A stretch of 62,586 bases of DNA, filler included. It is 10 parts of 10 records of this genome, joined end to end, with 100 filler letters (N's around TTAATTAATTAA, not from the genome) between each part and the next. Parts side by side here need not be neighbours in the genome. Positions count along the whole stretch, not along the records: positions 1 to 6,892 come from SRR31147125_63081; 9 more parts are not named here. One strand, written 5' to 3'. The translations under genes were made by a program, and so were the position numbers. Positions 1-62,586 of the stretch are shown in pieces. Every line of letters begins with the position of its first letter. The stretch's first letter is position 1. Under the pieces are notes generated by a model. That model had not been told where the DNA came from. It searched no databases and worked only from the letters and a program-made list of their open reading frames with translations.

Positions 1-537
1 TTTTATAAACTCTGGTTGAAAACCTGCATGATGAAAGCTGTAAAAAAGTGCGGTAAGAATTATGCCTGGAATAATACCAAAAGACTCATCAAAAATTTTT
101 CTCAGAAATCCATATATAAAAGTCATCTCAAAAATACCTGCAACAAATATATATGTTATTGGTATTAATGCTTCCGGACGCAACAAAACTTTTTGACCAA
201 TATCTTTTGAGTCACTTAAAAACTGTAGTAGTAAAAGACCCATAAATACAACACTAAAAATCAAACTTAATTTCCATTTTTTCTTTGTTAAACCGAAAAA
301 TTCAACACCCTTTTTTTGCTTGACTAATACATATTGAAGAGGAACGAAGAATCCAAGAATAACTTTGATAATAAGGTCTAAAACGATAAAGAAAACTGCC
401 TTGTTAAATGCAGTTTCTGCTAAAAATAGTCGAAGAAAAAAACTTAACCCAACAACTATAAATCCAAGCAGGAAAGCCATTTTAGTATCATTTGTAAAAT
501 CAAATCTTATTGATAAAAGTTGGTTCATTTTTCCCAT
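1..537 (-). CDS. CPBP (CAAX protease/Abi) family intramembrane metalloprotease, 3'-truncated at window edge; cassette 1
   Basis: Not in ORF track. Manual translation from ATG 537 (GGAGG at 546-550) is open to base 1: MGKMNQLLSIRFDF...AGIFEMTFIYGFLRK...ILTALFYSFHHAGFQPEFYK. Hydrophobic, with a variant EExxxRG motif and FxxxH motif. Confidence 0.75.
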   Translation of the reverse strand, partial: MGKMNQLLSIRFDFTNDTKMAFLLGFIVVGLSFFLRLFLAETAFNKAVFFIVLDLIIKVILGFFVPLQYVLVKQKKGVEFFGLTKKKWKLSLIFSVVFMGLLLLQFLSDSKDIGQKVLLRPEALIPITYIFVAGIFEMTFIYGFLRKIFDESFGIIPGIILTALFYSFHHAGFQPEFIK

Positions 538-567
538 ATCATAAACCTCCTAAAAAATTGTAATAGC

Positions 568-688
568 ATATAACGTTCCCGATGTGCCCCTTTGGGTCTA
601 TTTCATATACTCTATTTTAACATTTAAGGCATGAAAAAGCCCCTAATTATGTCAATTCAAGGGCATGTTGGGAACGCTCGTGTTATAA
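568..688 (-). repeat. attC-like recombination site 1 (121 bp)
   Basis: Minus strand TTATAAC...GTTATAT ends; arms (plus strand) GTTCCCGATGTGCCC / GGGCATGTTGGGAAC; lies between co-oriented genes. Confidence 0.75.
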
Positions 689-868
689 GATGGTGGTTGA
701 CGGTTTCTCTATACGCATACACACTACCATTTATAAATAAAGGCGTTGGAGAAACGTGCTCTTGAGTTACACTTACTCATGTTGTACTACTCTCAAATAC
801 TATATGTGGTTTATTTTCACCATAATCTATGTTCAAGCATGTTCAAAATACTTATTAAGTCTATGAGA

Positions 869-1507
869 TTACCATATTCCTGGTATTAACCGATTGGTTC
901 TCTTCATATAACTCACGTACTCAGGAAATTCATTCTGAAGAAATTCCTCTTCAACTTTTATTCTCCATACAAATGTCAATATTGTAATCAGCGATAAAGT
1001 CAAACATAAGTAAGAACTTAGGACTAAAGGAAAACCAATTACCTGTACAATATTTCCCAAGTAAGCCGGGTGACGGATTTTCTTATAAACGCCTGAGTCA
1101 ATAACTCTATGATTATTCCATTTTTCAACGTCTCTTGAAAAGAAATTGCCTAATGTTCTAATGCTAATTCCTCTAAAAAGTGTGCCCGTACACACCATTG
1201 TTATTCCAACCATAGTAACCAGGAGATTTTCTCGACTATAAACTAAATACTCTATAATTGGACTCAGGATAGCAGAAAACCAACAAATCGCTAAAGCATT
1301 ACTCGTGTTCTTACTCACGACTTGATTTTCACTCTTTTGTCCACGATAAAAGAACCTGTCCGAAAGCAAACTAATCATCACTAAACATAGATAAAATTGG
1401 ATAATTGTATTGTTTACCTTAAAACCAAAACGTTGAATATTTATCAATATGAAAGTCATTATTACAGCTGTTACAATTCTAATAATTATACCGATGTTCT
1501 TATTCAT
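869..1507 (-). CDS. Isoprenylcysteine carboxyl methyltransferase (ICMT/Ste14) family membrane protein; cassette 2
   Basis: TLGNFFS...GVYKKIRHPAYLG...IKVEEEFL...YVSYMKRTNRLIPGIW motifs. ATG at 1507 follows AAAGGGAG (ORF track uses upstream TTG at 1540). Confidence 0.85.
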   Translation of the reverse strand: MNKNIGIIIRIVTAVIMTFILINIQRFGFKVNNTIIQFYLCLVMISLLSDRFFYRGQKSENQVVSKNTSNALAICWFSAILSPIIEYLVYSRENLLVTMVGITMVCTGTLFRGISIRTLGNFFSRDVEKWNNHRVIDSGVYKKIRHPAYLGNIVQVIGFPLVLSSYLCLTLSLITILTFVWRIKVEEEFLQNEFPEYVSYMKRTNRLIPGIW

Positions 1508-1865
1508 AACAGGACTCCCTTTCAAAGCTAGTCTACACAATTTATCATTTTAAACTACATTAAGTATTGCGTACGACCGAGTATTGTTTTTAGTTACTGC
1601 TAATTTGAAACTCGTAAAAATAAATAACACATGAAGCTTTTCAGTTGCATAGCAATATAAACTACAGGCTTCTCAAACTGTTTACTTTAGTTGAGTTATG
1701 TGTTGCTAATTTAACTGCTTGATATATATTCAACATTTGTAATCCAATAGCTTAATATATGTATGAACTTTTTCAATGTTTGCAAATCCCCTCATTGTTC
1801 AGCGTGATTATGGGCCAATAACTTAAGTTTAGCAACACTTCAGTCTAAATCTCGATGACTGTTTC

Positions 1866-1939
1866 CCATAACGTCACGTGAACTTACGATGTGGACACCC
1901 TTCCTTGTTCCTGTCCATGTCGCAAGTTCGCTGTTAGAT
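1866..1939 (-). repeat. attC-like recombination site 2 (74 bp)
   Basis: Minus strand ATCTAAC...GTTATGG; 20-bp imperfect stem GTGAACTTACGATGTGGACA / TGTCCATGTCGCAAGTTCGC; starts 28 nt after the upstream stop codon. Confidence 0.85.
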
Positions 1940-1967
1940 GCAGTCCATAATCGTTAACACTGCTCAA

Positions 1968-2867
1968 CTAAAGGTATTGCCGAACCATCTCTACTAAGTC
2001 TTCAGGGTATTCATGTGACATTCCTTCAAGATAGTTTCGCTTATATTCGAAACCTAGCGCCATAGCTCTCTCTTCAAACAGTCTGCATTGCGGCATACAA
2101 TCCTCATTCAACTCGCCACAGATTAAAACAGTGTCTATACCTTTAGCTTTTAGAGCCATAATAACTTCATCACACATTGCTTCTACAATAGGCATCCACG
2201 GAGAAAATAAAATAACACTATCGCACTTAAATCCATCTAAAGTTATTGCTCTTAGAATAGTATTGCATCCCGCCGAAAAACCTGTTAATACAGTCTTGCT
2301 ATACACTTCTCCTTGGACCTTCTCAAGTGAACAAATCAGTTGATCTGGACCATCTCCTTCATCACTCCATCTATAAATCTGATAAGAATTTATCTCGCTA
2401 GATTGTAGGTACTCAATCTGATAACTTGGTATAATTAATTCGGACCAAAAAGCTCTACTAATCTCATTGTTCTGTTGGTTCCCATGTAAGATTACGAGAA
2501 GATTATCATCCTTCTTCTTCTCCCATGAGAAAACAGTCCTTGTGTTCTTCAATTCTTGTTCATATCTATTATTCGATATTTCAACACATGACATGAAATC
2601 GCTATGATTACGAATAATATCTAGATCATCATCTTCGAACACTTCAGGGCGATACCAAAGTCTCTTATCTATCACAGCTTCTTTAAGCCAATTAATGGCT
2701 TCATCAGTCTTATCTGATGTTGCCGCCAAGCAATATAAAAAGTTATAAACCTGACTAGACCACTCATCATCACGAATCAGGTTAGAAGCTAAATACTCGT
2801 ATGCTTTAGTCGTTCCATTGTCATCTATCAATTCTAAAGTTGCATCTAATAACTTTGTCTCTGTCAT
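1968..2867 (-). CDS. Alpha/beta hydrolase with helical (TPR-like) N-terminal domain; cassette 3
   Basis: VILHG, nucleophile elbow GFSAG (GxSxG), C-terminal GMSHEYP His. Confidence 0.75.
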   Translation of the reverse strand: MTETKLLDATLELIDDNGTTKAYEYLASNLIRDDEWSSQVYNFLYCLAATSDKTDEAINWLKEAVIDKRLWYRPEVFEDDDLDIIRNHSDFMSCVEISNNRYEQELKNTRTVFSWEKKKDDNLLVILHGNQQNNEISRAFWSELIIPSYQIEYLQSSEINSYQIYRWSDEGDGPDQLICSLEKVQGEVYSKTVLTGFSAGCNTILRAITLDGFKCDSVILFSPWMPIVEAMCDEVIMALKAKGIDTVLICGELNEDCMPQCRLFEERAMALGFEYKRNYLEGMSHEYPEDLVEMVRQYL

Positions 2868-2904
2868 AATATTCCTCTTTCTTTTTACCCAGATTATGGA
2901 TTGC

Positions 2905-2966
2905 TGCTAACGGATTTACGACCAAACCGACGTATGGTTTTCATGTTGGTTGTCGCTGTGTTATCT
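2905..2966 (-). repeat. attC-like recombination site 3 (62 bp)
   Basis: Minus strand AGATAAC...GTTAGCA; arms CGACCAAACCGACGT / ATGTTGGTTGTCG; shares TAACGGATT and GGTTTTCATG with site 4. Confidence 0.8.
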
Positions 2967-3046
2967 ATTGATGTTAATCAGCTTTGCTTATTATTTATCT
3001 AAATTACATAAACTTTTTGGTTGCTATCAATCTATTTATATCAGAA

Positions 3047-5125
3047 CTATGTTTTAGACCAAAATAGAAATGGCTCGTCAGCTTGCTTAATAGAAACAGT
3101 AATATTTTTATCCAAATATTTTGAATGATTACAAGTTATATAATTTTCATGGCATAAATCACACTGTGCATTTTCGATTAAAAAGGCACTAGAAGGTTTA
3201 ATTATTCTACTTTGAAGTTGCTCAAAGATATCAATCTCCTCATCAGGAATTTTTAAAAGATATTCAACTCCATTATTTGTATATCTATACTTATACCAAT
3301 CTGGATTAACTGCTATCCTTTTAATTTGCAATACTCCAGAATTTTGAATTGTTGAATAATCGAAACCAGAATAATTGAATTGATTCAATTCCTCAGAGAG
3401 TTTATCTAAAAATAATCCTATTTTATAATTTTGAAGTGGAAATTCATCTCTATACTTTACTAAAAAGTCTTGTATATTTAATGTATTTCCGTAAAAAGAC
3501 ATTCGAACTTCTTTGTTTTCAATAATCCAAGCTAAAGTAAAGGAAATAAATTTAAACTCCATTTCCGTATTATTTATAATTGATATTAATGCATCAAAAG
3601 TTTTTTTCATTTTAGTTTTTAAATTTATTTTACCATGATGGATTATAGGTAAATCAAGGATTGAATCATCAAATTTAATGAATTTAACATTTTGAGGGAT
3701 TTCAATATTTTCACTATAATTCTTTAGAATTTTAATAAACTCTATAGCATGAAAATTCATTACATAGATATCATCTTCAAAAGTCCATTTATCCAATACA
3801 ATAATTTCTTTATCAATGCCTATATATTTTGTATTTATTTTACTATATGAAATAAACACTCTAAAGCCTTCATTATCTTCTATTTTATGAGGAATGATAT
3901 CTAAAGTACTTAAAAACTCATTTTTCTCGAAAGATTTGCTTGATTCGCTAAAAGTTTTTTCATTAATCTCTTCCCCAAAATATTCTCTTATATTGTAATT
4001 GTCTTTATAGTAATGAATCACTAAATTTTTCCATTGGTCTATTGAAATCTCTCCATCGATTCGAAATAATTTATTGTAATCGGAGTTTTTCTTTGCGTGA
4101 GATATGTCAGTGTCATTTCTTTCTAGCATTTTAATTTCATCATAAATCTTTATTGCTCCATCAAAATGTTCTAAGGAGTTGTTTTCAAAGTCATATATTG
4201 TGTGAATATACTTGCAACTATATTTATCATTAGATATAGATTTATTTGGTTGAAGCAATATTTCCTCAACTTCAAATTCTAATTTGTTTTCTTTTTTATT
4301 GTTTTTCCACCAAAACTCAGTACGGTCTAAGCCATAATAATATTCATCAAGTTCATTTGCCTTATAAACAGTTACCCCTGTTCTTATTTTATCAATTTCA
4401 ATGTTAAATTTTGGTCCTCTCCAATATTCAAGCTCGCTAACGAGTTTCGAAGTAGGGTGATAACCAATCATATTTTCATCCAAAGCTAATCTAACATTAA
4501 GTTTATTATTTCCATAGCAATTTAACAATTCATCAAGGAAAAAATAATTAAAATTATTCTTATTTGATAGAGACCTTCTAAAAAATTTGTGTGCAAATAT
4601 AATCCAGTTTGCATTTTTCAGCTTAAACTTACCTTGACCTATATATTCAAAATTATTTAGTAAGTCTTTTAAATATATTAAGTTATTTTTGTCTTTTTTC
4701 TCGAAAATATTTGGAAAAGCTTTTTTAGCAATAAAAGTATCCAAGATAGAAATACAAGAGTTGTTTACTATTCTAAACTTATCACTAATATGTTCTGAAA
4801 AATCCTGAAAGAAAATACTTTTATATTTTTCACTTAAATTATTTTCTTTTTGTTTTTCAATGTTTTTATAATGATTTGCTAAATTGTTGAACTCTTCCTT
4901 TGTCTCACATAAGTAGTTTTCACCCAGTGTTATAGATAAATTTGGAGTAATCAAAATTCCGATTGGCATACTCCAACCTATTAATTTTGTAAAATCATGA
5001 TTTAAAAGTAATGGATTACCTTTAAGAAAAGTTCGATTATAAGCATCTTCAAGAGCTTTGACTGTAAAACGATAATTATATTTATTTGTTTTGTCAGTGT
5101 TCATGATAATCCTTGATATATTCAT
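3047..5125 (-). CDS. Hypothetical 692-aa protein with prohead-protease-like N-terminal motif and C-terminal CxxC-x6-CxH; cassette 4
   Basis: Long AT-rich ORF filling the space between two attC-like sites; motifs GNPLLLNHDFTKLIGW and CDLCHENYITCNH. The ORF is secure, the function is not. Confidence 0.7.
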   Translation of the reverse strand: MNISRIIMNTDKTNKYNYRFTVKALEDAYNRTFLKGNPLLLNHDFTKLIGWSMPIGILITPNLSITLGENYLCETKEEFNNLANHYKNIEKQKENNLSEKYKSIFFQDFSEHISDKFRIVNNSCISILDTFIAKKAFPNIFEKKDKNNLIYLKDLLNNFEYIGQGKFKLKNANWIIFAHKFFRRSLSNKNNFNYFFLDELLNCYGNNKLNVRLALDENMIGYHPTSKLVSELEYWRGPKFNIEIDKIRTGVTVYKANELDEYYYGLDRTEFWWKNNKKENKLEFEVEEILLQPNKSISNDKYSCKYIHTIYDFENNSLEHFDGAIKIYDEIKMLERNDTDISHAKKNSDYNKLFRIDGEISIDQWKNLVIHYYKDNYNIREYFGEEINEKTFSESSKSFEKNEFLSTLDIIPHKIEDNEGFRVFISYSKINTKYIGIDKEIIVLDKWTFEDDIYVMNFHAIEFIKILKNYSENIEIPQNVKFIKFDDSILDLPIIHHGKINLKTKMKKTFDALISIINNTEMEFKFISFTLAWIIENKEVRMSFYGNTLNIQDFLVKYRDEFPLQNYKIGLFLDKLSEELNQFNYSGFDYSTIQNSGVLQIKRIAVNPDWYKYRYTNNGVEYLLKIPDEEIDIFEQLQSRIIKPSSAFLIENAQCDLCHENYITCNHSKYLDKNITVSIKQADEPFLFWSKT

Positions 5126-5168
5126 TTAAGGTTTCCTTTCAGTTGTTTTAAAAAAGCTGGTTTTTTTC

Positions 5169-5230
5169 AGATAACGGATTGATGGTTCAGATGCCGTGCG
5201 GTTTTCATGGAATCTGCCGCTCTGTTATGT
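5169..5230 (-). repeat. attC-like recombination site 4 (62 bp)
   Basis: Minus strand ACATAAC...GTTATCT; arms CAGATGCCGTG / CATGGAATCTG; starts 6 nt after the ATPase stop codon. Confidence 0.8.
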
Positions 5231-5236
5231 ATAGCA

Positions 5237-6838
5237 TTATAGCTTTAAATCTGAATAATATAGAAAACCTCTTTTAGCATTACTTCTTAAATCATTTTGA
5301 ATATATTTTACTAAATTTTGAGGATTCATTAATCTATAGTAATATGCAATAGAAATATCTATAAGGAAAATAGAACCAATTGGAGAAGAGATGTTAGAAG
5401 AGATATTTTTAACTCTTCTTGTTCGATTCAGGTTATGTACAATTCCTCTATAAATCAAATTGCCAATTTTTCTTTTATCTAGTCTACTTAGACTAATAAA
5501 TACATGAATTGGTGTTTTTTTATCTTTTTTTTCATTTTTTGTTTCTGTTGATGTATTTCTTTGCATTAATTTTGGGACTATTTTTCCTTCTAAAATCTCT
5601 AAATCTTCATCGCTTAAATGACTTTCATTTAAAATTTCATTATCAACAATAGTTTGAATGGCTGTTCCAATAGTATTAAAATCTAATTTTTTGATTTTAT
5701 TTTCAGATGCAAATTTTTTCTTTCCATTCTCATAAGCGGTGTCTAGTATTTGAAAATATCTTCGAGGTAAACCGTTAGACGCAAAAGCTGCAAGTAAAAA
5801 ACTTTTCTCATCTTCAAATAACCAAAGTATATCTCCGCTAGATTCAGGAGCATATTGCTCAAGTCTTTTTTTAGTTAGATATTTATAAAATAATTCAAAT
5901 TCATCAGTTAAAATATCCATTTCTAAATATTTCATAGTGCAATCTTCTCCAGAAATGAACTCAAATTCATCGCCTTTTGAGATAGAAGGATAATGTGTAT
6001 TATTTGGAGGATAAACTCCACCAATAAAATACATACTATTTTCCTTTAAGGAAGTCTCGTTACTTGAACGAATTAATTTTAATAATCTAAAAATTTCTTT
6101 TTGTTTTCCTTTTGATACTCCAGAAATTTCATCAATAAGAAGAAGACTATAATCAATTTTTAAAATCTCTTTTAAACTTTTAAAAAAACTAATAAGATAT
6201 TTTGAAGAATTTTTATGTGCTAATTGTTCTAAAACATATTCGAATTCATTCTCTTCTTTTTTCTTTCCACTTAAAGTTGCAATTGATTTTTTTAATCCTG
6301 CTGAAATTTCTTCACTATCTTTATTAATTACTTTTATATTTCCACTATATAATTTTTCATTTAAATCTTTAATCAGTTTATCTATTTTATTTAAGAATAC
6401 ATCAAAATTCGTTTCACATAAAAATGGGAAAATAGGGAGTTCTTTTTCAAGTGCAGTTAACACAAAAGGATTTGCTCCTTCCTCAATAATTTTTTGATTT
6501 TCTTTTATAGTTATAACCATATTTTCAACAATACTTGTATATAAATGAATTCTAAATTCTTCTTCCCTTAAAGTTTCATATTCTGAATACCTAGCTAATG
6601 AGATATAAACAGGAAGAACTCTTTTTACAGAAAAATTTTCTAAAACTTTTTGTCTAATAACTTTTAAAATATGTGTTTTCCCTGTTCCTCTAATTCCTTC
6701 TAAAAGGAGATTTTCATTATTTTCTGTAAGTTCATCAATATCCAAACCAATATCGGCATGAGTAACATAATTAAACTTTGTTTGAGCATCTTTCGAAAAA
6801 AACTCGTTATTTATTTCAATAAATCCCAATATAATCAC
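5237..6838 (-). CDS. P-loop ATPase (ORC/CDC6- or STAND-like AAA+); cassette 5
   Basis: Walker A LLLEGIRGTGKT, Walker B LLLIDE, ASNGLPRRY (GxPR) motif. The real start may be TTG at 6829 given RBS spacing. Confidence 0.75.
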   Translation of the reverse strand: MIILGFIEINNEFFSKDAQTKFNYVTHADIGLDIDELTENNENLLLEGIRGTGKTHILKVIRQKVLENFSVKRVLPVYISLARYSEYETLREEEFRIHLYTSIVENMVITIKENQKIIEEGANPFVLTALEKELPIFPFLCETNFDVFLNKIDKLIKDLNEKLYSGNIKVINKDSEEISAGLKKSIATLSGKKKEENEFEYVLEQLAHKNSSKYLISFFKSLKEILKIDYSLLLIDEISGVSKGKQKEIFRLLKLIRSSNETSLKENSMYFIGGVYPPNNTHYPSISKGDEFEFISGEDCTMKYLEMDILTDEFELFYKYLTKKRLEQYAPESSGDILWLFEDEKSFLLAAFASNGLPRRYFQILDTAYENGKKKFASENKIKKLDFNTIGTAIQTIVDNEILNESHLSDEDLEILEGKIVPKLMQRNTSTETKNEKKDKKTPIHVFISLSRLDKRKIGNLIYRGIVHNLNRTRRVKNISSNISSPIGSIFLIDISIAYYYRLMNPQNLVKYIQNDLRSNAKRGFLYYSDLKL

Positions 6839-6859
6839 TTCCTTTAAAATTTCAATTGT

Positions 6860-6892
6860 ACATAACGTTGAATGACATAGATGAAGTGTGGT
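6860..6892 (-). repeat. attC-like site 5, truncated by contig end
   Basis: Plus strand ACATAACGTTGAATGACATAGATGAAGTGTGGT parallels site 4 (AGATAACGGATTGATGGTTCAGATGCCGTGCGGT). Its core GTTATGT is exactly complementary to ACATAAC at the other end of the same cassette. Confidence 0.7.
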
Positions 6893-6992
6893 NNNNNNNN
6901 NNNNNNNNNNNNNNNNNNNNNNNNNNNNNNNNNNNNTTAATTAATTAANNNNNNNNNNNNNNNNNNNNNNNNNNNNNNNNNNNNNNNNNNNN
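6893..6992. other. Artificial contig linker (first of nine; others 13662-13761, 19280-19379, 24792-24891, 30448-30547, 36198-36297, 42757-42856, 50024-50123, 56869-56968)
   Basis: Identical 100-nt N-run/TTAATTAATTAA/N-run with stops in all six frames; composition and gene content change abruptly across each. Confidence 0.98.
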
Positions 6993-7140
6993 CGCAGGCG
7001 AGTTTTGCGAGCGCAGCTTGAAGCGCTGGAATGGAGGGCACCCGAAGGGCAAGACATCCGGGTGCGTTTCTTTGGTTACTTTGTTGTCGCATAACAACAA
7101 AGTAACATGGCGTGCGAGGCCATAACCCCGCGACCCTGAT
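6993..7140. repeat. Intergenic palindromic (REP/MITE-like) element, truncated at contig start
   Basis: Perfect 13-bp stem GTTACTTTGTTGT-cgcata-ACAACAAAGTAAC (7075-7106), preceded by GCACCCG...CGGGTGC hairpin. Confidence 0.55.
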
Positions 7141-7167
7141 TGACATTTTCGTGTTAAAGGGAAAAAA

Positions 7168-7665
7168 CTAAACGGCCTTCTTCCGGGCAATACACAAGCA
7201 CTCCCCTTCGGCAAAAATCGTCTCTCCGTCACGAATGGCACCGTGAACCATGACTTTACGGCCATCGACCGAAACAATTTTACTGTCAACAGTCACAACC
7301 TGTTCCAGCGGTAACAGGTTACGAAAACTGATATTGAGGTTGCCGACAACGACGGGATAACCGGCGGTCCAAGCCGCCAGGCCGAGCACTTCATCCAGAA
7401 CCGCGGCCATGGCCCCACCATGAGCATGTCCCGGAGGGCCTTCCGTTTCGGGACCGAACCAGATTCTGGCGCGCAGCAGCCCTTCTTGGTTTTTATAATA
7501 CCGGACCCGGTAACGGTTGCCGTCCCCTTCCCCGGACACGAAACGGAGTGACGCACCCACCAGCGCCGGAGCATCAAAGGGGGTCCAGTCCGTCTCACCG
7601 GACAGGTCAACCTGTGGTCGAATTTCTTCTTTCATCGTCTCTCCTCCCATATTCATCTCTGCCAT
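7168..7665 (-). CDS. PaaI family (hotdog-fold) thioesterase
   Basis: EGPPGHAHGGAMAAVLDEVLG motif. Confidence 0.88.
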   Translation of the reverse strand: MAEMNMGGETMKEEIRPQVDLSGETDWTPFDAPALVGASLRFVSGEGDGNRYRVRYYKNQEGLLRARIWFGPETEGPPGHAHGGAMAAVLDEVLGLAAWTAGYPVVVGNLNISFRNLLPLEQVVTVDSKIVSVDGRKVMVHGAIRDGETIFAEGECLCIARKKAV

Positions 7666-7690
7666 AACAGCTGAGTGAAAAGCACAGAAT

Positions 7691-7720
7691 AAAAGGGCCG
7701 CTGGTGCTCAGCGACCCTTA
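7691..7720 (-). terminator. Rho-independent terminator after hisE
   Basis: Stem AAGGGCCGCTG / CAGCGACCCTT with a T-run on the minus strand, about 20 nt after the hisE stop. Confidence 0.6.
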
Positions 7721-7741
7721 TCAACTTTTTGCAATCACCGT

Positions 7742-8086
7742 CTACTTGCTACGGCTCTGTTTTTCCTCAATCCCCGACAGTCCGAATCGACGCCGTAGTT
7801 CAGCGTAAATCTGTTCAGGTTCTATTTCATAGTATCCCATCAGCACAAGGGTATGGAAAAAGAGATCGGCGATCTCATAAACGACCTCTTCCCTGTCCCC
7901 ACCTTTACCGGCGATGGCAGTTTCGGTTGCTTCTTCACCAACTTTACTGAGGATTTTGTCGAGGCCCTTATCAAACAGGGACTTGACGTAGGACGTCTCA
8001 CCATCGGCCATTTGCTTACGTTCAAGGACAATCTGGTAGACCGCTTCGAGAATATCCTGATCGGATTTGACAGTTTCTTCAGCCAT
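7742..8086 (-). CDS. hisE: Phosphoribosyl-ATP pyrophosphohydrolase
   Basis: SYVKSLFDKGLDKILSKVGEEATE...YEIADLFFH; start taken at ATG 8086 after AAGGA. Confidence 0.93.
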   Translation of the reverse strand: MAEETVKSDQDILEAVYQIVLERKQMADGETSYVKSLFDKGLDKILSKVGEEATETAIAGKGGDREEVVYEIADLFFHTLVLMGYYEIEPEQIYAELRRRFGLSGIEEKQSRSK

Positions 8087-8105
8087 TGATCTTTCCTTTG
8101 GGGGG

Positions 8106-8873
8106 TTAAATTCGAGCCGGAACGCCATTTTCCTTCAGGTAGTTTTTACATTCAGCGATGGTGTATTCCTTGAAATGGAAGATCGACGCCGCCAGTGCCG
8201 CGCTGGCACCTCCCTCGACCAGACCTTCGCGGATATGCTCGAGGTTGCCGACACCACCGGACGCGATCACCGGTATCTCGACGGAATCACTAACCGCACG
8301 GGTCAGTTCAATATCATAACCGTCCTTGGTGCCGTCACAGTCCATCGACGTCAGTAGGATTTCACCGCAGCCGTAGTCTTCCATCTTCCGTGCCCATTCA
8401 AGCACGTCGATCCCGGTCGGCTTACGACCGCCGTGGGTGTAGATTTCCCAGGCCTGCGGATCGGAGCCTTCAACCCGGCGCGCATCAATGGCAACAACAA
8501 TACACTGACTACCAAATCGCTCCGCCGCATCACGGACGAATTCGGGGTTGAACACCGCTGCGGTATTGATCGATACCTTGTCGGCCCCGGCATTGAGCAG
8601 GTTGCGGATATCACTGATCTCGCGCACCCCGCCACCGACGGTCAACGGCATGAAAACCCTTTCGGCGGTCCTGGAAACGACATCAAGGATAATTCCGCGA
8701 TCGTCACTGCTGGCCGTAATGTCGAGAAAGGTCAATTCATCCGCCCCTTGGGCGCAATAAGCTTCAGCCGCCTCAACCGGATCACCGGCGTCACGCAAGC
8801 CAACGAAGTTGACACCTTTGACCACCCGACCGTCTTTGACATCGAGGCAGGGAATAATTCGTTTTGTTAACAT
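8106..8873 (-). CDS. hisF: Imidazole glycerol phosphate synthase cyclase subunit
   Basis: [37 protein letters not shown]. Confidence 0.97.
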
Positions 8874-8887
8874 TTCAATACCTTCTT

Positions 8888-9140
8888 TTCACCACAGAGG
8901 CACAAAGACACGGAGAAAAACAAATAAAACCAAACACCCAAAAGCTTTTCAGCCACAAAGACTCTAAGATCTCAAAGAAAAACAAAGCCAATTACCTGTG
9001 ACGGAGAGGCGCGAAGACGTAGAGAAAGGTCGTTTTCTCGATTTAAAACCATAACAAAAGCTTTCTGGCCGTTCTCTGAAATCTCTTCAACTTCCGCGGT
9101 AAAAAAGCCTTTCTTGGTGTTCTTCGTGTCTTGGTGGCTA
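8888..9140. repeat. Nested palindromic intergenic repeat (hisA-hisF spacer)
   Basis: ACCACAGAGGCACAAAGACACGGAG, GCCACAAAGACTCTAAGATCTCAAAG and inverted CTTGGTGTTCTTCGTGTCTTGGTGGC; same motif families in three other spacers. Confidence 0.75.
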
Positions 9141-9145
9141 CAGGC

Positions 9146-9880
9146 TCAAGACATTTCGCCCTTGGTCAGGGCAACCGCTTCACGCAAGTCAATCGCACCG
9201 CTGTAGATCGCTTTACCGGTAATCACACCGGTGACTCCAGAGGACTCAACCGCCATCAGGCGGCGGATATCATCCAGTGACGAGACCCCACCGGAAGCAA
9301 TCACGGGGATATTGATCGATTCCGCCAGAGCACGGGTCGCGTCGATATTCGGCCCCTGCATCATGCCGTCGCGGCGAATATCAGTGTAGATGATCGCTTC
9401 GACACCGAAGCCTTCCATCTCCTTGGCCATCTCTGTCGCTTTCTTTTCGGTCACGTCCGCCCAACCACGCACCGCAACCAGACCGTCCTTGGCATCAATG
9501 CCGACGACGATATGCCCGGGGAATTTTTCGCAGGCTTCCTTGACCAGTTCCGGCTTCTCTTTCGCTACAGTTCCAAGGATGACCCGGTCGATACCAAGGT
9601 CGAGATAGGCTTCGATGGTCGCTATATCGCGCACGCCACCACCCAGTTCACTGGGGATGTCGATGGCGTCAACGATCGCCTTGATCGCGTCTTTATTCTT
9701 CGGCACACCGGCAAAAGCCCCGTCCAGATCAACGATATGGAGCAGCTCGCCCCCCTGGTCCTGCCAAATTTTTGCCTGAGCACCGGGATCGTCGTTATAG
9801 ACGGTGTCTTTTTCCATCAGGCCCTGTTCCAAGCGTACGCAGCGCCCTTCTTTCAAATCGATAGCGGGAAGTATGATCAT
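9146..9880 (-). CDS. hisA: ProFAR isomerase
   Basis: [39 protein letters not shown]. Confidence 0.97.
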
Positions 9881-9905
9881 GTCACTCTATCCTTATTATT
9901 TTTTT

Positions 9906-9991
9906 CAACGCAGAGGCGCTGAGGCTCTAGAGCCGCCGAGGAAAAATTTAATTTGTCTCTGCGATCTCTCTAACGTTGCGTCTCCGCGTTA
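9906..9991. repeat. Palindromic intergenic repeat (hisH-hisA spacer)
   Basis: AACGCAGAGGCGC...GCGTCTCCGCGTT inverted pair. Confidence 0.75.
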
Positions 9992-10000
9992 AGAGGCTCT

Positions 10001-10624
10001 TTACAGTTCCGCGAAATTCCTGAAAATCTGCAGGCCGATATCCTGACTTTTCTCCGGGTGGAACTGGGTCGCCATGATGTTATCACGCCACAGCGATGCG
10101 CAGAATTCCACATCGCCATAGCGGCAACTTGCAGCGACATCGGCCTGATTCTGTGCCTGACAGTAGTAAGAATGAACAAAATAGACAAAGCTCTCATTCG
10201 GGATACCGGTAAACAGGGGGGACGGTTTCTCAATCAGCAGATTATTCCAGCCCATGTGCGGAACCTTGAGACGTTCATTGTTTTCCACCATTCCAGACGG
10301 AAAACGAACAACCTTTCCCGGAATGAGCCCCAGCCCCTTATGAATGCCGAACTCTTCACTTTCGTCAAATAACATCTGCATACCAACACAGATGCCGAGC
10401 ATCGGCTTACCACTCTCAACATGAGCCAGCAGCGGCTCGACAAAGCCGCCATCACGCAGATTATTGACACAGTCACGAAAAGCGCCAACACCCGGAAGGA
10501 CAACCTTGTCGGCAGTTTTAATATCATTCGGATCAGCACTGACACGCGCGTCAAAGCCCAGGTTCTCAAAGGCTTTTTCAACACTGCGCAGGTTGCCCAT
10601 TTCATAGTCGATTATGTTGATCAT
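10001..10624 (-). CDS. hisH: Imidazole glycerol phosphate synthase glutamine amidotransferase subunit
   Basis: IIDYEMGNLRSV, LPGVGAF, GICVGMQ, QFHPEKS; ATG 10624 after GAAGGA. Confidence 0.97.
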   Translation of the reverse strand: MINIIDYEMGNLRSVEKAFENLGFDARVSADPNDIKTADKVVLPGVGAFRDCVNNLRDGGFVEPLLAHVESGKPMLGICVGMQMLFDESEEFGIHKGLGLIPGKVVRFPSGMVENNERLKVPHMGWNNLLIEKPSPLFTGIPNESFVYFVHSYYCQAQNQADVAASCRYGDVEFCASLWRDNIMATQFHPEKSQDIGLQIFRNFAEL

Positions 10625-10647
10625 TTGTGTTTCCTTCAAATTAATTG

Positions 10648-10843
10648 AACCACAGAGCACACGGAGGGCGCGAAAGAAACCTTAATAGCCACAAAGGCAC
10701 CAAGACTTAAAGAAAGACAAAACCGTTTTTCAGGTTTTAGAACCAAGAACAACAAACTTTTGAGCTATTCTCCGCGAACCCTGAGTCTCTCCGCCTCTGC
10801 GTTAAAAATGCTTTTCTTAGTGTTCTTCGTGCCTTGGTGGCCA
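10648..10843. repeat. Nested palindromic intergenic repeat (hisB-hisH spacer)
   Basis: GCCACAAAGGCACCAAGACTTAAAG ... CTCCGCCTCTGCGTT ... CTTAGTGTTCTTCGTGCCTTGGTGGC. Confidence 0.75.
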
Positions 10844-10869
10844 CAATATTTTCTGCTTTTAAAAAGGAC

Positions 10870-11460
10870 CTACTCCAGCTTGCCCTTGGTCGACATCACG
10901 CCCTCAATCCGTGGATCAAAGCTGGTCGCCTCATCCAGAGCGCGGCCGAAAGCCTTGAAGATTACCTCGATGATATGATGCAGATTGTCGCCATAGGCCA
11001 GATTGACGTGAATGTTGGTCCCTGAGTGATTGCAGAAAGCGACAAAGAACTCCTCGACCAGCTCGGTGTCGAAGTTACCGACCTTTGCTTTCGGAATATC
11101 AACGTTAAACACCAAGAAAGGTCGCCCGGAGAAGTCGATAATTACCGATGCCAAAGCTTCATGCATCGGCATGGTCGAGCGGCCGAAGCGCTTGACACCA
11201 ACTTTGTCGCCCAACGCTTTCTTGAACGTTTCGCCGAGAACAATGCCTATGTCTTCAACCGTGTGGTGGGCATCAATCTCGATATCACCCTGCGCCTGAA
11301 CGGTCAGATCGAAGAAACCGTGACGCGCCACTGCGGACAGCATGTGGTTGAAAAAGGGGGCCGGACTCTCGATGTGGTGTTGTCCTGAGCCATCCAGATT
11401 CAAGTCGATACTGATGTTGGTCTCTTTCGTTTCACGCGCTATTTTTGCTGTTCGTGACAT
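10870..11460 (-). CDS. hisB: Imidazoleglycerol-phosphate dehydratase
   Basis: [31 protein letters not shown]. Confidence 0.97.
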
Positions 11461-11501
11461 ATTTAAGCTCCAATAAGTAACGTAATCAAATCAAAAGCGG
11501 T

Positions 11502-11662
11502 TAGCCACCAAGACGCCAAGACACTAAGGAAAGCATAAAACCTTTCTTAACGCAGAGGCGCTAAAAGACAAAAGAACACAGGGAAAACTTTCGCTTTGAC
11601 AAATCTTATGACCCAAAAACCGTTTATCTCAGCGTTCTCTCCAACTCTGTTGTTCTGCGTTA
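11502..11662. repeat. Nested palindromic intergenic repeat (hisD-hisB spacer)
   Basis: GCCACCAAGACGCCAAGACACTAAG, TAACGCAGAGGCGC ... TTCTGCGTTA. Confidence 0.75.
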
Positions 11663-11674
11663 GAGCCTTGGACC

Positions 11675-12964
11675 TTACTTCAACCGAATCGACACCGACT
11701 TGGCGTGCGCTTCGAGCCCTTCAAGTTCAGCGATATGGACAATATCTTCACCCAGACGCTTCAAACCGCGCTCTGAAAAGGAAATAATACTCGATTTTTT
11801 AACGAAGTCGTCAAGAGACAACGGCGAAAAGAAACGTGCCGTACCGCCGGTCGGCAAGGTATGGTTCGGACCGGCCAGATAATCTCCGGCTGCCTCAGGC
11901 GTATGGTGCCCCATAAAAATCGCCCCGGCATGCTTGATCTGCGACAGGATGGCGAACGGATCGGCCACGGCCAACTCCAGATGCTCTGGTGCAATCCGAT
12001 TGGAAAATGCGATCGCTTCGCTCAGATCTCGGGCGATGATAATCGCACCAAAATCATCAATCGACTTGCGCGCGATCTCTTCACGGCTGAGTTGCTGCAG
12101 CTGAGCTTCGACCTCCTGCTGAACGGCAAGCGCCATCTCTTCACTGTTGGTCACCAGAACGGACGATGCCAGCTCGTCGTGCTCTGCTTGCGACAACAGA
12201 TCGGCGGCAATGTGGGCGGCGTTGCCACTGCCATCATTGATCACCAGAATCTCACTCGGTCCGGCGATCATATCGATATCGACCTGACCAAAGACCAACT
12301 GCTTGGCTGTGGCAACGTAAATGTTGCCCGGACCGGTAATTTTATCGGCCTTCGGCACCGATTCAGTCCCGTAAGCCAGAGCCGCAACCGCCTGGGCCCC
12401 ACCCAGTTTAAAGATACGATCAACACCGGCAATATGCGCGGCGGCCAGAACGTGCGCGTTGACATCGCCACCCGGCATCGGCACCACCATAATCAGCTCT
12501 TCCACCCCGGCGACTTTGGCCGGAATGGCGTTCATCAGCACCGATGAGGGATAAGCCGCCTTGCCACCCGGGACATAGATCCCCACCCGGTCAAGAGGAC
12601 GCACCATCTGGCCGAGGAGAACATCCTCTTCATCCGTCGACAGCCAGGTCTCCTGTTTCTGCTTAGCGTGATAAGTCGCAATTCGATCAGCGGCAAGTTG
12701 CAGAGCCGCAAGAGACGTTTCACTGACCTGAGAGAGGGCCGTTTCAATTTCAGCAGCGCTGACCTCAACCGTCTCTGCAGTCAGGGACAAACGATCAAAC
12801 TTTTCCGTCAACTCAAACAGAGCCGCGTCGCCGCGCTGGCGCACGTCCGCCAGAATCGCCTTGACCGTCTCTTCGATATTATCCGGAATTTCTTCCGCTC
12901 TTTGTTCAATTTTGCGGAACCGGGCGGCAAAATCGGAATCACTGAAACGTAACATCGCAATCAT
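11675..12964 (-). CDS. hisD: Histidinol dehydrogenase
   Basis: GIYVPGGKAAYPSSVLM, DMIAGPSE, SQAEHD, APEHLE, GPNHTLPT. Confidence 0.98.
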   Translation of the reverse strand: MIAMLRFSDSDFAARFRKIEQRAEEIPDNIEETVKAILADVRQRGDAALFELTEKFDRLSLTAETVEVSAAEIETALSQVSETSLAALQLAADRIATYHAKQKQETWLSTDEEDVLLGQMVRPLDRVGIYVPGGKAAYPSSVLMNAIPAKVAGVEELIMVVPMPGGDVNAHVLAAAHIAGVDRIFKLGGAQAVAALAYGTESVPKADKITGPGNIYVATAKQLVFGQVDIDMIAGPSEILVINDGSGNAAHIAADLLSQAEHDELASSVLVTNSEEMALAVQQEVEAQLQQLSREEIARKSIDDFGAIIIARDLSEAIAFSNRIAPEHLELAVADPFAILSQIKHAGAIFMGHHTPEAAGDYLAGPNHTLPTGGTARFFSPLSLDDFVKKSSIISFSERGLKRLGEDIVHIAELEGLEAHAKSVSIRLK

Positions 12965-12982
12965 AATTTATCCTTGTCCCCG

Positions 12983-13642
12983 CTAGGAGATACGAACCTC
13001 GTCCCCGATGACCTTCTCCAACCCTTCAATGATTTTGCTGATGCGCTGATGCTTGGTCTTCAAACTGGCGCGATTGACGATCAGGCGTGTCGTCACTTCA
13101 CTGATCGTCTCCACCTCAACCATGTTGTTCGCCTTCAACGTTCCACCGGTCGAGACCAGGTCAACGATCCGCTCCGACAGGCCGACCAGAGGAGCCAGCT
13201 CAATCGAGCCGTAAAGTTTAATCAGCTCCACCTGAACCCCTTTTGAGGCAAAGTAGCGCTCGGTGATATTCGGGTATTTGGTGGCCACGCGAATGTTCGA
13301 CCAGTTGAGTGGATTGTCCGATTCCTGAAGCGCCTTCGGCTCTGCCACGACTAGACGGCAATAGCCGAACTTCAGGTCGAGCGGCTCATAGAGATCCTTG
13401 CCCTGCTCCAGCAGAGTATCTTTACCAACGACCCCCAGATCAGCGCAACCGTATTCAACATAGGTCGGCACATCGGTCGCCCGAACTGCCATGAAGCGGA
13501 ACTTCTGCTCAGGATTCTCGAAAACCAGCTTGCGGCTTTCCTTCTCCATTTCGGGACAGGTGATCCCGATCTGTCCGAACAGCTCCATCGAGTCCTTCAT
13601 GATCCGCCCCTTTGGCAGGGCGAAGGTTATCCAATCACTCAT
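12983..13642 (-). CDS. hisG: ATP phosphoribosyltransferase, short form
   Basis: ALPKGR, DVPTYVEYG, VATKYP, IVDLVSTGGTLKAN; 219 aa with no C-terminal regulatory domain (HisZ-dependent type). Confidence 0.97.
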   Translation of the reverse strand: MSDWITFALPKGRIMKDSMELFGQIGITCPEMEKESRKLVFENPEQKFRFMAVRATDVPTYVEYGCADLGVVGKDTLLEQGKDLYEPLDLKFGYCRLVVAEPKALQESDNPLNWSNIRVATKYPNITERYFASKGVQVELIKLYGSIELAPLVGLSERIVDLVSTGGTLKANNMVEVETISEVTTRLIVNRASLKTKHQRISKIIEGLEKVIGDEVRIS

Positions 13643-13846
13643 TGCTTTCCTCTCTTACCTTNNNNNNNNNNNNNNNNNNNNNNNNNNNNNNNNNNNNNNN
13701 NNNNNTTAATTAATTAANNNNNNNNNNNNNNNNNNNNNNNNNNNNNNNNNNNNNNNNNNNNAAGGCTCACTTTGAAATACAATTGGTATAATTTAAGGAA
13801 CTTTGTTATTTTTAAGGAAAAATCGAATCTAAACTTTATACGAAAC

Positions 13847-15795
13847 AATATGGCGTTTGGTGCACAACTTCTACATTTGCATACACGAATTAAAATAATT
13901 CCAATTCTTTTCTCCTTCCTTTTTATTGGAGAACTTGCCAGTGCAAAACCTGATAACCAAATTGATAAGAAAGAAACAATAACCGAATCTGTTCTAAATA
14001 AAATAGATAGCATAAATATTGCAAGCCGCGATTTAACCTTTGTTAATCCAATTCAATCTCTGGAGTTTGCCAATACAGCCAGAAACCTATCAACAACTCA
14101 TAAATACCAAAAGGGATTGGCCTATTCCTACCGAAATTTATCGAATGTTTATATTGTAAATGAGATTTTTGCCGTTGGTATGCAATATTTAAAAACAGCT
14201 GAAAATATTTTTAAAGAAACAGCTGATTCAATAGGGATTGCCGATTGTTATTTATCGTATGGTCATTTGTACCGAAGGCTAAAAAATATTGAAAAAGAAA
14301 TCGATTATTTCGAAAAGTCTTATCAAATCTATTCTTCACGGAATTATCCCGACAGGCTGGGTGTATGTGCTTTAAACCTTTGTGAGAGTTATTTTAGCGA
14401 CAAAGATTATGCGAAAAGTCGTGAGTTTGTTGCACTTGCTAAACGATTAAATGCTGCTACCAACCAGTTGCAGGTTTTGTCGGCTTGCTACAAAGTAATG
14501 GGCGAAATAGAACTTTTAAGTGGAAATACAGTTAAAGCAAAAGAATATTTAGATAAGGTTTTAGAGTTATCGGAACGGTTGGGCGAGAATTCGCAAAAAA
14601 TAGCAACAACCCAATCGTTACTGCTATTGGCCGAAATACATCAACAAAGGAATGAACCCGAAAAACAATGGGAGCTGTTAAATAAGGCATTAAAATTTGC
14701 GCAGGAACAGAATCTTCTTATCGAAATAAACACTATTTACAACAAACTGATTACATATTCATTTAAAAACGGCGAAATAGAAAATGCCAATAAGTATATT
14801 ACATCGTATTTTTCTTTATCCGATTCAATAAGCACAAATCAATTATCGGATAAAACCAATTTGGTGAATAAACTAATGCATGCTTACGACCTGGAAGAAC
14901 ACAACAGGTTTCTGGAACAAATGCATGAAATTCAGAAGAAGAATATCAAGCGTCAGTATTTCATGTTGGTTGTAATAGCTTCGTTTGCTTTGTTATTGCT
15001 TGTAGTTATTGCCGGAATTAACAGGGCAAGAAAAAAATAAGCGACAAAATATAGCTTTAAAAGAAAATAATGAATTGATAAACAAACAAAAGCAAGAGTT
15101 GTCGGAATTGTTGGTAACCCGCGATAAATTGTTTTCTATAATTGCACACGATTTAAAAAGTCCGTTTAATTCGATTCTTGGTTTTTCCGATATTCTACTC
15201 AACGATTTGGAATCGTTGGAACAAGCGCAAATTAAAAGTTTTATTAATGAGATTAAAGAATCTGCCGTTTCTACTTTCGATTTGCTAAACAATTTGCTTG
15301 TTTGGGCAAAAAGTCAATCTGATGGTTAACATTAAAAAAACTGAAATTTGTGTTACTGAAGTTCTTCAAAGTGCTGTTTCGCCCTTGTTAAAGCCTGCTG
15401 AGCTCAAAAATATTTCCATTACCATTTCGGCAAACGAAAACAGTATTGTTTATGCCGACTTTGATATGTTACTAACCGTAGTCAGAAACCTGGTTCAAAA
15501 TTCAATTAAATATTCATCGGCAAACGACAAAATAAATATTACAGCTACAGAAAGTAATAAACAGATTAAGTTTAGTATTGTAGACCGGGGAATTGGAATG
15601 GATGAAAAAGTATTAAATAATTTGTTTAAGCACGAGAAAGAAAAAATTAGAAGCGGTACTTCTGGAGAACAGGGAACAGGATTGGGCTTGATTATTTGCA
15701 AAGATTTTGTAGAGAGAAATGGTGGCACTCTTGAGGTAACAAGTAAACCTAACGAAGGAACAACATTTTCGTTTGTTTTGCCAATAGGAGAATAA
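13847..15795 (+). CDS. TPR-repeat membrane sensor histidine kinase, split by two probable sequencing frameshifts (about 15035 and 15325); start uncertain
   Basis: Track ORFs 13772-15040 (TPR helices plus TM), 15009-15329 (FSIIAHDLKSPF H-box) and 15298-15795 (RNLVQNSIKYS, DRGIGM, GTGLGL) join into one kinase. Confidence 0.82.
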
Positions 15796-15926
15796 ACAAC
15801 AAACTATCCGTCCGCACCCACTATAGCCTCCCAAAAAAAATTTCGAATTAATGTTAATAGAGTTTGATAAAAACAGCTTAGCACTTTTGTAAAAAAATCA
15901 TAACTTAAGCATATAAACGGACGCTT

Positions 15927-18900
15927 ATGAACCACTACCTTAAACAAGAACTTTACCAACGTATTAAAAAAGACGAAAATATATTCGAATTTGTACAGGA
16001 GGGGGCGCTAGACGGGCTGTGGTATTGGGATTTAGAGAAGCCGGAAAACGAATGGATGAATGCCCGATTTTGGAAAACTTTGGGCTACAACCCCGATGAA
16101 ATGCCTCATAAAGCCAGTGCCTGGCAAGATATAATTAACCCCGATGACCTAAAACTGGCACTCGATAATTTTCATAAACATGTGGCCGACCCAGATTTTC
16201 CATACGATCAGGAAGTGCGCTATATGCATAAGAATGGTTCTACAGTTTGGATACGCTGCAGAGGTATTGTAATTCGTAACGAAAAAGGTAAGCCCGTTCG
16301 AATGATAGGGGCACACCAGGATATTACAGCTTTAAAACAATCGCAATTCGCACTTATTGATGAAAAAAGAAAGGCCGAAGAAAATAAAGAAAAGTACATG
16401 GCCATGTACAACAATGCTCCTTTGGCTTTTCAATTGCTCGATATAAATGGCAATATTCTTGAAGTTAATCCCCACTGGTTGAGAATATTACAATATACAA
16501 TTGATGAAGTTATTGGTAAATGGTTTGGAGATTTTTTGCATCCTGACCTTGTAGAACATTTTAAACTTAATTTTCCACAATTCAAAAAACAAGGTTTCAT
16601 CAACGATGTACAATTTCGTATGGTTCGAAAAGACGGGAAGTATATTTATGTTTCTTTTGAAGGATGCATTGGGTATACTCCCGAAGGTAAATTTAAACAG
16701 ACCTACTGTACATTTAAAGAAATTACCAAGGAAAAGGAAGCCGAAGATACATTAAAAGAAAGTGAACGAAAGTATAAAGATTTGTTTGAGAACTCTCCTG
16801 TAATGATGGCCAATGTCGATCATAGTACAGGTATGGTTTTAGACTGCAATAACAAACTATGTGAAAAAACGGGTTACAGCAAAAATGAAATTATTGGAAT
16901 TCATATTCTTGAACTATACGAATCGCGAAAGGAAGCTGAAATTGCATTTGGAAAATTTAAAGAAACCGGTATTCTGGAAAGGGAAAACTTAAAAATTAAA
17001 AAGAAAGATGGTGGTATATTAGATGTAAAATTAAATGTGTCGACAGTTAAAGACGATGAAGGAAACATGCTTTATAGTAGATCGGTATGGCAAGATATTA
17101 CTAAAGAAAAACAGGCAGAACAGGAGATTATAAAACAACGAGATTTATTTGAACTGGTTATTAATTCTGTTCCGGGCAGGATTTTTTGGAAAGATTTAAA
17201 TTCGGTCTATCTGGGGTGTAACGTCAATTTTGCAAAAGATGCGGGTATGGAAACGCCCGAAGATGTAATTGGGCAGAATGACGATGTTATGGTTTGGAAA
17301 AACAATGCTGATTTATATCGGGCAGATGACCAATTGATAATACAAACAGGTAAAGCCAGGTTTAATTACGAAGAAGAGTTTAAAAATAAAGATGGCGATA
17401 AAGTGGTGTGGAGAACCAACAAAATGCCATTAAAAAATACTGATGGCGAAATAATTGGAATAGTTGCTACATCAGAAGATATAACAGAAGAAAAGAATGC
17501 ACAAGACAAGTTAATAGAAAGTGAAGAAAAACTACGGCTTACTATCGATAATTCTCCATTGGGCGTTTCTACTGTAAATACTAAAGGTAAATTTATAACT
17601 GCAAATAGTGCTTTTGAGAAAATTTCAGGTTATTCGAGCGAAGAATTACTCCAAATGTCTCTATTCGATATAACACATCACGACGACATTGCCGAAACCC
17701 GTGACCTGTTTAATGATATTATTTCTAAGAAAAATACCGGTTATCATATCGAGAAAAGATACATTCGAAAAGATGGTTCTATAGTTAACGTGCTGGTTCA
17801 TTTGGGAATTGTTAACGATGTCAACAATGAGCTTTTGTTCGGAATGGCATTTATTGAGGATATTACAGACCGTAAAAGAACTGAACTTGCTTTAAACGAA
17901 AGTAAAACATTTAACGAAATACTACTTAACTCTTCGCCTGACGCAATATACGTTTATGATATTGTTGGAAAAAAGAATGTGTACAGTAATGAAGGTATTG
18001 CAAAGGTTTTAGGATATACAGTTAATGAAATTAAGGAAATGGGTGATAATATGATACCATTTCTTATGCACCCCCATGATCTGGAAAATTACCAGCGTGT
18101 AATTTTGCCAAAATACTATAACGCCAGGGATAATGAATGGATAGAACATGATTACAGGATGAAACATAAGAGTGGGAACTTGTGTTGGTTGCATTCGAAA
18201 GAAATGATATTTAAGCGAAACAAAAATGGAGATCCAAGTCAGATTTTTGGTGTTGTTAGCGATGTTACCCACGATAAAATTGTTAAAACCAAGTTGCAGA
18301 ATGCTTTGAATAAAGCAGAAGAAAATGAACACAGGATTAATGAGCTGTTCCGTAATATGAATAACGGCTGCGCAGTATACAAAGCCATTGATAATGGGAA
18401 TGATTTTGTTTTTGTAGATTTTAATAAGGCAAGCGAAAGAATTGAGCGAATAAAAAAAGCAGAAGTAATTGGGAAAAAAGTAACAGAAGTATTTCCGGGA
18501 GTAATAGAATTTGGCTTGCACGAGGTTTTTAAAAAAGTATATAAAACAGGAAAAGCAATACATTTTCCTATCACATTTTATAAGGATGATAAAATTCGGG
18601 GCTGGCGCGATAATTATGTTTATAAATTAAAAAATGGAGATATTGTTTCTATATATTACGACAGGACGAAAGAAAAACAAGCTGAATTGGAAATTATCAA
18701 GGCCAAGGAAATTGCGGAAGAAAACAAGGAAAAATATAAACGGCTAACGGATAACGCCCCGGATTTGATTTACAGGATGTCTTTACCCGATGGACAATAC
18801 AAATATGTTAGTCCAAGTTCAATTGATATTTTTGGATATATTCCTGACGAATTTTACAATTCACCTATGTTGATTGCAAATGCAATTCATCCCGATTTTA

Positions 18901-19279
18901 CTGACTATTTTAAAGCAGAATGGGAAAAATTATTAGAAGGCAAGTGTAGTCCAACATATGAATATAAAATAATTAACAAAGGCGGTAAAGAAAAATGGCT
19001 AAACCAAAGGAATGTATTAATTCGCGATAATTCTAACAATCCGATTGCCATTGAGGGGATTGTTACAGATATTACAGACCGCAAAGCCGCAGAACAAGCA
19101 CTAATTGAAAGCGAAAAGCAAGTAAGGCAGAAGAATGAAGAATATGAAAACCTAAATATTGATTTGAGGCGAATTAATAAAGAGCTTACTTTGGCCAAAG
19201 AAAAGGCAGAAGAAAGTAATCGTTTAAAATCGGAGTTCCTGCGTAATATGAGTCATGAGATTCGTACTCCAATGAATGG
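15927..19279 (+). CDS. Multi-PAS cytoplasmic sensor histidine kinase, 3'-truncated
   Basis: About eight PAS/PAC units ending in DIT-like motifs, then [16 protein letters not shown]-box at the contig end. Confidence 0.9.
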
Positions 19280-19689
19280 NNNNNNNNNNNNNNNNNNNNN
19301 NNNNNNNNNNNNNNNNNNNNNNNTTAATTAATTAANNNNNNNNNNNNNNNNNNNNNNNNNNNNNNNNNNNNNNNNNNNNCTCGAATTTAAAATGAATCAT
19401 AAAAAATGATTTAACTAAGTTCAAATAAGAATATAATTAGTAATCATAGATACTATTGCGTTTTATTTGTCAATTTTCTTTCTTGCTGCAGATAATTTAT
19501 CATCCACTACACTTAATACTTTTTGTTTCCGTTTGATTTCAGCTTCTACAGCATCTTTGTCATCTTTTTAGTTTTTGAATCTTAATGGTCCAATCATTAT
19601 ATTTTTCTTGTTGCTGATCATTAAGTTTAACCATCTTTGCGTGTTCAACTTCAATCTTGTTATACTCTCTATTTGCTTCTGCCAGACTT

Positions 19690-20120
19690 TCATTTCTTTC
19701 ATACGTAAACCAGTATCAAAAAGTAATTGAAGATATACATAATTTCTAAAACTAAACTTATTTTTTATATTCTTTTGAAGATAATTAATTATCTTATCAA
19801 TTGTTTTTCTTGATATGGTAGGTATTTTCTTTTTTTGTTCTTTTGGTTTGCTGAACTTGATTACTCTATCTGTAGCATATTTAACGACTTTCTAAGGCTG
19901 TAATATGTTTATTTATAGAAGCATTAGATAACTCTGGATTAATCTATTTTAAAGTAATAATATAATTGAGAATTATATCATTTGTTATTTGATCACATTG
20001 GATTTGTCCCATGTGAGTATCTAACATATTTAAAAGATATTTATAGTAATCTTGTGTGCCTTTAGTTTTAGTTACAGCAGTATATTTTTTAAATTGTTTA
20101 ATTGCATCACATAATAACAT
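19690..20120 (-). pseudogene. Tyrosine recombinase/integrase remnant (N-terminal half)
   Basis: GGAG plus ATG 20120 MLLCDAIKQFKKY...; several frameshifts/stops; RNYVYLQLLFDTGLRMKE box-I motif near 19695-19750; no HxxR/Tyr box after it. Confidence 0.65.
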
Positions 20121-20290
20121 AGTTTACTCCTTAATTTCAGCTTTATCACCGACCAAATCTTTTGCTACTTCAGATATATCTTTATCATTGCTATTCTCTA
20201 ATTGCTCATTATAAGATTTAACGGTATCTAAATTACCAATGAAATTAAAATATACTGATTTCATAAGAAAAGTTTAAAATGCAAAAAAGA

Positions 20291-20319
20291 TTGAAATCTT
20301 TGTAAACAAATGATATAAT
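20291..20319 (+). promoter_or_regulatory. Sigma-A-type promoter of rpmG
   Basis: TTGAAA-17 nt-TATAAT with extended -10 TG. Confidence 0.75.
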
Positions 20320-20345
20320 ACTTGCGTATGTTTGGAGGTATGTAA

Positions 20346-20495
20346 ATGAGAGACTTAGTCAAATTAGTTTGTACTGAATGTGGCGACGAAAATTATCACA
20401 CAACAAAAAATAAAAAAACTCATCCTGGACGTTTAGAGATGAAAAAATATTGTCCACGTTTAAGAAAGTACACACTTCACCGTGAAAAGAAATAA
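20346..20495 (+). CDS. rpmG: 50S ribosomal protein L33
   Basis: Below ORF-track cut-off; [57 protein letters not shown]. Confidence 0.96.
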
Positions 20496-20520
20496 GCTAT
20501 TCTAAGAATAGTTTTTTTTC
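20495..20520 (+). terminator. Probable rho-independent terminator after rpmG
   Basis: CTATTC-taa-GAATAG hairpin followed by T8. Confidence 0.55.
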
Positions 20521-20542
20521 TATCTTTTTTTAGGAGACTTAT

Positions 20543-21073
20543 ATGCAAGGATATGTCGTATTACTTCGAGGCATAAATACAGGAAAATTAAATATAAAAA
20601 AAGACGAAATTAAAGCTTTGCTTTCTTTGCAAAACTTTAATGATTTTTTAGTCATAGGTCATACAGGGAATATCATCATCTATACTGATTTATCAATAGA
20701 TGAAATAAAACAACGCATGTCAGATGCACTAGAAAACTTTTTTGGACAAAGTATATGGATGCATATACGAACTGTTGATGCTCTTAAAAATATGAAAGCA
20801 TTGATAAAACCGATAGCTGAAGGTATGCAACACTATATAATCTTTTGTGAAGAAGATGCAAAAGATGCCTTGTATGCATATTATCAATCCTTGTCACAAG
20901 ATATAGAAGAAGTCTATGTTATCGGCAACGATCTTTATTGGATGACACCAAAAGGGTATACGTTAAAAGGATTTGGTAAAATAGCACTAGGTCGCGCAAA
21001 ATATAAAAAAATAGTGACATCTAGAAACGTCAATACTATACTAAAAATCATTGAGGCTCTTGAAAATGATTAA
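20543..21073 (+). CDS. DUF1697 family protein
   Basis: YVVLLRGINTG, HTGNII, TSRNVNT motifs. Confidence 0.85.
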   Translation: MQGYVVLLRGINTGKLNIKKDEIKALLSLQNFNDFLVIGHTGNIIIYTDLSIDEIKQRMSDALENFFGQSIWMHIRTVDALKNMKALIKPIAEGMQHYIIFCEEDAKDALYAYYQSLSQDIEEVYVIGNDLYWMTPKGYTLKGFGKIALGRAKYKKIVTSRNVNTILKIIEALEND

Positions 21074-21686
21074 AATGATTAAAGGAAATGATAAGTTTTC
21101 AAATACTTATGTCATATGTCGCTTTGATCAATGTGTAGTCATTGATCCATCGTATCATCTTGATGAAATTATGCAAACGATAGATAACAGAAGAATCATA
21201 GGTATACTGTTGACACATGCCCATGATGATCATATGGATCTCATTGGTTCATTTGAGTGTCCAATTTATATTCATAAAGATGACGCATATTTATTGTTTG
21301 AAGACCGATATAATGGTTATCAAGATAGAAAACGTCCATTTCATAAAAAAGATCTTCAACTCGAATTAATCGAAGATGGTTATAAAATTCATATCGCTGA
21401 TCATTATATAGAAACCATGCATACACCTGGGCATACAAAAGGTTCATGTTGTTATCTTTATCAATCACATGTATTTACAGGGGACACTTTATTCAAAGCA
21501 TCTGTAGGTAGACATGATTTATACTCTGGTTCACTGCCATCATTAAAACGAAGTGTCTTAAAAATTATGAAGTTAAACAATCAGGTGCGTCTATATCCAG
21601 GACATGATGAAAAGACTGATGTAAGGCATGAGAAAAAACATAATCCTTTTTATATCAAATGGTATAAACAATTTCATAAAAACTAA
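21066..21686 (+). CDS. MBL-fold metallo-hydrolase (glyoxalase II-like)
   Basis: THAHDDH, HTPGHTKGS, FTGDTLF, YPGH. Confidence 0.92.
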   Translation: MIKMIKGNDKFSNTYVICRFDQCVVIDPSYHLDEIMQTIDNRRIIGILLTHAHDDHMDLIGSFECPIYIHKDDAYLLFEDRYNGYQDRKRPFHKKDLQLELIEDGYKIHIADHYIETMHTPGHTKGSCCYLYQSHVFTGDTLFKASVGRHDLYSGSLPSLKRSVLKIMKLNNQVRLYPGHDEKTDVRHEKKHNPFYIKWYKQFHKN

Positions 21687-21709
21687 GAAGCATGTATGCT
21701 TCTTTTTTT
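21685..21709 (+). terminator. Rho-independent terminator
   Basis: AAGAAGCAT-gt-ATGCTTCTT followed by a T-run. Confidence 0.7.
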
Positions 21710-21745
21710 ATGAATCATGGGATAAATTTCATAATTTATAAAAAA

Positions 21746-21819
21746 ATAGCACATTAAACTTGACAGTGCCAAATAAATGTCATACAATGATATTGGCACA
21801 AGATAAAATAGAGTGCTAA
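21746..21819 (+). promoter_or_regulatory. hrcA promoter with two CIRCE-like operators
   Basis: ATAGCACAT-N9-CAGTGCCAA (21746-21772) and TTGGCACAA-N9-GAGTGCTAA (21793-21819); TTGACA(21760)-17 nt-TACAAT(21783). Confidence 0.88.
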
Positions 21820-21831
21820 AGAGGTGAAGTT

Positions 21832-22844
21832 GTGTTAACAAGTCGTCAAAAACTCATATTAAAAGCGATTATTGAATCATATGTTAAAGATGCACTACCT
21901 GTGGGGTCTAAGTACTTAACAAGTCTACCTTACTTGAAATTTTCAAGCGCAACATTAAGATATGACATGGCACTTTTAGAAGAATTAGGCTATTTAGAAA
22001 AAACGCACACTTCAAGTGGACGTGTACCATCAGAAAAAGGTTATCGTTACTATGTAGAACATCTAGTGACAAGAGATACTCATGTCACAGAAAGTTTTCC
22101 ATTGATTGATGAAATCTTTTTGAAAACAAAATGGCAAAAGAACAAGCCATTGAAGAAGCAATCTCTTTACTCAGTGATCTGACCAATTATACAGCGATGG
22201 CAGTTGGTCCAAAAGCATCAAAATCAAAAATAAAACGTATTGATTTTGTGCCAGTTGGAGAATCTGCTGCAGTGATATTAATTGTTACTGATCAAGGACA
22301 TGTGCAACATCAACATATTGATATCCCTGAAACAACAACACTTGCAAATGTTAAAGAAGTGATTAAATCCCTAGATGATTTATTAAGAGATAGAACCATT
22401 GAAGATGCAAAAACAATTTTAGAAAACACATATTCTAAAAAAGAAATCGGATCTTACATGGCATATCAAACACATATTCTTAATTCATTTATTCAAGCAT
22501 TTCAAAAATTTGCAGAAGATAATTTTTATTTATCAGGTATGACGAATGTCTTTGAACAACCAGAATTTCATAATGTTAAAAATATAAAGAACTTTGTTGA
22601 TATGTTAGATCGTCGAGAAATTGTCAAACTGATAGGTAACGAAGATAGTTTATCCATTAGATTTGGTTCAGATCTTCAATTAATTCCTATGGATAATTGT
22701 ACAGTTATTTCTATTCCTTATCGCATTAGTGATTCGGAACACGGTACAATTGCAGTTGTAGGACCCACTCGTATGGCTTATAACAAAGTCATCCCGCTTG
22801 TTGAATATATCGCAAGCAACCTCGCGAAATTATATAAAAAATAG
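21832..22844 (+). CDS. hrcA: Heat-inducible transcription repressor HrcA, split by a probable sequencing frameshift near 22120
   Basis: [43 protein letters not shown] in the first [12 protein letters not shown] in the second. Confidence 0.93.
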
Positions 22845-22855
22845 AAGGTGAAATC

Positions 22856-24791
<1,936 letters not shown>

Positions 24792-25285
24792 NNNNNNNNN
24801 NNNNNNNNNNNNNNNNNNNNNNNNNNNNNNNNNNNTTAATTAATTAANNNNNNNNNNNNNNNNNNNNNNNNNNNNNNNNNNNNNNNNNNNNATTGTTCTC
24901 AGAACATCTCCCGAATTTTTCTCTACCAAAATCATAAAAAGGATAGTTTTAAAAAATTAATCTGGAACCCCTAATAAATAAAAAAAGCACACCGATGGCT
25001 ATAAAATCTACCCTGTTAGCGTGCTTTTTGTGTTATCATTTTAGTCCCCTGAAAACAGATGTTATTTTTTTCACTCGGTATATTAAAACTGCTTGAAAAA
25101 ATATCGTGATAAACGTATTATAAAACAAGAAAGATATAAATTGTAATTATAATACGCCATATATGGCGAATGGTTCCAATTTTGTCTATATAGAGCCACT
25201 CAGCGTGATACTATTGTTTTGCTCGTCTGTGTTTTTTTTACCAATCCAAACATGCTACTGTGGTCAATCCTATCAGAGCCCCCAG

Positions 25286-25312
25286 GTCATTCCGAGCGGA
25301 GTCGAGGAATCC
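25286..25312. repeat. Short REP-like palindrome downstream of mnmA
   Basis: GTCATTCCGAGCGGAGTCGAGGAATCC with ATTCC/GGAAT arms; single copy here, family resemblance from recall only. Confidence 0.35.
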
Positions 25313-25333
25313 CATGCAAAAGTAAAAAGTAAC

Positions 25334-26418
25334 CTACTTTACCGCTTTATCAATCATCCCACCCCCAACAATCCGATCGCCATCATAAAAGACCGCTGAT
25401 TGTCCCGGCGTCACAGCTGGCTGGGGTTCGGAAAATCGTATGGTCACTGTGTTGGATCCTACACTTTCAATAATGGCCGGATAGCCGGGATTATTGTAGC
25501 GGATCCGGGCAATAATGTCCATACCGGGTTTGGGATCTTTAACCGAGATCCAGTTTGTTTGATTGGCAAAAAGGCCGGAGACAAGTAAATCCTCTTTATC
25601 GCCAATGAAAATTCGATTTTCTTCAGGTTGAATCTTTGTCACATAGACAGGCCGCCCCAGGGCCACACCCAACCCCTTTCTTTGCCCGATCGTATAGAAT
25701 GGATATCCCCTGTGCTCCCCCACTTTGTTGCCCTGCTGATCCAGGATATCACCAGGGTTTATAGATTGACCTTCTTTGTCGAGAATTTCCGTGATATATC
25801 TCTGATAATTATCATCCGGTATAAAACAGATCTCCTGGCTTTCCGCTTTATGAGCCACGTCTAACCCCTTTTCCACAGCCAGGTTGCGGACATTTTTTTT
25901 TCAAATCCGCCTAATGGGAAAAGTGTTTTTGATAATTGCGCCTGGTTTAATTGCCACAAGGCGTAGGATTGATCTTTGGCCTTGTTAAGAGATGTTTTTA
26001 AAAAATAGCGCCCGGAATCCGGCTCCTGCTGAACGCGGGCGTAATGGCCTGTGGCAATAAAATCGGCACCCAGGTCCACAGCATAGTCAAGTAATTCGCC
26101 CCATTTTATTTTCACATTACACATCACGCATGGATTGGGTGTCCTGCCAGCCATATATTCACGGATGAAATCATTGACAACACATTCTTTAAAAGACTGG
26201 CGAACATCAAGTACAACGTGTTCCATACCGAGTTGCTGACAAACTGTACGCGCATCCCTGACAGCATCACTCTCACCGGGGCCATCATGGTCGAAATGAG
26301 ACATGGTTAAACCGAAAACATCGTACCCCTGATCTTTAAGGAGAATGGCAGCAACAGAACTGTCCACCCCCCCGCTCATGGCGACGGCCACTTTTTTATT
26401 CTGCTTTTCCGAACTCAT
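25334..26418 (-). CDS. mnmA: tRNA-specific 2-thiouridylase, split by frameshift at T9 run (25893-25901)
   Basis: AMSGGVDSSV, TPNPCVMCN, ATGHYA, KDQSY, ESQEICF, YTIGQRKGLG, TPGQSAVFY. Confidence 0.95.
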
Positions 26419-26423
26419 ATATC

Positions 26424-27893
26424 CTATTCCACTTTATTCTTTTGTAACCGGAAACGAAAACTGGAACCTTCATTCAGGCGGCTCTCCACAGTTATTGTGC
26501 TTCCGTGTGCTTCTACAATATGCTTCACAATGGCAAGTCCCAGGCCGGTTCCGCCCACAGAGCGGGACCGCTGTTTGTCAACACGATAAAATCGCTCGAA
26601 AATCCGTGGCAGGTGCTCCTCTGCAATTCCTCTGCCGGTATCCGACACACGAATTTCCACACTATCCCCGAGATCTTTGTAACCGACATTGACGCTTCCG
26701 CCAACCACATTATACTTTATGGCATTCTCCACCAGGTTAATAATAACCTGATTGAGTCGTTCCGCATCACCGAGGACCATGATTTTCTTTTTGTTTTCTC
26801 TGTTTTCAAGTTTTAGCTGAATATTGTGATCCTGTGCCGTGATGTTTAATTCCGCTACCAGTTTCGACAACCATGGTCGGAGATTAAATATATCAAAACT
26901 CATTTTCATTTCACCGGATTCAATACGTGATATATCGATCAAATCAGTGAGTAATTTATTCAAACGTACGGCCTGGCGATAGGCCTTGACAACAAATTTT
27001 TTCTGTGCTTTTACATTTTCCTTTTTATCCCGCAACAGGGTTTCAAGATAACCCTGTATGGCAAATATGGGTGTCCGTAGCTCATGAGATACATTTCCAA
27101 GAAACTGGCTGCGCATCTTTTCCAGTTTCCGCATCTGAACTAAATCCATGCGTAATTTGGCCAGTACGTCGTTGAGTAGTTCGGCCAGTTCGCCAATTTC
27201 ATCATTATAAATGGGTTCAAAATGAGCTTCCAGATTACCATTTTTAACGGATTCAGCCACGCTGGCAAGTTGTCGAATTGGATAGGTTAGTTTTCCTGAA
27301 ATAAAAAAAGCAAGAAAGGCTGAAATTAATAATACACCGCCGCCACCCGCAAAGATCTTCCACCTGACGTCTGCCATGACATCCTGGATCGCCTTCATTG
27401 GAATGGCCAGGCGAACAATCTCGACCTTTTTTAATAAATCTGTTTTGGGAGCATTAAATTTTTGTTTTCTGGCAGCATAAAATAAGGACTGATTAATCGT
27501 CGCACTCACCCGTTGATGTTGACCAAGATTATTTAATTTTGCAAGTTGAACTTCGGGGCGGTTTGCATGATTCTCCATGTAGGCAATCGAATCTGCCGGA
27601 ACATTTGAATCAAACAGAACGATACCTGTTGAATCAATCAGTGTTAATCGTATATGACCTGCTTTGGCAAATCCGGATACCAATTCATAATCAAATTGGC
27701 CATCAGGATGACTGAGGTCTGTGTTTGTTAAAAAGTATTCTACCTCATCAAACTGTGTCTTTAATTGCACTAATATTCGGTTCTTAAAATAGCTCTGAAG
27801 GGCATAGGTCGTTATGAGGCTGGCACCAACCGTGACAATTACAAGAAGGGATAAGATAAAAAAGGTTATTTTTTTTAAAAGAGTTAATTTCAC
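26424..27893 (-). CDS. phoR: PhoR-like HAMP sensor histidine kinase
   Basis: NHANRPEV, NVSHELRTP, IFERFYRVDKQRSRSVGGTGLGL; adjacent to OmpR-type regulator and PiT transporter. Confidence 0.82.
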   Translation of the reverse strand: MKLTLLKKITFFILSLLVIVTVGASLITTYALQSYFKNRILVQLKTQFDEVEYFLTNTDLSHPDGQFDYELVSGFAKAGHIRLTLIDSTGIVLFDSNVPADSIAYMENHANRPEVQLAKLNNLGQHQRVSATINQSLFYAARKQKFNAPKTDLLKKVEIVRLAIPMKAIQDVMADVRWKIFAGGGGVLLISAFLAFFISGKLTYPIRQLASVAESVKNGNLEAHFEPIYNDEIGELAELLNDVLAKLRMDLVQMRKLEKMRSQFLGNVSHELRTPIFAIQGYLETLLRDKKENVKAQKKFVVKAYRQAVRLNKLLTDLIDISRIESGEMKMSFDIFNLRPWLSKLVAELNITAQDHNIQLKLENRENKKKIMVLGDAERLNQVIINLVENAIKYNVVGGSVNVGYKDLGDSVEIRVSDTGRGIAEEHLPRIFERFYRVDKQRSRSVGGTGLGLAIVKHIVEAHGSTITVESRLNEGSSFRFRLQKNKVE

Positions 27894-27902
27894 AATTATT
27901 GC

Positions 27903-28595
27903 TTAATTTTCAGTTTTTAGTCTATAGCCGACACCTTTGATTGTTTCAATAAAATCAAAGTATTTCTCTCCGAGTTTTTCTCTTATTTTTCGTATATGCA
28001 CATCTATTGTTCGCTCAATAACAATGACATTTTCTCCCCAAATCTCATCCAATAAAATCTGTCGGGTTATGACCCTTCCTGGCCTCTTGGCGAGATAGAC
28101 AAGAATATCAAATTCTTTTTTCGTCAGAACAACCTGCTTGCCAGCAGCAATTACTTTATAGCTGCCAGGATCAATTTCGATATCACTGATTTTAATTTTT
28201 TTCTTATCATCATCAACAGTTCGGGTGCGGGACTTTAAGGCTTTTTTCACACGAACCAAAAGTTTTCGCAAGGCTATCGGTTTGACAATATAATCATCCG
28301 CACCCAGCTCCAGGCCAAGCACTTCATCAAATTCACTATCTTTTGCGGTCAGAAAGACAACCGGGATATCCTGTGTTTTCGGGTCTCTGCGTAATTCCCG
28401 TATCACTTCCCAACCATCCTTTTTCGGTAACATGATATCAAGAATGATTAAATCCGGTTTTACGTCGGCAGCAACCTCAAGGGCCTCTTCTCCATCCATG
28501 GCCGTTACTGTCTTGTAACCTTCTGCCTTTAAATTAAACACTAGTAGATCCAGAATATCCTGCTCGTCATCTACAACAAGTATTTTTTTTGCCAT
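27903..28595 (-). CDS. phoB: PhoB/PhoP-like OmpR family response regulator
   Basis: ILVVDDE, ILDIMLP, GADDYIVKP, RTIDVHIRKIREKL, TIKGVGY. Confidence 0.82.
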   Translation of the reverse strand: MAKKILVVDDEQDILDLLVFNLKAEGYKTVTAMDGEEALEVAADVKPDLIILDIMLPKKDGWEVIRELRRDPKTQDIPVVFLTAKDSEFDEVLGLELGADDYIVKPIALRKLLVRVKKALKSRTRTVDDDKKKIKISDIEIDPGSYKVIAAGKQVVLTKKEFDILVYLAKRPGRVITRQILLDEIWGENVIVIERTIDVHIRKIREKLGEKYFDFIETIKGVGYRLKTEN

Positions 28596-28704
28596 CTTTA
28601 TACTTTTATTATGTTAAATTTCACACTATTTTTATTAAAGTAACAATAAATTATTAAACGGTAAAGTTAAGTTTTTATAAAGTTCCAATCAAGTTTTTTC
28701 ACTT

Positions 28705-28744
28705 CTTAACAATTTCTTAACATTAACTTAATATTAAGATAACT
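28705..28744 (+). promoter_or_regulatory. Pho-box-like 11-bp-period direct repeats
   Basis: TTAACA (28706), TTAACA (28717), TTAATA (28728), ATAACT (28739), between divergent phoB and pit. Confidence 0.65.
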
Positions 28745-29056
28745 TTTATAATAGATTTTTTTAGTTAAACTTTATAAAATAAAATTTTATCCACTACTAA
28801 TTTGTTCTAATGGCATACCATGTATGTGTAAAATTTAAAATATGCGTTTTTTAATTTTAACAAATAAACTCATCAAAATCATGCTATATTTTAATACAAC
28901 CTGAATGTTATATTATTAATTTTAGAAACGAAATAATCATTGATAATAATGTAATTATTTTTTTCTTGCCAAATGAAAATCTAATGTTTGAAATTGCGCG
29001 ATACCAGTAAAAAGTGTTTTCTCAAATGACTTTTATATTAAGAGGAAAATAGTAAA

Positions 29057-30447
29057 ATGGAACTATATACAGGAATCGTTTTCTTTTTGTTTGTCCTGGC
29101 GATTGTGGATCTCATGGTAGGGGTTAGCAATGACGCGGTTAATTTTTTTAAATTCTGCTATTGGATCCAAAGTCGCGCCCAGATGGATCATCATGGCTAT
29201 CGCCAGTGTTGGAATAATGGCTGGTGTAACCTTTTCCAGCGGCATGATGGAGGTGGCACGAAAAGGCATCTTTCATCCGGATCAATTCATCATGACCGAA
29301 TTACTCGTTATCTTTCTTGCCGTTATGTTAACGGATGTCATTTTGCTTGATTTGTATAATACATTTGGCTTACCAACCTCAACAACTGTTTCAATTGTTT
29401 TTGAACTTTTAGGGGCGGCTGTAGCGGTTTCATTATTAAAAATATATCACTCGACCGGAAATTTCGCAGAGCTAACCAACTATATTAATACAGGCAAAGC
29501 ACTCGCTATTATATCAGGCATATTACTTTCCATCGTTGTTGCGTTTACGGCAGGTGCCATAATCCAGTTTTTGACAAGATTACTTTTTACTTTTGACTTT
29601 GCCAAACGCCTTGGCAGATATGGCGCCATATGGGGAGCCATGGCACTCACAACAATCACTTATTTTATCCTGATCAAAGGCTCCAAAGGAGCTTCTTTCA
29701 TGAGTGAGGATGTGGTTTTTTGGATAAAAAACAACACACAACTTATCCTCTTTCTGAATCTTGTTTTCTGGGCGATTGTTCTGCAGCTCCTGATGTTGTT
29801 TACCAAAACGAATATTTTAAAAATGATTGTTCTTGTCGGTACCGGAGCTCTGGCCATGGCCTTTGCCGCTAATGACCTGGTTAATTTTATTGGCGTTCCT
29901 CTGGCAGGATTGAATTCCTTCCTGTTGGCCATTAACGGTACAGGCGATCCTCTTAATGCCAACATGCAGGCATTGGCAGGAAAAGTTCAAACACCTACAT
30001 ATATGTTGCTCATTGCAGGTACCATTATGGTCGTAACACTTTGGTTTTCAAAAAAAGCCAAGAGCGTTACGAAAACCGAAGTCTCCCTTGGCAGACAGTC
30101 TGAAGACGGAGATGAACGATTTGATTCAACGCCACTTTCGCGGGCCATTGTCAGAATGGTCTTATCTTTATCAAAAATAATGAATCAAATCATGCCAGGC
30201 ACATTAAAAAACAAAATCAGCCATCGATTTGATCAATCCGCTTTTAAAAATGACAGCACATCCAAAGGAATACCCTCTTTTGATCTGTTACGAGCCTCAG
30301 TCAATCTGGTTGTGGCCAGCGCCTGTATTTCTTTTGCAACATCCTTAAAGTTACCACTCTCCACCACGTATGTGACATTTATGGTGGCTATGGGAAGCTC
30401 TCTTTCAGACAAGGCCTGGGGTCGTGAAAGTGCTGTTTATCGAGTGA
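29057..30447 (+). CDS. PiT family inorganic phosphate transporter, frameshift at T7 (29143-29149), 3'-truncated
   Basis: GVSNDAVNFLNSAIGS, GLPTSTT, AFAANDLVNFIGVP, LPLSTTYV. Confidence 0.9.
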
Positions 30448-30547
30448 NNNNNNNNNNNNNNNNNNNNNNNNNNNNNNNNNNNNNNNNNNNNTTAATTAAT
30501 TAANNNNNNNNNNNNNNNNNNNNNNNNNNNNNNNNNNNNNNNNNNNN

Positions 30548-31059
30548 CCGGTGATCAGCACGTCTTCCCCCACCAGATCGAATGAGAGTGCCGTGTGTGC
30601 GGCATTTCCAAATGGATCCATGATGGAGGCCACGTCGTCATCCAGGATATCGGGAACCGGATAGACATTGATCTCCGGGATCACCAACAGCTCGGTAAAA
30701 CAACCAATGCGATTCACGCCCACGCCATGGGTATCGACACAGAGATGACGCTTTCCGGCCCGGCAGCTTCGGCAGGTACCGCAGGTGATATGCCCCTCAC
30801 CAGAGACCCGCTGTCCAGGCTTGAAGTTCTTGACAGATTCCCCGACAGCCACCACCTCCCCCACAAACTCGTGACCAATCACCATGGGCGTTTTGATGGT
30901 TTTTTGAGACCAGGCATCCCAGTTGTAGATATGAAGATCGGTGCCGCAGATGGCGGTTTTTTTGATCTTGATCAAAACATCGCTGTGGCCGTAAGTGGGC
31001 TCGGGCACATCCTCAAGCCATAACCCCGGTTCCGGTTTTGCTTTGACAAGCGCTTTCAT
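30548..31059 (-). CDS. tdh: L-threonine 3-dehydrogenase, 3'-truncated
   Basis: [48 protein letters not shown]. Confidence 0.96.
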
Positions 31060-32294
31060 TGGATCACCCCCAATTCCCTGCCGACTTTTGCAAAAGCGGC
31101 AATGGCTTGATCAATGTGGGCTTTATCATGGGCGGCGGACATCTGGGTTCGGATACGCGCCTGCCCTTTTGGAACCACCGGGAAGGAAAATCCCACCACA
31201 TAGATCCCCTCTTCCAGCATTCGGGCTGCCATTTTGCCTGCCAGTACCGCATCTCCCAGCATCACAGGGATAATGGGGTGATCTCCCGGAATCAGGGTAA
31301 AGCCCAAGCTCTCCATCTTGCTTCTGAAGTAGTCGCTGTTCTCTTTCAGTTTCTTTCGAAGGTCATCGCCCTGGGTGAGCAGCTCCAGCACCTTGATGGA
31401 GGCGGCTGCAATGGTGGGGGCCAACGTGTTGGAGAAGAGATAGGGACGGGATCTTTGTCGCAACCACTCGACAATCTCCTTTGGGCCGCTGGTGTATCCG
31501 CCGGAAGCGCCGCCAAGCGCCTTGCCCAGGGTTCCTGTGACGATATCCACCCGATCCCGAACCCCGCAGTACTCAGGGGTTCCGGCGCCGCTCTCTCCAA
31601 TGAAGCCCACGGCATGGGAGTCATCCACCATCACTAAGGCGTCGTATTTATCTGCCAGATCGCACACCCCTTTGAGGTTGGCGATGATACCGTCCATGGA
31701 AAAGACGCCGTCGGTGGCAATGACAATGAATCTTACATTTTGCTCTTTGGCCGCTTTCAGCTGCACTTCCAGATCTTCCATATCGTTGTTTTTATATCGA
31801 AAGCGTTTTGCCTTACAGAGCCGAACGCCGTCGATGATGCTGGCGTGATTCAAGGCATCACTGATGACGGCATCTTCCGGTCCGAAAAGTGTCTCGAACA
31901 GTCCGCCGTTGGCATCGAAGCAAGATGAGTAGAGAATGGTATCCTCGGTGTTTAAAAACCGACTGATCTTTGCTTCGAGTTCCTTATGAATATCCTGGGT
32001 GCCGCAGATAAATCGCACCGACGCCATCCCGAACCCGTAGGTTTCAACCCCATCTTTTGCCGCTTGAATCAACTCGGTATGATTGGCAAGCCCAAGATAG
32101 TTGTTTGCACAAAAATTGATCACTTGATCCCCGCCGGTCACGGTGATATCCGCCTGCTGCTGGGATGTGATCACCCGTTCCTCTTTATACAGCCCTTCGG
32201 TACGAAGTGTTTCGGTCTGCTGCGCCAGATGCGTTAAAAAATCATTTCCCAATGGTTTTATCCCCTTTTTGATATAACTCAATTTGAATGACAA
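31056..32294 (-). CDS. kbl: Glycine C-acetyltransferase (2-amino-3-ketobutyrate CoA ligase); true start probably slightly downstream
   Basis: [49 protein letters not shown]. Confidence 0.96.
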
Positions 32295-32335
32295 CGCGTT
32301 CCCACCCGTCTAATTGCCACTTGCCACCATTGAAG

Positions 32336-32794
32336 TTAAATTTTAAAATATTTGGAATTGGAATAGAGTACGATATAGGTCTCCGTAAAGGTGATCTGAT
32401 CGATCTTTCCCAATCCGTCTCTAAATATGAAATTGTTCAGATCATTGATGGAGTCGGCCATCACTTCGGCAAACAGATCGTACTTTCCCGTGGTCACCCA
32501 AACGGCATTGACACCTGAAATGGCCTGCACCTTTTTGATGGTCGCTTCATGCTCTCGATTTTTGACATTGATACCGATGAGTGCGACGACCTTGTTACTC
32601 AACTTGAACGGGTTGACCCTGGCCTCCAATTTCAGAATACCGTTTGCCATCAGCCGGTTGACGCGGTTGCTGATGGTGCTCTCCGATACCTTTAATTTGG
32701 CGGCAATGCTTTTAAATGATCTGCGGGCATCTTCCTGCAACTCTAAAATGATTGCCTGCTCCAGCTGATCCAACTCATTTTTCGGCAGTGTCAT
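32336..32794 (-). CDS. Lrp/AsnC family transcriptional regulator
   Basis: LQEDARRSFKSIAAKLKVSESTISNRVNRL HTH; TGKYDL RAM domain. Confidence 0.92.
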   Translation of the reverse strand: MTLPKNELDQLEQAIILELQEDARRSFKSIAAKLKVSESTISNRVNRLMANGILKLEARVNPFKLSNKVVALIGINVKNREHEATIKKVQAISGVNAVWVTTGKYDLFAEVMADSINDLNNFIFRDGLGKIDQITFTETYIVLYSNSKYFKI

Positions 32795-33449
32795 GACGAT
32801 ATGCTCCGGAATAAAAACGTATGAAATCGATTGTTACTGTCAATGGGAGATAAAATCGGAGATGACCCAATTTGAATACCGGCCACTATACATGCTGCTT
32901 TTTTCAGCGTCAAACAATTTTATCCAATATTTCATCCTAATAATATGCATTTCGCACAAAATTTAATATCAATTTGGATATTATCCATCTTTTTATTTTT
33001 CGCTAAAATAGCTCCCAAACTCAATCTCTACCTGGATAACATCAAAAAATTGACTTATTTTATATACAATACAAATTTTGGATTTAAATCATACTATTCA
33101 TCAGGTATTAACAATACACAAGAATTGATGTTCAAAAGAGTCAAAGTATCGCTGGCTGTAGCTGCCGTGGTGGGATCTGCCGCTTTTGGGTCTATTTTTG
33201 GGGCAATTTGGTTTTGCTCAGAAATGAAGATCTCAATGTGGAGGCGGGGCTTGCCCCCTGGATAAGGATGTTGGTATTGATGACAAATCCCTTTTCCATT
33301 TTTCACTTCTCTCTTTCAAGGCAGTTTCAATCCGTCCTTCAGCAGAGGGCCTAAAGAACCTGATGCCATCAATTTAGGGAGTTGCTCAAGATCTTCCAGC
33401 TTTACCAAATTAGAAACGCTTGAGTCGAAAACGTTCAAGGAAAAAAATA

Positions 33450-35459
33450 CTAAATTTTAAACTGATCAACCATTTGTTTTAACTGTTTCGCCAAATCTTT
33501 TAATTGAGAGACACTCCCATCGACCTGAAACGTTCGTTCTGAAATCTGTCGGCTATCTTGATTGATCTCATCAATGTCCCGGAAGATGTTATCGGTCAAA
33601 GCATGATTGTTTGCCACATTATCGTTCACATGCCCAATACCCTCGGCCGCCTGACTGATATTGGCCGAAATCTCACGGGTTGTCGTCGCTTGGGTCCGGG
33701 AGTCGGACAGGACCTCGGAAACCCCTTCATTGATCTTACCGATGATATCCGTAATTTCTTCTATCGTTTGAACGGTGTTGGATGTGGCCCTTTCAACACT
33801 GCCGATCTTCTCTTTGATCTCCATGGTGGCTTTGGAGGTTTGCAAGGCAAGCTCCTTGATCTCACCGGCAACAACGGCAAATCCCCGACCGGCAGCTCCC
33901 GCTCGTGCCGCCTCGATGGTTGCATTGAGAGCCAGCAAATTGGTCTGTTCTGAAATATCAGTGATCGTCTCCGTTACCGTACCGATCTGACTGACAATTT
34001 CACCGAGATGGTAAATTGTCGAAGAAGCAGTGTTTGCCTCGGCAACAGCACTTTCTGTCATCTGATGGGTATGTTGTGAGCTGACTGCAATCCCGTCAAT
34101 TTTTCCCGAAAGCTCTTCAGCCGATGCAGCAACCGTATTGACACTATTGAGCACTTGACTCATTGCACTGGAAATGCTTCCCATGCCTTGGGCCAACTCT
34201 CCTGATGCATTTGTGATCTTATTTTGCCGATCAAACATTCCTCTAATCCCAACTAAAATTTCACTGGAGGCTGCTGAGAGAGACAAAGAAGTTGTATTGA
34301 GAGTCTCCGAATTTTGAAAAATATCGCTAATCATTCCCTGAAGTTTTTCCATAAACCGGTTGAATGCACCGGCCAGCTCTCCAACTTCGTCACCGGATCG
34401 AATGTCGATACGACGGGTCAAATTGCCTTCGCCTTCAGCAATATCCTTCAGGCGATTGACCATCTGCTTCAGAGGTTTGGAAATGGTTTTCGGTAGCAAT
34501 ACAGTTAACAAAAGTCCCACAACAAGACAGACAACAAGGATTATCAAACTCATGCGATCCGTAAAGCGTTTGGTTTCCAGCATTCCCTGTTCAGCCTGTT
34601 TCTGAATGGTATCAGCATATTGTCGAATCTCGTTTCCAAACAGATTTATTCTTTTTGTCAACTCATCATTACGACTACAAAGCGAAGCAATGATTCCAAA
34701 GTTTGCCTTATTATATACATCAAACTGCAAATCAATATGTTGGAAGGCTGCGGTCAACTCAGCATTTTTCAACATTCCAAAGAGAAATTTCAAATCCTCT
34801 CGGTTACTTGACCACGCCTCGATTTTTTGATTAAAGCGTTCCACATACGTTTTGTCTTTATTCAGCATGAAAAGGGCTTCGTGAAGGCGCGCATCCTTTA
34901 CCTCCATGGCAATGGGCTCCAAACTTTTAAGGATTTCCCCCAATATCGGACTCACCTCATCCCCTGTCACAAGCGCCATGTTCTGCTCATCCAGAATCGG
35001 CTGTCGAATGCCATTGGTCATCGTGTTGAAAATCGTTTCAGAGGCTTTCTGCATCTTTGCTCTAAGTTCCGAGATCGTTGCCGTATTTTTAACGATTCTC
35101 TCAAATCCCTGCTGATATTCGGAGACAAGCCCCTCAATTATTTTGAGAAGCTCCAGAAAATCATCATTAGATACATTTTGCTTCATTGAGCGGATGCGCG
35201 TTTTCAACTCATCAGTCGCACGGTTAAGCAAATTGGCAGATTGTCCATCATTGGTGAGATAAAACGCCTTTTCATTATCGAGAGCGACATACATCTCCCG
35301 TACCAATTGGTTGGCACTGTTTGATAACAACATCATCTGGGAAATCTTTGCCATACCCACCATACCCAAGATTAATCCCACACTGAAAAGCACTAAAATC
35401 ACCATAAATCCGGAGGATATCTTGGTTTGAAATGACATTTTGATAAAATTTATTCTCAT
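33450..35459 (-). CDS. Methyl-accepting chemotaxis protein (helical periplasmic sensor, HAMP, MA domain)
   Basis: Two TM helices, HAMP (DEVGELA), [37 protein letters not shown]. Confidence 0.96.
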
Positions 35460-35592
35460 TTAGCTGGCTCCAAAGCCCGTTATTAGTGATTTACCCTAAT
35501 AAAACGCCTCTATTGAAGAGTAAAGAGCAATCCCCTCACCAATAAAGGCGTTGATCTAAAGGCATCTATTAGCAAATCGTGACATCATAGGC

Positions 35593-36078
35593 TCACTTAT
35601 AGATTCCCGCTCCAACATAGACATTTTCATCGCCCATCATACACCCGCGAATATATGACTCTTTTGAGGAAAAACTTTTCTCTCCCGGCTTAGGCCAACG
35701 ATATGAAACCCACCCTTTTCCATTGTAGAAAGTCTTGCCATTAACGGTTGTCTTTCCGCTCTGGGCCATTTTGGTAAAATCTGCAAAAAATCGTTTTCCA
35801 GTATCGTCTTTAAGTCCAATCAAAACTTTCCCAATGATATGGGATTTCAGATGCATCAAATTTTTACCGCCCAAATCATTCACAAACAGATAATTCTCAC
35901 CGCAAAATCGTATTGCTCCCACCTTATCAAGTCCTGCCGCCCCTTGGGCTTCGAGAATTTCAACCGCCTGATTAACGGCTTTGACCACCTCGTCTTTGGA
36001 ACAGGTATCCCCGGCAAACAAGGGAGAAACCGTCAACACTATCGTCAATGTAACGAATACGGATACGAATTGCTTCAT
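35593..36078 (-). CDS. Secreted stand-alone single Cache domain protein
   Basis: Signal peptide; YLFVNDLGG..LMH, LKDDTGKRF, GWVSYRWPKPG...KESY. Confidence 0.85.
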   Translation of the reverse strand: MKQFVSVFVTLTIVLTVSPLFAGDTCSKDEVVKAVNQAVEILEAQGAAGLDKVGAIRFCGENYLFVNDLGGKNLMHLKSHIIGKVLIGLKDDTGKRFFADFTKMAQSGKTTVNGKTFYNGKGWVSYRWPKPGEKSFSSKESYIRGCMMGDENVYVGAGIYK

Positions 36079-36298
36079 CTTTCAGCTCCTTTCGGTCTCA
36101 CAAAATAGAAATAATCCCCACAAATCAATCTTTTGAATCAATTTCCAAATACGTCTTGCCTATATACAATAAATTCAGTAGGCAGCCAAGTTTTTAGNNN
36201 NNNNNNNNNNNNNNNNNNNNNNNNNNNNNNNNNNNNNNNNNTTAATTAATTAANNNNNNNNNNNNNNNNNNNNNNNNNNNNNNNNNNNNNNNNNNNNG

Positions 36299-36440
36299 GA
36301 GCTTGAACCAGAGCTTGAGCCAGAACCCGAATTGGAACCGGAAATCGAAGTAGATCCGGAACTTGAACCCGAACTTGAGCCTGAACCTGAGTTAGAGCCG
36401 GAAATCGAAGTAGATCCTGAACTTGAACCTGAACTGGATA
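36299..36440 (+). repeat. Coding tandem repeat, 60-bp unit (EPELEPEPELEPEIEVDPEL), more than two copies
   Basis: CCGGAAATCGAAGTAGATCC occurs twice 60 bp apart with synonymous variation around it. Confidence 0.85.
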
Positions 36441-37951
36441 CTTCAGAAGAAATTGATAATGAGACTATTTACACTCCTGCAAGAGGCGATATCGTCTTTA
36501 CTGAATTGATGCCTTTTCCTTTGGCACTTCCTCCAAATGAGGGACAGTGGCTCGAAATTTTCAACAGAACCTCCAAAACTCTCGACTTTAAGGGCTGTAC
36601 CTTTATTGCTAAAGACAATAATTCTCTAATAAACGAGCATGTAATTCTTGAGCCGAGCGGTTATGTCATTTTCGGTGTTGATAGAGATAACAGCTATCCC
36701 GATGATATTCCACTTGATTGGGTGTGGGGGGATTATAAGCTGGATATATCCAAAGACTCGCTAAAAATAGTTTGTGATAGCAGCATTATAGATGAAGTCG
36801 ATTATGCCGAAAATAACAACCATTTTTATGCACATTGGGGAGCCAGTTTTACTCTTTGTGCCGGAAATCAACATCCCGATCAAAACGACGACTATGCAAA
36901 TTTCAGAACTTCCTCTAACCAGATGGATAATGGTGATCGGGGAACTCCGAATAAAGCTAATGAAGCTTGTGATTTTTTAGATGGTGATATCGAACAGGTA
37001 GAGGGGATCGAAGGATCGGAAGCTTCGGATTTCGATACATCGGTTTGCGCTCCGGCAGGAACTGGTAGAGCTTTGCCTGATTGCGGGCATAACATCAGCC
37101 TGCCAAACAGTTCCGCTCATGAGGTTTGCAATATTGTGCCGTCTGGAGAATGCCATACATTCTGGATGGGAAATCTTGATACAAATTCCTATTACTATAG
37201 AAACGAAGAACTGCCCAGGCATAAAGTTCATCTGACAGAATATTCCATGTCCAGAAACATGGTGACTGTAAAGGATTATAAAAGCTGTATTGCCGCAGGT
37301 GAATGCACTCGCCCATATAATGGCAATTGTCTGGTTGAAGGATCTACACTCGAAGGTACTCCGAATATAGATGATGATACAAAGTTGCTGCATCCGATTA
37401 CATGCATTAATAAGTTTCAGGCGGCTGATTTTTGTCGTTGGGCTGGAGGAACGCTACCTTCCGAAGCTCAGTGGGAATATGCTGCCGGTGGCCCAATGTC
37501 AAATGAGAATGAGATTCGTAATTTTCCGTGGGGAGAAAGCAGGGATGAATGTCACACCAACATTTGGGGCAGTGATCCCTTTGAATCTACTTCTCCTGTA
37601 GGATTTTTTGATGGCGGTCTTAAAACAAGAGCTGAAGGTGGATGGATTTTCGGTCCCGATGTTTACCAGACTTGTGACGATCAGTCACCATTCGGCTTAC
37701 GCGATATGTCAGGCAATGCGACAGAGCTTGTGCTTGATTATGCCAGTTCGTATAGTTCATGGCCTGTAGAAAGTGTTGATCCTGTAATTATTGGTGAAGC
37801 AAAAGGTATGATGATACGAGGATCAAACGCTGTATTTCCTGAAATACACCACGCAAGAACTCACTCAAGAAATGCATGGTTCTGGATTTCAAGTACGATA
37901 GGGGGAGAAACTACAGGATTCAGATGTAAATTTTACCAGACGACTTTTTGA
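36299..37951 (+). CDS. Surface protein with Glu/Pro-rich linker, lamin-tail domain and FGE-sulfatase (SUMF1) domain; 5'-truncated
   Basis: GDIVFTELM...QWLEIFN...GTP (LTD-like); FWMG, LPSEAQWEYAA, SPFGLRDMSGNATE, GFRC (FGE). Confidence 0.82.
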   Translation, partial: ELEPELEPEPELEPEIEVDPELEPELEPEPELEPEIEVDPELEPELDTSEEIDNETIYTPARGDIVFTELMPFPLALPPNEGQWLEIFNRTSKTLDFKGCTFIAKDNNSLINEHVILEPSGYVIFGVDRDNSYPDDIPLDWVWGDYKLDISKDSLKIVCDSSIIDEVDYAENNNHFYAHWGASFTLCAGNQHPDQNDDYANFRTSSNQMDNGDRGTPNKANEACDFLDGDIEQVEGIEGSEASDFDTSVCAPAGTGRALPDCGHNISLPNSSAHEVCNIVPSGECHTFWMGNLDTNSYYYRNEELPRHKVHLTEYSMSRNMVTVKDYKSCIAAGECTRPYNGNCLVEGSTLEGTPNIDDDTKLLHPITCINKFQAADFCRWAGGTLPSEAQWEYAAGGPMSNENEIRNFPWGESRDECHTNIWGSDPFESTSPVGFFDGGLKTRAEGGWIFGPDVYQTCDDQSPFGLRDMSGNATELVLDYASSYSSWPVESVDPVIIGEAKGMMIRGSNAVFPEIHHARTHSRNAWFWISSTIGGETTGFRCKFYQTTF

Positions 37952-37970
37952 TTGTAGCCAAAAGCCTGAA

Positions 37971-40900
37971 TCAAAAAGAGTTGTCTATTTCTCTTCTAAA
38001 ATCTTCCAGTTCCTTGGTAATAGTTTTTAGAAGGTTTTGAGCTTTGATAGTGTCTCCATTTTTCGCGAAATACTCAATTTCTGTTGCTATAGAATGAATG
38101 GAAATTGCGCTTGTATTTGCGGCAGCACCCTTGATTGAATGTGCTAGTTGTTCAAGCATATCAGACTTTCCATTTTCGGCGCATCCCTTGGCTTCCGCTA
38201 TTTTTGTTGGAATATCATCAAGAAAAGAATCCACTACTACTTTTGCAAGGTTTTCATCACCCATGACTCTTTCCAGAAGAGTTGTCTTATCAAATAGTTT
38301 TATTGACCTGTTTTGCTTGCTGATTTTTTGCTCTGGTGTCTCTTCTTCAAATTTTAGCCATTTCTGAAGTATATCAAGAATGATTTTAGGAGATATCGGT
38401 TTGGCAATATGGTCATCCATTCCATATTGGAAGCATTTTTCCTTTTCCTCCTGAAGCACCCTTGCCGTCATGGCTACTATCGGGATATCGTGATTAAGGA
38501 CATTTGAGTCTTGCTCTCGTATCATCTGTGTTGCTTCAAATCCATCCATTTCAGGCATTTGGCAATCCATGAAAACAAGGTCGTAATGTATGGTTTCCAG
38601 AACTTTTATAGCTTCGATACCATTAGCAACTGTGTCACAACGAAACCCTAGTTTATCCAGAATTCCAACTGCCACCTTCTGGTTAACCATGTTGTCTTCT
38701 GCAATCAATATTTTGGTGTTTCTTCGCTTATCTTCAGCGATCGAATGCTTGGTGATAAAATCATTGGATATCTGATTTTCAGAATATTTTACTCCGTTAA
38801 CCAGTTTTGCAAGACATTCCTGAAGAACAGATTGTTTTATAGGTTTTGTTAAGTAACCGGCAAATCCCAGATTTTTCATTGTCTTGGCATCGCCGCGTTC
38901 ACCCATGGCTGTCATGGCTATCATTTTTGTACAGTTCGCAAAACTTGATTGGGCTATATCATGTTCGATATTTTCGATGTTGCCTTCTATCAAGCTTTTA
39001 TCAATTATTGCTACATCGAATGGGGTATTGTCATTTGTAGCTTGATCCATAATGTCAATTGCAGATCTATAATCCACAGTTTCCTCATAGTAACAGTTCC
39101 ATGCCTCCAGTAAAATGCTAATCCATCTTCTACTTGTAGAATTTTTATCAGCAATAAGAACTCTGTTTCCTTCAATGTTTTTACTTATTTGCTCATCAAA
39201 ATCAACTACTTCATCCTGTTTTTCAAGAGTTACGGTAAACCAGAAAGTAGAGCCTTCAGCAACAGTGCTTTCAACTCCGATTTGGCCTCCCATCATATCT
39301 ACCAGATGTTTTGAAATTGAAAGACCAAGACCTGTTCCTCCGTATTTTCTGGTAGTAGTTGCATCGGCTTGAGTGAAAGCATCGAAAAGGTTGTCCATAT
39401 TTCCTTTTGCAATACCGATACCGGTATCCTGAATGGTAACTTTAAGTATAATCTGTTTCTTAAGTTCTTCTACAACACTGATGTTAAGTATGACCTCACC
39501 ATCTTCTGTAAATTTAATGGCATTTCCAAGAAGATTGAGGATTACTTGCCTAAAGCGACCGGGATCGCCTTTTAGTAAAATTGGGACATCAGGATCAATT
39601 AAGCTTATGTATTCGATATTTTTTTCATGTGCCTTGATAGCCATAGTATCGTTTGTGTCATCAAGCATTTGACGAAGATTGAAGTTGAGAACTTCGATTC
39701 CCAGTTTGCCTGCTTCGATTTTTGAGAAATCAAGGATGTCATTGATGATTGTCATCAAATTGTTTGCACTTTTTTGCGATATTTCAAGGAATTCTCTTTG
39801 TTCATCCGACAGTTCGCTGTCCATCAGCAGACCTGTCATTCCGATAACTCCATTCATCGGTGTGCGGATTTCATGGCTCATATTCGCAAGGAATTCGCTT
39901 TTTGCTTTATTGGCAATTTCTGCTTGTCTTGCCAGAGTTCTTGCGTGGTCTGTTGTTTTTCTTAGCTGCGAGTTGATTTTTTCAATTTCTTTATTGTTTC
40001 TCAGAAGCTTTTTCTCGGCAAGTTCTCTTTCCAGGACCTCAAGCTTGAGAGTTGCGTTTAGTTTTTCTAGCGATGCGGTTCTATCGGAAACTATTTCTTC
40101 CAGATGATTTCTGTATTTAAAAAGTTCTTTTTCTGATTTTTTCTGATTTGTAACATCTCTGACAACAGTGATGATTTTTGTTACTTCACCATCTTCGATT
40201 ACGGGAGTCTTTTTTACTTCAGTACTTACTTCCATGCCATTTATAACATGTGTTTCTGCTGTTGACATTGACCGCTTATTTTTTATAACATCCCAGTATT
40301 CATCAATAATGGAATCGCTAAGAAAAGGAAAAACATCCAGTAGTCTTGGGTTTTCCGATGCCTGAGATACAAAAAAGTTATCCCACCATTTGTTTTTGGA
40401 TGAGTTGAAAAATTGTATTTCAAAATTACTGTTTACTACGAAAACCAAATCTTCCATTGAGTCAATTGTTGTTTTGTAGAGGTTCTCGGAGCTTTCGATA
40501 AACTGTCTTTCAATCTCGCACAGATTGTTTTTATTCCAATTGGCAACAGAATTGAAAACAGCATGTTGAAGTTCAATATCTTGTACAGGTTTTCTGATAA
40601 GAGTCAGTTGACTTGGCTTAACATCAGTTTCATTGATATCGGCAAGAGAGAAATCTGCTTTCGATGAGCAAATGATAAGTTCTGTTGATGGGGAACTATC
40701 GAGAATTTGCTCTATTGTTTCAATTTCTTTCGCCTCTGGAGTCAGATCCAAATTCAAAACAACAACAGCAAAAGGAGAATTCAGTTCTGCTGATTTTTGT
40801 AACTCTGCATTGGTTTTATCAAGGTTGGAAGTTGACACAATATCCAAGGTTCTATTTAGAACGATTTCATCTTTATTTTCTGCCAGTTTGATCAAATACG

Positions 40901-41006
40901 GATCAATGGAATTTTCAAGCAGAATTTTTTTGTAGTCATCATGATTGTTTTTATCGGGGTCTGCAATCAGAATTTTCAGGTTTGGCCTGATATCAGAGTT
41001 CAACAT
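37971..41006 (-). CDS. Hybrid sensor kinase (pseudo-REC, PAS, HisKA/HATPase, REC, REC, Hpt)
   Basis: [43 protein letters not shown]. Confidence 0.93.
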
Positions 41007-41140
41007 AATATAGAAATTCCTGTAATTAAAAAAAATACTTTCCTGTTACACAAACCAAGAAATAGTTTATAAATGCAATTTACGTTTAACTTGAATAAAG
41101 TTGATGCGAATAATCCGTTACTTTTAATAGATATTTATAA

Positions 41141-41746
41141 TCAATTCCAGAAGAACCATTTTTCTTCCAAACCGGCGCAAGAAGTACAATAGATATTTCC
41201 ATTACTGTTCCATATCTCTCTTCTTGGAACCAAAGCATTACATTTTCTGCAATTAATCATTACTTCTGCATTGTCTGCGTTGAAATGAATTTTTCTGTTT
41301 CTATGTTTTGCAATTTTACAGAAACTTCCAATTGGTTCATTGATAATAGTTTTTATTAAGTTGTCTACTGCTGATTTATAAGCAGCGAGAATTACAGGGC
41401 TTTTGGACTTTATTTCCTTTTCGAGTGCTCTTATGTTTGGCTGGAGCTGTGTTAGTTCCGGAACAACGGTAATCATCAAAGTTGTACCATCAACCGGAGA
41501 GTAGAATATATAATCCCACGATTTTTCTTCATTACTGATTGTAACGTTATTTTCAAGACCGGTATCTTTTATAAAATAGTTTAAGGCTAGAATGGAGTCA
41601 TCTTTTTTCCTGGCAGCGATTCTGATATTATCAAGACCATTGAATACGCCAGCCGCGTAAGATCCGACTCTCCATCCGATTGAGAGTTCAGGACTAAGAT
41701 GTCCGGTATTTGATGCGATTAGTTGTAGCTCAGCGGGAATAATCAT
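41141..41746 (-). CDS. FmdE-like protein with C-terminal Zn finger, degenerate metal site
   Basis: TGHLSPELSIGWRVG resembles FmdE HGHxCPGxxxGxR; CRKC...CTSC. Confidence 0.6.
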   Translation of the reverse strand: MIIPAELQLIASNTGHLSPELSIGWRVGSYAAGVFNGLDNIRIAARKKDDSILALNYFIKDTGLENNVTISNEEKSWDYIFYSPVDGTTLMITVVPELTQLQPNIRALEKEIKSKSPVILAAYKSAVDNLIKTIINEPIGSFCKIAKHRNRKIHFNADNAEVMINCRKCNALVPRREIWNSNGNIYCTSCAGLEEKWFFWN

Positions 41747-42579
41747 AATTACTAAATAATATTTGTCTTTGCTCTTTTTCGGTAAAGTTTTCTACATAAT
41801 AGTAAAAAACAATTTGCACACTATTAATATAATAAATTTTTAACTCAAAGTCAATGATACTTGCAAGAATGTTAGTCTGTAATTTTATTTTCAGTATTGA
41901 AAAAAGAATAAAAATACACCGCTTCCAATGCATAATAATTGCTCGTTCTTTACCATGAAAAATTATGTCAAAGTCATCAATTTTCAGTCCGAAAAACTTA
42001 CACCAGTGTCAAAAAAAAAAACGGACAGGAATCTTGCTCCTTTTATAGGTCATTTTTATGTACATCTTTATCATTTTCTGTGTAATCAATGCTCCTTTAC
42101 AGAGTTGTTTATGTCACTAGTAGGTCATGAATTTTCACTTGAAATCATGCTTGGAAAAATAAGAAAAATGAGAAAAGCATAAATAAAACAATAGGTTAAG
42201 AGGTAAAAGACCTCAAAGAAATGAAGGCCGAAACTCCATTGTAGAGATGGTGACAAGAGAAAACAGCCGGAAAGGCGGTTTTTTTGTGGCAAAGTGCGGA
42301 AAAAGTACACACTTTTAAGAATTTCCGAAGTTTAAAAATCGATTTTAAGTTGCGATTTAGTTTTAAAATTAGCTGGCAAAAAAGCAGGGAATAAAAAGTG
42401 ATTCTCGATAGTTAGAGATAATAAACAGTCTTGCAACATATATAGGAGCATATTAAATTGACAGTTTCTTTACTTTTTATATGCTACTCCATATAATACG
42501 CCACTTGGAAATTATTTTGTGGTTCAAACCTTTAAATAATCGAGTGTTTACAAATTCCATTTCAGAAAAAGGAATTACC

Positions 42580-42756
42580 TTGGGCAAACCGATCAAAAAA
42601 CTTCAAAGGCAGGCAAAGTACATTGTTAAAGAGGCTCGAAGAATCCTGAAAAGGTGGCACAATAAATTGCCTCACGAAGAATTGCAGCCATTGGCGGAAG
42701 TTTTGGGAAAGTATCAATCGGCAATTGACCAGGAAGACGAAATTCTGCTTGAAAAA
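42580..42756 (+). CDS. Hypothetical protein, 5' fragment
   Basis: AAGGA RBS then TTG GGC AAA...; open to contig end; helical and charged. Confidence 0.5.
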
Positions 42757-42856
42757 NNNNNNNNNNNNNNNNNNNNNNNNNNNNNNNNNNNNNNNNNNNN
42801 TTAATTAATTAANNNNNNNNNNNNNNNNNNNNNNNNNNNNNNNNNNNNNNNNNNNN

Positions 42857-43024
42857 GATTGTTGCCTTACTTATCGAAGGCGGTGAGCGGCTTTATGATC
42901 TTCAACAATTTTTAAACGATCAAACTGTTTGTGAACTATTTGATGTTGCTTCCATTCCCAAAGAACAAAAATATCTAAATATTAACTGTTTTTTATGACC
43001 CGAAATTTTAACACAGAATCTGGG
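42857..43024 (+). mobile_element. Possible IS1380-family remnant (transposase fragment plus right end)
   Basis: Frame reads IVALLIEGGERLYDLQQFLNDQTVCELFDVASIP then stops; segment ends CAGAATCTGGG, resembling a CCCAGATT terminal repeat. Confidence 0.4.
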
Positions 43025-43089
43025 TAGAATAAGATTAAATTTTAAAAACTTGGAAAGGTTAATTTTTTATTAAAATATTAATATATTTT

Positions 43090-46000
43090 CTAGGATTTAT
43101 ATTCGCTAAAATATTCATTAAATTGTTCAATTGTTATTTCTGAGTTATGTTTTTCAATAATTTCAATCAATTTTAACATAAATTGCTTATAGTTTTTATC
43201 CATTGATTTTGCTGAAATAAAATGTTTAGTACCAGAATAATTCCATTCACCCTTAATATCTTTAAAATTTGTATTATAATAACTAATAAATTCATTTAAT
43301 GTTGAATGTGCATCCTTTATCTTATTTTGAAATAAAAGGGCACATATCATAAAATATCGCATGGCGATCTGTTCATCTATGGTTGGCTGATGAAGAGAAT
43401 CAGCTTCATTTAGAACTTCACTAGCAATATCATAAGCTTGCAGGAATCTACCAGATGCTAATGTAACTTCAACAAAGTTTACCTTCATATCTTTAATTGG
43501 AAGTAATTCCATAGCTTGATTAAACTTGTCATATGCTGCCTCTAATTCGAATAATTTATCATAGTAAATAGCACCTAACAAATTAAGAGCAACTAGGTTA
43601 GAGCCAACATCTTTCTCTGTCACCTGCTTTAATGCTTGGAGAGCATTCTCATAATCGCCCATATCATAATGCGTTAGTCCTAATACTAAAAATCCATTGT
43701 CGTAATCTGGTCTTATGTTCAAAGCTTTCCTAACGAATAGAATGGCATTTTCATAATCTTTTTTCAGTCGGTAGCAGTCTGCTAATTCAGTGTAGGAAAC
43801 CACATTTTGCTGCATTTCAACAGCCTTATTTAAGTGGGTGATTGCTGTTTCGTACTTACCGGCTATCTTATAACTCATTCCTAAAATTCGGTAAGCTGTA
43901 CCATGTTCTGGATACAGATCTATGGCTTTTTCTAATTGAGTTATAGCTTCTTGTTCTTGACCTTGATGAAAGTGCTTATCTGCCTTTGCAACAAGAGTGT
44001 AAGCTGCCAAACGGCTTGCATCTGTGTATGGGGCAAGGTTTAAGTTGGGATTTATCATTTGTGCTCGTAGAAAATAATCAGAAGCCGTATCCACTTCACC
44101 TGAACGTGCGTGCTCTCTCCCTTTTTTAATCAAACCGCTGGCAACTTGCTTTATTAATTCATACTCGGGCTCAATATTCATATTGGGATCAATTTCTTTT
44201 GCAGCAAAAAATGCTTTCAATGCAGATTCAAAATCCTCCTCAGTTTCAGCTTCTTGTGCAAATTTTCTACCTACTTGATAGAAATTAGAGGCCATCCATT
44301 CTCGTGCTTCTGCATAAAAATCAAGGTTTAAAGTAGAATCAATATCTAATGCGCGACGAAAAGTTTCTGTAGCAGCTTCTAACTTTAAATTTAGTGCCAA
44401 TTCCTTACCTTCAGCAATTAGACCTAACGCTGTCTGTGGACACTCTTCCATATGAAGAAATTTCTGACACTCATCTAGATTCAACGGTCGTGTAACACGT
44501 TTTCGCGCTAGCATTATTAGGTCTTCGATGTTCAACACATAAATGTGCATTGAATTGTCTGCACTAGCAGATGCAAGATACCTTCCATCAGGACTGACGG
44601 CTACCCCTAAAACAGCATTGGTATGCCCGGTGTAGGTGTTAATCTCTTGACCGGTGGCTACATCCCATACTTTAACGGTCTTATCCGAACTAACCGTGGC
44701 CAGGCTCTTACCATCAGGACTGAAATCAATGTCCATAACCGAATCATTGTGGCCAATAAGGGTGCGCAACTTTTTGCCCGAAATGGCATCCCACAATATT
44801 GTCGTTTTCAGCTTACTACCAGTGGCTAACAGCGTTCCATCAGGACTAAAGGACACACAAAGCACAGTGATCATGTCTCCGGAGAGGGTGTTCAGTTCTT
44901 GACCTGTGACTGCGTCCCATATTTTTGCGGTATGATCTCTGCTGGCTGTTGCCAGAAGCATTCCGTCGGAACTAAAAGCGACATCATAGACTTCATGGGT
45001 GTGCCCATAGAGAGTATACAGTTCTTGGCCGGAGACCGTGCTCCAAATTCGCGCTGTGCTATCATTGCTTGCTGTTGCTATTTTCTTTCCATCTGGGCTG
45101 TAGGCAATGGCCTCAATCTCTTCAGAATGACCAGTTAGGGATAACAATTTTTCGCCAGATAAAGCGTCCCAAATCTTAACTGAGCCATCTATGCACGCTG
45201 TTGCCAATCTTAACCCGTCTGGGCTAAAGGCGGCATCTTCAAGTCCCCTGGTGTGACCGGCGAGAGTAAGCACCTCTTTGCCAGTAGCGATGTTCCACAC
45301 CTTTGCAGTGCGATCACTGCTGGAAGAGATCACGCGCTTGCCGTCCGGACTAAATGACACAGACTCCACATCTCCTTCGTGACCGGTTAAAATAAGCACC
45401 TCCTCTCCTGTGATAGTTGTCCATATTTTTGCTGTCCCATCAGCGCCGGCGGTAGCGAGATTCCTCCCATCAGGACTGAAATCAACAGCCCGCATAAATC
45501 CAAATTTCCCAGAAAAACTTGACAAGGTAAATAGCTCATCACCGGACATTACATCCCAAACTTTTGCTGTCCCATCAAAACTGGCACTTGCTATCCATCT
45601 CCCATCCGGACTGAAGGTTAGGTCAGTCACCGTATTTGTATGGCCAGAAATTGTTCTGACAGACCTGTGGGACTCGACATTCCAAATTCTTATATTACTT
45701 GTTCGGTAATAGGCCATAGCAAGGAGATTCCCATCCGGGCTGAAAGCAACGGAGCTTATCTCGTGGGATTGACGGGGAAGTATGAACAGCTCTTGGCCAG
45801 TTGCGACGTCCCATATTCTTGCTGTCTTATCACTGCTTCCTGTGGCAAGTTGCCTCCCATCCGGGCTGAAAGTGACATCATGTATACTACCAGCATGGCC
45901 GTGCAATGTTCGTACATCCTCGCCCGAAGTGACGTTCCACATTTTTGCTGTGCCATCATCGCTCGCAGTTGCCATAAGTGTCCCATCCGGGCTGAAGGTT

Positions 46001-48260
46001 ACAGTATTGACTTCATCGATGTGTGCGGACAGAACAAAAAGCTTCTGACCGGATTCGGCATCCCATACTATCACGGTTCCATCTTCACTGGCGGTAGCAA
46101 GACGCTTACCATCTGGAGTGAAAGTAACTTCATTGATGGTTTCAGAATGACCATACAGAGTGCGGACAACCTTGGCAGATTGAACGTTCCACACTCTTAC
46201 TATCCCACCACTGGCTGTGACTAAGTTTGTTCCATCTGGGCTGAAAACGACGTCTGAAACTAATTTGTTGGGATGATCAAGGCAGATTCTAATTTGTGAT
46301 GCCTGAATAGATCGATGTAGAGCATCTTCTGTCTGTTTTAATACATTTTTATTCGATGTATCAATGACTGAAACGGCATGAAGGGATAATAAAAGGCTAA
46401 GTTCCGGATCTTTATCTAAATTGTAGATCGCTGCTGCAATTAATTCTCGAGAAAAAGATTCTCTTCTTGCATTTTCTGCCTCAATGGTGCGAGAGTATGC
46501 TAAATAAGCTTGATCTTCTGCTCGCTTACGTTCCCTTTCAGCAATTTGCCTAGCAGTGTCAGCGTCTGCTTTTGCTTCTTCTGCTTGCTTTGCACGATCT
46601 GCTGCTATTTCAGCTTGTTGTTTAGCCATATTACGTTGAACAATAGAATTCTTTGAATGCAGAATAGCAATCTGTCTCTGATTCCATGCAAAAAGTGCAG
46701 CTATTATGGCTATAATGCCTAAAAATGCAAGTGCAACTATAAATCGACGCAGTCGCACTGCTGACTTCGCTTGTTCTTCAGCCCTTCGTTCTTGCTCCTT
46801 TGCTAATGCTTTCGCATGTTCTAGTTCACGTCGATGTGCTGCTTCTTTTTCTCGTTTGATTTTCTTTATATTGTTATCACTGGCTTTTATTAATGATTTT
46901 ATATCGTCACTATAACCTATTTTTGCTTTATCGAGTACCTTTACCCAACGCTTTGCTTCGAGTAGTTCTACTTCATCGAGCAAACCACCTGTAGCTTTGC
47001 CTAAACGTACCCATTCAACTACCCAAATATCTAAACATTTACGGGCTTGCTCTACTTCTTGTCGTTCGGATAACCATTTTTCATTAGAATCTTGGATTGG
47101 TTTGATAAACCTATCATGTGTTAACTCATACCATACCCCCCCTTTCTTCGTTCCGGTCGAATAATATGATAGTCAACAAGCAGATCAATCGCTTCGTTCT
47201 TAATATCACCAGTTTTTTCCTTACCTCTATAAACAGTTCCTCTCGTTCCTGCAGATGTAATTAACGCCTGTTCAAACCAGCTACGTAAATCTCCCTCCTT
47301 AACACTTGTTCTATTAATTGTATCGTTAATTGATTTCTCATAAAACATTGTTAGTGCTTGATCCACATCACCAAATACTTTAAGATGATCCTTTGTGATG
47401 GCAGTTACATCAGAAGGTAAATCTCTCCATAGGCTTTCACATACCACTTGAAGTTGAACAGGTTCTATGTATTCCCCTGGAACAGTTTCTATTTTGCCTT
47501 CAGAAGTTTCAACTCTTACATGAAGTAGATCAGTTATTAATGTTTCTGCAGCTTCATCTGAAATAGATAAATTTGTTTTTTTTAGAGGTTCTTTAATTGC
47601 TAACAAACCAGTTTTTTCTATCAAGCATTCTAATCGGAAACGATTTCTCAGCTTATTCGGGAAAAAAGTAGAGAATGGATCGACGAGCTGAGCCAAGAAA
47701 TCTTCTCTAATGGTGAAAATAACTCTTAAGAACAGATCCTTTTCAAGTGCTTGAACAACTTGGAGAATTAATTTCTTTCTGTCTTCCCATCGTTTATGAT
47801 AAGAAGTGAATAGCTCTTCAAACTGATCAAGAATAATAATACGAGGTAAAGATAATCCATCTTCGTCTTCTTTTCGTGGTCTATTCTCTAGAAAATCTTG
47901 AATAGATGTTTTTGTAAGCTCATCAAGTTTACTTTCTTCTCCTGCCCAACTTATTATAGCGTTATATGCATAAGGATTAGACACTTCATCTAGCTTTATA
48001 TCATCAGGGATTAAACCACGAACTCTTGTTATAGGTAAAACATCAAAACCTTCTTCATCTAAAGCTGGGATTAAACCTGCATTAATAAGTGAAGTTTTTC
48101 CGGCACCAGATTGGGAATAAAGAACAAGAACGCGGTAAGAAATGATGAGCGATATAATTTCATCTATCTCCCGCTTCCGACCAAAGAAAATTTCCTTATG
48201 CTGACTTTCAAAAGGACGGGGACCAACATATGGAACATGTTCTTTTAATTTATTAGTCAT
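43090..48260 (-). CDS. nSTAND1-type NTPase, TM, 14x WD40, TPR protein (~1720 aa), split by frameshift at G7 (47136-47142)
   Basis: PYVGPRPF, VLYSQSGAGKTSLINAGLIP, IILDQFEELFT. Adding one G restores WYELTHD and reads in frame into the 43090-46983 ORF, which has a TM helix, 14 xSPDG-type WD40 units and TPR helices. Confidence 0.88.
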
Positions 48261-49116
48261 GAGAATATTTCCTCCATCTATTCTTTAACTCACTAACAAA
48301 TTCTTCGGCAGTGCCCCAGTATACTTTCATATTCATTTCATCAAAATATTTATCAAGGTACTCTCTTAATTCTTCTTGCTCTGGGGGAAGTTGAACAGTA
48401 ACACTAATCCGACGAAGACTTTTTTCTCCAGATGCAACAAGTCCTCTAAAAAGAACTCTAAAATCCCAATCTTCAAGTTTATACCCGATGAACATAAGAG
48501 AAGCTCCGTTTAGAGCTTTTTGGATACGAAACGGAATTAATTCAGGATCGTGTGAAATGTTAACAAGAAAATCTAAATAGTCATCCTCAGTTAAAACCAT
48601 TGATTCTATTACTTCAGTTGTGCCATGTAGATGAAATACGACAGGGTTCGCTGGTGAAGGATCAAAATCGGAATCAAATATAGATCCCTGGGCCTTAATT
48701 ATTTTATTCCAAAGACACAATTCTCGTTTGGGATCTTTTTTCTTCATTTTTAGTGCTTGTATCATAAAGTCATCATAGTTTGTCGTCATATAAATAGGTA
48801 AAGGAAGTTCTGAAAGGACAGTATGAGGTTCATCAGAATTATCAAAGTCAGGTGGCATTACATTTTCAAACAATTCAACAATCTCTTCTTTGGGAAACAT
48901 ATGGTCTTTTTTTACTGCGAGAAATTGAGCTACACGGACAAGATCATTACAATCCTTGATTGGATACTTATATTCTTTCGTCCATTTTTGTGCAATTTCA
49001 GCTCCTAATGGTAGTATGCCAGAACAAACACCAGCTCCAAGAAATGGCGTGCATTTCCCTTTATTAATACGCTTTAAAAGAATTCTCCAATCTTCTTCCA
49101 TTAATGTATATGACAT
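48253..49116 (-). CDS. SIR2-like (SIR2_2) domain protein
   Basis: PFLGAG, YMTTNYDD, VFHLHG, LMFIGYKLEDWDFR; overlaps the STAND start by 8 nt. Confidence 0.88.
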   Translation of the reverse strand: MSYTLMEEDWRILLKRINKGKCTPFLGAGVCSGILPLGAEIAQKWTKEYKYPIKDCNDLVRVAQFLAVKKDHMFPKEEIVELFENVMPPDFDNSDEPHTVLSELPLPIYMTTNYDDFMIQALKMKKKDPKRELCLWNKIIKAQGSIFDSDFDPSPANPVVFHLHGTTEVIESMVLTEDDYLDFLVNISHDPELIPFRIQKALNGASLMFIGYKLEDWDFRVLFRGLVASGEKSLRRISVTVQLPPEQEELREYLDKYFDEMNMKVYWGTAEEFVSELKNRWRKYSHD

Positions 49117-49164
49117 ATCAAACCTCCCAAAATTTTTTTATATACTAATTACATCTTGTCAATA

Positions 49165-49827
49165 CTATTTTCTTTCTAATGCATCAAGGATTAAATGAAG
49201 CAATTCATCAGGACGATTAGTAATGCCAAAAGATTTAGCAGGAACACCTTTTTTAAAATCAATCACGCCTACGTAAAAAATAACAGGTGTTTTGTTATTT
49301 AACATCCTGTATTCATTTAAAAAACTTAGACCTACATCCTGCTGATTACTCCTTTTCATATCTGATATCACGATGTCATACTGACTATTTTTTAAAATAC
49401 TAAGCGCCTCTTTAGTATTTTTAGCCATGCCAATTTCGACATTTAGCTGCCGGAACATTTTTCGTTCGTTAAGATTGTTCTCAGGATGATCATCAAGCCA
49501 GAGAATCTGCACATTCCGTAGAATCTTTTTATGTTGAATTACTCGATTGATAGTTCTTTCTTTATCCTCAATTGGAACAAACACATTCCATTTTGTTGAT
49601 TTATCTGCCACTTCGATTTCTGAGTCATGCTCCTTTGCTTTGTCTATAGCTGCATCAAAAGATTCTTTTATAAAAGAAAATTCCATTCCCATAGCTTTAA
49701 ATACATGTAAATTTGGTAATAATTAATTTCTTATAGTTTTATAGAAGATTATCAATACAATAATAGCAAAGACAACCCAGAAAATTGACGGTAGAATTTT
49801 TATTAATTCTACAAATATATCTTCCAT
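49165..49827 (-). pseudogene. Membrane-anchored receiver-domain protein with in-frame TAA at 49723-49725
   Basis: ATG 49827 MEDIFVELIKILPSIFWVVFAIIVLIIFYKTIRN*LLPNL... is in frame with the track ORF (ILWLDDHPENN, IVISDM, PVIFY). Confidence 0.65.
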
Positions 49828-50123
49828 CTTATCTTTTCCAATTTTAAGTGTGCGTACATGTAATTATCTAAAAACAGAATTTTTTTTAAATTTTAATCAA
49901 CTAAGAAATTGACCAATCGAATTTATTTTAATCCTAAATATATCTAACATTTAGGATTTTATCCATAGTTAAGCGCCAAAAAAACTGCCGATGTATAGCA
50001 AGAAAAACGAGTTACAAATATTANNNNNNNNNNNNNNNNNNNNNNNNNNNNNNNNNNNNNNNNNNNNTTAATTAATTAANNNNNNNNNNNNNNNNNNNNN
50101 NNNNNNNNNNNNNNNNNNNNNNN

Positions 50124-51133
50124 TGGTGCATAAGCCATTTTTGCCAGAATATTGATCATATAAATCACGGTAATATCATTCATCCCTGGTAGATATAGCA
50201 ACATAAAGAATAAGCCAGAAATTATGGAACTTGCGAGAAAAACATTCCGTTTTCCATATCTCTTAGCCAATGGCTTTGAAAAAGGGATGGCCACAATTAG
50301 CGCAACTGTTCCAATAACATTGAAAAGCTGAACATTCTCTTCCCTTCCGATATAATATTTAAAATAGTAAGCAATTGAAAGGTTTTGCATGGCAAACATG
50401 ACAAAGGAAATAATACCAACAAAAAAAGGATCACCCAAGGTTGGTTCTTGAACAGGTTACGAAAATCCTCTTTTAATGATTCCTTCTGTTCTATTGGGGG
50501 CTGAACACGCTCTCTTGTTGTTTTAAAAGTGATTATAAACAGTATAAAACTAATCAGGCCAAAAAGAATTAGGGTGTATTGATAACCTTTTGCCGTATCC
50601 CCTTTCCCAAAATATAGGGCTAGCGAAAGAGCAGTTCCTGAAACAATGAGCTGCCCGATAAATGCAAAAATAAAACGATACGAATTTAATCCTGCCCTTT
50701 CATAAGAATCTGAGGTCATAACTGCTCCCAGCGAAGAATAAGGTAAATTAATGGCCGTAAACACAGTCATTAAAAGAAAATATGTAACACCTGCATAGAT
50801 TACCTTGCCACTCTGCCCAAAATTAGGAGTTGTAAAAGTTAGCACAGCAAGAATACTGTATGGCAATGCCATCCAAAGAATGTATGGCCTAAATTTGCCC
50901 CAACGGGTTTTGGTACGGTCTGCAATAATGCCCATAACTGGATCACTGATCATATCCCAAGCACGGGCAATCAACATAATTGTACCAGCTGCTGCTGCCG
51001 AAATACCAAATGTGTCGGTATAAAAAATCAGAATCCAGAAACCAACCATATCCCAAACAAAATGAGATGCAGTATCACCCAAACTATATCCGACCTTCTC
51101 TTTTAATGATAGTTTTGTATTCAGCTTGTTCAT
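50124..51133 (-). CDS. GPH family (MFS) glycoside/cation symporter, frameshift at A7 (50421-50427), 3'-truncated
   Basis: EKVGYSLGD, DPVMGIIADRTKTRWGKFRPY, INLPYSSL. Confidence 0.9.
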
Positions 51134-51167
51134 TAATGATTGATTTTGGGTTCTGTATCTGGTTTTT

Positions 51168-52613
51168 CTATTCTTCTCCCTGATGATGCACTTTTCCCCT
51201 GCGTGCTATTAAAGCGTCTCTTATTTCATGGGCTTTTTCTTCAGTAATATCGTATTTCCAAACAAGCACAACTGCCATTAATGCAGTTACAATTGGAATA
51301 ATAATGTCTGCTATTCTTAGTTTGATCATGGTCTCAGCTGTTTGGCTTACAGAGCCTTCATCAAAGCCAACCATACTCAATACAATACCACTAATCAAGA
51401 TAGCTACTGCCTGTCCCAGTTTCACCATCCACCAGTAAACGGCTCCAAAAGTTCCTTCACGACGGGTACCCGTATTCAATTCATCAAGATCGCAAACATC
51501 AGCGGTCATTGACATCATCAAGGTAAACAAGCCTCCGATACCAAATGAAAGTAAGGGGATGGGCATAAAGATTAACCATGGGCTCGCTCCGCTAAACCCC
51601 CACCATTTCAATCCATAACCTATAATTGAAATTAGTGTTGAAATTATAAATGCCTTTCTTTTCCCAATTTTTTCAGAAATAAGAGTTACTATTGGAATTA
51701 CCAGAAATGCTGTTGCTATTGCACTTACCGTTCCGAACCATGCAGGCCAACCACCTGCAGCAGCGGTATCTCCATTAAACATGTGATAAACAATAATAAA
51801 GAAGGCAAACTGGGCAATGGTCTGAAAACCATTGAATACAAAAAATGTAGCTCCACAGAGCTTACGAAATGGCTTACAAGCAATGGTTTGCTTAATTCCT
51901 TTGAAAAACTGTTTTGTATTTGCAGATAGCTCTTTCCATGTAAATCGAGCCATCTTACTTTTATCCGGAACAATTAATTCGTTATTGAATAACGCAGGCA
52001 TTATTCCTAGTATCATACAAAGTGTGCCAACCCATATTGCCAGATTTTTTGCCCCTTCAGGAGCTGACGGGTAAATATTTTGATTGTATATTATAACCCA
52101 AAACCAAGGGGCAATCATCCAGGCAATTTGGCCCATAAACTGCGACACAGCCATTAATCGGGTACGTTCATTATAATCAGGGGTCATTTCGTAACCCAAG
52201 CCAATTAAAGGAGTAGCAAAAATGGTGTAACCCAGATAAAAAATGATTGAAAAAATTAGAAAATAGAAGAAATTGTACATTACGGTATTCTCCGGATTTA
52301 ACTGCCACATGCCCATGTAGCTCACTCCAGCTATTACAGCACCAAGAAAAATGTAAGGTTTTCGGCGTCCCCACTTCGAGTTCGTGTTATCCGACACATA
52401 TCCCATAATTGGATCAGTAAGTGCATCAAGCAAGCGGGGCAAAGCCCCAAGTACACCTGCCAAAACCGGGCTCATATTAAGCGCCATCACCAAAACAACC
52501 ATAAAGACACCCAAAGCAGCCGGGAATAATTGATTTGCAAGATGTCCGGATCCAAATGCTATCTTTTCACCGAAAGGAACAATGTCTTCTTTGGCTGTTT
52601 TGTAATGTACCAT
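51168..52613 (-). CDS. GPH family (MFS) sugar transporter
   Basis: DALTDPIMGYVSDNTNSKWGRRKPY, EMTPDYNERT, RREGTFGA. Confidence 0.92.
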   Translation of the reverse strand: MVHYKTAKEDIVPFGEKIAFGSGHLANQLFPAALGVFMVVLVMALNMSPVLAGVLGALPRLLDALTDPIMGYVSDNTNSKWGRRKPYIFLGAVIAGVSYMGMWQLNPENTVMYNFFYFLIFSIIFYLGYTIFATPLIGLGYEMTPDYNERTRLMAVSQFMGQIAWMIAPWFWVIIYNQNIYPSAPEGAKNLAIWVGTLCMILGIMPALFNNELIVPDKSKMARFTWKELSANTKQFFKGIKQTIACKPFRKLCGATFFVFNGFQTIAQFAFFIIVYHMFNGDTAAAGGWPAWFGTVSAIATAFLVIPIVTLISEKIGKRKAFIISTLISIIGYGLKWWGFSGASPWLIFMPIPLLSFGIGGLFTLMMSMTADVCDLDELNTGTRREGTFGAVYWWMVKLGQAVAILISGIVLSMVGFDEGSVSQTAETMIKLRIADIIIPIVTALMAVVLVWKYDITEEKAHEIRDALIARRGKVHHQGEE

Positions 52614-52649
52614 AAGTCACAATTTGAAATTATAAGTTTTTGCATGTTT

Positions 52650-53594
52650 TTATTTCATTATTTCCTTCATCACTTTCTTAGGTTTCCTGTCAACAGTAAA
52701 TAATCCCCAATGCTTTTCAGGTTCCAATTCTTCAGTCGATCCTTTCCAGGGTTCATCAAAAGCTTCAAAAACAAATGTTGGAACCCCTTCCTTTGTGCTC
52801 CAGTTTAACAGTTCGTTATAATATATTTCCTGAAAATCTTCACTTACATTTTCTGGCTTAATCCCTCTTCCATTTGAGTTTGTCGCCCAGCCAGCTTCTG
52901 CGATAATCACCGGCTTATCCGGATATTTCTCAGCTACCCTGTAATAATTTTTCTTCGTATACTCTAAGGCCTCAAATATGTATTTGTACTCCCAAACGGG
53001 ATATGTATGTATCGATATAAAATCCAATTCTCTCACAAGTGGTTCCAATTTGGTATGCCAGGGTACGTAGTTTTCACAGAAGGTAACTGGTTGCTTAACC
53101 TCATTTCTTACCATTCTTGCATATTCAATAACACTTTCTACCGAAACAAAATGATCAGACCATTCAACAGTTGCCTCATTACCAACTGAAAGTGAAAAAA
53201 TAATATCAGGATACTGGGTTGCCAGTTTCATCAATTTCTGTACAGAAATTACATTTTCCTGTTTATTCCTTATCAATTTCTCTTCGGGGTAAATGCCTCC
53301 CCATGGACAAGCAAAATTGTTCATCTCAGCCCCAATGTATGCTCCAAGCATTATCTTAAAACCTAGTTTTTCTTTTTGAATAATTTCCAGCACAAGTTCA
53401 GCATGCGGGGTACAGTCATATAAGCGAAGATATTCCCAATGTCCATGAAGAATCATCAAGTCCTCTTTGATTTGTTCATAAGAAGGATATATGCCCAAAT
53501 CTGGACTTTGCCCCTGCCGATATCCAGAATAACAAATTGCTTTACCAGGATCGATGCCAAGAGATTTAAATATTTCGTTTTTTCTATTTCCCAT
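52650..53594 (-). CDS. Glycoside hydrolase family 17
   Basis: AICYSGYR, LRLY, SVGNE (acid/base), IAEAGW (nucleophile), FEAFDEPWK, EKHWGLF. Confidence 0.9.
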   Translation of the reverse strand: MGNRKNEIFKSLGIDPGKAICYSGYRQGQSPDLGIYPSYEQIKEDLMILHGHWEYLRLYDCTPHAELVLEIIQKEKLGFKIMLGAYIGAEMNNFACPWGGIYPEEKLIRNKQENVISVQKLMKLATQYPDIIFSLSVGNEATVEWSDHFVSVESVIEYARMVRNEVKQPVTFCENYVPWHTKLEPLVRELDFISIHTYPVWEYKYIFEALEYTKKNYYRVAEKYPDKPVIIAEAGWATNSNGRGIKPENVSEDFQEIYYNELLNWSTKEGVPTFVFEAFDEPWKGSTEELEPEKHWGLFTVDRKPKKVMKEIMK

Positions 53595-54474
53595 ACTTCA
53601 ACTTTCCGTCTTTGTCCCAAATTCCCCAGTAAGCACCAACATCACCTTCAACATCTACTTTCCACAATTCATCAAAAGAAGAAAAATAAAACATGTCAAT
53701 CTGATCTTCAGCGCTCCACAACTGAGCATTGATAAAATACTTCATGGCATTTAAAAAAGAAGGGCGGGCATCTTCAAAAGAAGTTCCCAGGTTAGGCCAG
53801 CCTGTTTCGGTTATAATCACATTCTTATCCTTTGAAACATCAACTACTTTACGATACATGTCTCTCATATATAATAACGAATAATCGATGTGACAACCTT
53901 CCCAAAAAGGATAGCAATTTGCGTAAAGAACATCGCAGGTCTCAACAATGCCCGGCCTGTCACAAAACTCATAATAGGCATCTACATAACCAACAGGGAT
54001 ATTTGGCAACTGCCTTTTAACCTTCTTGATATATGAGATAAGTTCTTCTTCATTCATGTCATCCCTGTACAATACTTCATTGCCAACTGCAACTAAATCT
54101 GTAAAACCCTCCTTTGCAAGCGCTAGCAGGTTTTTAATTTCTTCTTCATTCGTCTCATGACTATCGCCCAGCCAAGCACCAACCATTGTTTTAAGCCCCA
54201 TTTCCTTTGCTATTTTGGGAATTAGCTCATTGCCTTCAGTACAGGAAAATGTTCTAATCCATTTAGTTAAGGGCCTGATTATTTCAAGCCTTTCACGGAT
54301 TTGCTCTTCGGTAATTAATGCTCCCGGTTCCTGATCTGCTAAATATGGGCTAAAACATAAACCATGAGTCCCTTTCTTCAATAACTCCAGGAACATGATT
54401 TTTAATTCATCTTCTGTTCTTTGGGAAAAATCATTCCCTATCAACGACATAACATATTCACTCCTAAAAGACAT
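53584..54474 (-). CDS. Glycoside hydrolase family 17
   Basis: CFSPY, IRTFS, AVGNE, NCYPFWE, ITETGWP, FSSFDE.WK, WGIW. Confidence 0.9.
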   Translation of the reverse strand: MSFRSEYVMSLIGNDFSQRTEDELKIMFLELLKKGTHGLCFSPYLADQEPGALITEEQIRERLEIIRPLTKWIRTFSCTEGNELIPKIAKEMGLKTMVGAWLGDSHETNEEEIKNLLALAKEGFTDLVAVGNEVLYRDDMNEEELISYIKKVKRQLPNIPVGYVDAYYEFCDRPGIVETCDVLYANCYPFWEGCHIDYSLLYMRDMYRKVVDVSKDKNVIITETGWPNLGTSFEDARPSFLNAMKYFINAQLWSAEDQIDMFYFSSFDELWKVDVEGDVGAYWGIWDKDGKLKYGK

Positions 54475-54514
54475 TGTATATTCCTTTTAATGGTTTAGTT
54501 ATCAATTCTATTTG

Positions 54515-56868
54515 TCACTCACTATTGAATGAAACCTCAATTTGTTTAATGCTACCATCTCTTATAAAAAGCTTCCTGCTAATTTCTTCGTTAAGCATGT
54601 GCCCTTTATGTTTCTGCTGAGTTCCATCCTGAAATTTCACTGTAATATTCTCCCCAGACAAGAAGTTGTAGATCACCGGTACCTGACAAAAAGTGAAGGC
54701 CAATTGTCCCGGCAATAACTCAATATCAAGCTTCTCTCCTTTTGAATTATAATAGTTGAATAAAGCATTATGATTCAACACCTCTTCATGACTCAATAGT
54801 GAGGTATTAAATGATAGTAGTCCATTTTCAACATGAACACCCAGCTCTCTCATCCTGGAGATGAAGTCCTCTTTAACCTGTCCTGTCATTCCGGGTTGTT
54901 TGGCCCCACCGGTTGAAGGGGTGTGCGAGTAGGCATCTGTTGGGAACGCACCATAAAGATCCGGAGATTTGTACAAGCCGATACCTGCTTTTATTTCATA
55001 ATAATGATCTTTAATCTTGCCGATTACCTGCAAATCAGCCCCTTGCTCAATTCCATTGAAATAACATTCTTGTGCAGCCAGCAAAAGTTTTGAGACCATA
55101 TGCCAATAAATACATCCCAGACCTTCGTAACCATAGAATGTTCCCGACCTTCCTGTGAAAGACTGATGATCAAAAACTTCTTCATAAATATTCAGCAACA
55201 ATTCTGTTTCATCATCTACAAGGCTTTTATACTGCGGGTTTAAATTTTGGAGCTGAATCTTCAATACATCAGCATTCCTTATTACTCCGTTAAAATGAAA
55301 ATTCCCGGATTGATCTTCTGTTAATATGGAGGTGTTTTTATCTGATATTAATTTTTGCAAGAGCCTTGAATTTCTAAGGCTATCCTTTGGGATAATGTTT
55401 TTATCAACAAACCTTGCGAGCTCACGATCCGGATAAAGCAAATAACTGTATTGATCTCGTTGGAACAATTGGCTCCATTTAAGTGAATTCAAAACATCAA
55501 GACTTTCCTGAGCCGATAAATATCCAGAACTAAGGACAGCCACCTGCCCCTCAAGCATTTCATATAAATGCCTGATTGAAATACCTTCATCATTAAATGA
55601 GATTAGGTTATAAGCATGATACATTCCATTTTCACATTTATTTGTGCGAATGGATTGATCCATATATTCAAGAGAAAGTTTTGTAAAATCATGCAATTCG
55701 GTTAGACTGATTGTTTCCTTTCTTCCTGAAAAAGAATTCTGATATATTTTTTCGATAACGTGTACCAGCATTTCCTAGTTGAGTGGCGAAGTAAAGTCTT
55801 TGATGATCTGAAAAGCCATCCTTCAACTGTTCCTTCTTCTCGGAGAAGACAGTAAAAATATCATCGAACAAAACCTTAACTTCCTCTGAAATTGATAGAT
55901 CTGATATTGGACTATTTTTAAACTGTTTTGTCCAAAAACTTAAAAAGCGCCTCAGGTAGTACAATGTAACCATAGATGCCCCACTTCCAACCAGCGCATT
56001 GTTGGCATCGTTCCATTCAGGGCGTTGAGTATTTAACCAGATTCCAGCCTCGGGAATAAAATTACTTAATTTTGCAAGTAAGCTTATCAATACTTTTTCA
56101 GCTAGGTTAACATGGCAAAGCTGATCGTCCCCTTTTCTCAACAACCGGGCATCTGTTCCTATTTCTTGAAGCAATTCTTCAATTTGCTCATTTAAATGGT
56201 GGTCAAATTCGATAGTGTCCTGAGGGTTTTTAACCATATCTCCAAACGACTTAATTCTGTAGGGAACATTGGCAAAAGCAAAAATTTCCTTTTCCAATAG
56301 TTTTTGCAGTTTCCCAGGATGATACGCATTTGAAAGCTCCAAAAACTTTTGTAAATAAATAATTTGGTGATCGCCCCAGTAACCAATATATATCCACGGA
56401 TCTTCAGGGTCAGGGCTTTCCCAATCAATACCATCCCTGCTAATCCGATAAGGGTTATAACCATCGGCAGTAGACGCATTTAAAAACTTAGCAATCATAC
56501 CTTCCAAATACTCTGGGAAAGAAAGGCTCAAAGCTTCCCAGTTCTGAAATATATCGCGCCAGTTTCCCTGATAATTGTACTTTACCGTTCCATTTTCATT
56601 TTTTGTTTCAATAGCGAATAAGTTCCATGGTCGGCTAGGATCGCCATGCCTTCGGCTAAAGGTCAATGGGAAATACTCTCCACAAATTCTTATCAGGTCA
56701 GGATTCCCATTTTGCTCTGCCAGATCAGTCAGCCTCATATAGGAAATTACTTTCGGGAGTTTTTCCAACCAGGAAGCGTATTGCCTTGCTAAAGTCTTAT
56801 TCGTTTCCCCAACGAACTGTATAAAATCGGTTACATCAAGCTGGTATTCATTAATAAAAATTCCTCCC
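54515..56868 (-). CDS. GH149-like beta-1,3-glucan phosphorylase, 5'-truncated, frameshift near 55750
   Basis: FSRRHGDPSRPWN, GNWRDIFQNWEAL, QRPEWNDANNAL, YEGLGCIYWHM, QPGMTGQVKED; frame open to contig end; next to GH17 genes. Confidence 0.78.
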
Positions 56869-57154
56869 NNNNNNNNNNNNNNNNNNNNNNNNNNNNNNNN
56901 NNNNNNNNNNNNTTAATTAATTAANNNNNNNNNNNNNNNNNNNNNNNNNNNNNNNNNNNNNNNNNNNNTCCGGTGAATATCTGTCCAGGTACTTATACTT
57001 CAATGATTATTTTTGCTGACACTCATCCAACATGGAAATCGGGTATAATCATTTTGGAGAAATCACCTAAGTTCAAACAATGGATGCAGGAACGCTTATC
57101 AGAAAAGGTGTCTCACTATAGGGTCAAGGGATTTGGTACCCCTTTTTTGCATTT

Positions 57155-60100
57155 TCACAGCCTTATGCCAATAACCAAAATATCGTCAATCTGCTGAAAA
57201 TCACCTTTCCACTCTTCAAATCGACGGCTAAGTAGTTCCTTCTGTTTGACCATCGGTTGGCGGCTTACCTCGACAAGTAAATGTTTAAACCTTTTCTTAT
57301 TGAATTTTTTAAGCTTGTCTTCACTTAACTGATCAGGAAATCCATCGGTGAAAAGATACATGATATCTCCATCCCGGAACGGTATATCGTGAGTTGTAAA
57401 AGGAGTTTCCTTCAGGTGAAACCCGATGGGCATTCTGTCTGCCTTGAGCTCTATCAGTTCACCATCCCTCACGATACACAAAGAATTGAAAGCACCGGAA
57501 TACTGTAATTGTCGTGTCGCCGGATCGATAATGCAAAGAGCGATATCCATCCCTTCATACTGATCTGAAAATTGACCACTTTGTTTAAACGATCTTTTGG
57601 TCTTCAAGCGCAACTCATTTAAAATTGCACCGGAGTCGAGTTGAGAATGCAAAGAGAGTGACGGCACAATTTCATTTAAAAATGCGATACCAAGCATGCT
57701 GACCAGGGCTCCCGGCACCCCATGGCCTGTACAGTCCGCCACCGCAACGACTGTTTTGCTTTCAACCTTTCTCATCCAGTAAAAATCTCCACTCACAACC
57801 GAATGGGGTTTATACAATATAAAATACTCTCGGAACAGACTCTCAATCAGTTCAGAATCAGGCAGAACCGCATTCTGGACCTTGCTTGCATAAGTGACAC
57901 TATCGGTAATCTTTTTATGACTCTCTTCAAGCTTTCCGTGACTCTCTTCCAGTTCAAGGGTTCGTTTTTTCACTTTTTCTTCCAAATTTTCATATAATTC
58001 GGAATTCTCTATTGAGATGGATATCTGTGTTGAAAGCATATTGAGAACTTCCAGTCTAGCCGGCGTGAATGCCCCCTCTACAAGATTGTTTTCAAGGTAG
58101 ATGATTGAAGAGACGTTTCCTTTTCTCAAGACAGGTGAACATACGGCGGATTTGGGCTGATACGCTTCGATGTAACTGTCGGTTGAATAATCCATATCAT
58201 TTGAAATGTTATCGAATACCAGTTGTTGTTTACTTCTTACAACATAGTTGATAACCGATAAAGGGGCTTTATTCGATGTCTCAAGGGGTATGGCCTGTAA
58301 TACCGGCGGCACCCCATCTGTCGAACCTTCGGCTTGAACCAACATCCCTGCATCTCTATTCTCTATTAAAACGCCTTTCTGGGCCCCTGCATTTTCAATG
58401 AGGATATGCATCATTTTTTCCAACAACGGCTTGAGATGCACCTCGCCGGACAATGTTTGAGACGCCTTCAGGATACTTTTGATATCAAGAATAGTACCAC
58501 TTGTTTCACTTGAAGAGGAGATGTCATATGTTGTCGAAGAGCGGCCCGAAGGAGCATAGAGATACATGGTCAGATATTTGGGGAAATTCTCTTCAAGGTG
58601 CCTTACTTTTCCTGCTGCACCCCATTTTAAATAACAGTTCCTTGCCTCCATGAAATAAAGAGCGGCAAGCTTTTCTTTTTTTCCCGACATAAAATTTTGC
58701 AGCCAGTTCATTTGCCAATGCGGCATCGTTGATATATTCGTTTTCATAGGCTGTTTCTATGGCTTTGTCATAGTAGTCCGGACACTCATCTTCCCTGCCT
58801 GTGACTCTGCAAAGTTCCGCCTGCATGAGGTAATATCTGTGGAGGAAATTGACCGGACCAAACTCCGCCCATTCTTTGACGCTTTTTATCCTTTTTTTGC
58901 TCTGGCAAGAAATTCTTCCTTCTCTTCTGTATTATCCGTTTTTGTGTACAGTGCAATATAAGCGAGGGGAAGATAAAAATAGATATCATTTCTTGTATAA
59001 ATGATTTGGATATTGAGCTTGTTCCATCTCTTTTCAGCCGCCTCAATATGCGCTGAAATGTCGTCATAATTTTCAAATAGATACGCCACAAAAACTTTTT
59101 TCAGATGCCCCTGTATGGCACAAAAATGACCTGCCTGACCCGGCACGCCCTGGAAAATCCCTTCGACATCGCAATCGAGTCTTCCCGGATTCGAACTTTT
59201 TCCAAGAAGACTTTCCATTGCCAGAATGTCACACTCCATATCCGCCACCACAAGGGCCTGCTTCAACTGATTTGCAGTATCCCTCATATCCAGTGCTTTT
59301 TCATAGAGTTTGGGCAGCTCCATATCGGTACGGCTCAGCAGTGCAATGTAGTTATCCATCAAGGAACTTGCGAACTCGATATCTCCGACATTCATGGTTT
59401 GCGGGTAAATATCCATCAGCATGGAGGCAAGCTTCTTGTAATGGATTTTCTGGCCAAGCAGATAGTACATTGAAATGAGATCGGCCCTGTAGGGGATGGT
59501 CAGGTTTTCGGATTGTTCCCTTGATAACGCCAAAGATATTTCACCAAGCGTGTATGCGCCTTCAACATCACCCCACAGAAGCTTCATTATGCCCACATGG
59601 CTCAACACATGGGGGGTTTCCGAAGTGAAACCATGCTCGATCGTTATTTCGAGCATTTTCAATACCGCAAAAAGATATGCCTCTTCTCCACCCAGAATGA
59701 ATGCAAGTATTGAATTGTCGAATATTTCCAGTACCAGTTCGTAGTGTGGATGGTTCATTCTGGGCAGTTTTCTAAAAGAGTCGATATCCATCTCTTTGAG
59801 ACGCACCTCATTGGAACGGTATAGGTGTTCGATCTCTTCCCTTTCCGGAGAATCAGGGATATCCACGCCAAGACCTCGAAACACTTTGAGCAAATACTGC
59901 ACCGCCTGAATGGGCTGCTGTCTGATCATAACAAGCCCCAAGGAGCGATGTCTGTAAGCGGTAAAGATGTGAGACACTTCGTGGGCATGCTTGATAACCG
60001 TTTCCACAAAACGATCCATATTGTCAATATCCCCATTGAGGTACGACGTCTGAATCCCTTCGTTGTAAGCCGCAAGCGTCAAATCATAGTGCACATCCCA

Positions 60101-62410
60101 GCAGTCGAAAGGCAAAAGTGTGATGATCTTTTGAACATAGTCCGAAGCGAGTCTGTAAGCACCGGATGTTTTTGCATTTTGAGCCGCTTTCAGATTGAAG
60201 CGGACAAGGTTGACCTTTTCATCATCATCTGCGATGAGATCCATGCCCATATTGAGGTGATTGACAATGTCAAAAATATGCCGATCGGAATATTTCGACG
60301 TTCCCTCACTCCCATGTTCCTCGAAATTCCGTAACATGAGTCTTCCGATTTTCAAATGCAACGGGTTTTTGTCATCATCTGAAATCAGTGAGTATGCAGC
60401 CTGATGTATTCGATCATGGACAAACTTGTAAACCGTATTCTCAAGGGGAGAAACAAGGCCCTCGATCAAAACAGCTTCAAGATTTTTTTCGTGGGTTTCC
60501 TTTGTCTTTCCGGAGATAACGGATAACATGTCAAAATCGAAAACGTTTCCGATACATGCGGCAAGCTTTAAACTGTCCTGTGTCTCCATTGGCATATTTT
60601 TTATTTTTCCAACCAGGAGATCCACGACATTATCGGTCATGTTTTCTTTTTCAATCCGGTCGACATCATAGCGCCACATCAATGACACATGATCGAACTC
60701 AATGAATTTCTCCCGATAAAGATTGTCTATAAATTGAATGGTGAAAAATGCATTGCCCTCTGTTTTTTCATAAATTAAATCTGCCAGGGAGGTCACATCA
60801 TTTCGTGGGACATCCTCATCCGTTTTCAGTGTATCCCATAACCATTCCCGGACATTTTCAATGGAAAGATTCCTGATGGGAACCGTATGATAATCGACCT
60901 GTTGCCCGATCTCTTCAAGGGTCATCATCAATGGATGGGCGGCGGAAACTTCGTTATCCCTGTAAGCCCCTATAAAAAACAGGTAGCTGCAGTTTTTATC
61001 TTCCATCAAGACCTGAAGCAAATCAATGGAAGCCGGATCCGCCCACTGCAAGTCGTCGATAAACATCACAAGAGGGTGTTCTTTTGTGGAAATCGCCCGA
61101 ACAAGGCGTTGGAAAACAAGATTGAAACGGCTTTTGGATTCATCGCCACCCACTTCCGGAATATCGGGCTGCTTTCCAATGACGGATTCCATATGGGGAA
61201 TGTTGTCGGTCAATACCTTTCCCAAATCTCCCACAGCGTCCAGAATCTTCTCTTTCCACACCGCAAGTGAATCCCGATCTTCAGTTAAGAGAAGTTGGCA
61301 GAACTGATCGAAGGCCTGAATAAAAGCGGAGTAAGGGATGGTTCTTTGAAGCTGATCGAACTTTCCGGAGATGAAATACCCTTTGTCTTTGGCGACAGGT
61401 TTGTGAATTTCATTGACAAGAGACGTTTTGCCGGTTCCGGAATATCCTGCAACCAGCACCATTTCCCTCAATCCTTTTCCAGCTCTCAAGTAGGCGTCGA
61501 AGAGCTGTCCCACCTCTTTTTCTCGTCCATAAAGCTTTTCAGGAATTTTGAGAGTGCCGGAATAGTCTTTCTCTCCAAGTTTGAAATCTGCATAATTGAG
61601 CGTCATCATTTTTTTAAGATCGTATTTAAGCCCTTTGGCGGATTGATATCGATCTTCCGTTTTTTTTGCCATCAGCTTCATGACAACTCTCGATAACACA
61701 TCGGGAATTTCTTTGTTCAAGAGATGGGGAGGCTCGGGATCCCGAGCCAGATGAGCATAAACAATTTCCATGGGATCGCTTTCACGAAAGGGTTTTTCTC
61801 CGGTGAGCATCTCATATAATGTAACTCCCAGGGAATAAAAATCGGTTCGCTGATCCACACTTCGATTCATGCGCCCTGTCTGTTCCGGTGAGATATAGGG
61901 AAGGGTGCCCTCGAGTTTTTCAGGGTTACCGGAATACATCACTTTAGTATCAAATTTTGACGAAATATTAAAATCGACTATTTTAATATCACCTGTTTCA
62001 CTATTCAGTATGATATTGGCCGGAGTAATATCTTTATGGATAATATTTTCTTTATGTACGGCAGCCAGTCCATCTGCTGCCATTGTTGCCAGCTCGACAC
62101 ATCGATCGACGGAAAGCCTTTGCGTTGCCATAACGCTTTCCAAAGATTTCCCATCGATATCCTCCAAAACAAGAACAGCGTAGTCCTTGTCATCGACAAA
62201 GCGGTAAGCGTCGATGACATATTGAGAATCGATCTGTTCAAGAAATCGATACTCACGCTTCAGCCCATGAATGACATTCAAGTTGGAAATGCTCTTTTTT
62301 TCTACAACTTTGAGTACATGGGAGTCTTTTTTGTCAAAAAAGGCTTTATAGAGGGAATTTCTTTTACCTTGAACCAACTTTTCCTGAATTTCAAAGCCTG
62401 CTATTTTCAT
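57155..62410 (-). CDS. Ser/Thr kinase, AAA ATPase, helical region, GAF, SpoIIE (PP2C) phosphatase multidomain protein (~1750 aa), two frameshifts at T7 runs (about 58895 and 58680)
   Basis: IIHKDITPANII, YISPEQTGR, GYSGTGKT, FIDDLQWAD, FVHDRI, IYLENN (GAF), VSGDFYW, DCTGHGVPGA, TDG, DDI. Confidence 0.88.
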
Positions 62411-62586
62411 ATTTTACCCTTCCTTTGAGACAGCACCGATTCCGAGACACCACCCACTCCACAGCTCCGAAAAGAGCTTTCCGGTTTTCTTGCCAAACAA
62501 GCAAAAAAACCGGAAAATAGAATACTAAAGGGTGTTGAAACCACCCCTTCTAAATGGTAAATATTCGGTAAACCCCCTTTCTGACT

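Follow-up and report, generated by a model that had tools for sequence, protein, structure and literature searches.

A probable integron-type gene cassette array fragment, of a kind associated with a short tyrosine recombinase in Clostridia and other Bacillota

Introduction

Gram-negative bacteria capture genes mainly through integrons. By the accepted rule, the strand that recombines is set by the extrahelical bases of the attC site together with an insertion in the integrase IntI, and this insertion domain is thought essential for reading attC hairpins; integrases of the inverted group carry the IntI-specific domain as well.

Sites of the attC type are given a size range of 57–141 bp, and in the classical folded site bases are extrahelical next to L'' while the central spacer stays unpaired over 5–6 nt per arm; the Vibrio cholerae superintegron is described as containing 179 cassettes (PMC5027507). 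Two variants have been named: the CALIN, a cluster of attC sites without an integron integrase (as defined by Cury et al., 2016; PMC4889954), and the “inverted integron-integrase group” of, for example, certain Treponema spp., in which the integrase is co-oriented with the attC sites (described in PMC4889954). Firmicutes are held to be almost integron-free, with one complete integron found among them in the IntegronFinder 2.0 survey (PMC9024848). For the cassette arrays of Bacillota and Bacteroidota that accompany a short recombinase, with which an array fragment is compared here, no published description or name was found.

The contig and its genes

The window, that is, the whole 62,586-nt stretch of DNA analyzed (filler included), consists of ten unrelated contigs joined together. 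Positions 1–6892 are one separate contig of 6,892 bases; at 6893 it gives way to a stretch of N's that includes a TTAATTAATTAA linker, the first of nine such linkers across the window. The GC content of this contig is 29.5%, vs. 31–52% in the other nine, and it contains five long ORFs, every one of them on the minus strand (Table 1). An earlier note on this DNA had described an AT-rich contig, truncated at either end, that carries five unrelated genes on one strand and shows no integrase. All of this was borne out: by base composition; by ORF calling and Pfam comparison, in which the five ORFs are mutually unrelated; by the open left end of ORF1 and the severed site E at the right; and by a search for tyrosine recombinases, which found none in the contig or elsewhere in the window, the lowest tblastn E being 0.18. 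Since there is none, the contig is linked to the short recombinase described below indirectly, through site B and one cassette.

ORF1, the gene of the last, truncated cassette, has its own attC beyond the left contig end, and matched no Pfam or PADLOC family. ORF4 has relatives of at most 36% identity with a patchy spread (Bacteroidota, Campylobacterota, Proteobacteria). Relatives of ORF5 are mostly Bacillota, with 51% identity to a Clostridium sp. protein; there is also a weak match to PADLOC mad8 (E 3.4e-4).

Table 1. Features of the contig at positions 1–6892. Coordinates are on the plus strand; attC sites are delimited from the R'' 7-mer to the R' 7-mer.
Feature	Position	Strand	Length	Description
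ORF1	1..537	-	179 aa read	Membrane-protein-like; start codon at 537, 3' end off the contig (open-ended ORF)
attC site A	568..688	-	121 bp	Closes ORF2 cassette; TAAC 571-574, GTTA 682-685
ORF2	869..1540	-	223 aa	ICMT/PEMT-type membrane methyltransferase; Pfam PF04140 (E 7.6e-18), PF04191; likelier ATG start near 1507; cassette 574-1871 (1298 bp), leader ~330 nt
ORF2-leader palindrome	1625..1698			Weak; candidate decayed attC
attC site B	1866..1939	-	74 bp	Closes ORF3 cassette; plus strand is the bottom (folding) strand
ORF3	1968..2867	-	299 aa	Alpha/beta-hydrolase-like; Pfam PF22316 (E 4.6e-29); cassette 1872-2910 (1039 bp)
attC site C	2905..2966	-	62 bp	Closes ORF4 cassette; TAAC 2908-2911
ORF4	3047..5125	-	692 aa	Conserved protein without assigned function; cassette 2911-5174 (2264 bp)
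attC site D	5169..5230	-	62 bp	Closes ORF5 cassette; architecture as site C
ORF5	5237..6838	-	533 aa	ORC/Cdc6-family AAA ATPase; PF24389 in relatives; cassette 5175-6865 (1691 bp)
attC site E, R' end	6860..6892	-		TAAC 6863-6866; severed by contig end; belongs to upstream cassette

Palindromes between the genes

Sites A–D, each behind a minus-strand gene, are imperfect palindromes within the 57–141 bp range, with TAAC and GTTA toward their ends and in a single orientation. The earlier note had given 62–121 bp for these elements and TAAC...GTTA as their bounds, in agreement with the limits measured for A–D. The bare pattern TAAC-N40-70-GTTA is common, with 42 occurrences in the window against 24.6 expected, and it is therefore structure and position that count rather than the motif. 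A search with model R2, built from 17 sites, all from other genomes, gave 12 matches in the window; the best three, each on the plus strand, fall on B, then A, then C.

Site B scores 73.6 bits (E 5e-19) against model R1 on the plus strand vs. 18.6 bits on the minus strand, and 53.9 bits against R2; it is 80–87% identical to many sites in the chromosome of a member of the Vallitaleaceae (G002). Its sequence places it in the 68-bp attC family of the Vallitaleaceae. The R1 search matched none of A, C, and D, which hence lie outside that family, and the R2 scores of A and C are marginal. Site A (21.5 bits against R2, E 0.0077, plus strand) has a 15-bp basal stem that includes three G.T pairs on the plus strand, and six unpaired bases on the plus-strand 3' arm, the opposite arm from those of B, C, and D. 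Sites C and D are of one type: they have a GGATT spacer and a GGTTTTCATG loop in common, their stems differ yet still pair, and the plus strand of each has a 7x4 internal loop together with a 5'-arm bulge of 2 nt. Against R2, site C scores 18.0 bits (E 0.059) and site D a noise-level 10.5 bits (E 4.3); D was accepted for its resemblance to C, for where it lies, and for three of three core matches on both sides. The C/D-type motif had no matches in the genome contigs searched, and three matches in metagenomes were judged to be due to chance. C and D are probably a local attC type.

The weak palindrome in the ORF2 leader was also considered as a decayed attC, in which case 1699–1871 would be a gene-less cassette, but found no support: its fold z scores are -1.0 and -0.2, it has no R1 or R2 match at E ≤ 10, and its core agrees with the site B flank at three of six positions.

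In the family of site B the stem runs uninterrupted for 19–20 bp, and the bulge is 4 nt on the 5' (R'-L') arm against 0–1 nt on the 3' arm; the related attC sites as a whole have a 4–6-nt bulge on the bottom-strand R'-L' arm, and in some Fusibacter sites the 3' arm carries a single extra base. The TAACG/TGTTA R box combined with surplus bases on the bottom-strand 5' arm is found in B (strongly), C, and D, and is absent from A. The classical arrangement, with extrahelical bases beside L'' and a spacer unpaired on both arms, was not found in B, C, or D, while a control, the aadA1 attC of class 1 integron In2, gave the classical pattern with the same folding tool. Compensatory changes were counted at 9 of 24 pairs in alignment A2 and 8 of 17 in A3; G.U pairs are invariant or common in both, and would be A.C mismatches if the top strand folded. 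Calculated energies for bottom vs. top strand are -21.5 vs. -15.7 kcal/mol for a G002 site and -30.9 vs. -25.5 kcal/mol for a Fusibacter site. These sequence patterns indicate that bottom-strand folding is under selection in the related family. For the window's own sites, the plus and minus strands fold about equally well.

Core complementarity

The core opening each cassette had been said to match the reverse complement of the core closing the same cassette, and not that of its neighbor. The core pairs quoted for this read as stated (GTTATGT/GTTATGT, GTTATCT/GTTATCT, GTTATGG/GTTATAA), and a 14-mer pair matches at 11 of 14 positions. When the flanks of the four complete cassettes were paired in all 24 permutations, the true pairing had the highest complementarity; its score was reached by one permutation of the 24 with three or six bases beyond GTTA, and by three with ten bases. 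By itself, with n = 4, this test is weak. The G002 array makes the pattern clear: over 69 consecutive cassettes, pairs from the same cassette average 5.14 matches of six, with 34 of 69 perfect, vs. 3.37 (2 of 70 perfect) for pairs from the same site and 3.05 for random pairs. At the right end of the contig, the site E core is complementary to the R' flank of site D at five of six positions.

One cassette, different neighbors

The cassette composed of ORF3 and site B is also present in the arrays of two Vallitaleaceae (Clostridia), with other neighbors there; amino acid identity for ORF3 is 79% in the G001 array and 60% in the G002 array. By blastn, homology extends over window positions 1869–2912 for one locus (L002) and 1913–2914 for the other (L001). 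These limits fall at the TAAC core of B and at that of C, i.e., at G/TT junctions, and enclose one cassette; where the homology of the ORF3 cassette stops, it marks the crossover at the TAAC of site C. Upstream of ORF3, the attC bodies are unrelated in the L001 and L002 comparison, as are the flanking genes. One of the four complete cassettes (ORF3 plus site B) thus recurs as a unit among other neighbors. ORF1, ORF2, ORF4, and ORF5 had no tblastn match in the related loci fetched, and a search for a locus related to that of ORF5 yielded none.

The earlier note had listed observations that would count against its integron reading: a conserved gene order, no shuffling at the GTT junctions, and palindromes genome-wide without respect to genes. 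On all three points the outcome favors a cassette array: gene order is not conserved, since one gene of the five (ORF3) recurs in the fetched arrays by tblastn; there is shuffling at G/TT, at the blastn limits of both L001 and L002; and the sites do not occur genome-wide, the best three R2 matches in the window being intergenic sites and the G002 matches listed falling in one locus. Genes with different neighbors, which it had proposed as a check, were found in the form of the ORF3 cassette. On sequence comparison, this cassette appears to have been imported from, or to be shared with, an array of Vallitaleaceae type, and the window thereby contributes a case of one cassette common to arrays with different attC types.

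Related arrays and their recombinase

The Vallitaleaceae 68-bp attC family is present in at least 150 copies in a single 161-kb array of the G002 chromosome (a lower bound, all 150 candidates scored having matched the R1 family); the matches listed are all on the plus strand, within 3,449,730–3,610,793. One end of this array is 1.1 kb from a gene for a 336-aa recombinase, on the minus strand, and the same layout is found in contig C11 of G001 and contig C15 of Fusibacter ferrireducens. The stretches from the recombinase stop codon to the first attC were read in G001, G002, and G003, and no attI was defined in them.

Related arrays are associated with a short recombinase. In G002 and 13 more genomes of Bacillota and Bacteroidota, the array sits immediately 3' of a gene for a tyrosine recombinase and is co-oriented with it. 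Among the best 80 loci with relatives of this recombinase, 11 have R2 matches, and all 34 matches are downstream and on the co-oriented strand, with none in the 8 kb upstream of the recombinase at these 11 loci; the other 69 have no R2 match, but R2 is narrow and many of these sequences end less than 2 kb from the gene, and they speak neither for nor against the association. The contig's description as apparently non-proteobacterial is supported by its relatives, which are Bacillota.

The array-adjacent enzyme is without the ~41-residue insertion of IntI, as seen in motif spacing, in an alignment to IntI4, and in alignment A5. Between the K..KDR and HxLRH motifs there are 59 residues in 25 of 26 relatives and the three query enzymes, vs. 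100 in IntI1; the IntI4 alignment splits in two, with 18 query residues opposite 60 in IntI4. Its scores are below the cut-offs of both integron-integrase models (TIGR02249, 187 bits, cut-off 265; NF011946, 113 bits, cut-off 435), and none of the four genomes with related arrays (G001–G004) encodes a protein above the TIGR02249 cut-off.

Interpretation

Given the anatomy of the sites, the cassette limits at G/TT, the presence of one cassette among different neighbors, and the association of related arrays with the short recombinase, positions 1–6892 are probably a fragment of an integron-type cassette array, of the type associated with a short recombinase in Clostridia and other Bacillota; the integron reading of the earlier note is supported by comparison, through the shared ORF3 cassette with its limits at G/TT cores. 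We infer from sequence that recombination of this contig would proceed through a single strand (indirectly supported by the G.U pairs and the folding energies of the related family, which favor the bottom strand), that a short recombinase may serve it, and that its array may be active. In such a scheme the minus strand would be the top strand, with each gene followed by its own attC, and the plus strand the bottom strand, which would fold to a hairpin. A tyrosine recombinase would cut the folded bottom strand at the R' box, AA/C (G/TT on the top strand), and the cassette would be excised as a circle and re-inserted at a docking site beside the recombinase's own gene. The enzyme would be the short recombinase that heads co-oriented arrays, related to IntI and Xer and without the IntI-specific insertion, and the attC sites of those arrays carry their unpaired bases on the R'-L' arm rather than as extrahelical bases on L''.

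Could the contig instead be part of a classical integron or CALIN, with a canonical IntI elsewhere in the host serving A, C, and D, and site B a foreign capture? At least three attC types occur on it, as might be expected where mobile-integron attC sites are very low in sequence similarity and classical integrases recognize structure over sequence (both as stated in PMC5027507); C and D, at ~60 bp, are of classical size, and the R box TAACG...TGTTA is common to the aadA1 attC of plasmid R100. The extra bases of B, C, and D, however, are on the 5' (R'-L') arm, and single-base 3'-arm bulges are absent, the opposite of aadA1, the junction of the ORF3 cassette having settled which strand is the bottom one. 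In addition, nearly all of the named ORF3 and ORF5 relatives belong to Bacillota, a phylum in which one complete integron was found (PMC9024848), and a protein at the integron-integrase cut-off is missing from all four genomes with related arrays. We regard this explanation as unlikely. It is far less probable still, and already contradicted, that the palindromes are ordinary intergenic elements, such as REP-like repeats or transcription terminators, separating genes whose order is fixed, with core matches due to chance. The frequency of the bare motif and the small number of cassettes, which limits the permutation test to 1 in 24, are compatible with it, but the three terminator-like sites found are all intragenic on the plus strand and coincide with none of the five attC sites; the ORF3 cassette recurs among other neighbors with its limits at the cores; the related family shows covariation; and complementarity is cassette-specific throughout the 69 G002 cassettes.

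A third explanation accepts the array as real but takes it for an inactive relic, a CALIN with no serving recombinase in the host, and this we consider possible, if doubtful. A second G001 array, on a 655-kb contig (C4, which includes L001), has no tyrosine-recombinase match there; one L001 site has ATTAG for GTTAG; and the long ORF2 leader, with its decayed-looking palindrome, may be a degraded cassette. Against decay, the five ORFs are intact, and TAAC and GTTA are kept in the five cores. Contigs from the same run (depth 28–35 vs. 27) hold pieces of B, C, and D beside other sequence, and fit a larger array broken at its repeats, although they may come from the source sample and so not be independent.

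Beyond the probable assignment to an array of short-recombinase type, we lean slightly toward a broader reading: that the contig belongs to a separate, unrecognized integron branch of Gram-positive anaerobes, with a short IntI-like recombinase that has no I2 insertion, “mirror” attC hairpins (surplus R'-L' bases), arrays of superintegron size (at least 150 cassettes over 161 kb), and exchange between lineages, reaching into Bacteroidota. If there is such a branch, Firmicutes would be scored as nearly integron-free by integron finders because the integrase test demands the insertion. If, moreover, an enzyme that has no insertion drives the arrays of superintegron size in Clostridia, Desulfitobacterium, Paenibacillus, and Bacteroidota, integron-like capture would be far wider taxonomically than catalogs show; the rule for strand choice would gain a natural exception; and many “CALIN” and “hypothetical” regions of anaerobes could be read as cassette banks, some perhaps with defense genes such as the ORC/Cdc6-type ATPase of ORF5.

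Comparison with known systems

Formally, the contig fits the definition of a CALIN, with several attC sites in a row and no integrase nearby, but it is only 6.9 kb long and cut at both ends, and the absence of an integrase may reflect that. With the inverted integron-integrase group, the related arrays have in common a recombinase co-oriented with the sites (in G001, G002, and G003 and at the 11 loci); the enzymes of that group are described as integron integrases, whereas those found here are without the IntI-specific domain.

The class 1 integron In2 of plasmid R100 (intI1, aadA1 attC) served as calibrator. It has the same R box, TAACG...TGTTA, a hairpin, and the attC after the gene, and IntI1 has catalytic motifs and a C-terminal PLD.L motif in common with the recombinases. 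The aadA1 attC differs in its near-symmetric spacer, in two single-base bulges on the bottom-strand 3' arm, and in strands that fold equally (-18.8 and -18.3 kcal/mol), and R2 recognized its R box alone (8.7 bits); between the catalytic motifs lie 100 residues in IntI1, compared with 59 in the clostridial enzymes.

Sedentary chromosomal integrons are typically headed by a divergent integrase with the IntI insertion, and their attC sites have L'' extrahelical bases. The arrays related to the contig have Bacillota hosts, a co-oriented, related recombinase without that insertion, and an R'-L' bulge in place of such bases, and the fragment in the window has mixed attC types. In other respects the two are alike: in both there are long one-way arrays of promoter-poor cassettes, each a gene followed by its attC; bottom-strand folding, crossover at G/TT, and R' and R'' complementary within each cassette; and attC sites homogeneous per array, as in the at least 150 sites over 161 kb of G002.

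Genes and attC-like sites on the contig

The five long ORFs of window 1-6892, the first of the ten joined contigs, are all on the minus strand, and the intergenic stretches hold imperfect palindromes with TAAC at one end and GTTA at the other, designated sites A to E. None of the five is followed by a T run or coincides with a terminator-like site.

Features of the contig at window 1-6892
Feature	Position	Strand	Remarks
ORF1	1-537	-	Runs off left contig end
Site A	568-688		Between ORF1 and ORF2; TAAC...GTTA palindrome
ORF2	869-1540	-	ICMT/PEMT-type methyltransferase
Site B	1866-1939		Between ORF2 and ORF3; TAAC...GTTA palindrome
ORF3	1968-2867	-	A/B-hydrolase-like N-terminal domain
Site C	2905-2966		Between ORF3 and ORF4; TAAC...GTTA palindrome
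ORF4	3047-5125	-	692 aa; no family
Site D	5169-5230		Between ORF4 and ORF5; TAAC...GTTA palindrome
ORF5	5237-6838	-	AAA ATPase
Site E	from 6860		Cut by contig end

Relatives of ORF5 are named as ORC-CDC6 family ATPases and are mostly from Bacillota; a search for ORF5 in genome_contigs found no locus. ORF4 has relatives of at most 36% identity, with a patchy spread. Defence annotation of the contig gave a single match, a weak one to mad8 for ORF5. The ORF2 cassette (a cassette being a gene plus its own downstream site) has a non-coding leader of ~330 nt (window 1541-1868) with a weak palindrome at 1625-1698; this region may be regulatory, or the decayed remains of a cassette without a gene. A sixth attC at 1625-1698 is supported neither by the covariance models described below (R1 and R2), nor by folding, nor by a core match.

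The earlier note had pointed out that the cores bounding each gene match one another. Its palindrome lengths and quoted cores are correct on re-reading, and the observation is confirmed: for the four complete cassettes, pairing the GTTA and TAAC flanks on either side of each gene yields the highest complementarity among the 24 possible pairings (this level is reached by 1 of 24 when three or six bases are compared, and by 3 of 24 with ten bases). With only four complete cassettes, this within-window evidence is thin.

The ORF3 cassette in other genomes

Relatives of ORF3 were found in 14 genome loci. Among these, L001 in the Vallitaleaceae (Clostridia) MAG G001 (79% amino acid identity) and L002 on the 5.0-Mb chromosome of a Vallitaleaceae MAG designated G002 (60%) have attC-like sites on the flanks of the gene. 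Nucleotide homology to the window extends over 1869-2912 for L002 and 1913-2914 for L001: the homologous stretch is one cassette, with a TAAC at each limit (that of site B and that of site C). Upstream of ORF3, the attC bodies of the three arrays are unrelated (62 bp in the window, ~128 bp in L001, 68 bp in L002), and no counterparts of ORF1, ORF2, ORF4, or ORF5 were found in L001 or L002. ORF3 and site B thus recur as a unit with other neighbors and with limits at TAAC cores, which supports, on comparative evidence, the integron-type cassette interpretation proposed in the earlier note.

An attC immediately precedes the ORF3 relative of Fusibacter ferrireducens, and the Brassicibacter mesophilus counterpart has flanks that resemble attC sites. 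Nine further genomes (eight of Clostridia or Bacillota and one Spirochaetes MAG) carry the relative as an ordinary gene. Since relatives are found both with and without attC flanks, the gene is resident in some genomes and a mobile cassette in others. In three of the nine (L003, L004, and L005, from two Clostridia MAGs and Petrocella sp. FN5), the resident relative has no attC and a common downstream neighbor.

The limits of the ORF3 cassette also set the polarity of the array. The gene travels with its downstream site, and the junction to the preceding cassette is the core beside the ORF3 start; the minus strand is therefore the top strand, and the plus strand the bottom strand, cut at AA|C, the same arrangement as in classical integrons. 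The extra left-arm bases of sites C and D had suggested the opposite reading, with the plus strand as top and the genes antisense to the attC sites, but this was rejected because the ORF3 cassette goes with site B and has its upstream limit at the TAAC of site C.

The 68-bp attC family and the G002 array

Near-identical 68-bp sites surround L002 at intervals of 0.6-1.5 kb. Covariance models replaced a palindrome scan whose heuristics gave too much noise or were too stringent on the window; the first of them (R1) was built from an alignment of 16 of the 68-bp sites in the L002 region. Folded as the bottom strand, the alignment has an R box (TAACG/TGTTA), a 5'-arm bulge of 4 nt facing 0-1 nt, and a 19-bp stem that has no interruption. 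There are compensatory double changes in 9 of 24 pairs, and several G.U pairs that would be A.C mismatches on the top strand. In the window, R1 matched site B, at 73.6 bits (E 5e-19) on the plus strand and 18.6 bits on the minus strand, and nothing else.

In G002, all 150 candidates scored with R1 matched, which gives at least 150 sites; among the matches listed, all are on one strand, between 3,449,730 and 3,610,793 (~161 kb), a scale comparable to that of the Vibrio cholerae superintegron, but in a clostridial chromosome. A regular expression search of 60 kb of this array gave 70 sites. Over 69 consecutive cassettes, the two cores of the same cassette agree at a mean of 5.14 of 6 positions, with 34 perfect matches, compared to means of 3.37 between the cores of a single site and 3.05 in random pairings. 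It is comparative evidence, not the window alone, that is decisive in showing that the core matches exceed chance.

A second array in G001 (L001 5835-9096, on the 655-kb contig C4) mixes 128-bp and 75-bp attC types; one of its sites (7562-7636) has the crossover core ATTAG instead of GTTAG. A search for a tyrosine recombinase on this contig gave no match.

A short recombinase beside related arrays

One end of the G002 array is 1.1 kb away from the gene of a 336-aa tyrosine recombinase (array and gene lie in G002:C1:3,449,730-3,612,940, loci L015 and L021-L023). This gene and the cassette genes share one strand, and its 3' end faces the array. The first gene between it and the first attC (L015:116-1143) is broken into overlapping frames, one of 118 aa and one of 242 aa; it looks phosphotransferase-like by eye, and may be a frameshifted first cassette.

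The recombinase is the top match in its genome to the integron-integrase model, yet it falls below every curated cut-off: 202 bits for NF040815 (XerA-type; cut-off 220), 187 for TIGR02249 (cut-off 265), and 113 for NF011946 (cut-off 435). Among solved structures, Pyrococcus XerA aligns with it end to end; VchIntIA (2a3v) aligns in two pieces, with 18 query residues opposite 60 integrase residues. Alignment with IntI1 of plasmid R100 leaves a gap of ~41 residues at the IntI-specific insertion; both enzymes have the PLD.L motif at the C-terminus and the catalytic residues R, K, HxxR, H, and Y. Orthologs (~50% identity) head co-oriented arrays on a second G001 contig (C11) and on F. ferrireducens contig C15, the latter with six attC sites between the recombinase gene and the contig end. 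No protein in the four genomes with related arrays (G001-G004) exceeds the integron-integrase cut-off. An N-terminal extension of ~50 residues is common to two of these three recombinases, those of F. ferrireducens (L035:5862-6989) and G002 (L015:1219-2229); the G001 N-terminus differs. In the Fusibacter enzyme, the extension gives a weak match to the HARP domain PF07443 (E 0.013; 15.5 bits, cut-off 25), and none was found in the other two.

With the three recombinases as queries, species-representative genomes yielded at least 580 relatives, of which the best 80 loci were taken. The spacing from K..KDR to HxLRH is exactly 59 residues in 25 of the 26 relatives examined among these 80, vs. 100 in IntI1; the remaining one did not match the pattern. 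A second covariance model, R2, was applied to the 80 loci. It was built from 17 attC sites of four types, none of them from the window, and has the same R box, with 6 unpaired bases on the 5' arm vs. 3 on the 3' arm and compensatory changes in 8 of 17 pairs. There were 34 matches at E ≤ 0.1, in 11 of the 80 loci: ten in Fusibacter sp. 3D3; nine in the Desulfitobacterium sp. Sab5 chromosome; three each in Arundinibacter and Saccharibacillus; two each in Flavobacterium and Pedobacter; and one each in Halonatronum, Pseudopedobacter, Chitinophaga, a Bacteroidales MAG, and Paenibacillus. All 34 are co-oriented with the recombinase gene and downstream of it, with none in the 8 kb upstream. The 69 loci with no match are uninformative, because many contigs end less than 2 kb from the gene and the model is narrow.

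Types of attC on the contig

With filters off, R2 gave 12 matches in the whole window. The top three are sites B (53.9 bits), A (21.5 bits, E 0.0077), and C (18.0 bits, E 0.059), all on the plus strand; site D, at 10.5 bits, is within the noise. Sites C and D are clearly of one type: they are equal in length, have spacer and loop motifs in common, and differ in their stems, which still pair. Folded as bottom strands, both form a 7x4 internal loop, and their 5' arm carries a 2-nt bulge. Site A is unlike these: its 15-bp stem includes three G.T pairs, and its 3' arm has 6 unpaired bases. With site B in the 68-bp family, C and D alike, and A different, the array mixes at least three attC types. 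A motif search for the C/D type gave no matches in genome_contigs; three in metagenome_contigs were rejected, having neither a hairpin nor an R2 match.

Source of the contig

The window consists of ten contigs of 5.4-7.2 kb, with GC contents from 29.5% to 52.4%, joined by N runs with nine copies of a six-frame stop type of linker, TTAATTAATTAA. The array finding covers exactly window 1-6892 (GC 29.5%). Because the ten contigs are unrelated, those beside it give no host; a hisF at 8106-8873, on the neighboring contig, is unusable for this purpose. The bin or assembly behind the first contig and window 6893-62586 is heterogeneous.

A single public run (X1) contains the contig stretch and is possibly its source; the stretch was not found in a run designated X2. 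X1 contigs of 6.0, 9.2, and 15.9 kb, at depths of 28-35, close to the 27 of this contig, share pieces of 30-37 bases with sites B, C, and D. These site pieces beside other sequence suggest more cassettes of the same array, assembled separately, and fit a larger array fragmented in assembly, but only as a hint, since all these contigs come from one sample. A joint in X1 that seemed to go back on itself, as a circle would, was rejected: it comes from another contig, in which a D-like and a C-like piece of site lie 1.8 kb from each other.

Comparison with classical integrons

In classical attC sites, as described by Nivina et al. (2016; PMC5027507), extrahelical bases beside L'' are contacted by the integrase, and the spacer is 5-6 nt on each arm. 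With the folding tool used here, the aadA1 attC of R100 fits this description exactly: it has two single-base bulges on the bottom-strand 3' arm, a near-symmetric spacer, and strands of equal stability (-18.8 and -18.3 kcal/mol). A G002 site has a 4-nt bulge on the 5' arm and none on the 3' arm; its bottom strand is more stable than the top by 5.8 kcal/mol. In the aadA1 site, R2 recognizes the R box and nothing more (8.7 bits). An enzyme that has no IntI-specific insertion would presumably tell the strands apart by the bulge beside R', and not by extrahelical bases.

For Firmicutes, the 2016 IntegronFinder survey (PMC4889954) gives no complete integrons, and the 2022 survey (PMC9024848) gives a single one (Limnochorda pilosa) and a few CALINs; a review lists Firmicutes among the phyla with detected integrons (PMC8618304). 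In the Petrocella paper, "integron" is a loose term for integrated plasmids. No link between insertion-less recombinases and Clostridia cassette arrays was found in the literature searched, although supplementary tables may list such arrays as CALINs. Formally, the contig at window 1-6892 is itself an integrase-less attC cluster. Judging by its closest relatives, it would belong to a variant class of integron-like systems of Gram-positive anaerobes, to whose recombinase its tie is putative; this class differs from classical integrons in its short recombinase, its co-oriented layout, and its altered attC geometry.

What the first reader, a model, noticed from the sequence alone, without database searches (positions are those of the whole stretch)
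43090..49827. REC / SIR2 / membrane-spanning nSTAND1-WD40-TPR module: candidate NLR-like immune system with the effector in trans
Seen: three co-oriented genes. The SIR2-like gene overlaps the STAND start by 8 nt and keeps the TTNYD Asn and LHG His. The STAND has no N-terminal effector, and a TM helix separates the NTPase from 14 WD40 repeats (two propellers) plus TPRs. Established: SIR2 domains are NAD-depleting effectors in Thoeris, DSR and Avs, and STAND-repeat proteins are pattern receptors. Inference: an extracytoplasmic repeat sensor drives NTPase oligomerisation and activates a separate SIR2 NADase. This split, trans-membrane layout with a REC partner does not match a named system I can recall.
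Basis: partly seen in the sequence, partly recalled or inferred. Interest (0 to 1): 0.7.

Follow-up and report, generated by a model that had tools for sequence, protein, structure and literature searches.

The report
Membrane-spanning STAND sensor with SIR2 partner
Three neighbouring genes encode an NLR-like ATPase switch that crosses the cell membrane with its large repeat sensor probably outside, a separate NAD-destroying SIR2 enzyme inside, and a membrane-anchored receiver protein; this is a widespread but untested layout that may let bacteria trigger a suicide or dormancy response from outside the cytoplasm.

Summary
On the minus strand lie a receiver (REC) gene, a 287-aa SIR2 gene and an nSTAND1 NTPase gene whose start overlaps the SIR2 stop by 8 nt. 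After the NTPase come one TM helix, a charged stalk, 14 WD40 repeats and TPRs.

- **Pairing:** nSTAND1 follows SIR2 in 74 of 80 related genome loci from many phyla. Fused SIR2-nSTAND1 proteins exist.
- **Membrane layout:** 132 of the 150 best family representatives have the TM helix. Some relatives carry cell-wall domains behind it.
- **Catalysis:** standalone SIR2 partners keep the catalytic Asn and His (120 of 120). Partners fused to CHAT or other domains mostly lose the His, so the SIR2 fold also looks like the docking piece.
- **REC:** it is a real third component in a subclade, with SIR2 directly downstream in 21 of the 32 closest REC loci. It is an atypical, membrane-anchored receiver.
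- **Lesions:** the window's REC has an in-frame TAA. The STAND frameshift (a G7 run) is absent from three read-derived contigs, so it is probably an assembly error.

Best reading (0.55): an outside-sensing, NAD-depleting conflict module. I found no named system or paper that matches it. The scan met the same layout before on other DNA. I rate it a new variant of a known kind. Function is untested.

The parts
49165..49827 (-). REC gene, full extent: N-terminal TM helix, linker, about 60-aa helical region and an atypical receiver domain. It is interrupted by an in-frame stop.
   Evidence: the reading frame from ATG 49827 is homologous to the N-termini of 36 of 38 REC homologues. Pfam Response_reg 4e-9.
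49744..49797 (-). Coding region of the REC N-terminal TM helix (about ILPSIFWVVFAIIVLIIF).
   Evidence: 36 of 38 homologues have a hydrophobic segment here (KD >= 1.8 over 17 aa). The other 2 are cut by contig ends.
49723..49725 (-). In-frame TAA inside the REC gene (codon 35), where homologues have Asp or Glu (…R-D-E-L-L-P-N-L…).
   Evidence: Not checked in reads.
49258..49506 (-). Receiver domain. The acidic pocket is kept (D67, D68, D111). The beta4 Thr position is Val or Ile, and the beta5 Lys position is an invariant Arg-Pro.
48253..49116 (-). SIR2 gene (287 aa), standalone, with GAG, N113 and H164 intact. It has a GGGAGG ribosome-binding site upstream.
48253..48260 (-). 8-nt overlap between the end of SIR2 and the STAND start codon.
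47136..48260 (-). nSTAND1 NTPase module (residues 1-375). Walker A is G54 K55 S57; Walker B is D145 Q146 E148 E149.
47136..47142 (-). G7 homopolymer where the window's reading frame breaks. Read-derived contigs have one more base.
46744..47135 (-). End of the NTPase module (WYELTHDRF…) and a charged cytoplasmic linker.
   Evidence: No Pfam family.
46684..46743 (-). Single TM helix of the STAND protein (about residues 507-526 of the intact protein). It is preceded by K..RLRR.
46261..46683 (-). Charged, Ala/Glu/Arg-rich stalk (coiled-coil-like) between the TM helix and the propellers.
   Evidence: No Pfam family.
44518..46260 (-). 14 WD40 repeats, enough for two seven-bladed propellers. GC3 is 0.44, against 0.22-0.28 in the rest of the module.
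43090..44517 (-). C-terminal helical tail with TPR repeats (Pfam hits at about 43597-44001), ending at the stop codon.

Best explanation
This is a three-gene, membrane-embedded NLR-like conflict (immunity or cell-death) module.

**Components**
- The STAND protein is a single-pass membrane protein. Its nSTAND1 NTPase sits in the cytoplasm. Its stalk, two WD40 propellers and TPRs sit outside the inner membrane.
- The SIR2 protein is cytoplasmic and is the effector.
- The REC protein is anchored by its own N-terminal TM helix and has an atypical receiver domain in the cytoplasm.

**Proposed mechanism**
1. Binding of an external or periplasmic ligand to the repeats relieves autoinhibition and lets the NTPase modules oligomerise.
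2. The SIR2 protein docks on the NTPase through its own fold.
3. Forced clustering or filament formation activates it, as in ThsA, KomC and Avs5.
4. It hydrolyses NAD+ and stops growth.
5. The REC protein gates or tunes the switch, probably without a histidine kinase.

**Shown here:** gene order, domains, intact motifs, conservation of the pairing, and the commonness of the TM layout.

**Inferred:** topology, docking, NADase activity, the trigger, the biological role, and what REC does.
For: **Pairing**
- nSTAND1 lies downstream of SIR2 in 74 of 80 genome loci from many phyla, and in 71 of them within 500 nt.
- Of the 6 others, 3 are cut by contig ends and 3 are real exceptions.
- Only these two gene families recur among the neighbours.
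- SIR2 and STAND-N identity matrices co-vary: Spearman 0.635 over 63 loci, with 0 of 500 permutations as high.
- 20 of the 120 listed longer homologues fuse SIR2_2 to nSTAND1. Five have SIR2 at the N-terminus, and three of those also have the TM helix.

**Effector**
- N113 and H164 are kept in 120 of 120 standalone homologues, and GAG in 118 of 120.
- The fold model (pLDDT 86) matches ThsA, KomC, EfAvs5 (SIR2-STAND) and DSR2 best.

**Docking role of the SIR2 fold**
- His is lost in 65 of the 120 longer, fused homologues.
- In the genome loci, the single (STAND-adjacent) SIR2-like ORFs that lack the His are 471-721 aa long, against a median of 319 aa for the His-keeping ones. In two tandem pairs (L033, L058) the STAND-proximal copy has also lost it.

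**Topology**
- 132 of the 150 best representatives have a TM helix after the NTPase, and 127 have exactly one. In 118 of those 127, K/R is richer on the N side.
- Among the SIR2-linked loci the figures are 55 of 75 with a helix and 48 of 55 with that charge bias.
- Relatives carry Amidase_2, Peptidase_M23, Peptidase_M15_4, SH3_3 or PPC domains in the C-terminal part.

**NTPase**
- Walker A and Walker B residues are invariant in 54 sequences.

**REC**
- SIR2 lies directly downstream in 21 of the 32 closest REC loci. nSTAND1 follows in 11 of them, counting one partial hit cut by a contig end (L085).
- All 7 full-length STANDs in REC-linked loci have a single TM helix.
Against: - There is no functional data of any kind.
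- PADLOC finds no known system. Only the SIR2 domain hits ThsA or LmuA models.
- The window's context is housekeeping chromosome: a his operon, hrcA-grpE, two-component systems and an MCP.
- Only 12 of 146 sampled neighbour ORFs of related loci hit PADLOC models at 1e-10, and most of those hits are to generic domains. Guilt by association with antiphage islands is therefore weak.
- Topology rests on hydropathy, charge bias and domain types, not on a topology predictor or an experiment.
- G-beta-type WD40 repeats are more familiar in cytoplasmic STAND proteins.
- 18 of the 150 best representatives, and the Nonomuraea-type relatives, have no TM helix.
- REC is absent from 79 of the 80 SIR2-anchored genome loci.
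- The window's REC carries a stop codon, and no ribosome-binding site precedes the downstream ATG. The module may therefore be impaired in this genome.
Confidence: 0.55

Rival explanations
1. It is a transmembrane signalling module that is not immune. The STAND protein would report an envelope or extracellular cue, such as cell-wall state, cell-cell contact or a developmental signal. The SIR2 protein would act as a regulated protein deacylase or ADP-ribosyltransferase on specific targets. REC would link the module to phosphorelay or metabolic state.
For: - The context is chromosomal and is not a defence island.
- Cell-wall-type domains sit in the C-terminal region of relatives.
- A receiver protein is part of the module.
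- A hybrid histidine kinase lies 2 kb downstream in the window.
Against: - The nearest SIR2 relatives by sequence and fold are all NAD-destroying defence effectors, not deacetylases.
- In the family the SIR2 domain is interchangeable with, or joined to, death-type effectors: CHAT, caspase, trypsin, TIR and patatin.
- The receiver lacks the conserved Thr and Lys of phosphorylation-driven switches.
- No histidine kinase is conserved next to the module.
Confidence: 0.2
2. It is a classical cytoplasmic Avs-like sensor. The hydrophobic helix would be only a peripheral or monotopic membrane anchor, or not membrane-inserted at all. The WD40/TPR part would then sense a phage protein inside the cell.
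For: - Characterised STAND sensors, including WD40 ones, are cytoplasmic (passages of PMC12803255).
- No signal peptide precedes the exported part.
- TM-less relatives exist.
Against: - A single helix of 19-20 strongly hydrophobic residues occurs at a conserved place in 132 of 150 representatives.
- The positive-inside bias holds in 118 of 127 single-helix proteins.
- Peptidoglycan amidase, M23, M15, SH3_3 and PPC domains sit in the C-terminal part of relatives, and 6 of those 8 proteins have the helix by my threshold.
Confidence: 0.12
3. The locus is a decaying remnant in this genome, with a nonsense codon in REC and a frameshift in STAND, and has no present function.
For: - In-frame TAA at 49725..49723.
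- G7 frameshift.
- The module's GC3 (0.22-0.28) differs from that of the flanking genes (0.33-0.37), as expected for acquired DNA.
Against: - The frameshift is contradicted by the read-derived contig of the probable source sample and by two relatives.
- SIR2 and all STAND motifs are intact.
- The 1297-aa and 379-aa frames have no other lesion.
Confidence: 0.1

Closest known systems
Avs5 / AVAST type 5 (SIR2-STAND), e.g. EfAvs5 (PDB 9jap). Paper PMC11897194, 'Filamentation activates bacterial Avs5 antiviral protein': I saw only the search listing and the start of the abstract.
   Same: A SIR2 NADase effector coupled to a STAND NTPase and a C-terminal sensor. EfAvs5's SIR2 is among the best fold matches (rank 11, E 2.4e-11).
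   Different: - Avs5 is one cytoplasmic polypeptide. Here the SIR2 is a separate gene.
- The NTPase belongs to the nSTAND1 clade.
- PADLOC gave no hit to either STAND part at E<=0.01.
- A TM helix separates the NTPase from the sensor.
- A membrane REC gene is attached.
nSTAND1 counter-invader systems (Kaur, Iyer, Burroughs, Aravind 2021, PMC8195603; I saw passages and a search of the supplements). Pfam PF20703.
   Same: The same NTPase family (5.8e-35). The same logic of variable effectors and repeat sensors. That paper also notes receiver domains acting independently of histidine kinases in related systems.
   Different: - The passages I saw describe N-terminal effectors or EAD adaptors.
- They do not mention a SIR2 gene in trans, a TM helix after nSTAND1 or a TM-anchored REC. 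SIR2 occurs once in the main text, in another system, and 0 times in the 8 supplementary files.
- No EAD is found in the window's proteins. One relative, L026, has SIR2-EAD7.
Thoeris ThsA and Kongming KomC SIR2 NADases (PDB 7uxt, 6lhx, 8bto, 8zsf)
   Same: They are the closest SIR2 domains by sequence (6e-11 to 7e-7) and by fold (E 3e-13 to 1e-11). The catalytic Asn and His align. Both are activated in helical assemblies, according to the PDB entry titles.
   Different: There is no SLOG domain, no ThsB/TIR gene and no KomA or KomB. The partner here is a STAND NTPase.
Bacterial NACHT proteins with TM-containing C-terminal regions (Kibby et al., bioRxiv 10.1101/2022.07.19.500537; passages seen)
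   Same: STAND proteins whose C-terminal regions can hold TM segments. SIR2 and Rec appear among the associated domains.
   Different: A different STAND clade (NACHT). [quoted passage not shown] I could not see Table S1.
Earlier notes of this scan on other DNA (e1-2168244, e1-3746755, e1-4096839, e1-4383749, e1-3023408)
   Same: A membrane-spanning nSTAND1 with an outward sensor and an upstream partner gene built on a SIR2-like domain.
   Different: In those cases the partner is TIR- or CHAT-fused, and its SIR2-like domain has lost catalytic residues. Here the partner is SIR2 alone with intact residues, and a TM-REC gene is added.

Membership tests
nSTAND1 (PF20703) STAND NTPases | Match to the family profile above the curated cut-off | tested here: met
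   122.1 bits against a cut-off of 27.1, residues 10-310.
nSTAND1 (PF20703) STAND NTPases | Intact P-loop (Walker A GxxxxGK[ST]) and Walker B acidic residues | tested here: met
   G54, K55, S57, D145, Q146, E148 and E149 are invariant in 54 sequences, including the window's.
nSTAND1 conflict systems as described by Kaur et al. 2021 | An N-terminal effector or an effector-associated domain (EAD) linking effector and NTPase | tested here: not met
   the NTPase starts at residue 10, and no EAD is found in SIR2, REC or STAND; only relative L026 has SIR2-EAD7.
Defence-type SIR2 NADases (SIR2_2, PF13289; ThsA/KomC/DSR2/Avs5-like) | SIR2_2 profile match, with the NAD-binding GAG and the catalytic Asn and His | tested here: met
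   87.5 bits; G27-A28-G29, N113 and H164 present. N113 and H164 are kept in all 120 standalone homologues and the GAG triplet in 118 of 120.
Defence-type SIR2 NADases | NAD+ hydrolysis on activation | not testable with these tools
   Needs an enzyme assay.
Avs5 (AVAST type 5) | SIR2, STAND and sensor in a single polypeptide of the Avs5 clade | tested here: not met
   separate genes; no PADLOC hit for the STAND parts at E<=0.01. I recall that PADLOC holds Avs models; no call checked this.
Thoeris | ThsA (SIR2 plus SLOG) together with a ThsB TIR gene | tested here: not met
   the 287-aa protein covers only the SIR2 part of the ThsA models (profile positions 13-204 of 478). None of the 12 neighbourhood ORFs scanned between 37971 and 55771, which include the module, has a TIR domain.
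Canonical response-regulator receiver (CheY-like) | Acidic pocket (DD and the phospho-acceptor Asp) plus a conserved beta4 Thr/Ser and beta5 Lys | tested here: inconclusive
   D67, D68 and D111 are invariant. The Thr position is Val or Ile (32 of 33 sequences; the last has a gap), and the Lys position is Arg-Pro (33 of 33). I placed these positions by spacing relative to CheY from memory, not from a structure.
Canonical two-component system | A cognate histidine kinase conserved next to the receiver | tested here: not met
   no third gene family recurs next to SIR2-STAND. In one search, the scanned ORFs downstream of REC gave SIR2_2 (in 7 loci) and otherwise unrelated families, with no kinase among them. 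The window's hybrid kinase (37971..41006) lies 2 kb away.

The most novel reading that the evidence does not exclude
A large clade of bacterial NLR-like proteins works as outside-in receptors, functionally closer to Toll-like or receptor-kinase signalling than to cytosolic NLRs.

- An extracytoplasmic propeller/TPR or peptidoglycan-binding sensor would transmit across the membrane to a cytoplasmic STAND oligomer.
- That oligomer would recruit its effector through a SIR2 fold that serves as a universal docking adaptor. The fold would be catalytic when it stands alone and degenerate when a CHAT, TIR or other effector is fused to it.
- In one subclade, a membrane-anchored, kinase-independent receiver protein would act as co-receptor or safety catch through TM-TM contact.
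Probability: 0.35. Interest if true: 0.85.

Novelty: new variant of a known kind. Interest (0 to 1): 0.62.

Why it matters
All bacterial STAND/NLR-like immune sensors characterised so far detect their triggers in the cytoplasm. This family is large: 9783 representative clusters at E<=1e-30. If it really places its sensor outside the membrane and fires a cytoplasmic NADase, bacteria would have a way to respond to attack at the envelope, before or without entry of foreign material. It would also be a prokaryotic counterpart of transmembrane innate-immune receptors.

The clean split between catalytic standalone SIR2 partners and His-less SIR2-like domains fused to other effectors points to a testable rule: the SIR2 fold is the docking element. 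The TM-anchored atypical receiver adds a regulator that has not been studied. This locus, or an intact homologue such as L089, is small enough (three genes, about 6.7 kb) to test directly.

Tried and rejected
- **Whole genome.** None is held for this window, so I could not count paralogues in the same genome.
- **Complex prediction.** I submitted STAND-N, SIR2 and REC with REC as the partner. After many refusals because the queue was full, the job ran. The verdict was 'no answer' (score 0.00). The alignments were not used and the controls were not folded. This says nothing for or against binding.
- **Structure prediction.** It was closed and worked later for SIR2. I did not fold REC or the STAND.
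- **PADLOC on neighbours.** I sampled 146 of 317 neighbour ORFs at random, from His-keeping loci only. It gave 12 hits, mostly to generic domains (sigma-54 activator, Ser/Thr kinase, PRiA4-like, radical SAM). There is no usable defence-island signal.
- **Tandem repeats.** No DNA-level tandem repeats lie in the WD40 block. The repeats are diverged at the nucleotide level.
- **Promoter and terminator scan.** Counts were at chance level: 24 found against 21.9 expected, and 3 against 4.7.
- **STAND N-part against PDB sequences.** No hit.
- **Runs X2 and X3 (marine sediment metagenomes).** They hold only 90-95% relatives over part of the stretch. I use them only for the indel, not for habitat.
- **Literature.** Seven searches and the passages I read turned up no paper describing a SIR2 gene in trans with a TM-bearing nSTAND1 or a TM-REC. 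The supplementary tables of the bioRxiv preprints (Kibby 2022 Table S1; the 2026 STAND survey PMC12803255) were not seen and may list such architectures.
- **REC as a mis-called TIR-like domain.** Considered and rejected: Pfam, NCBIfam and the Atlas all place it in Response_reg.

Full report
**1. What is there**

All three genes lie on the minus strand.
- REC: ORF 49692..49165 (175 aa).
- SIR2: 49116..48253 (287 aa).
- STAND: two frames, 48260..47121 (379 aa) and 46983..43090 (1297 aa; open from 47130).

The SIR2 ORF, including its stop, overlaps the STAND start codon by 8 nt.

Pfam gives:
- Response_reg: 4e-9, above the curated cut-off.
- SIR2_2: 1.2e-24.
- nSTAND1: 5.8e-35, starting at residue 10.
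- WD40: 14 stretches.

The tail holds TPRs. A 20-residue hydrophobic helix (46743..46684) follows a K..RLRR motif. A charged stalk of about 140 residues comes after the helix, before the first WD40 blade.

PADLOC matches only the SIR2 part, to ThsA, LmuA and PDC-S25 models. It finds nothing for STAND or REC. NCBIfam names neither SIR2 nor the NTPase.

**2. Two lesions**

*The STAND frameshift.* The STAND frames are separated by a frameshift in a G7 run (47142..47136). One more G would read …RRKGGVWYELTHDRF… and give a protein of about 1723 aa.

I laid public contigs on 46600-47700.
- The contig of the probable source sample (X1, word depth 34.5, no other difference) has one extra base in exactly this run.
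- The two partial relatives, X2 and X3 (90-95% alike), also have a 1-base insertion, at 47135 and 47133.

All three contigs that cover the site therefore disagree with the window. The frameshift is most likely a homopolymer error or a minor variant. X1 may be the window's own sample, so it gives an independent assembly but not an independent organism.

*The REC stop codon.* The REC frame continues upstream to ATG 49827 and encodes MEDIFVELIKILPSIFWVVFAIIVLIIFYKTIRN. An in-frame TAA follows at 49725..49723.
- 36 of 38 REC homologues encode a conserved TM helix at this place (…ELIKLIPSILWF…FYRPIRDELLPNL…). The other 2 are cut by contig ends.
- The TAA sits where they have Asp or Glu.
- No Shine-Dalgarno-like sequence precedes the internal ATG 49692, whereas SIR2 has GGGAGG.

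I could not check this stop in reads.

**3. Is the SIR2-STAND pairing real?**

I took 80 genome loci around SIR2 relatives of 30-60% identity. They come from Desulfobacterota, Chloroflexota, Acidobacteriota, Actinomycetota, Planctomycetota, Bacteroidota, Pseudomonadota, Verrucomicrobiota, Gemmatimonadota, Myxococcota and others, going by the record titles.
- 74 have an nSTAND1 NTPase downstream on the same strand, 71 of them within 500 nt.
- Of the 6 others, L057, L061 and L013 end at a contig edge.
- L026 has SIR2 fused to EAD7, followed by a kinase. L053 is followed by a 1134-aa protein with no Pfam family. L060 is a CHAT-SIR2 fusion.
- All-against-all clustering of 877 neighbouring ORFs found only these two families to be widely shared, in 67-68 loci.
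- The identity matrices of the two proteins correlate: Spearman 0.635 over 63 loci, with 0 of 500 label permutations as high. Shared organismal descent contributes to this figure.
- Among the 120 listed longer homologues, 20 join SIR2_2 and nSTAND1 in one protein. Five have SIR2 first (three of these with the TM helix, for example the 1542-aa P0175 with WD40). Fifteen have SIR2 at the C-terminus of a TM-less nSTAND1.

**4. The SIR2 protein**

- Its 120 best standalone homologues (59-80% identical, about 290 aa) keep N113 and H164 in 120 of 120, and GAG in 118 of 120.
- The nearest solved sequences are a ThsA (7uxt, 6e-11), KomC (8zsf) and ThsA 6lhx.
- An AlphaFold model (pLDDT 86.2) matches ThsA, KomC, EfAvs5 (SIR2-STAND) and DSR2 best, with E from 3e-13 to 1e-9. 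All of these are NAD-consuming defence effectors, and several were solved as helical assemblies.

Among the 120 longer homologues, whose SIR2 is fused to CHAT, trypsin, caspase, TIR, kinase or nSTAND1, only 55 keep the His and 93 keep the Asn.

Of the 83 SIR2 copies in the genome loci, 25 have Phe or Tyr instead of His.
- In 20 of the 22 loci that I listed as having only a His-less copy, the ORF clustered with SIR2. Each of those ORFs is 471-721 aa long, against a median of 319 aa for the His-keeping ones.
- A C25-like peptidase gene occurs in 11 of these His-less loci and in none of the others.
- In the tandem SIR2-SIR2-STAND loci L033 and L058, the STAND-proximal copy is the degenerate one.

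My inference is that the SIR2 fold is what connects partner and NTPase, and that catalysis is dispensable once another effector is attached. The window's SIR2 belongs to the catalytic, standalone class.

**5. The STAND protein and its topology**

- A profile of 54 NTPase modules (A2; Walker A and Walker B invariant) finds 9783 representatives at E<=1e-30 among 1.84 billion proteins.
- In nearly all of the 150 best, the NTPase starts within the first 25 residues.
- 132 of the 150 have a hydrophobic helix after the NTPase, and 127 have exactly one. K/R is richer on the N side in 118 of those 127.
- In the SIR2-linked genome loci the figures are 55 of 75 with a helix and 48 of 55 with that bias. 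Several of the 75 are truncated by contig ends.

Pfam on 73 C-terminal parts shows:
- beta-propellers in about 28;
- TPRs in about 13;
- cell-wall or extracytoplasmic-type domains in 8: Amidase_2 (L019, L025), Peptidase_M23 (L029), Peptidase_M15_4 (L041, L042), SH3_3 (L039) and PPC (L008, L018). Six of these 8 have the helix by my threshold.

TM-less members carry patatin (L010) or only TPRs (the Nonomuraea and Acrocarpospora group). L030 has a TIR domain before the helix.

Taken together, this supports an N-in, C-out layout with a swappable outer domain. No experiment and no dedicated topology predictor supports it yet. From memory, the layout resembles PknB/PknD-type receptor kinases, which have a cytoplasmic enzyme, one TM helix and an external PASTA or propeller domain.

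**6. The REC protein**

- Only 1 of the 80 SIR2-anchored genome loci (L001, Desulfobacula) has a REC homologue.
- I then searched metagenome contigs with a REC alignment. In 21 of the 32 closest REC loci (47-68% identity, L081-L112), a SIR2 gene lies directly downstream. It is followed by nSTAND1 in 11 of them; in one of these (L085) only the first residues of the NTPase are seen before the contig ends. Pfam confirmed this.
- Four of the 11 loci without a downstream SIR2 have less than 400 nt of sequence downstream. L094 and L102 have SIR2 and STAND upstream instead. L081, L091, L092, L100 and L107 lack them.
- Among the 48 more distant REC hits, only L134 has a SIR2.
- Some REC-linked SIR2 genes belong to a different SIR2_2 subfamily (24-30% identical). 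All 13 that I could align keep both Asn and His.
- All 7 full-length STANDs in REC-linked loci have one TM helix.

The receiver keeps D67, D68 and D111 in 32-33 of 33 sequences. It has Val or Ile at the beta4 Thr position and an invariant Arg-Pro at the beta5 Lys position. I assigned these positions by their spacing relative to CheY, from memory.

The passages I read from Kaur et al. 2021 note receiver domains in related conflict systems 'occurring independently of histidine kinases'.

REC is thus a membrane-anchored, atypical receiver and a true third component of one subclade. What it does is open. L089 is an intact comparator: TM-REC of 215 aa, SIR2 of 298 aa, and a STAND of 1550 aa with one TM helix and 13 WD40 repeats.

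**7. Context**

- The window is ordinary chromosome: a his operon, hrcA-grpE, mnmA, two-component systems and an MCP.
- GC3 of the module is 0.22-0.28, against 0.33-0.37 in the flanking genes. The WD40 block alone has GC3 0.44. This suggests acquired DNA with a compositionally distinct sensor cassette.
- A random sample of 146 of the 317 neighbour ORFs from His-keeping loci gave 12 PADLOC hits at 1e-10, mostly to generic domains. There is no clear defence-island signal.

**8. Comparison and novelty**

The module works most like Avs5 (SIR2-STAND). It belongs to the nSTAND1 family of Kaur et al. 2021. It fails the Avs5 and Thoeris membership tests, and it lacks the EAD adaptors described for nSTAND1 systems.

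I found no paper describing a trans SIR2 with a TM-bearing nSTAND1 or a TM-REC (searches). Unseen preprint supplements may list such architectures.

The scan itself met the membrane-spanning nSTAND1 with TIR- or CHAT-(dead)SIR2 partners before, on other DNA.

New in this locus and this analysis:
- the catalytic standalone SIR2 class;
- the rule that links His loss to fusion with another effector;
- the TM-anchored atypical receiver as a third gene;
- the evidence that the frameshift is not real.

**Verdict:** a real, conserved, uncharacterised module; a new variant of a known kind; interest 0.62. The mechanism is inferred, not shown.

Noticed in passing
window 44518-46260 versus 43090-49827: The WD40 block has GC3 0.44, while REC, SIR2, the NTPase, the stalk and the TPR tail have 0.22-0.28 and the flanking genes 0.33-0.37. 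The sensor cassette looks compositionally foreign inside its own gene. No DNA-level tandem repeats lie in it.
   Followed up: partly
window 58889-62410 and 57158-58747 (minus strand): A 1174-aa protein with a Ser/Thr kinase domain followed by AAA_16 (a STAND-like ATPase) lies next to a GAF-SpoIIE phosphatase. This is a second large signalling NTPase in the window.
   Followed up: no
window 36332-37948 (+) and 37971-41006 (-): A 539-aa protein with an FGE-sulfatase domain and a hybrid histidine kinase (PAS-HisKA-HATPase-2xREC-Hpt) lie downstream of the module. No link to the module is conserved in relatives.
   Followed up: partly
window, 18 runs of 44 N in 9 pairs (e.g. 42757-42856, 50024-50123): Paired masked stretches recur every 5.5-7 kb. 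Two of them flank the module and cut the ORFs at 42481-42804 and 50076-50438, where an MFS transporter gene appears split.
   Followed up: no
L008:9296-9931, L013:6092-6769: A NUDIX hydrolase gene lies directly upstream of SIR2 in two Acidimicrobiia loci. It could process ADP-ribose products or act as a brake.
   Followed up: no
L033, L058 (also L008, L021): These loci have tandem SIR2-SIR2-STAND arrangements. In L033 and L058 the STAND-proximal copy has lost the catalytic His while the distal copy keeps it.
   Followed up: partly
L046, L049, L050, L052, L055, L064, L068, L074, L077, L078, L079: A Peptidase_C25-like (clan CD) gene is found only in loci whose SIR2-like domain lacks the His: 11 such loci, and none among the His-keeping loci.
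   Followed up: partly
L066:8914-9933, L067:6835-7866: An FGE-sulfatase-domain gene lies directly upstream of SIR2 in two Caldilineaceae loci, where the SIR2 Asn is replaced by Ser.
   Followed up: no
L005, L071; L013 with L018; L057 with L080: Several genomes hold two or more SIR2-nSTAND1 modules, sometimes within 10 kb. NLR-like gene families often expand in this way.
   Followed up: no
L026:9989-11125: This SIR2 carries a C-terminal EAD7 adaptor domain and has no adjacent STAND. It links the SIR2 family to the EAD-mediated recruitment described in the literature.
   Followed up: no
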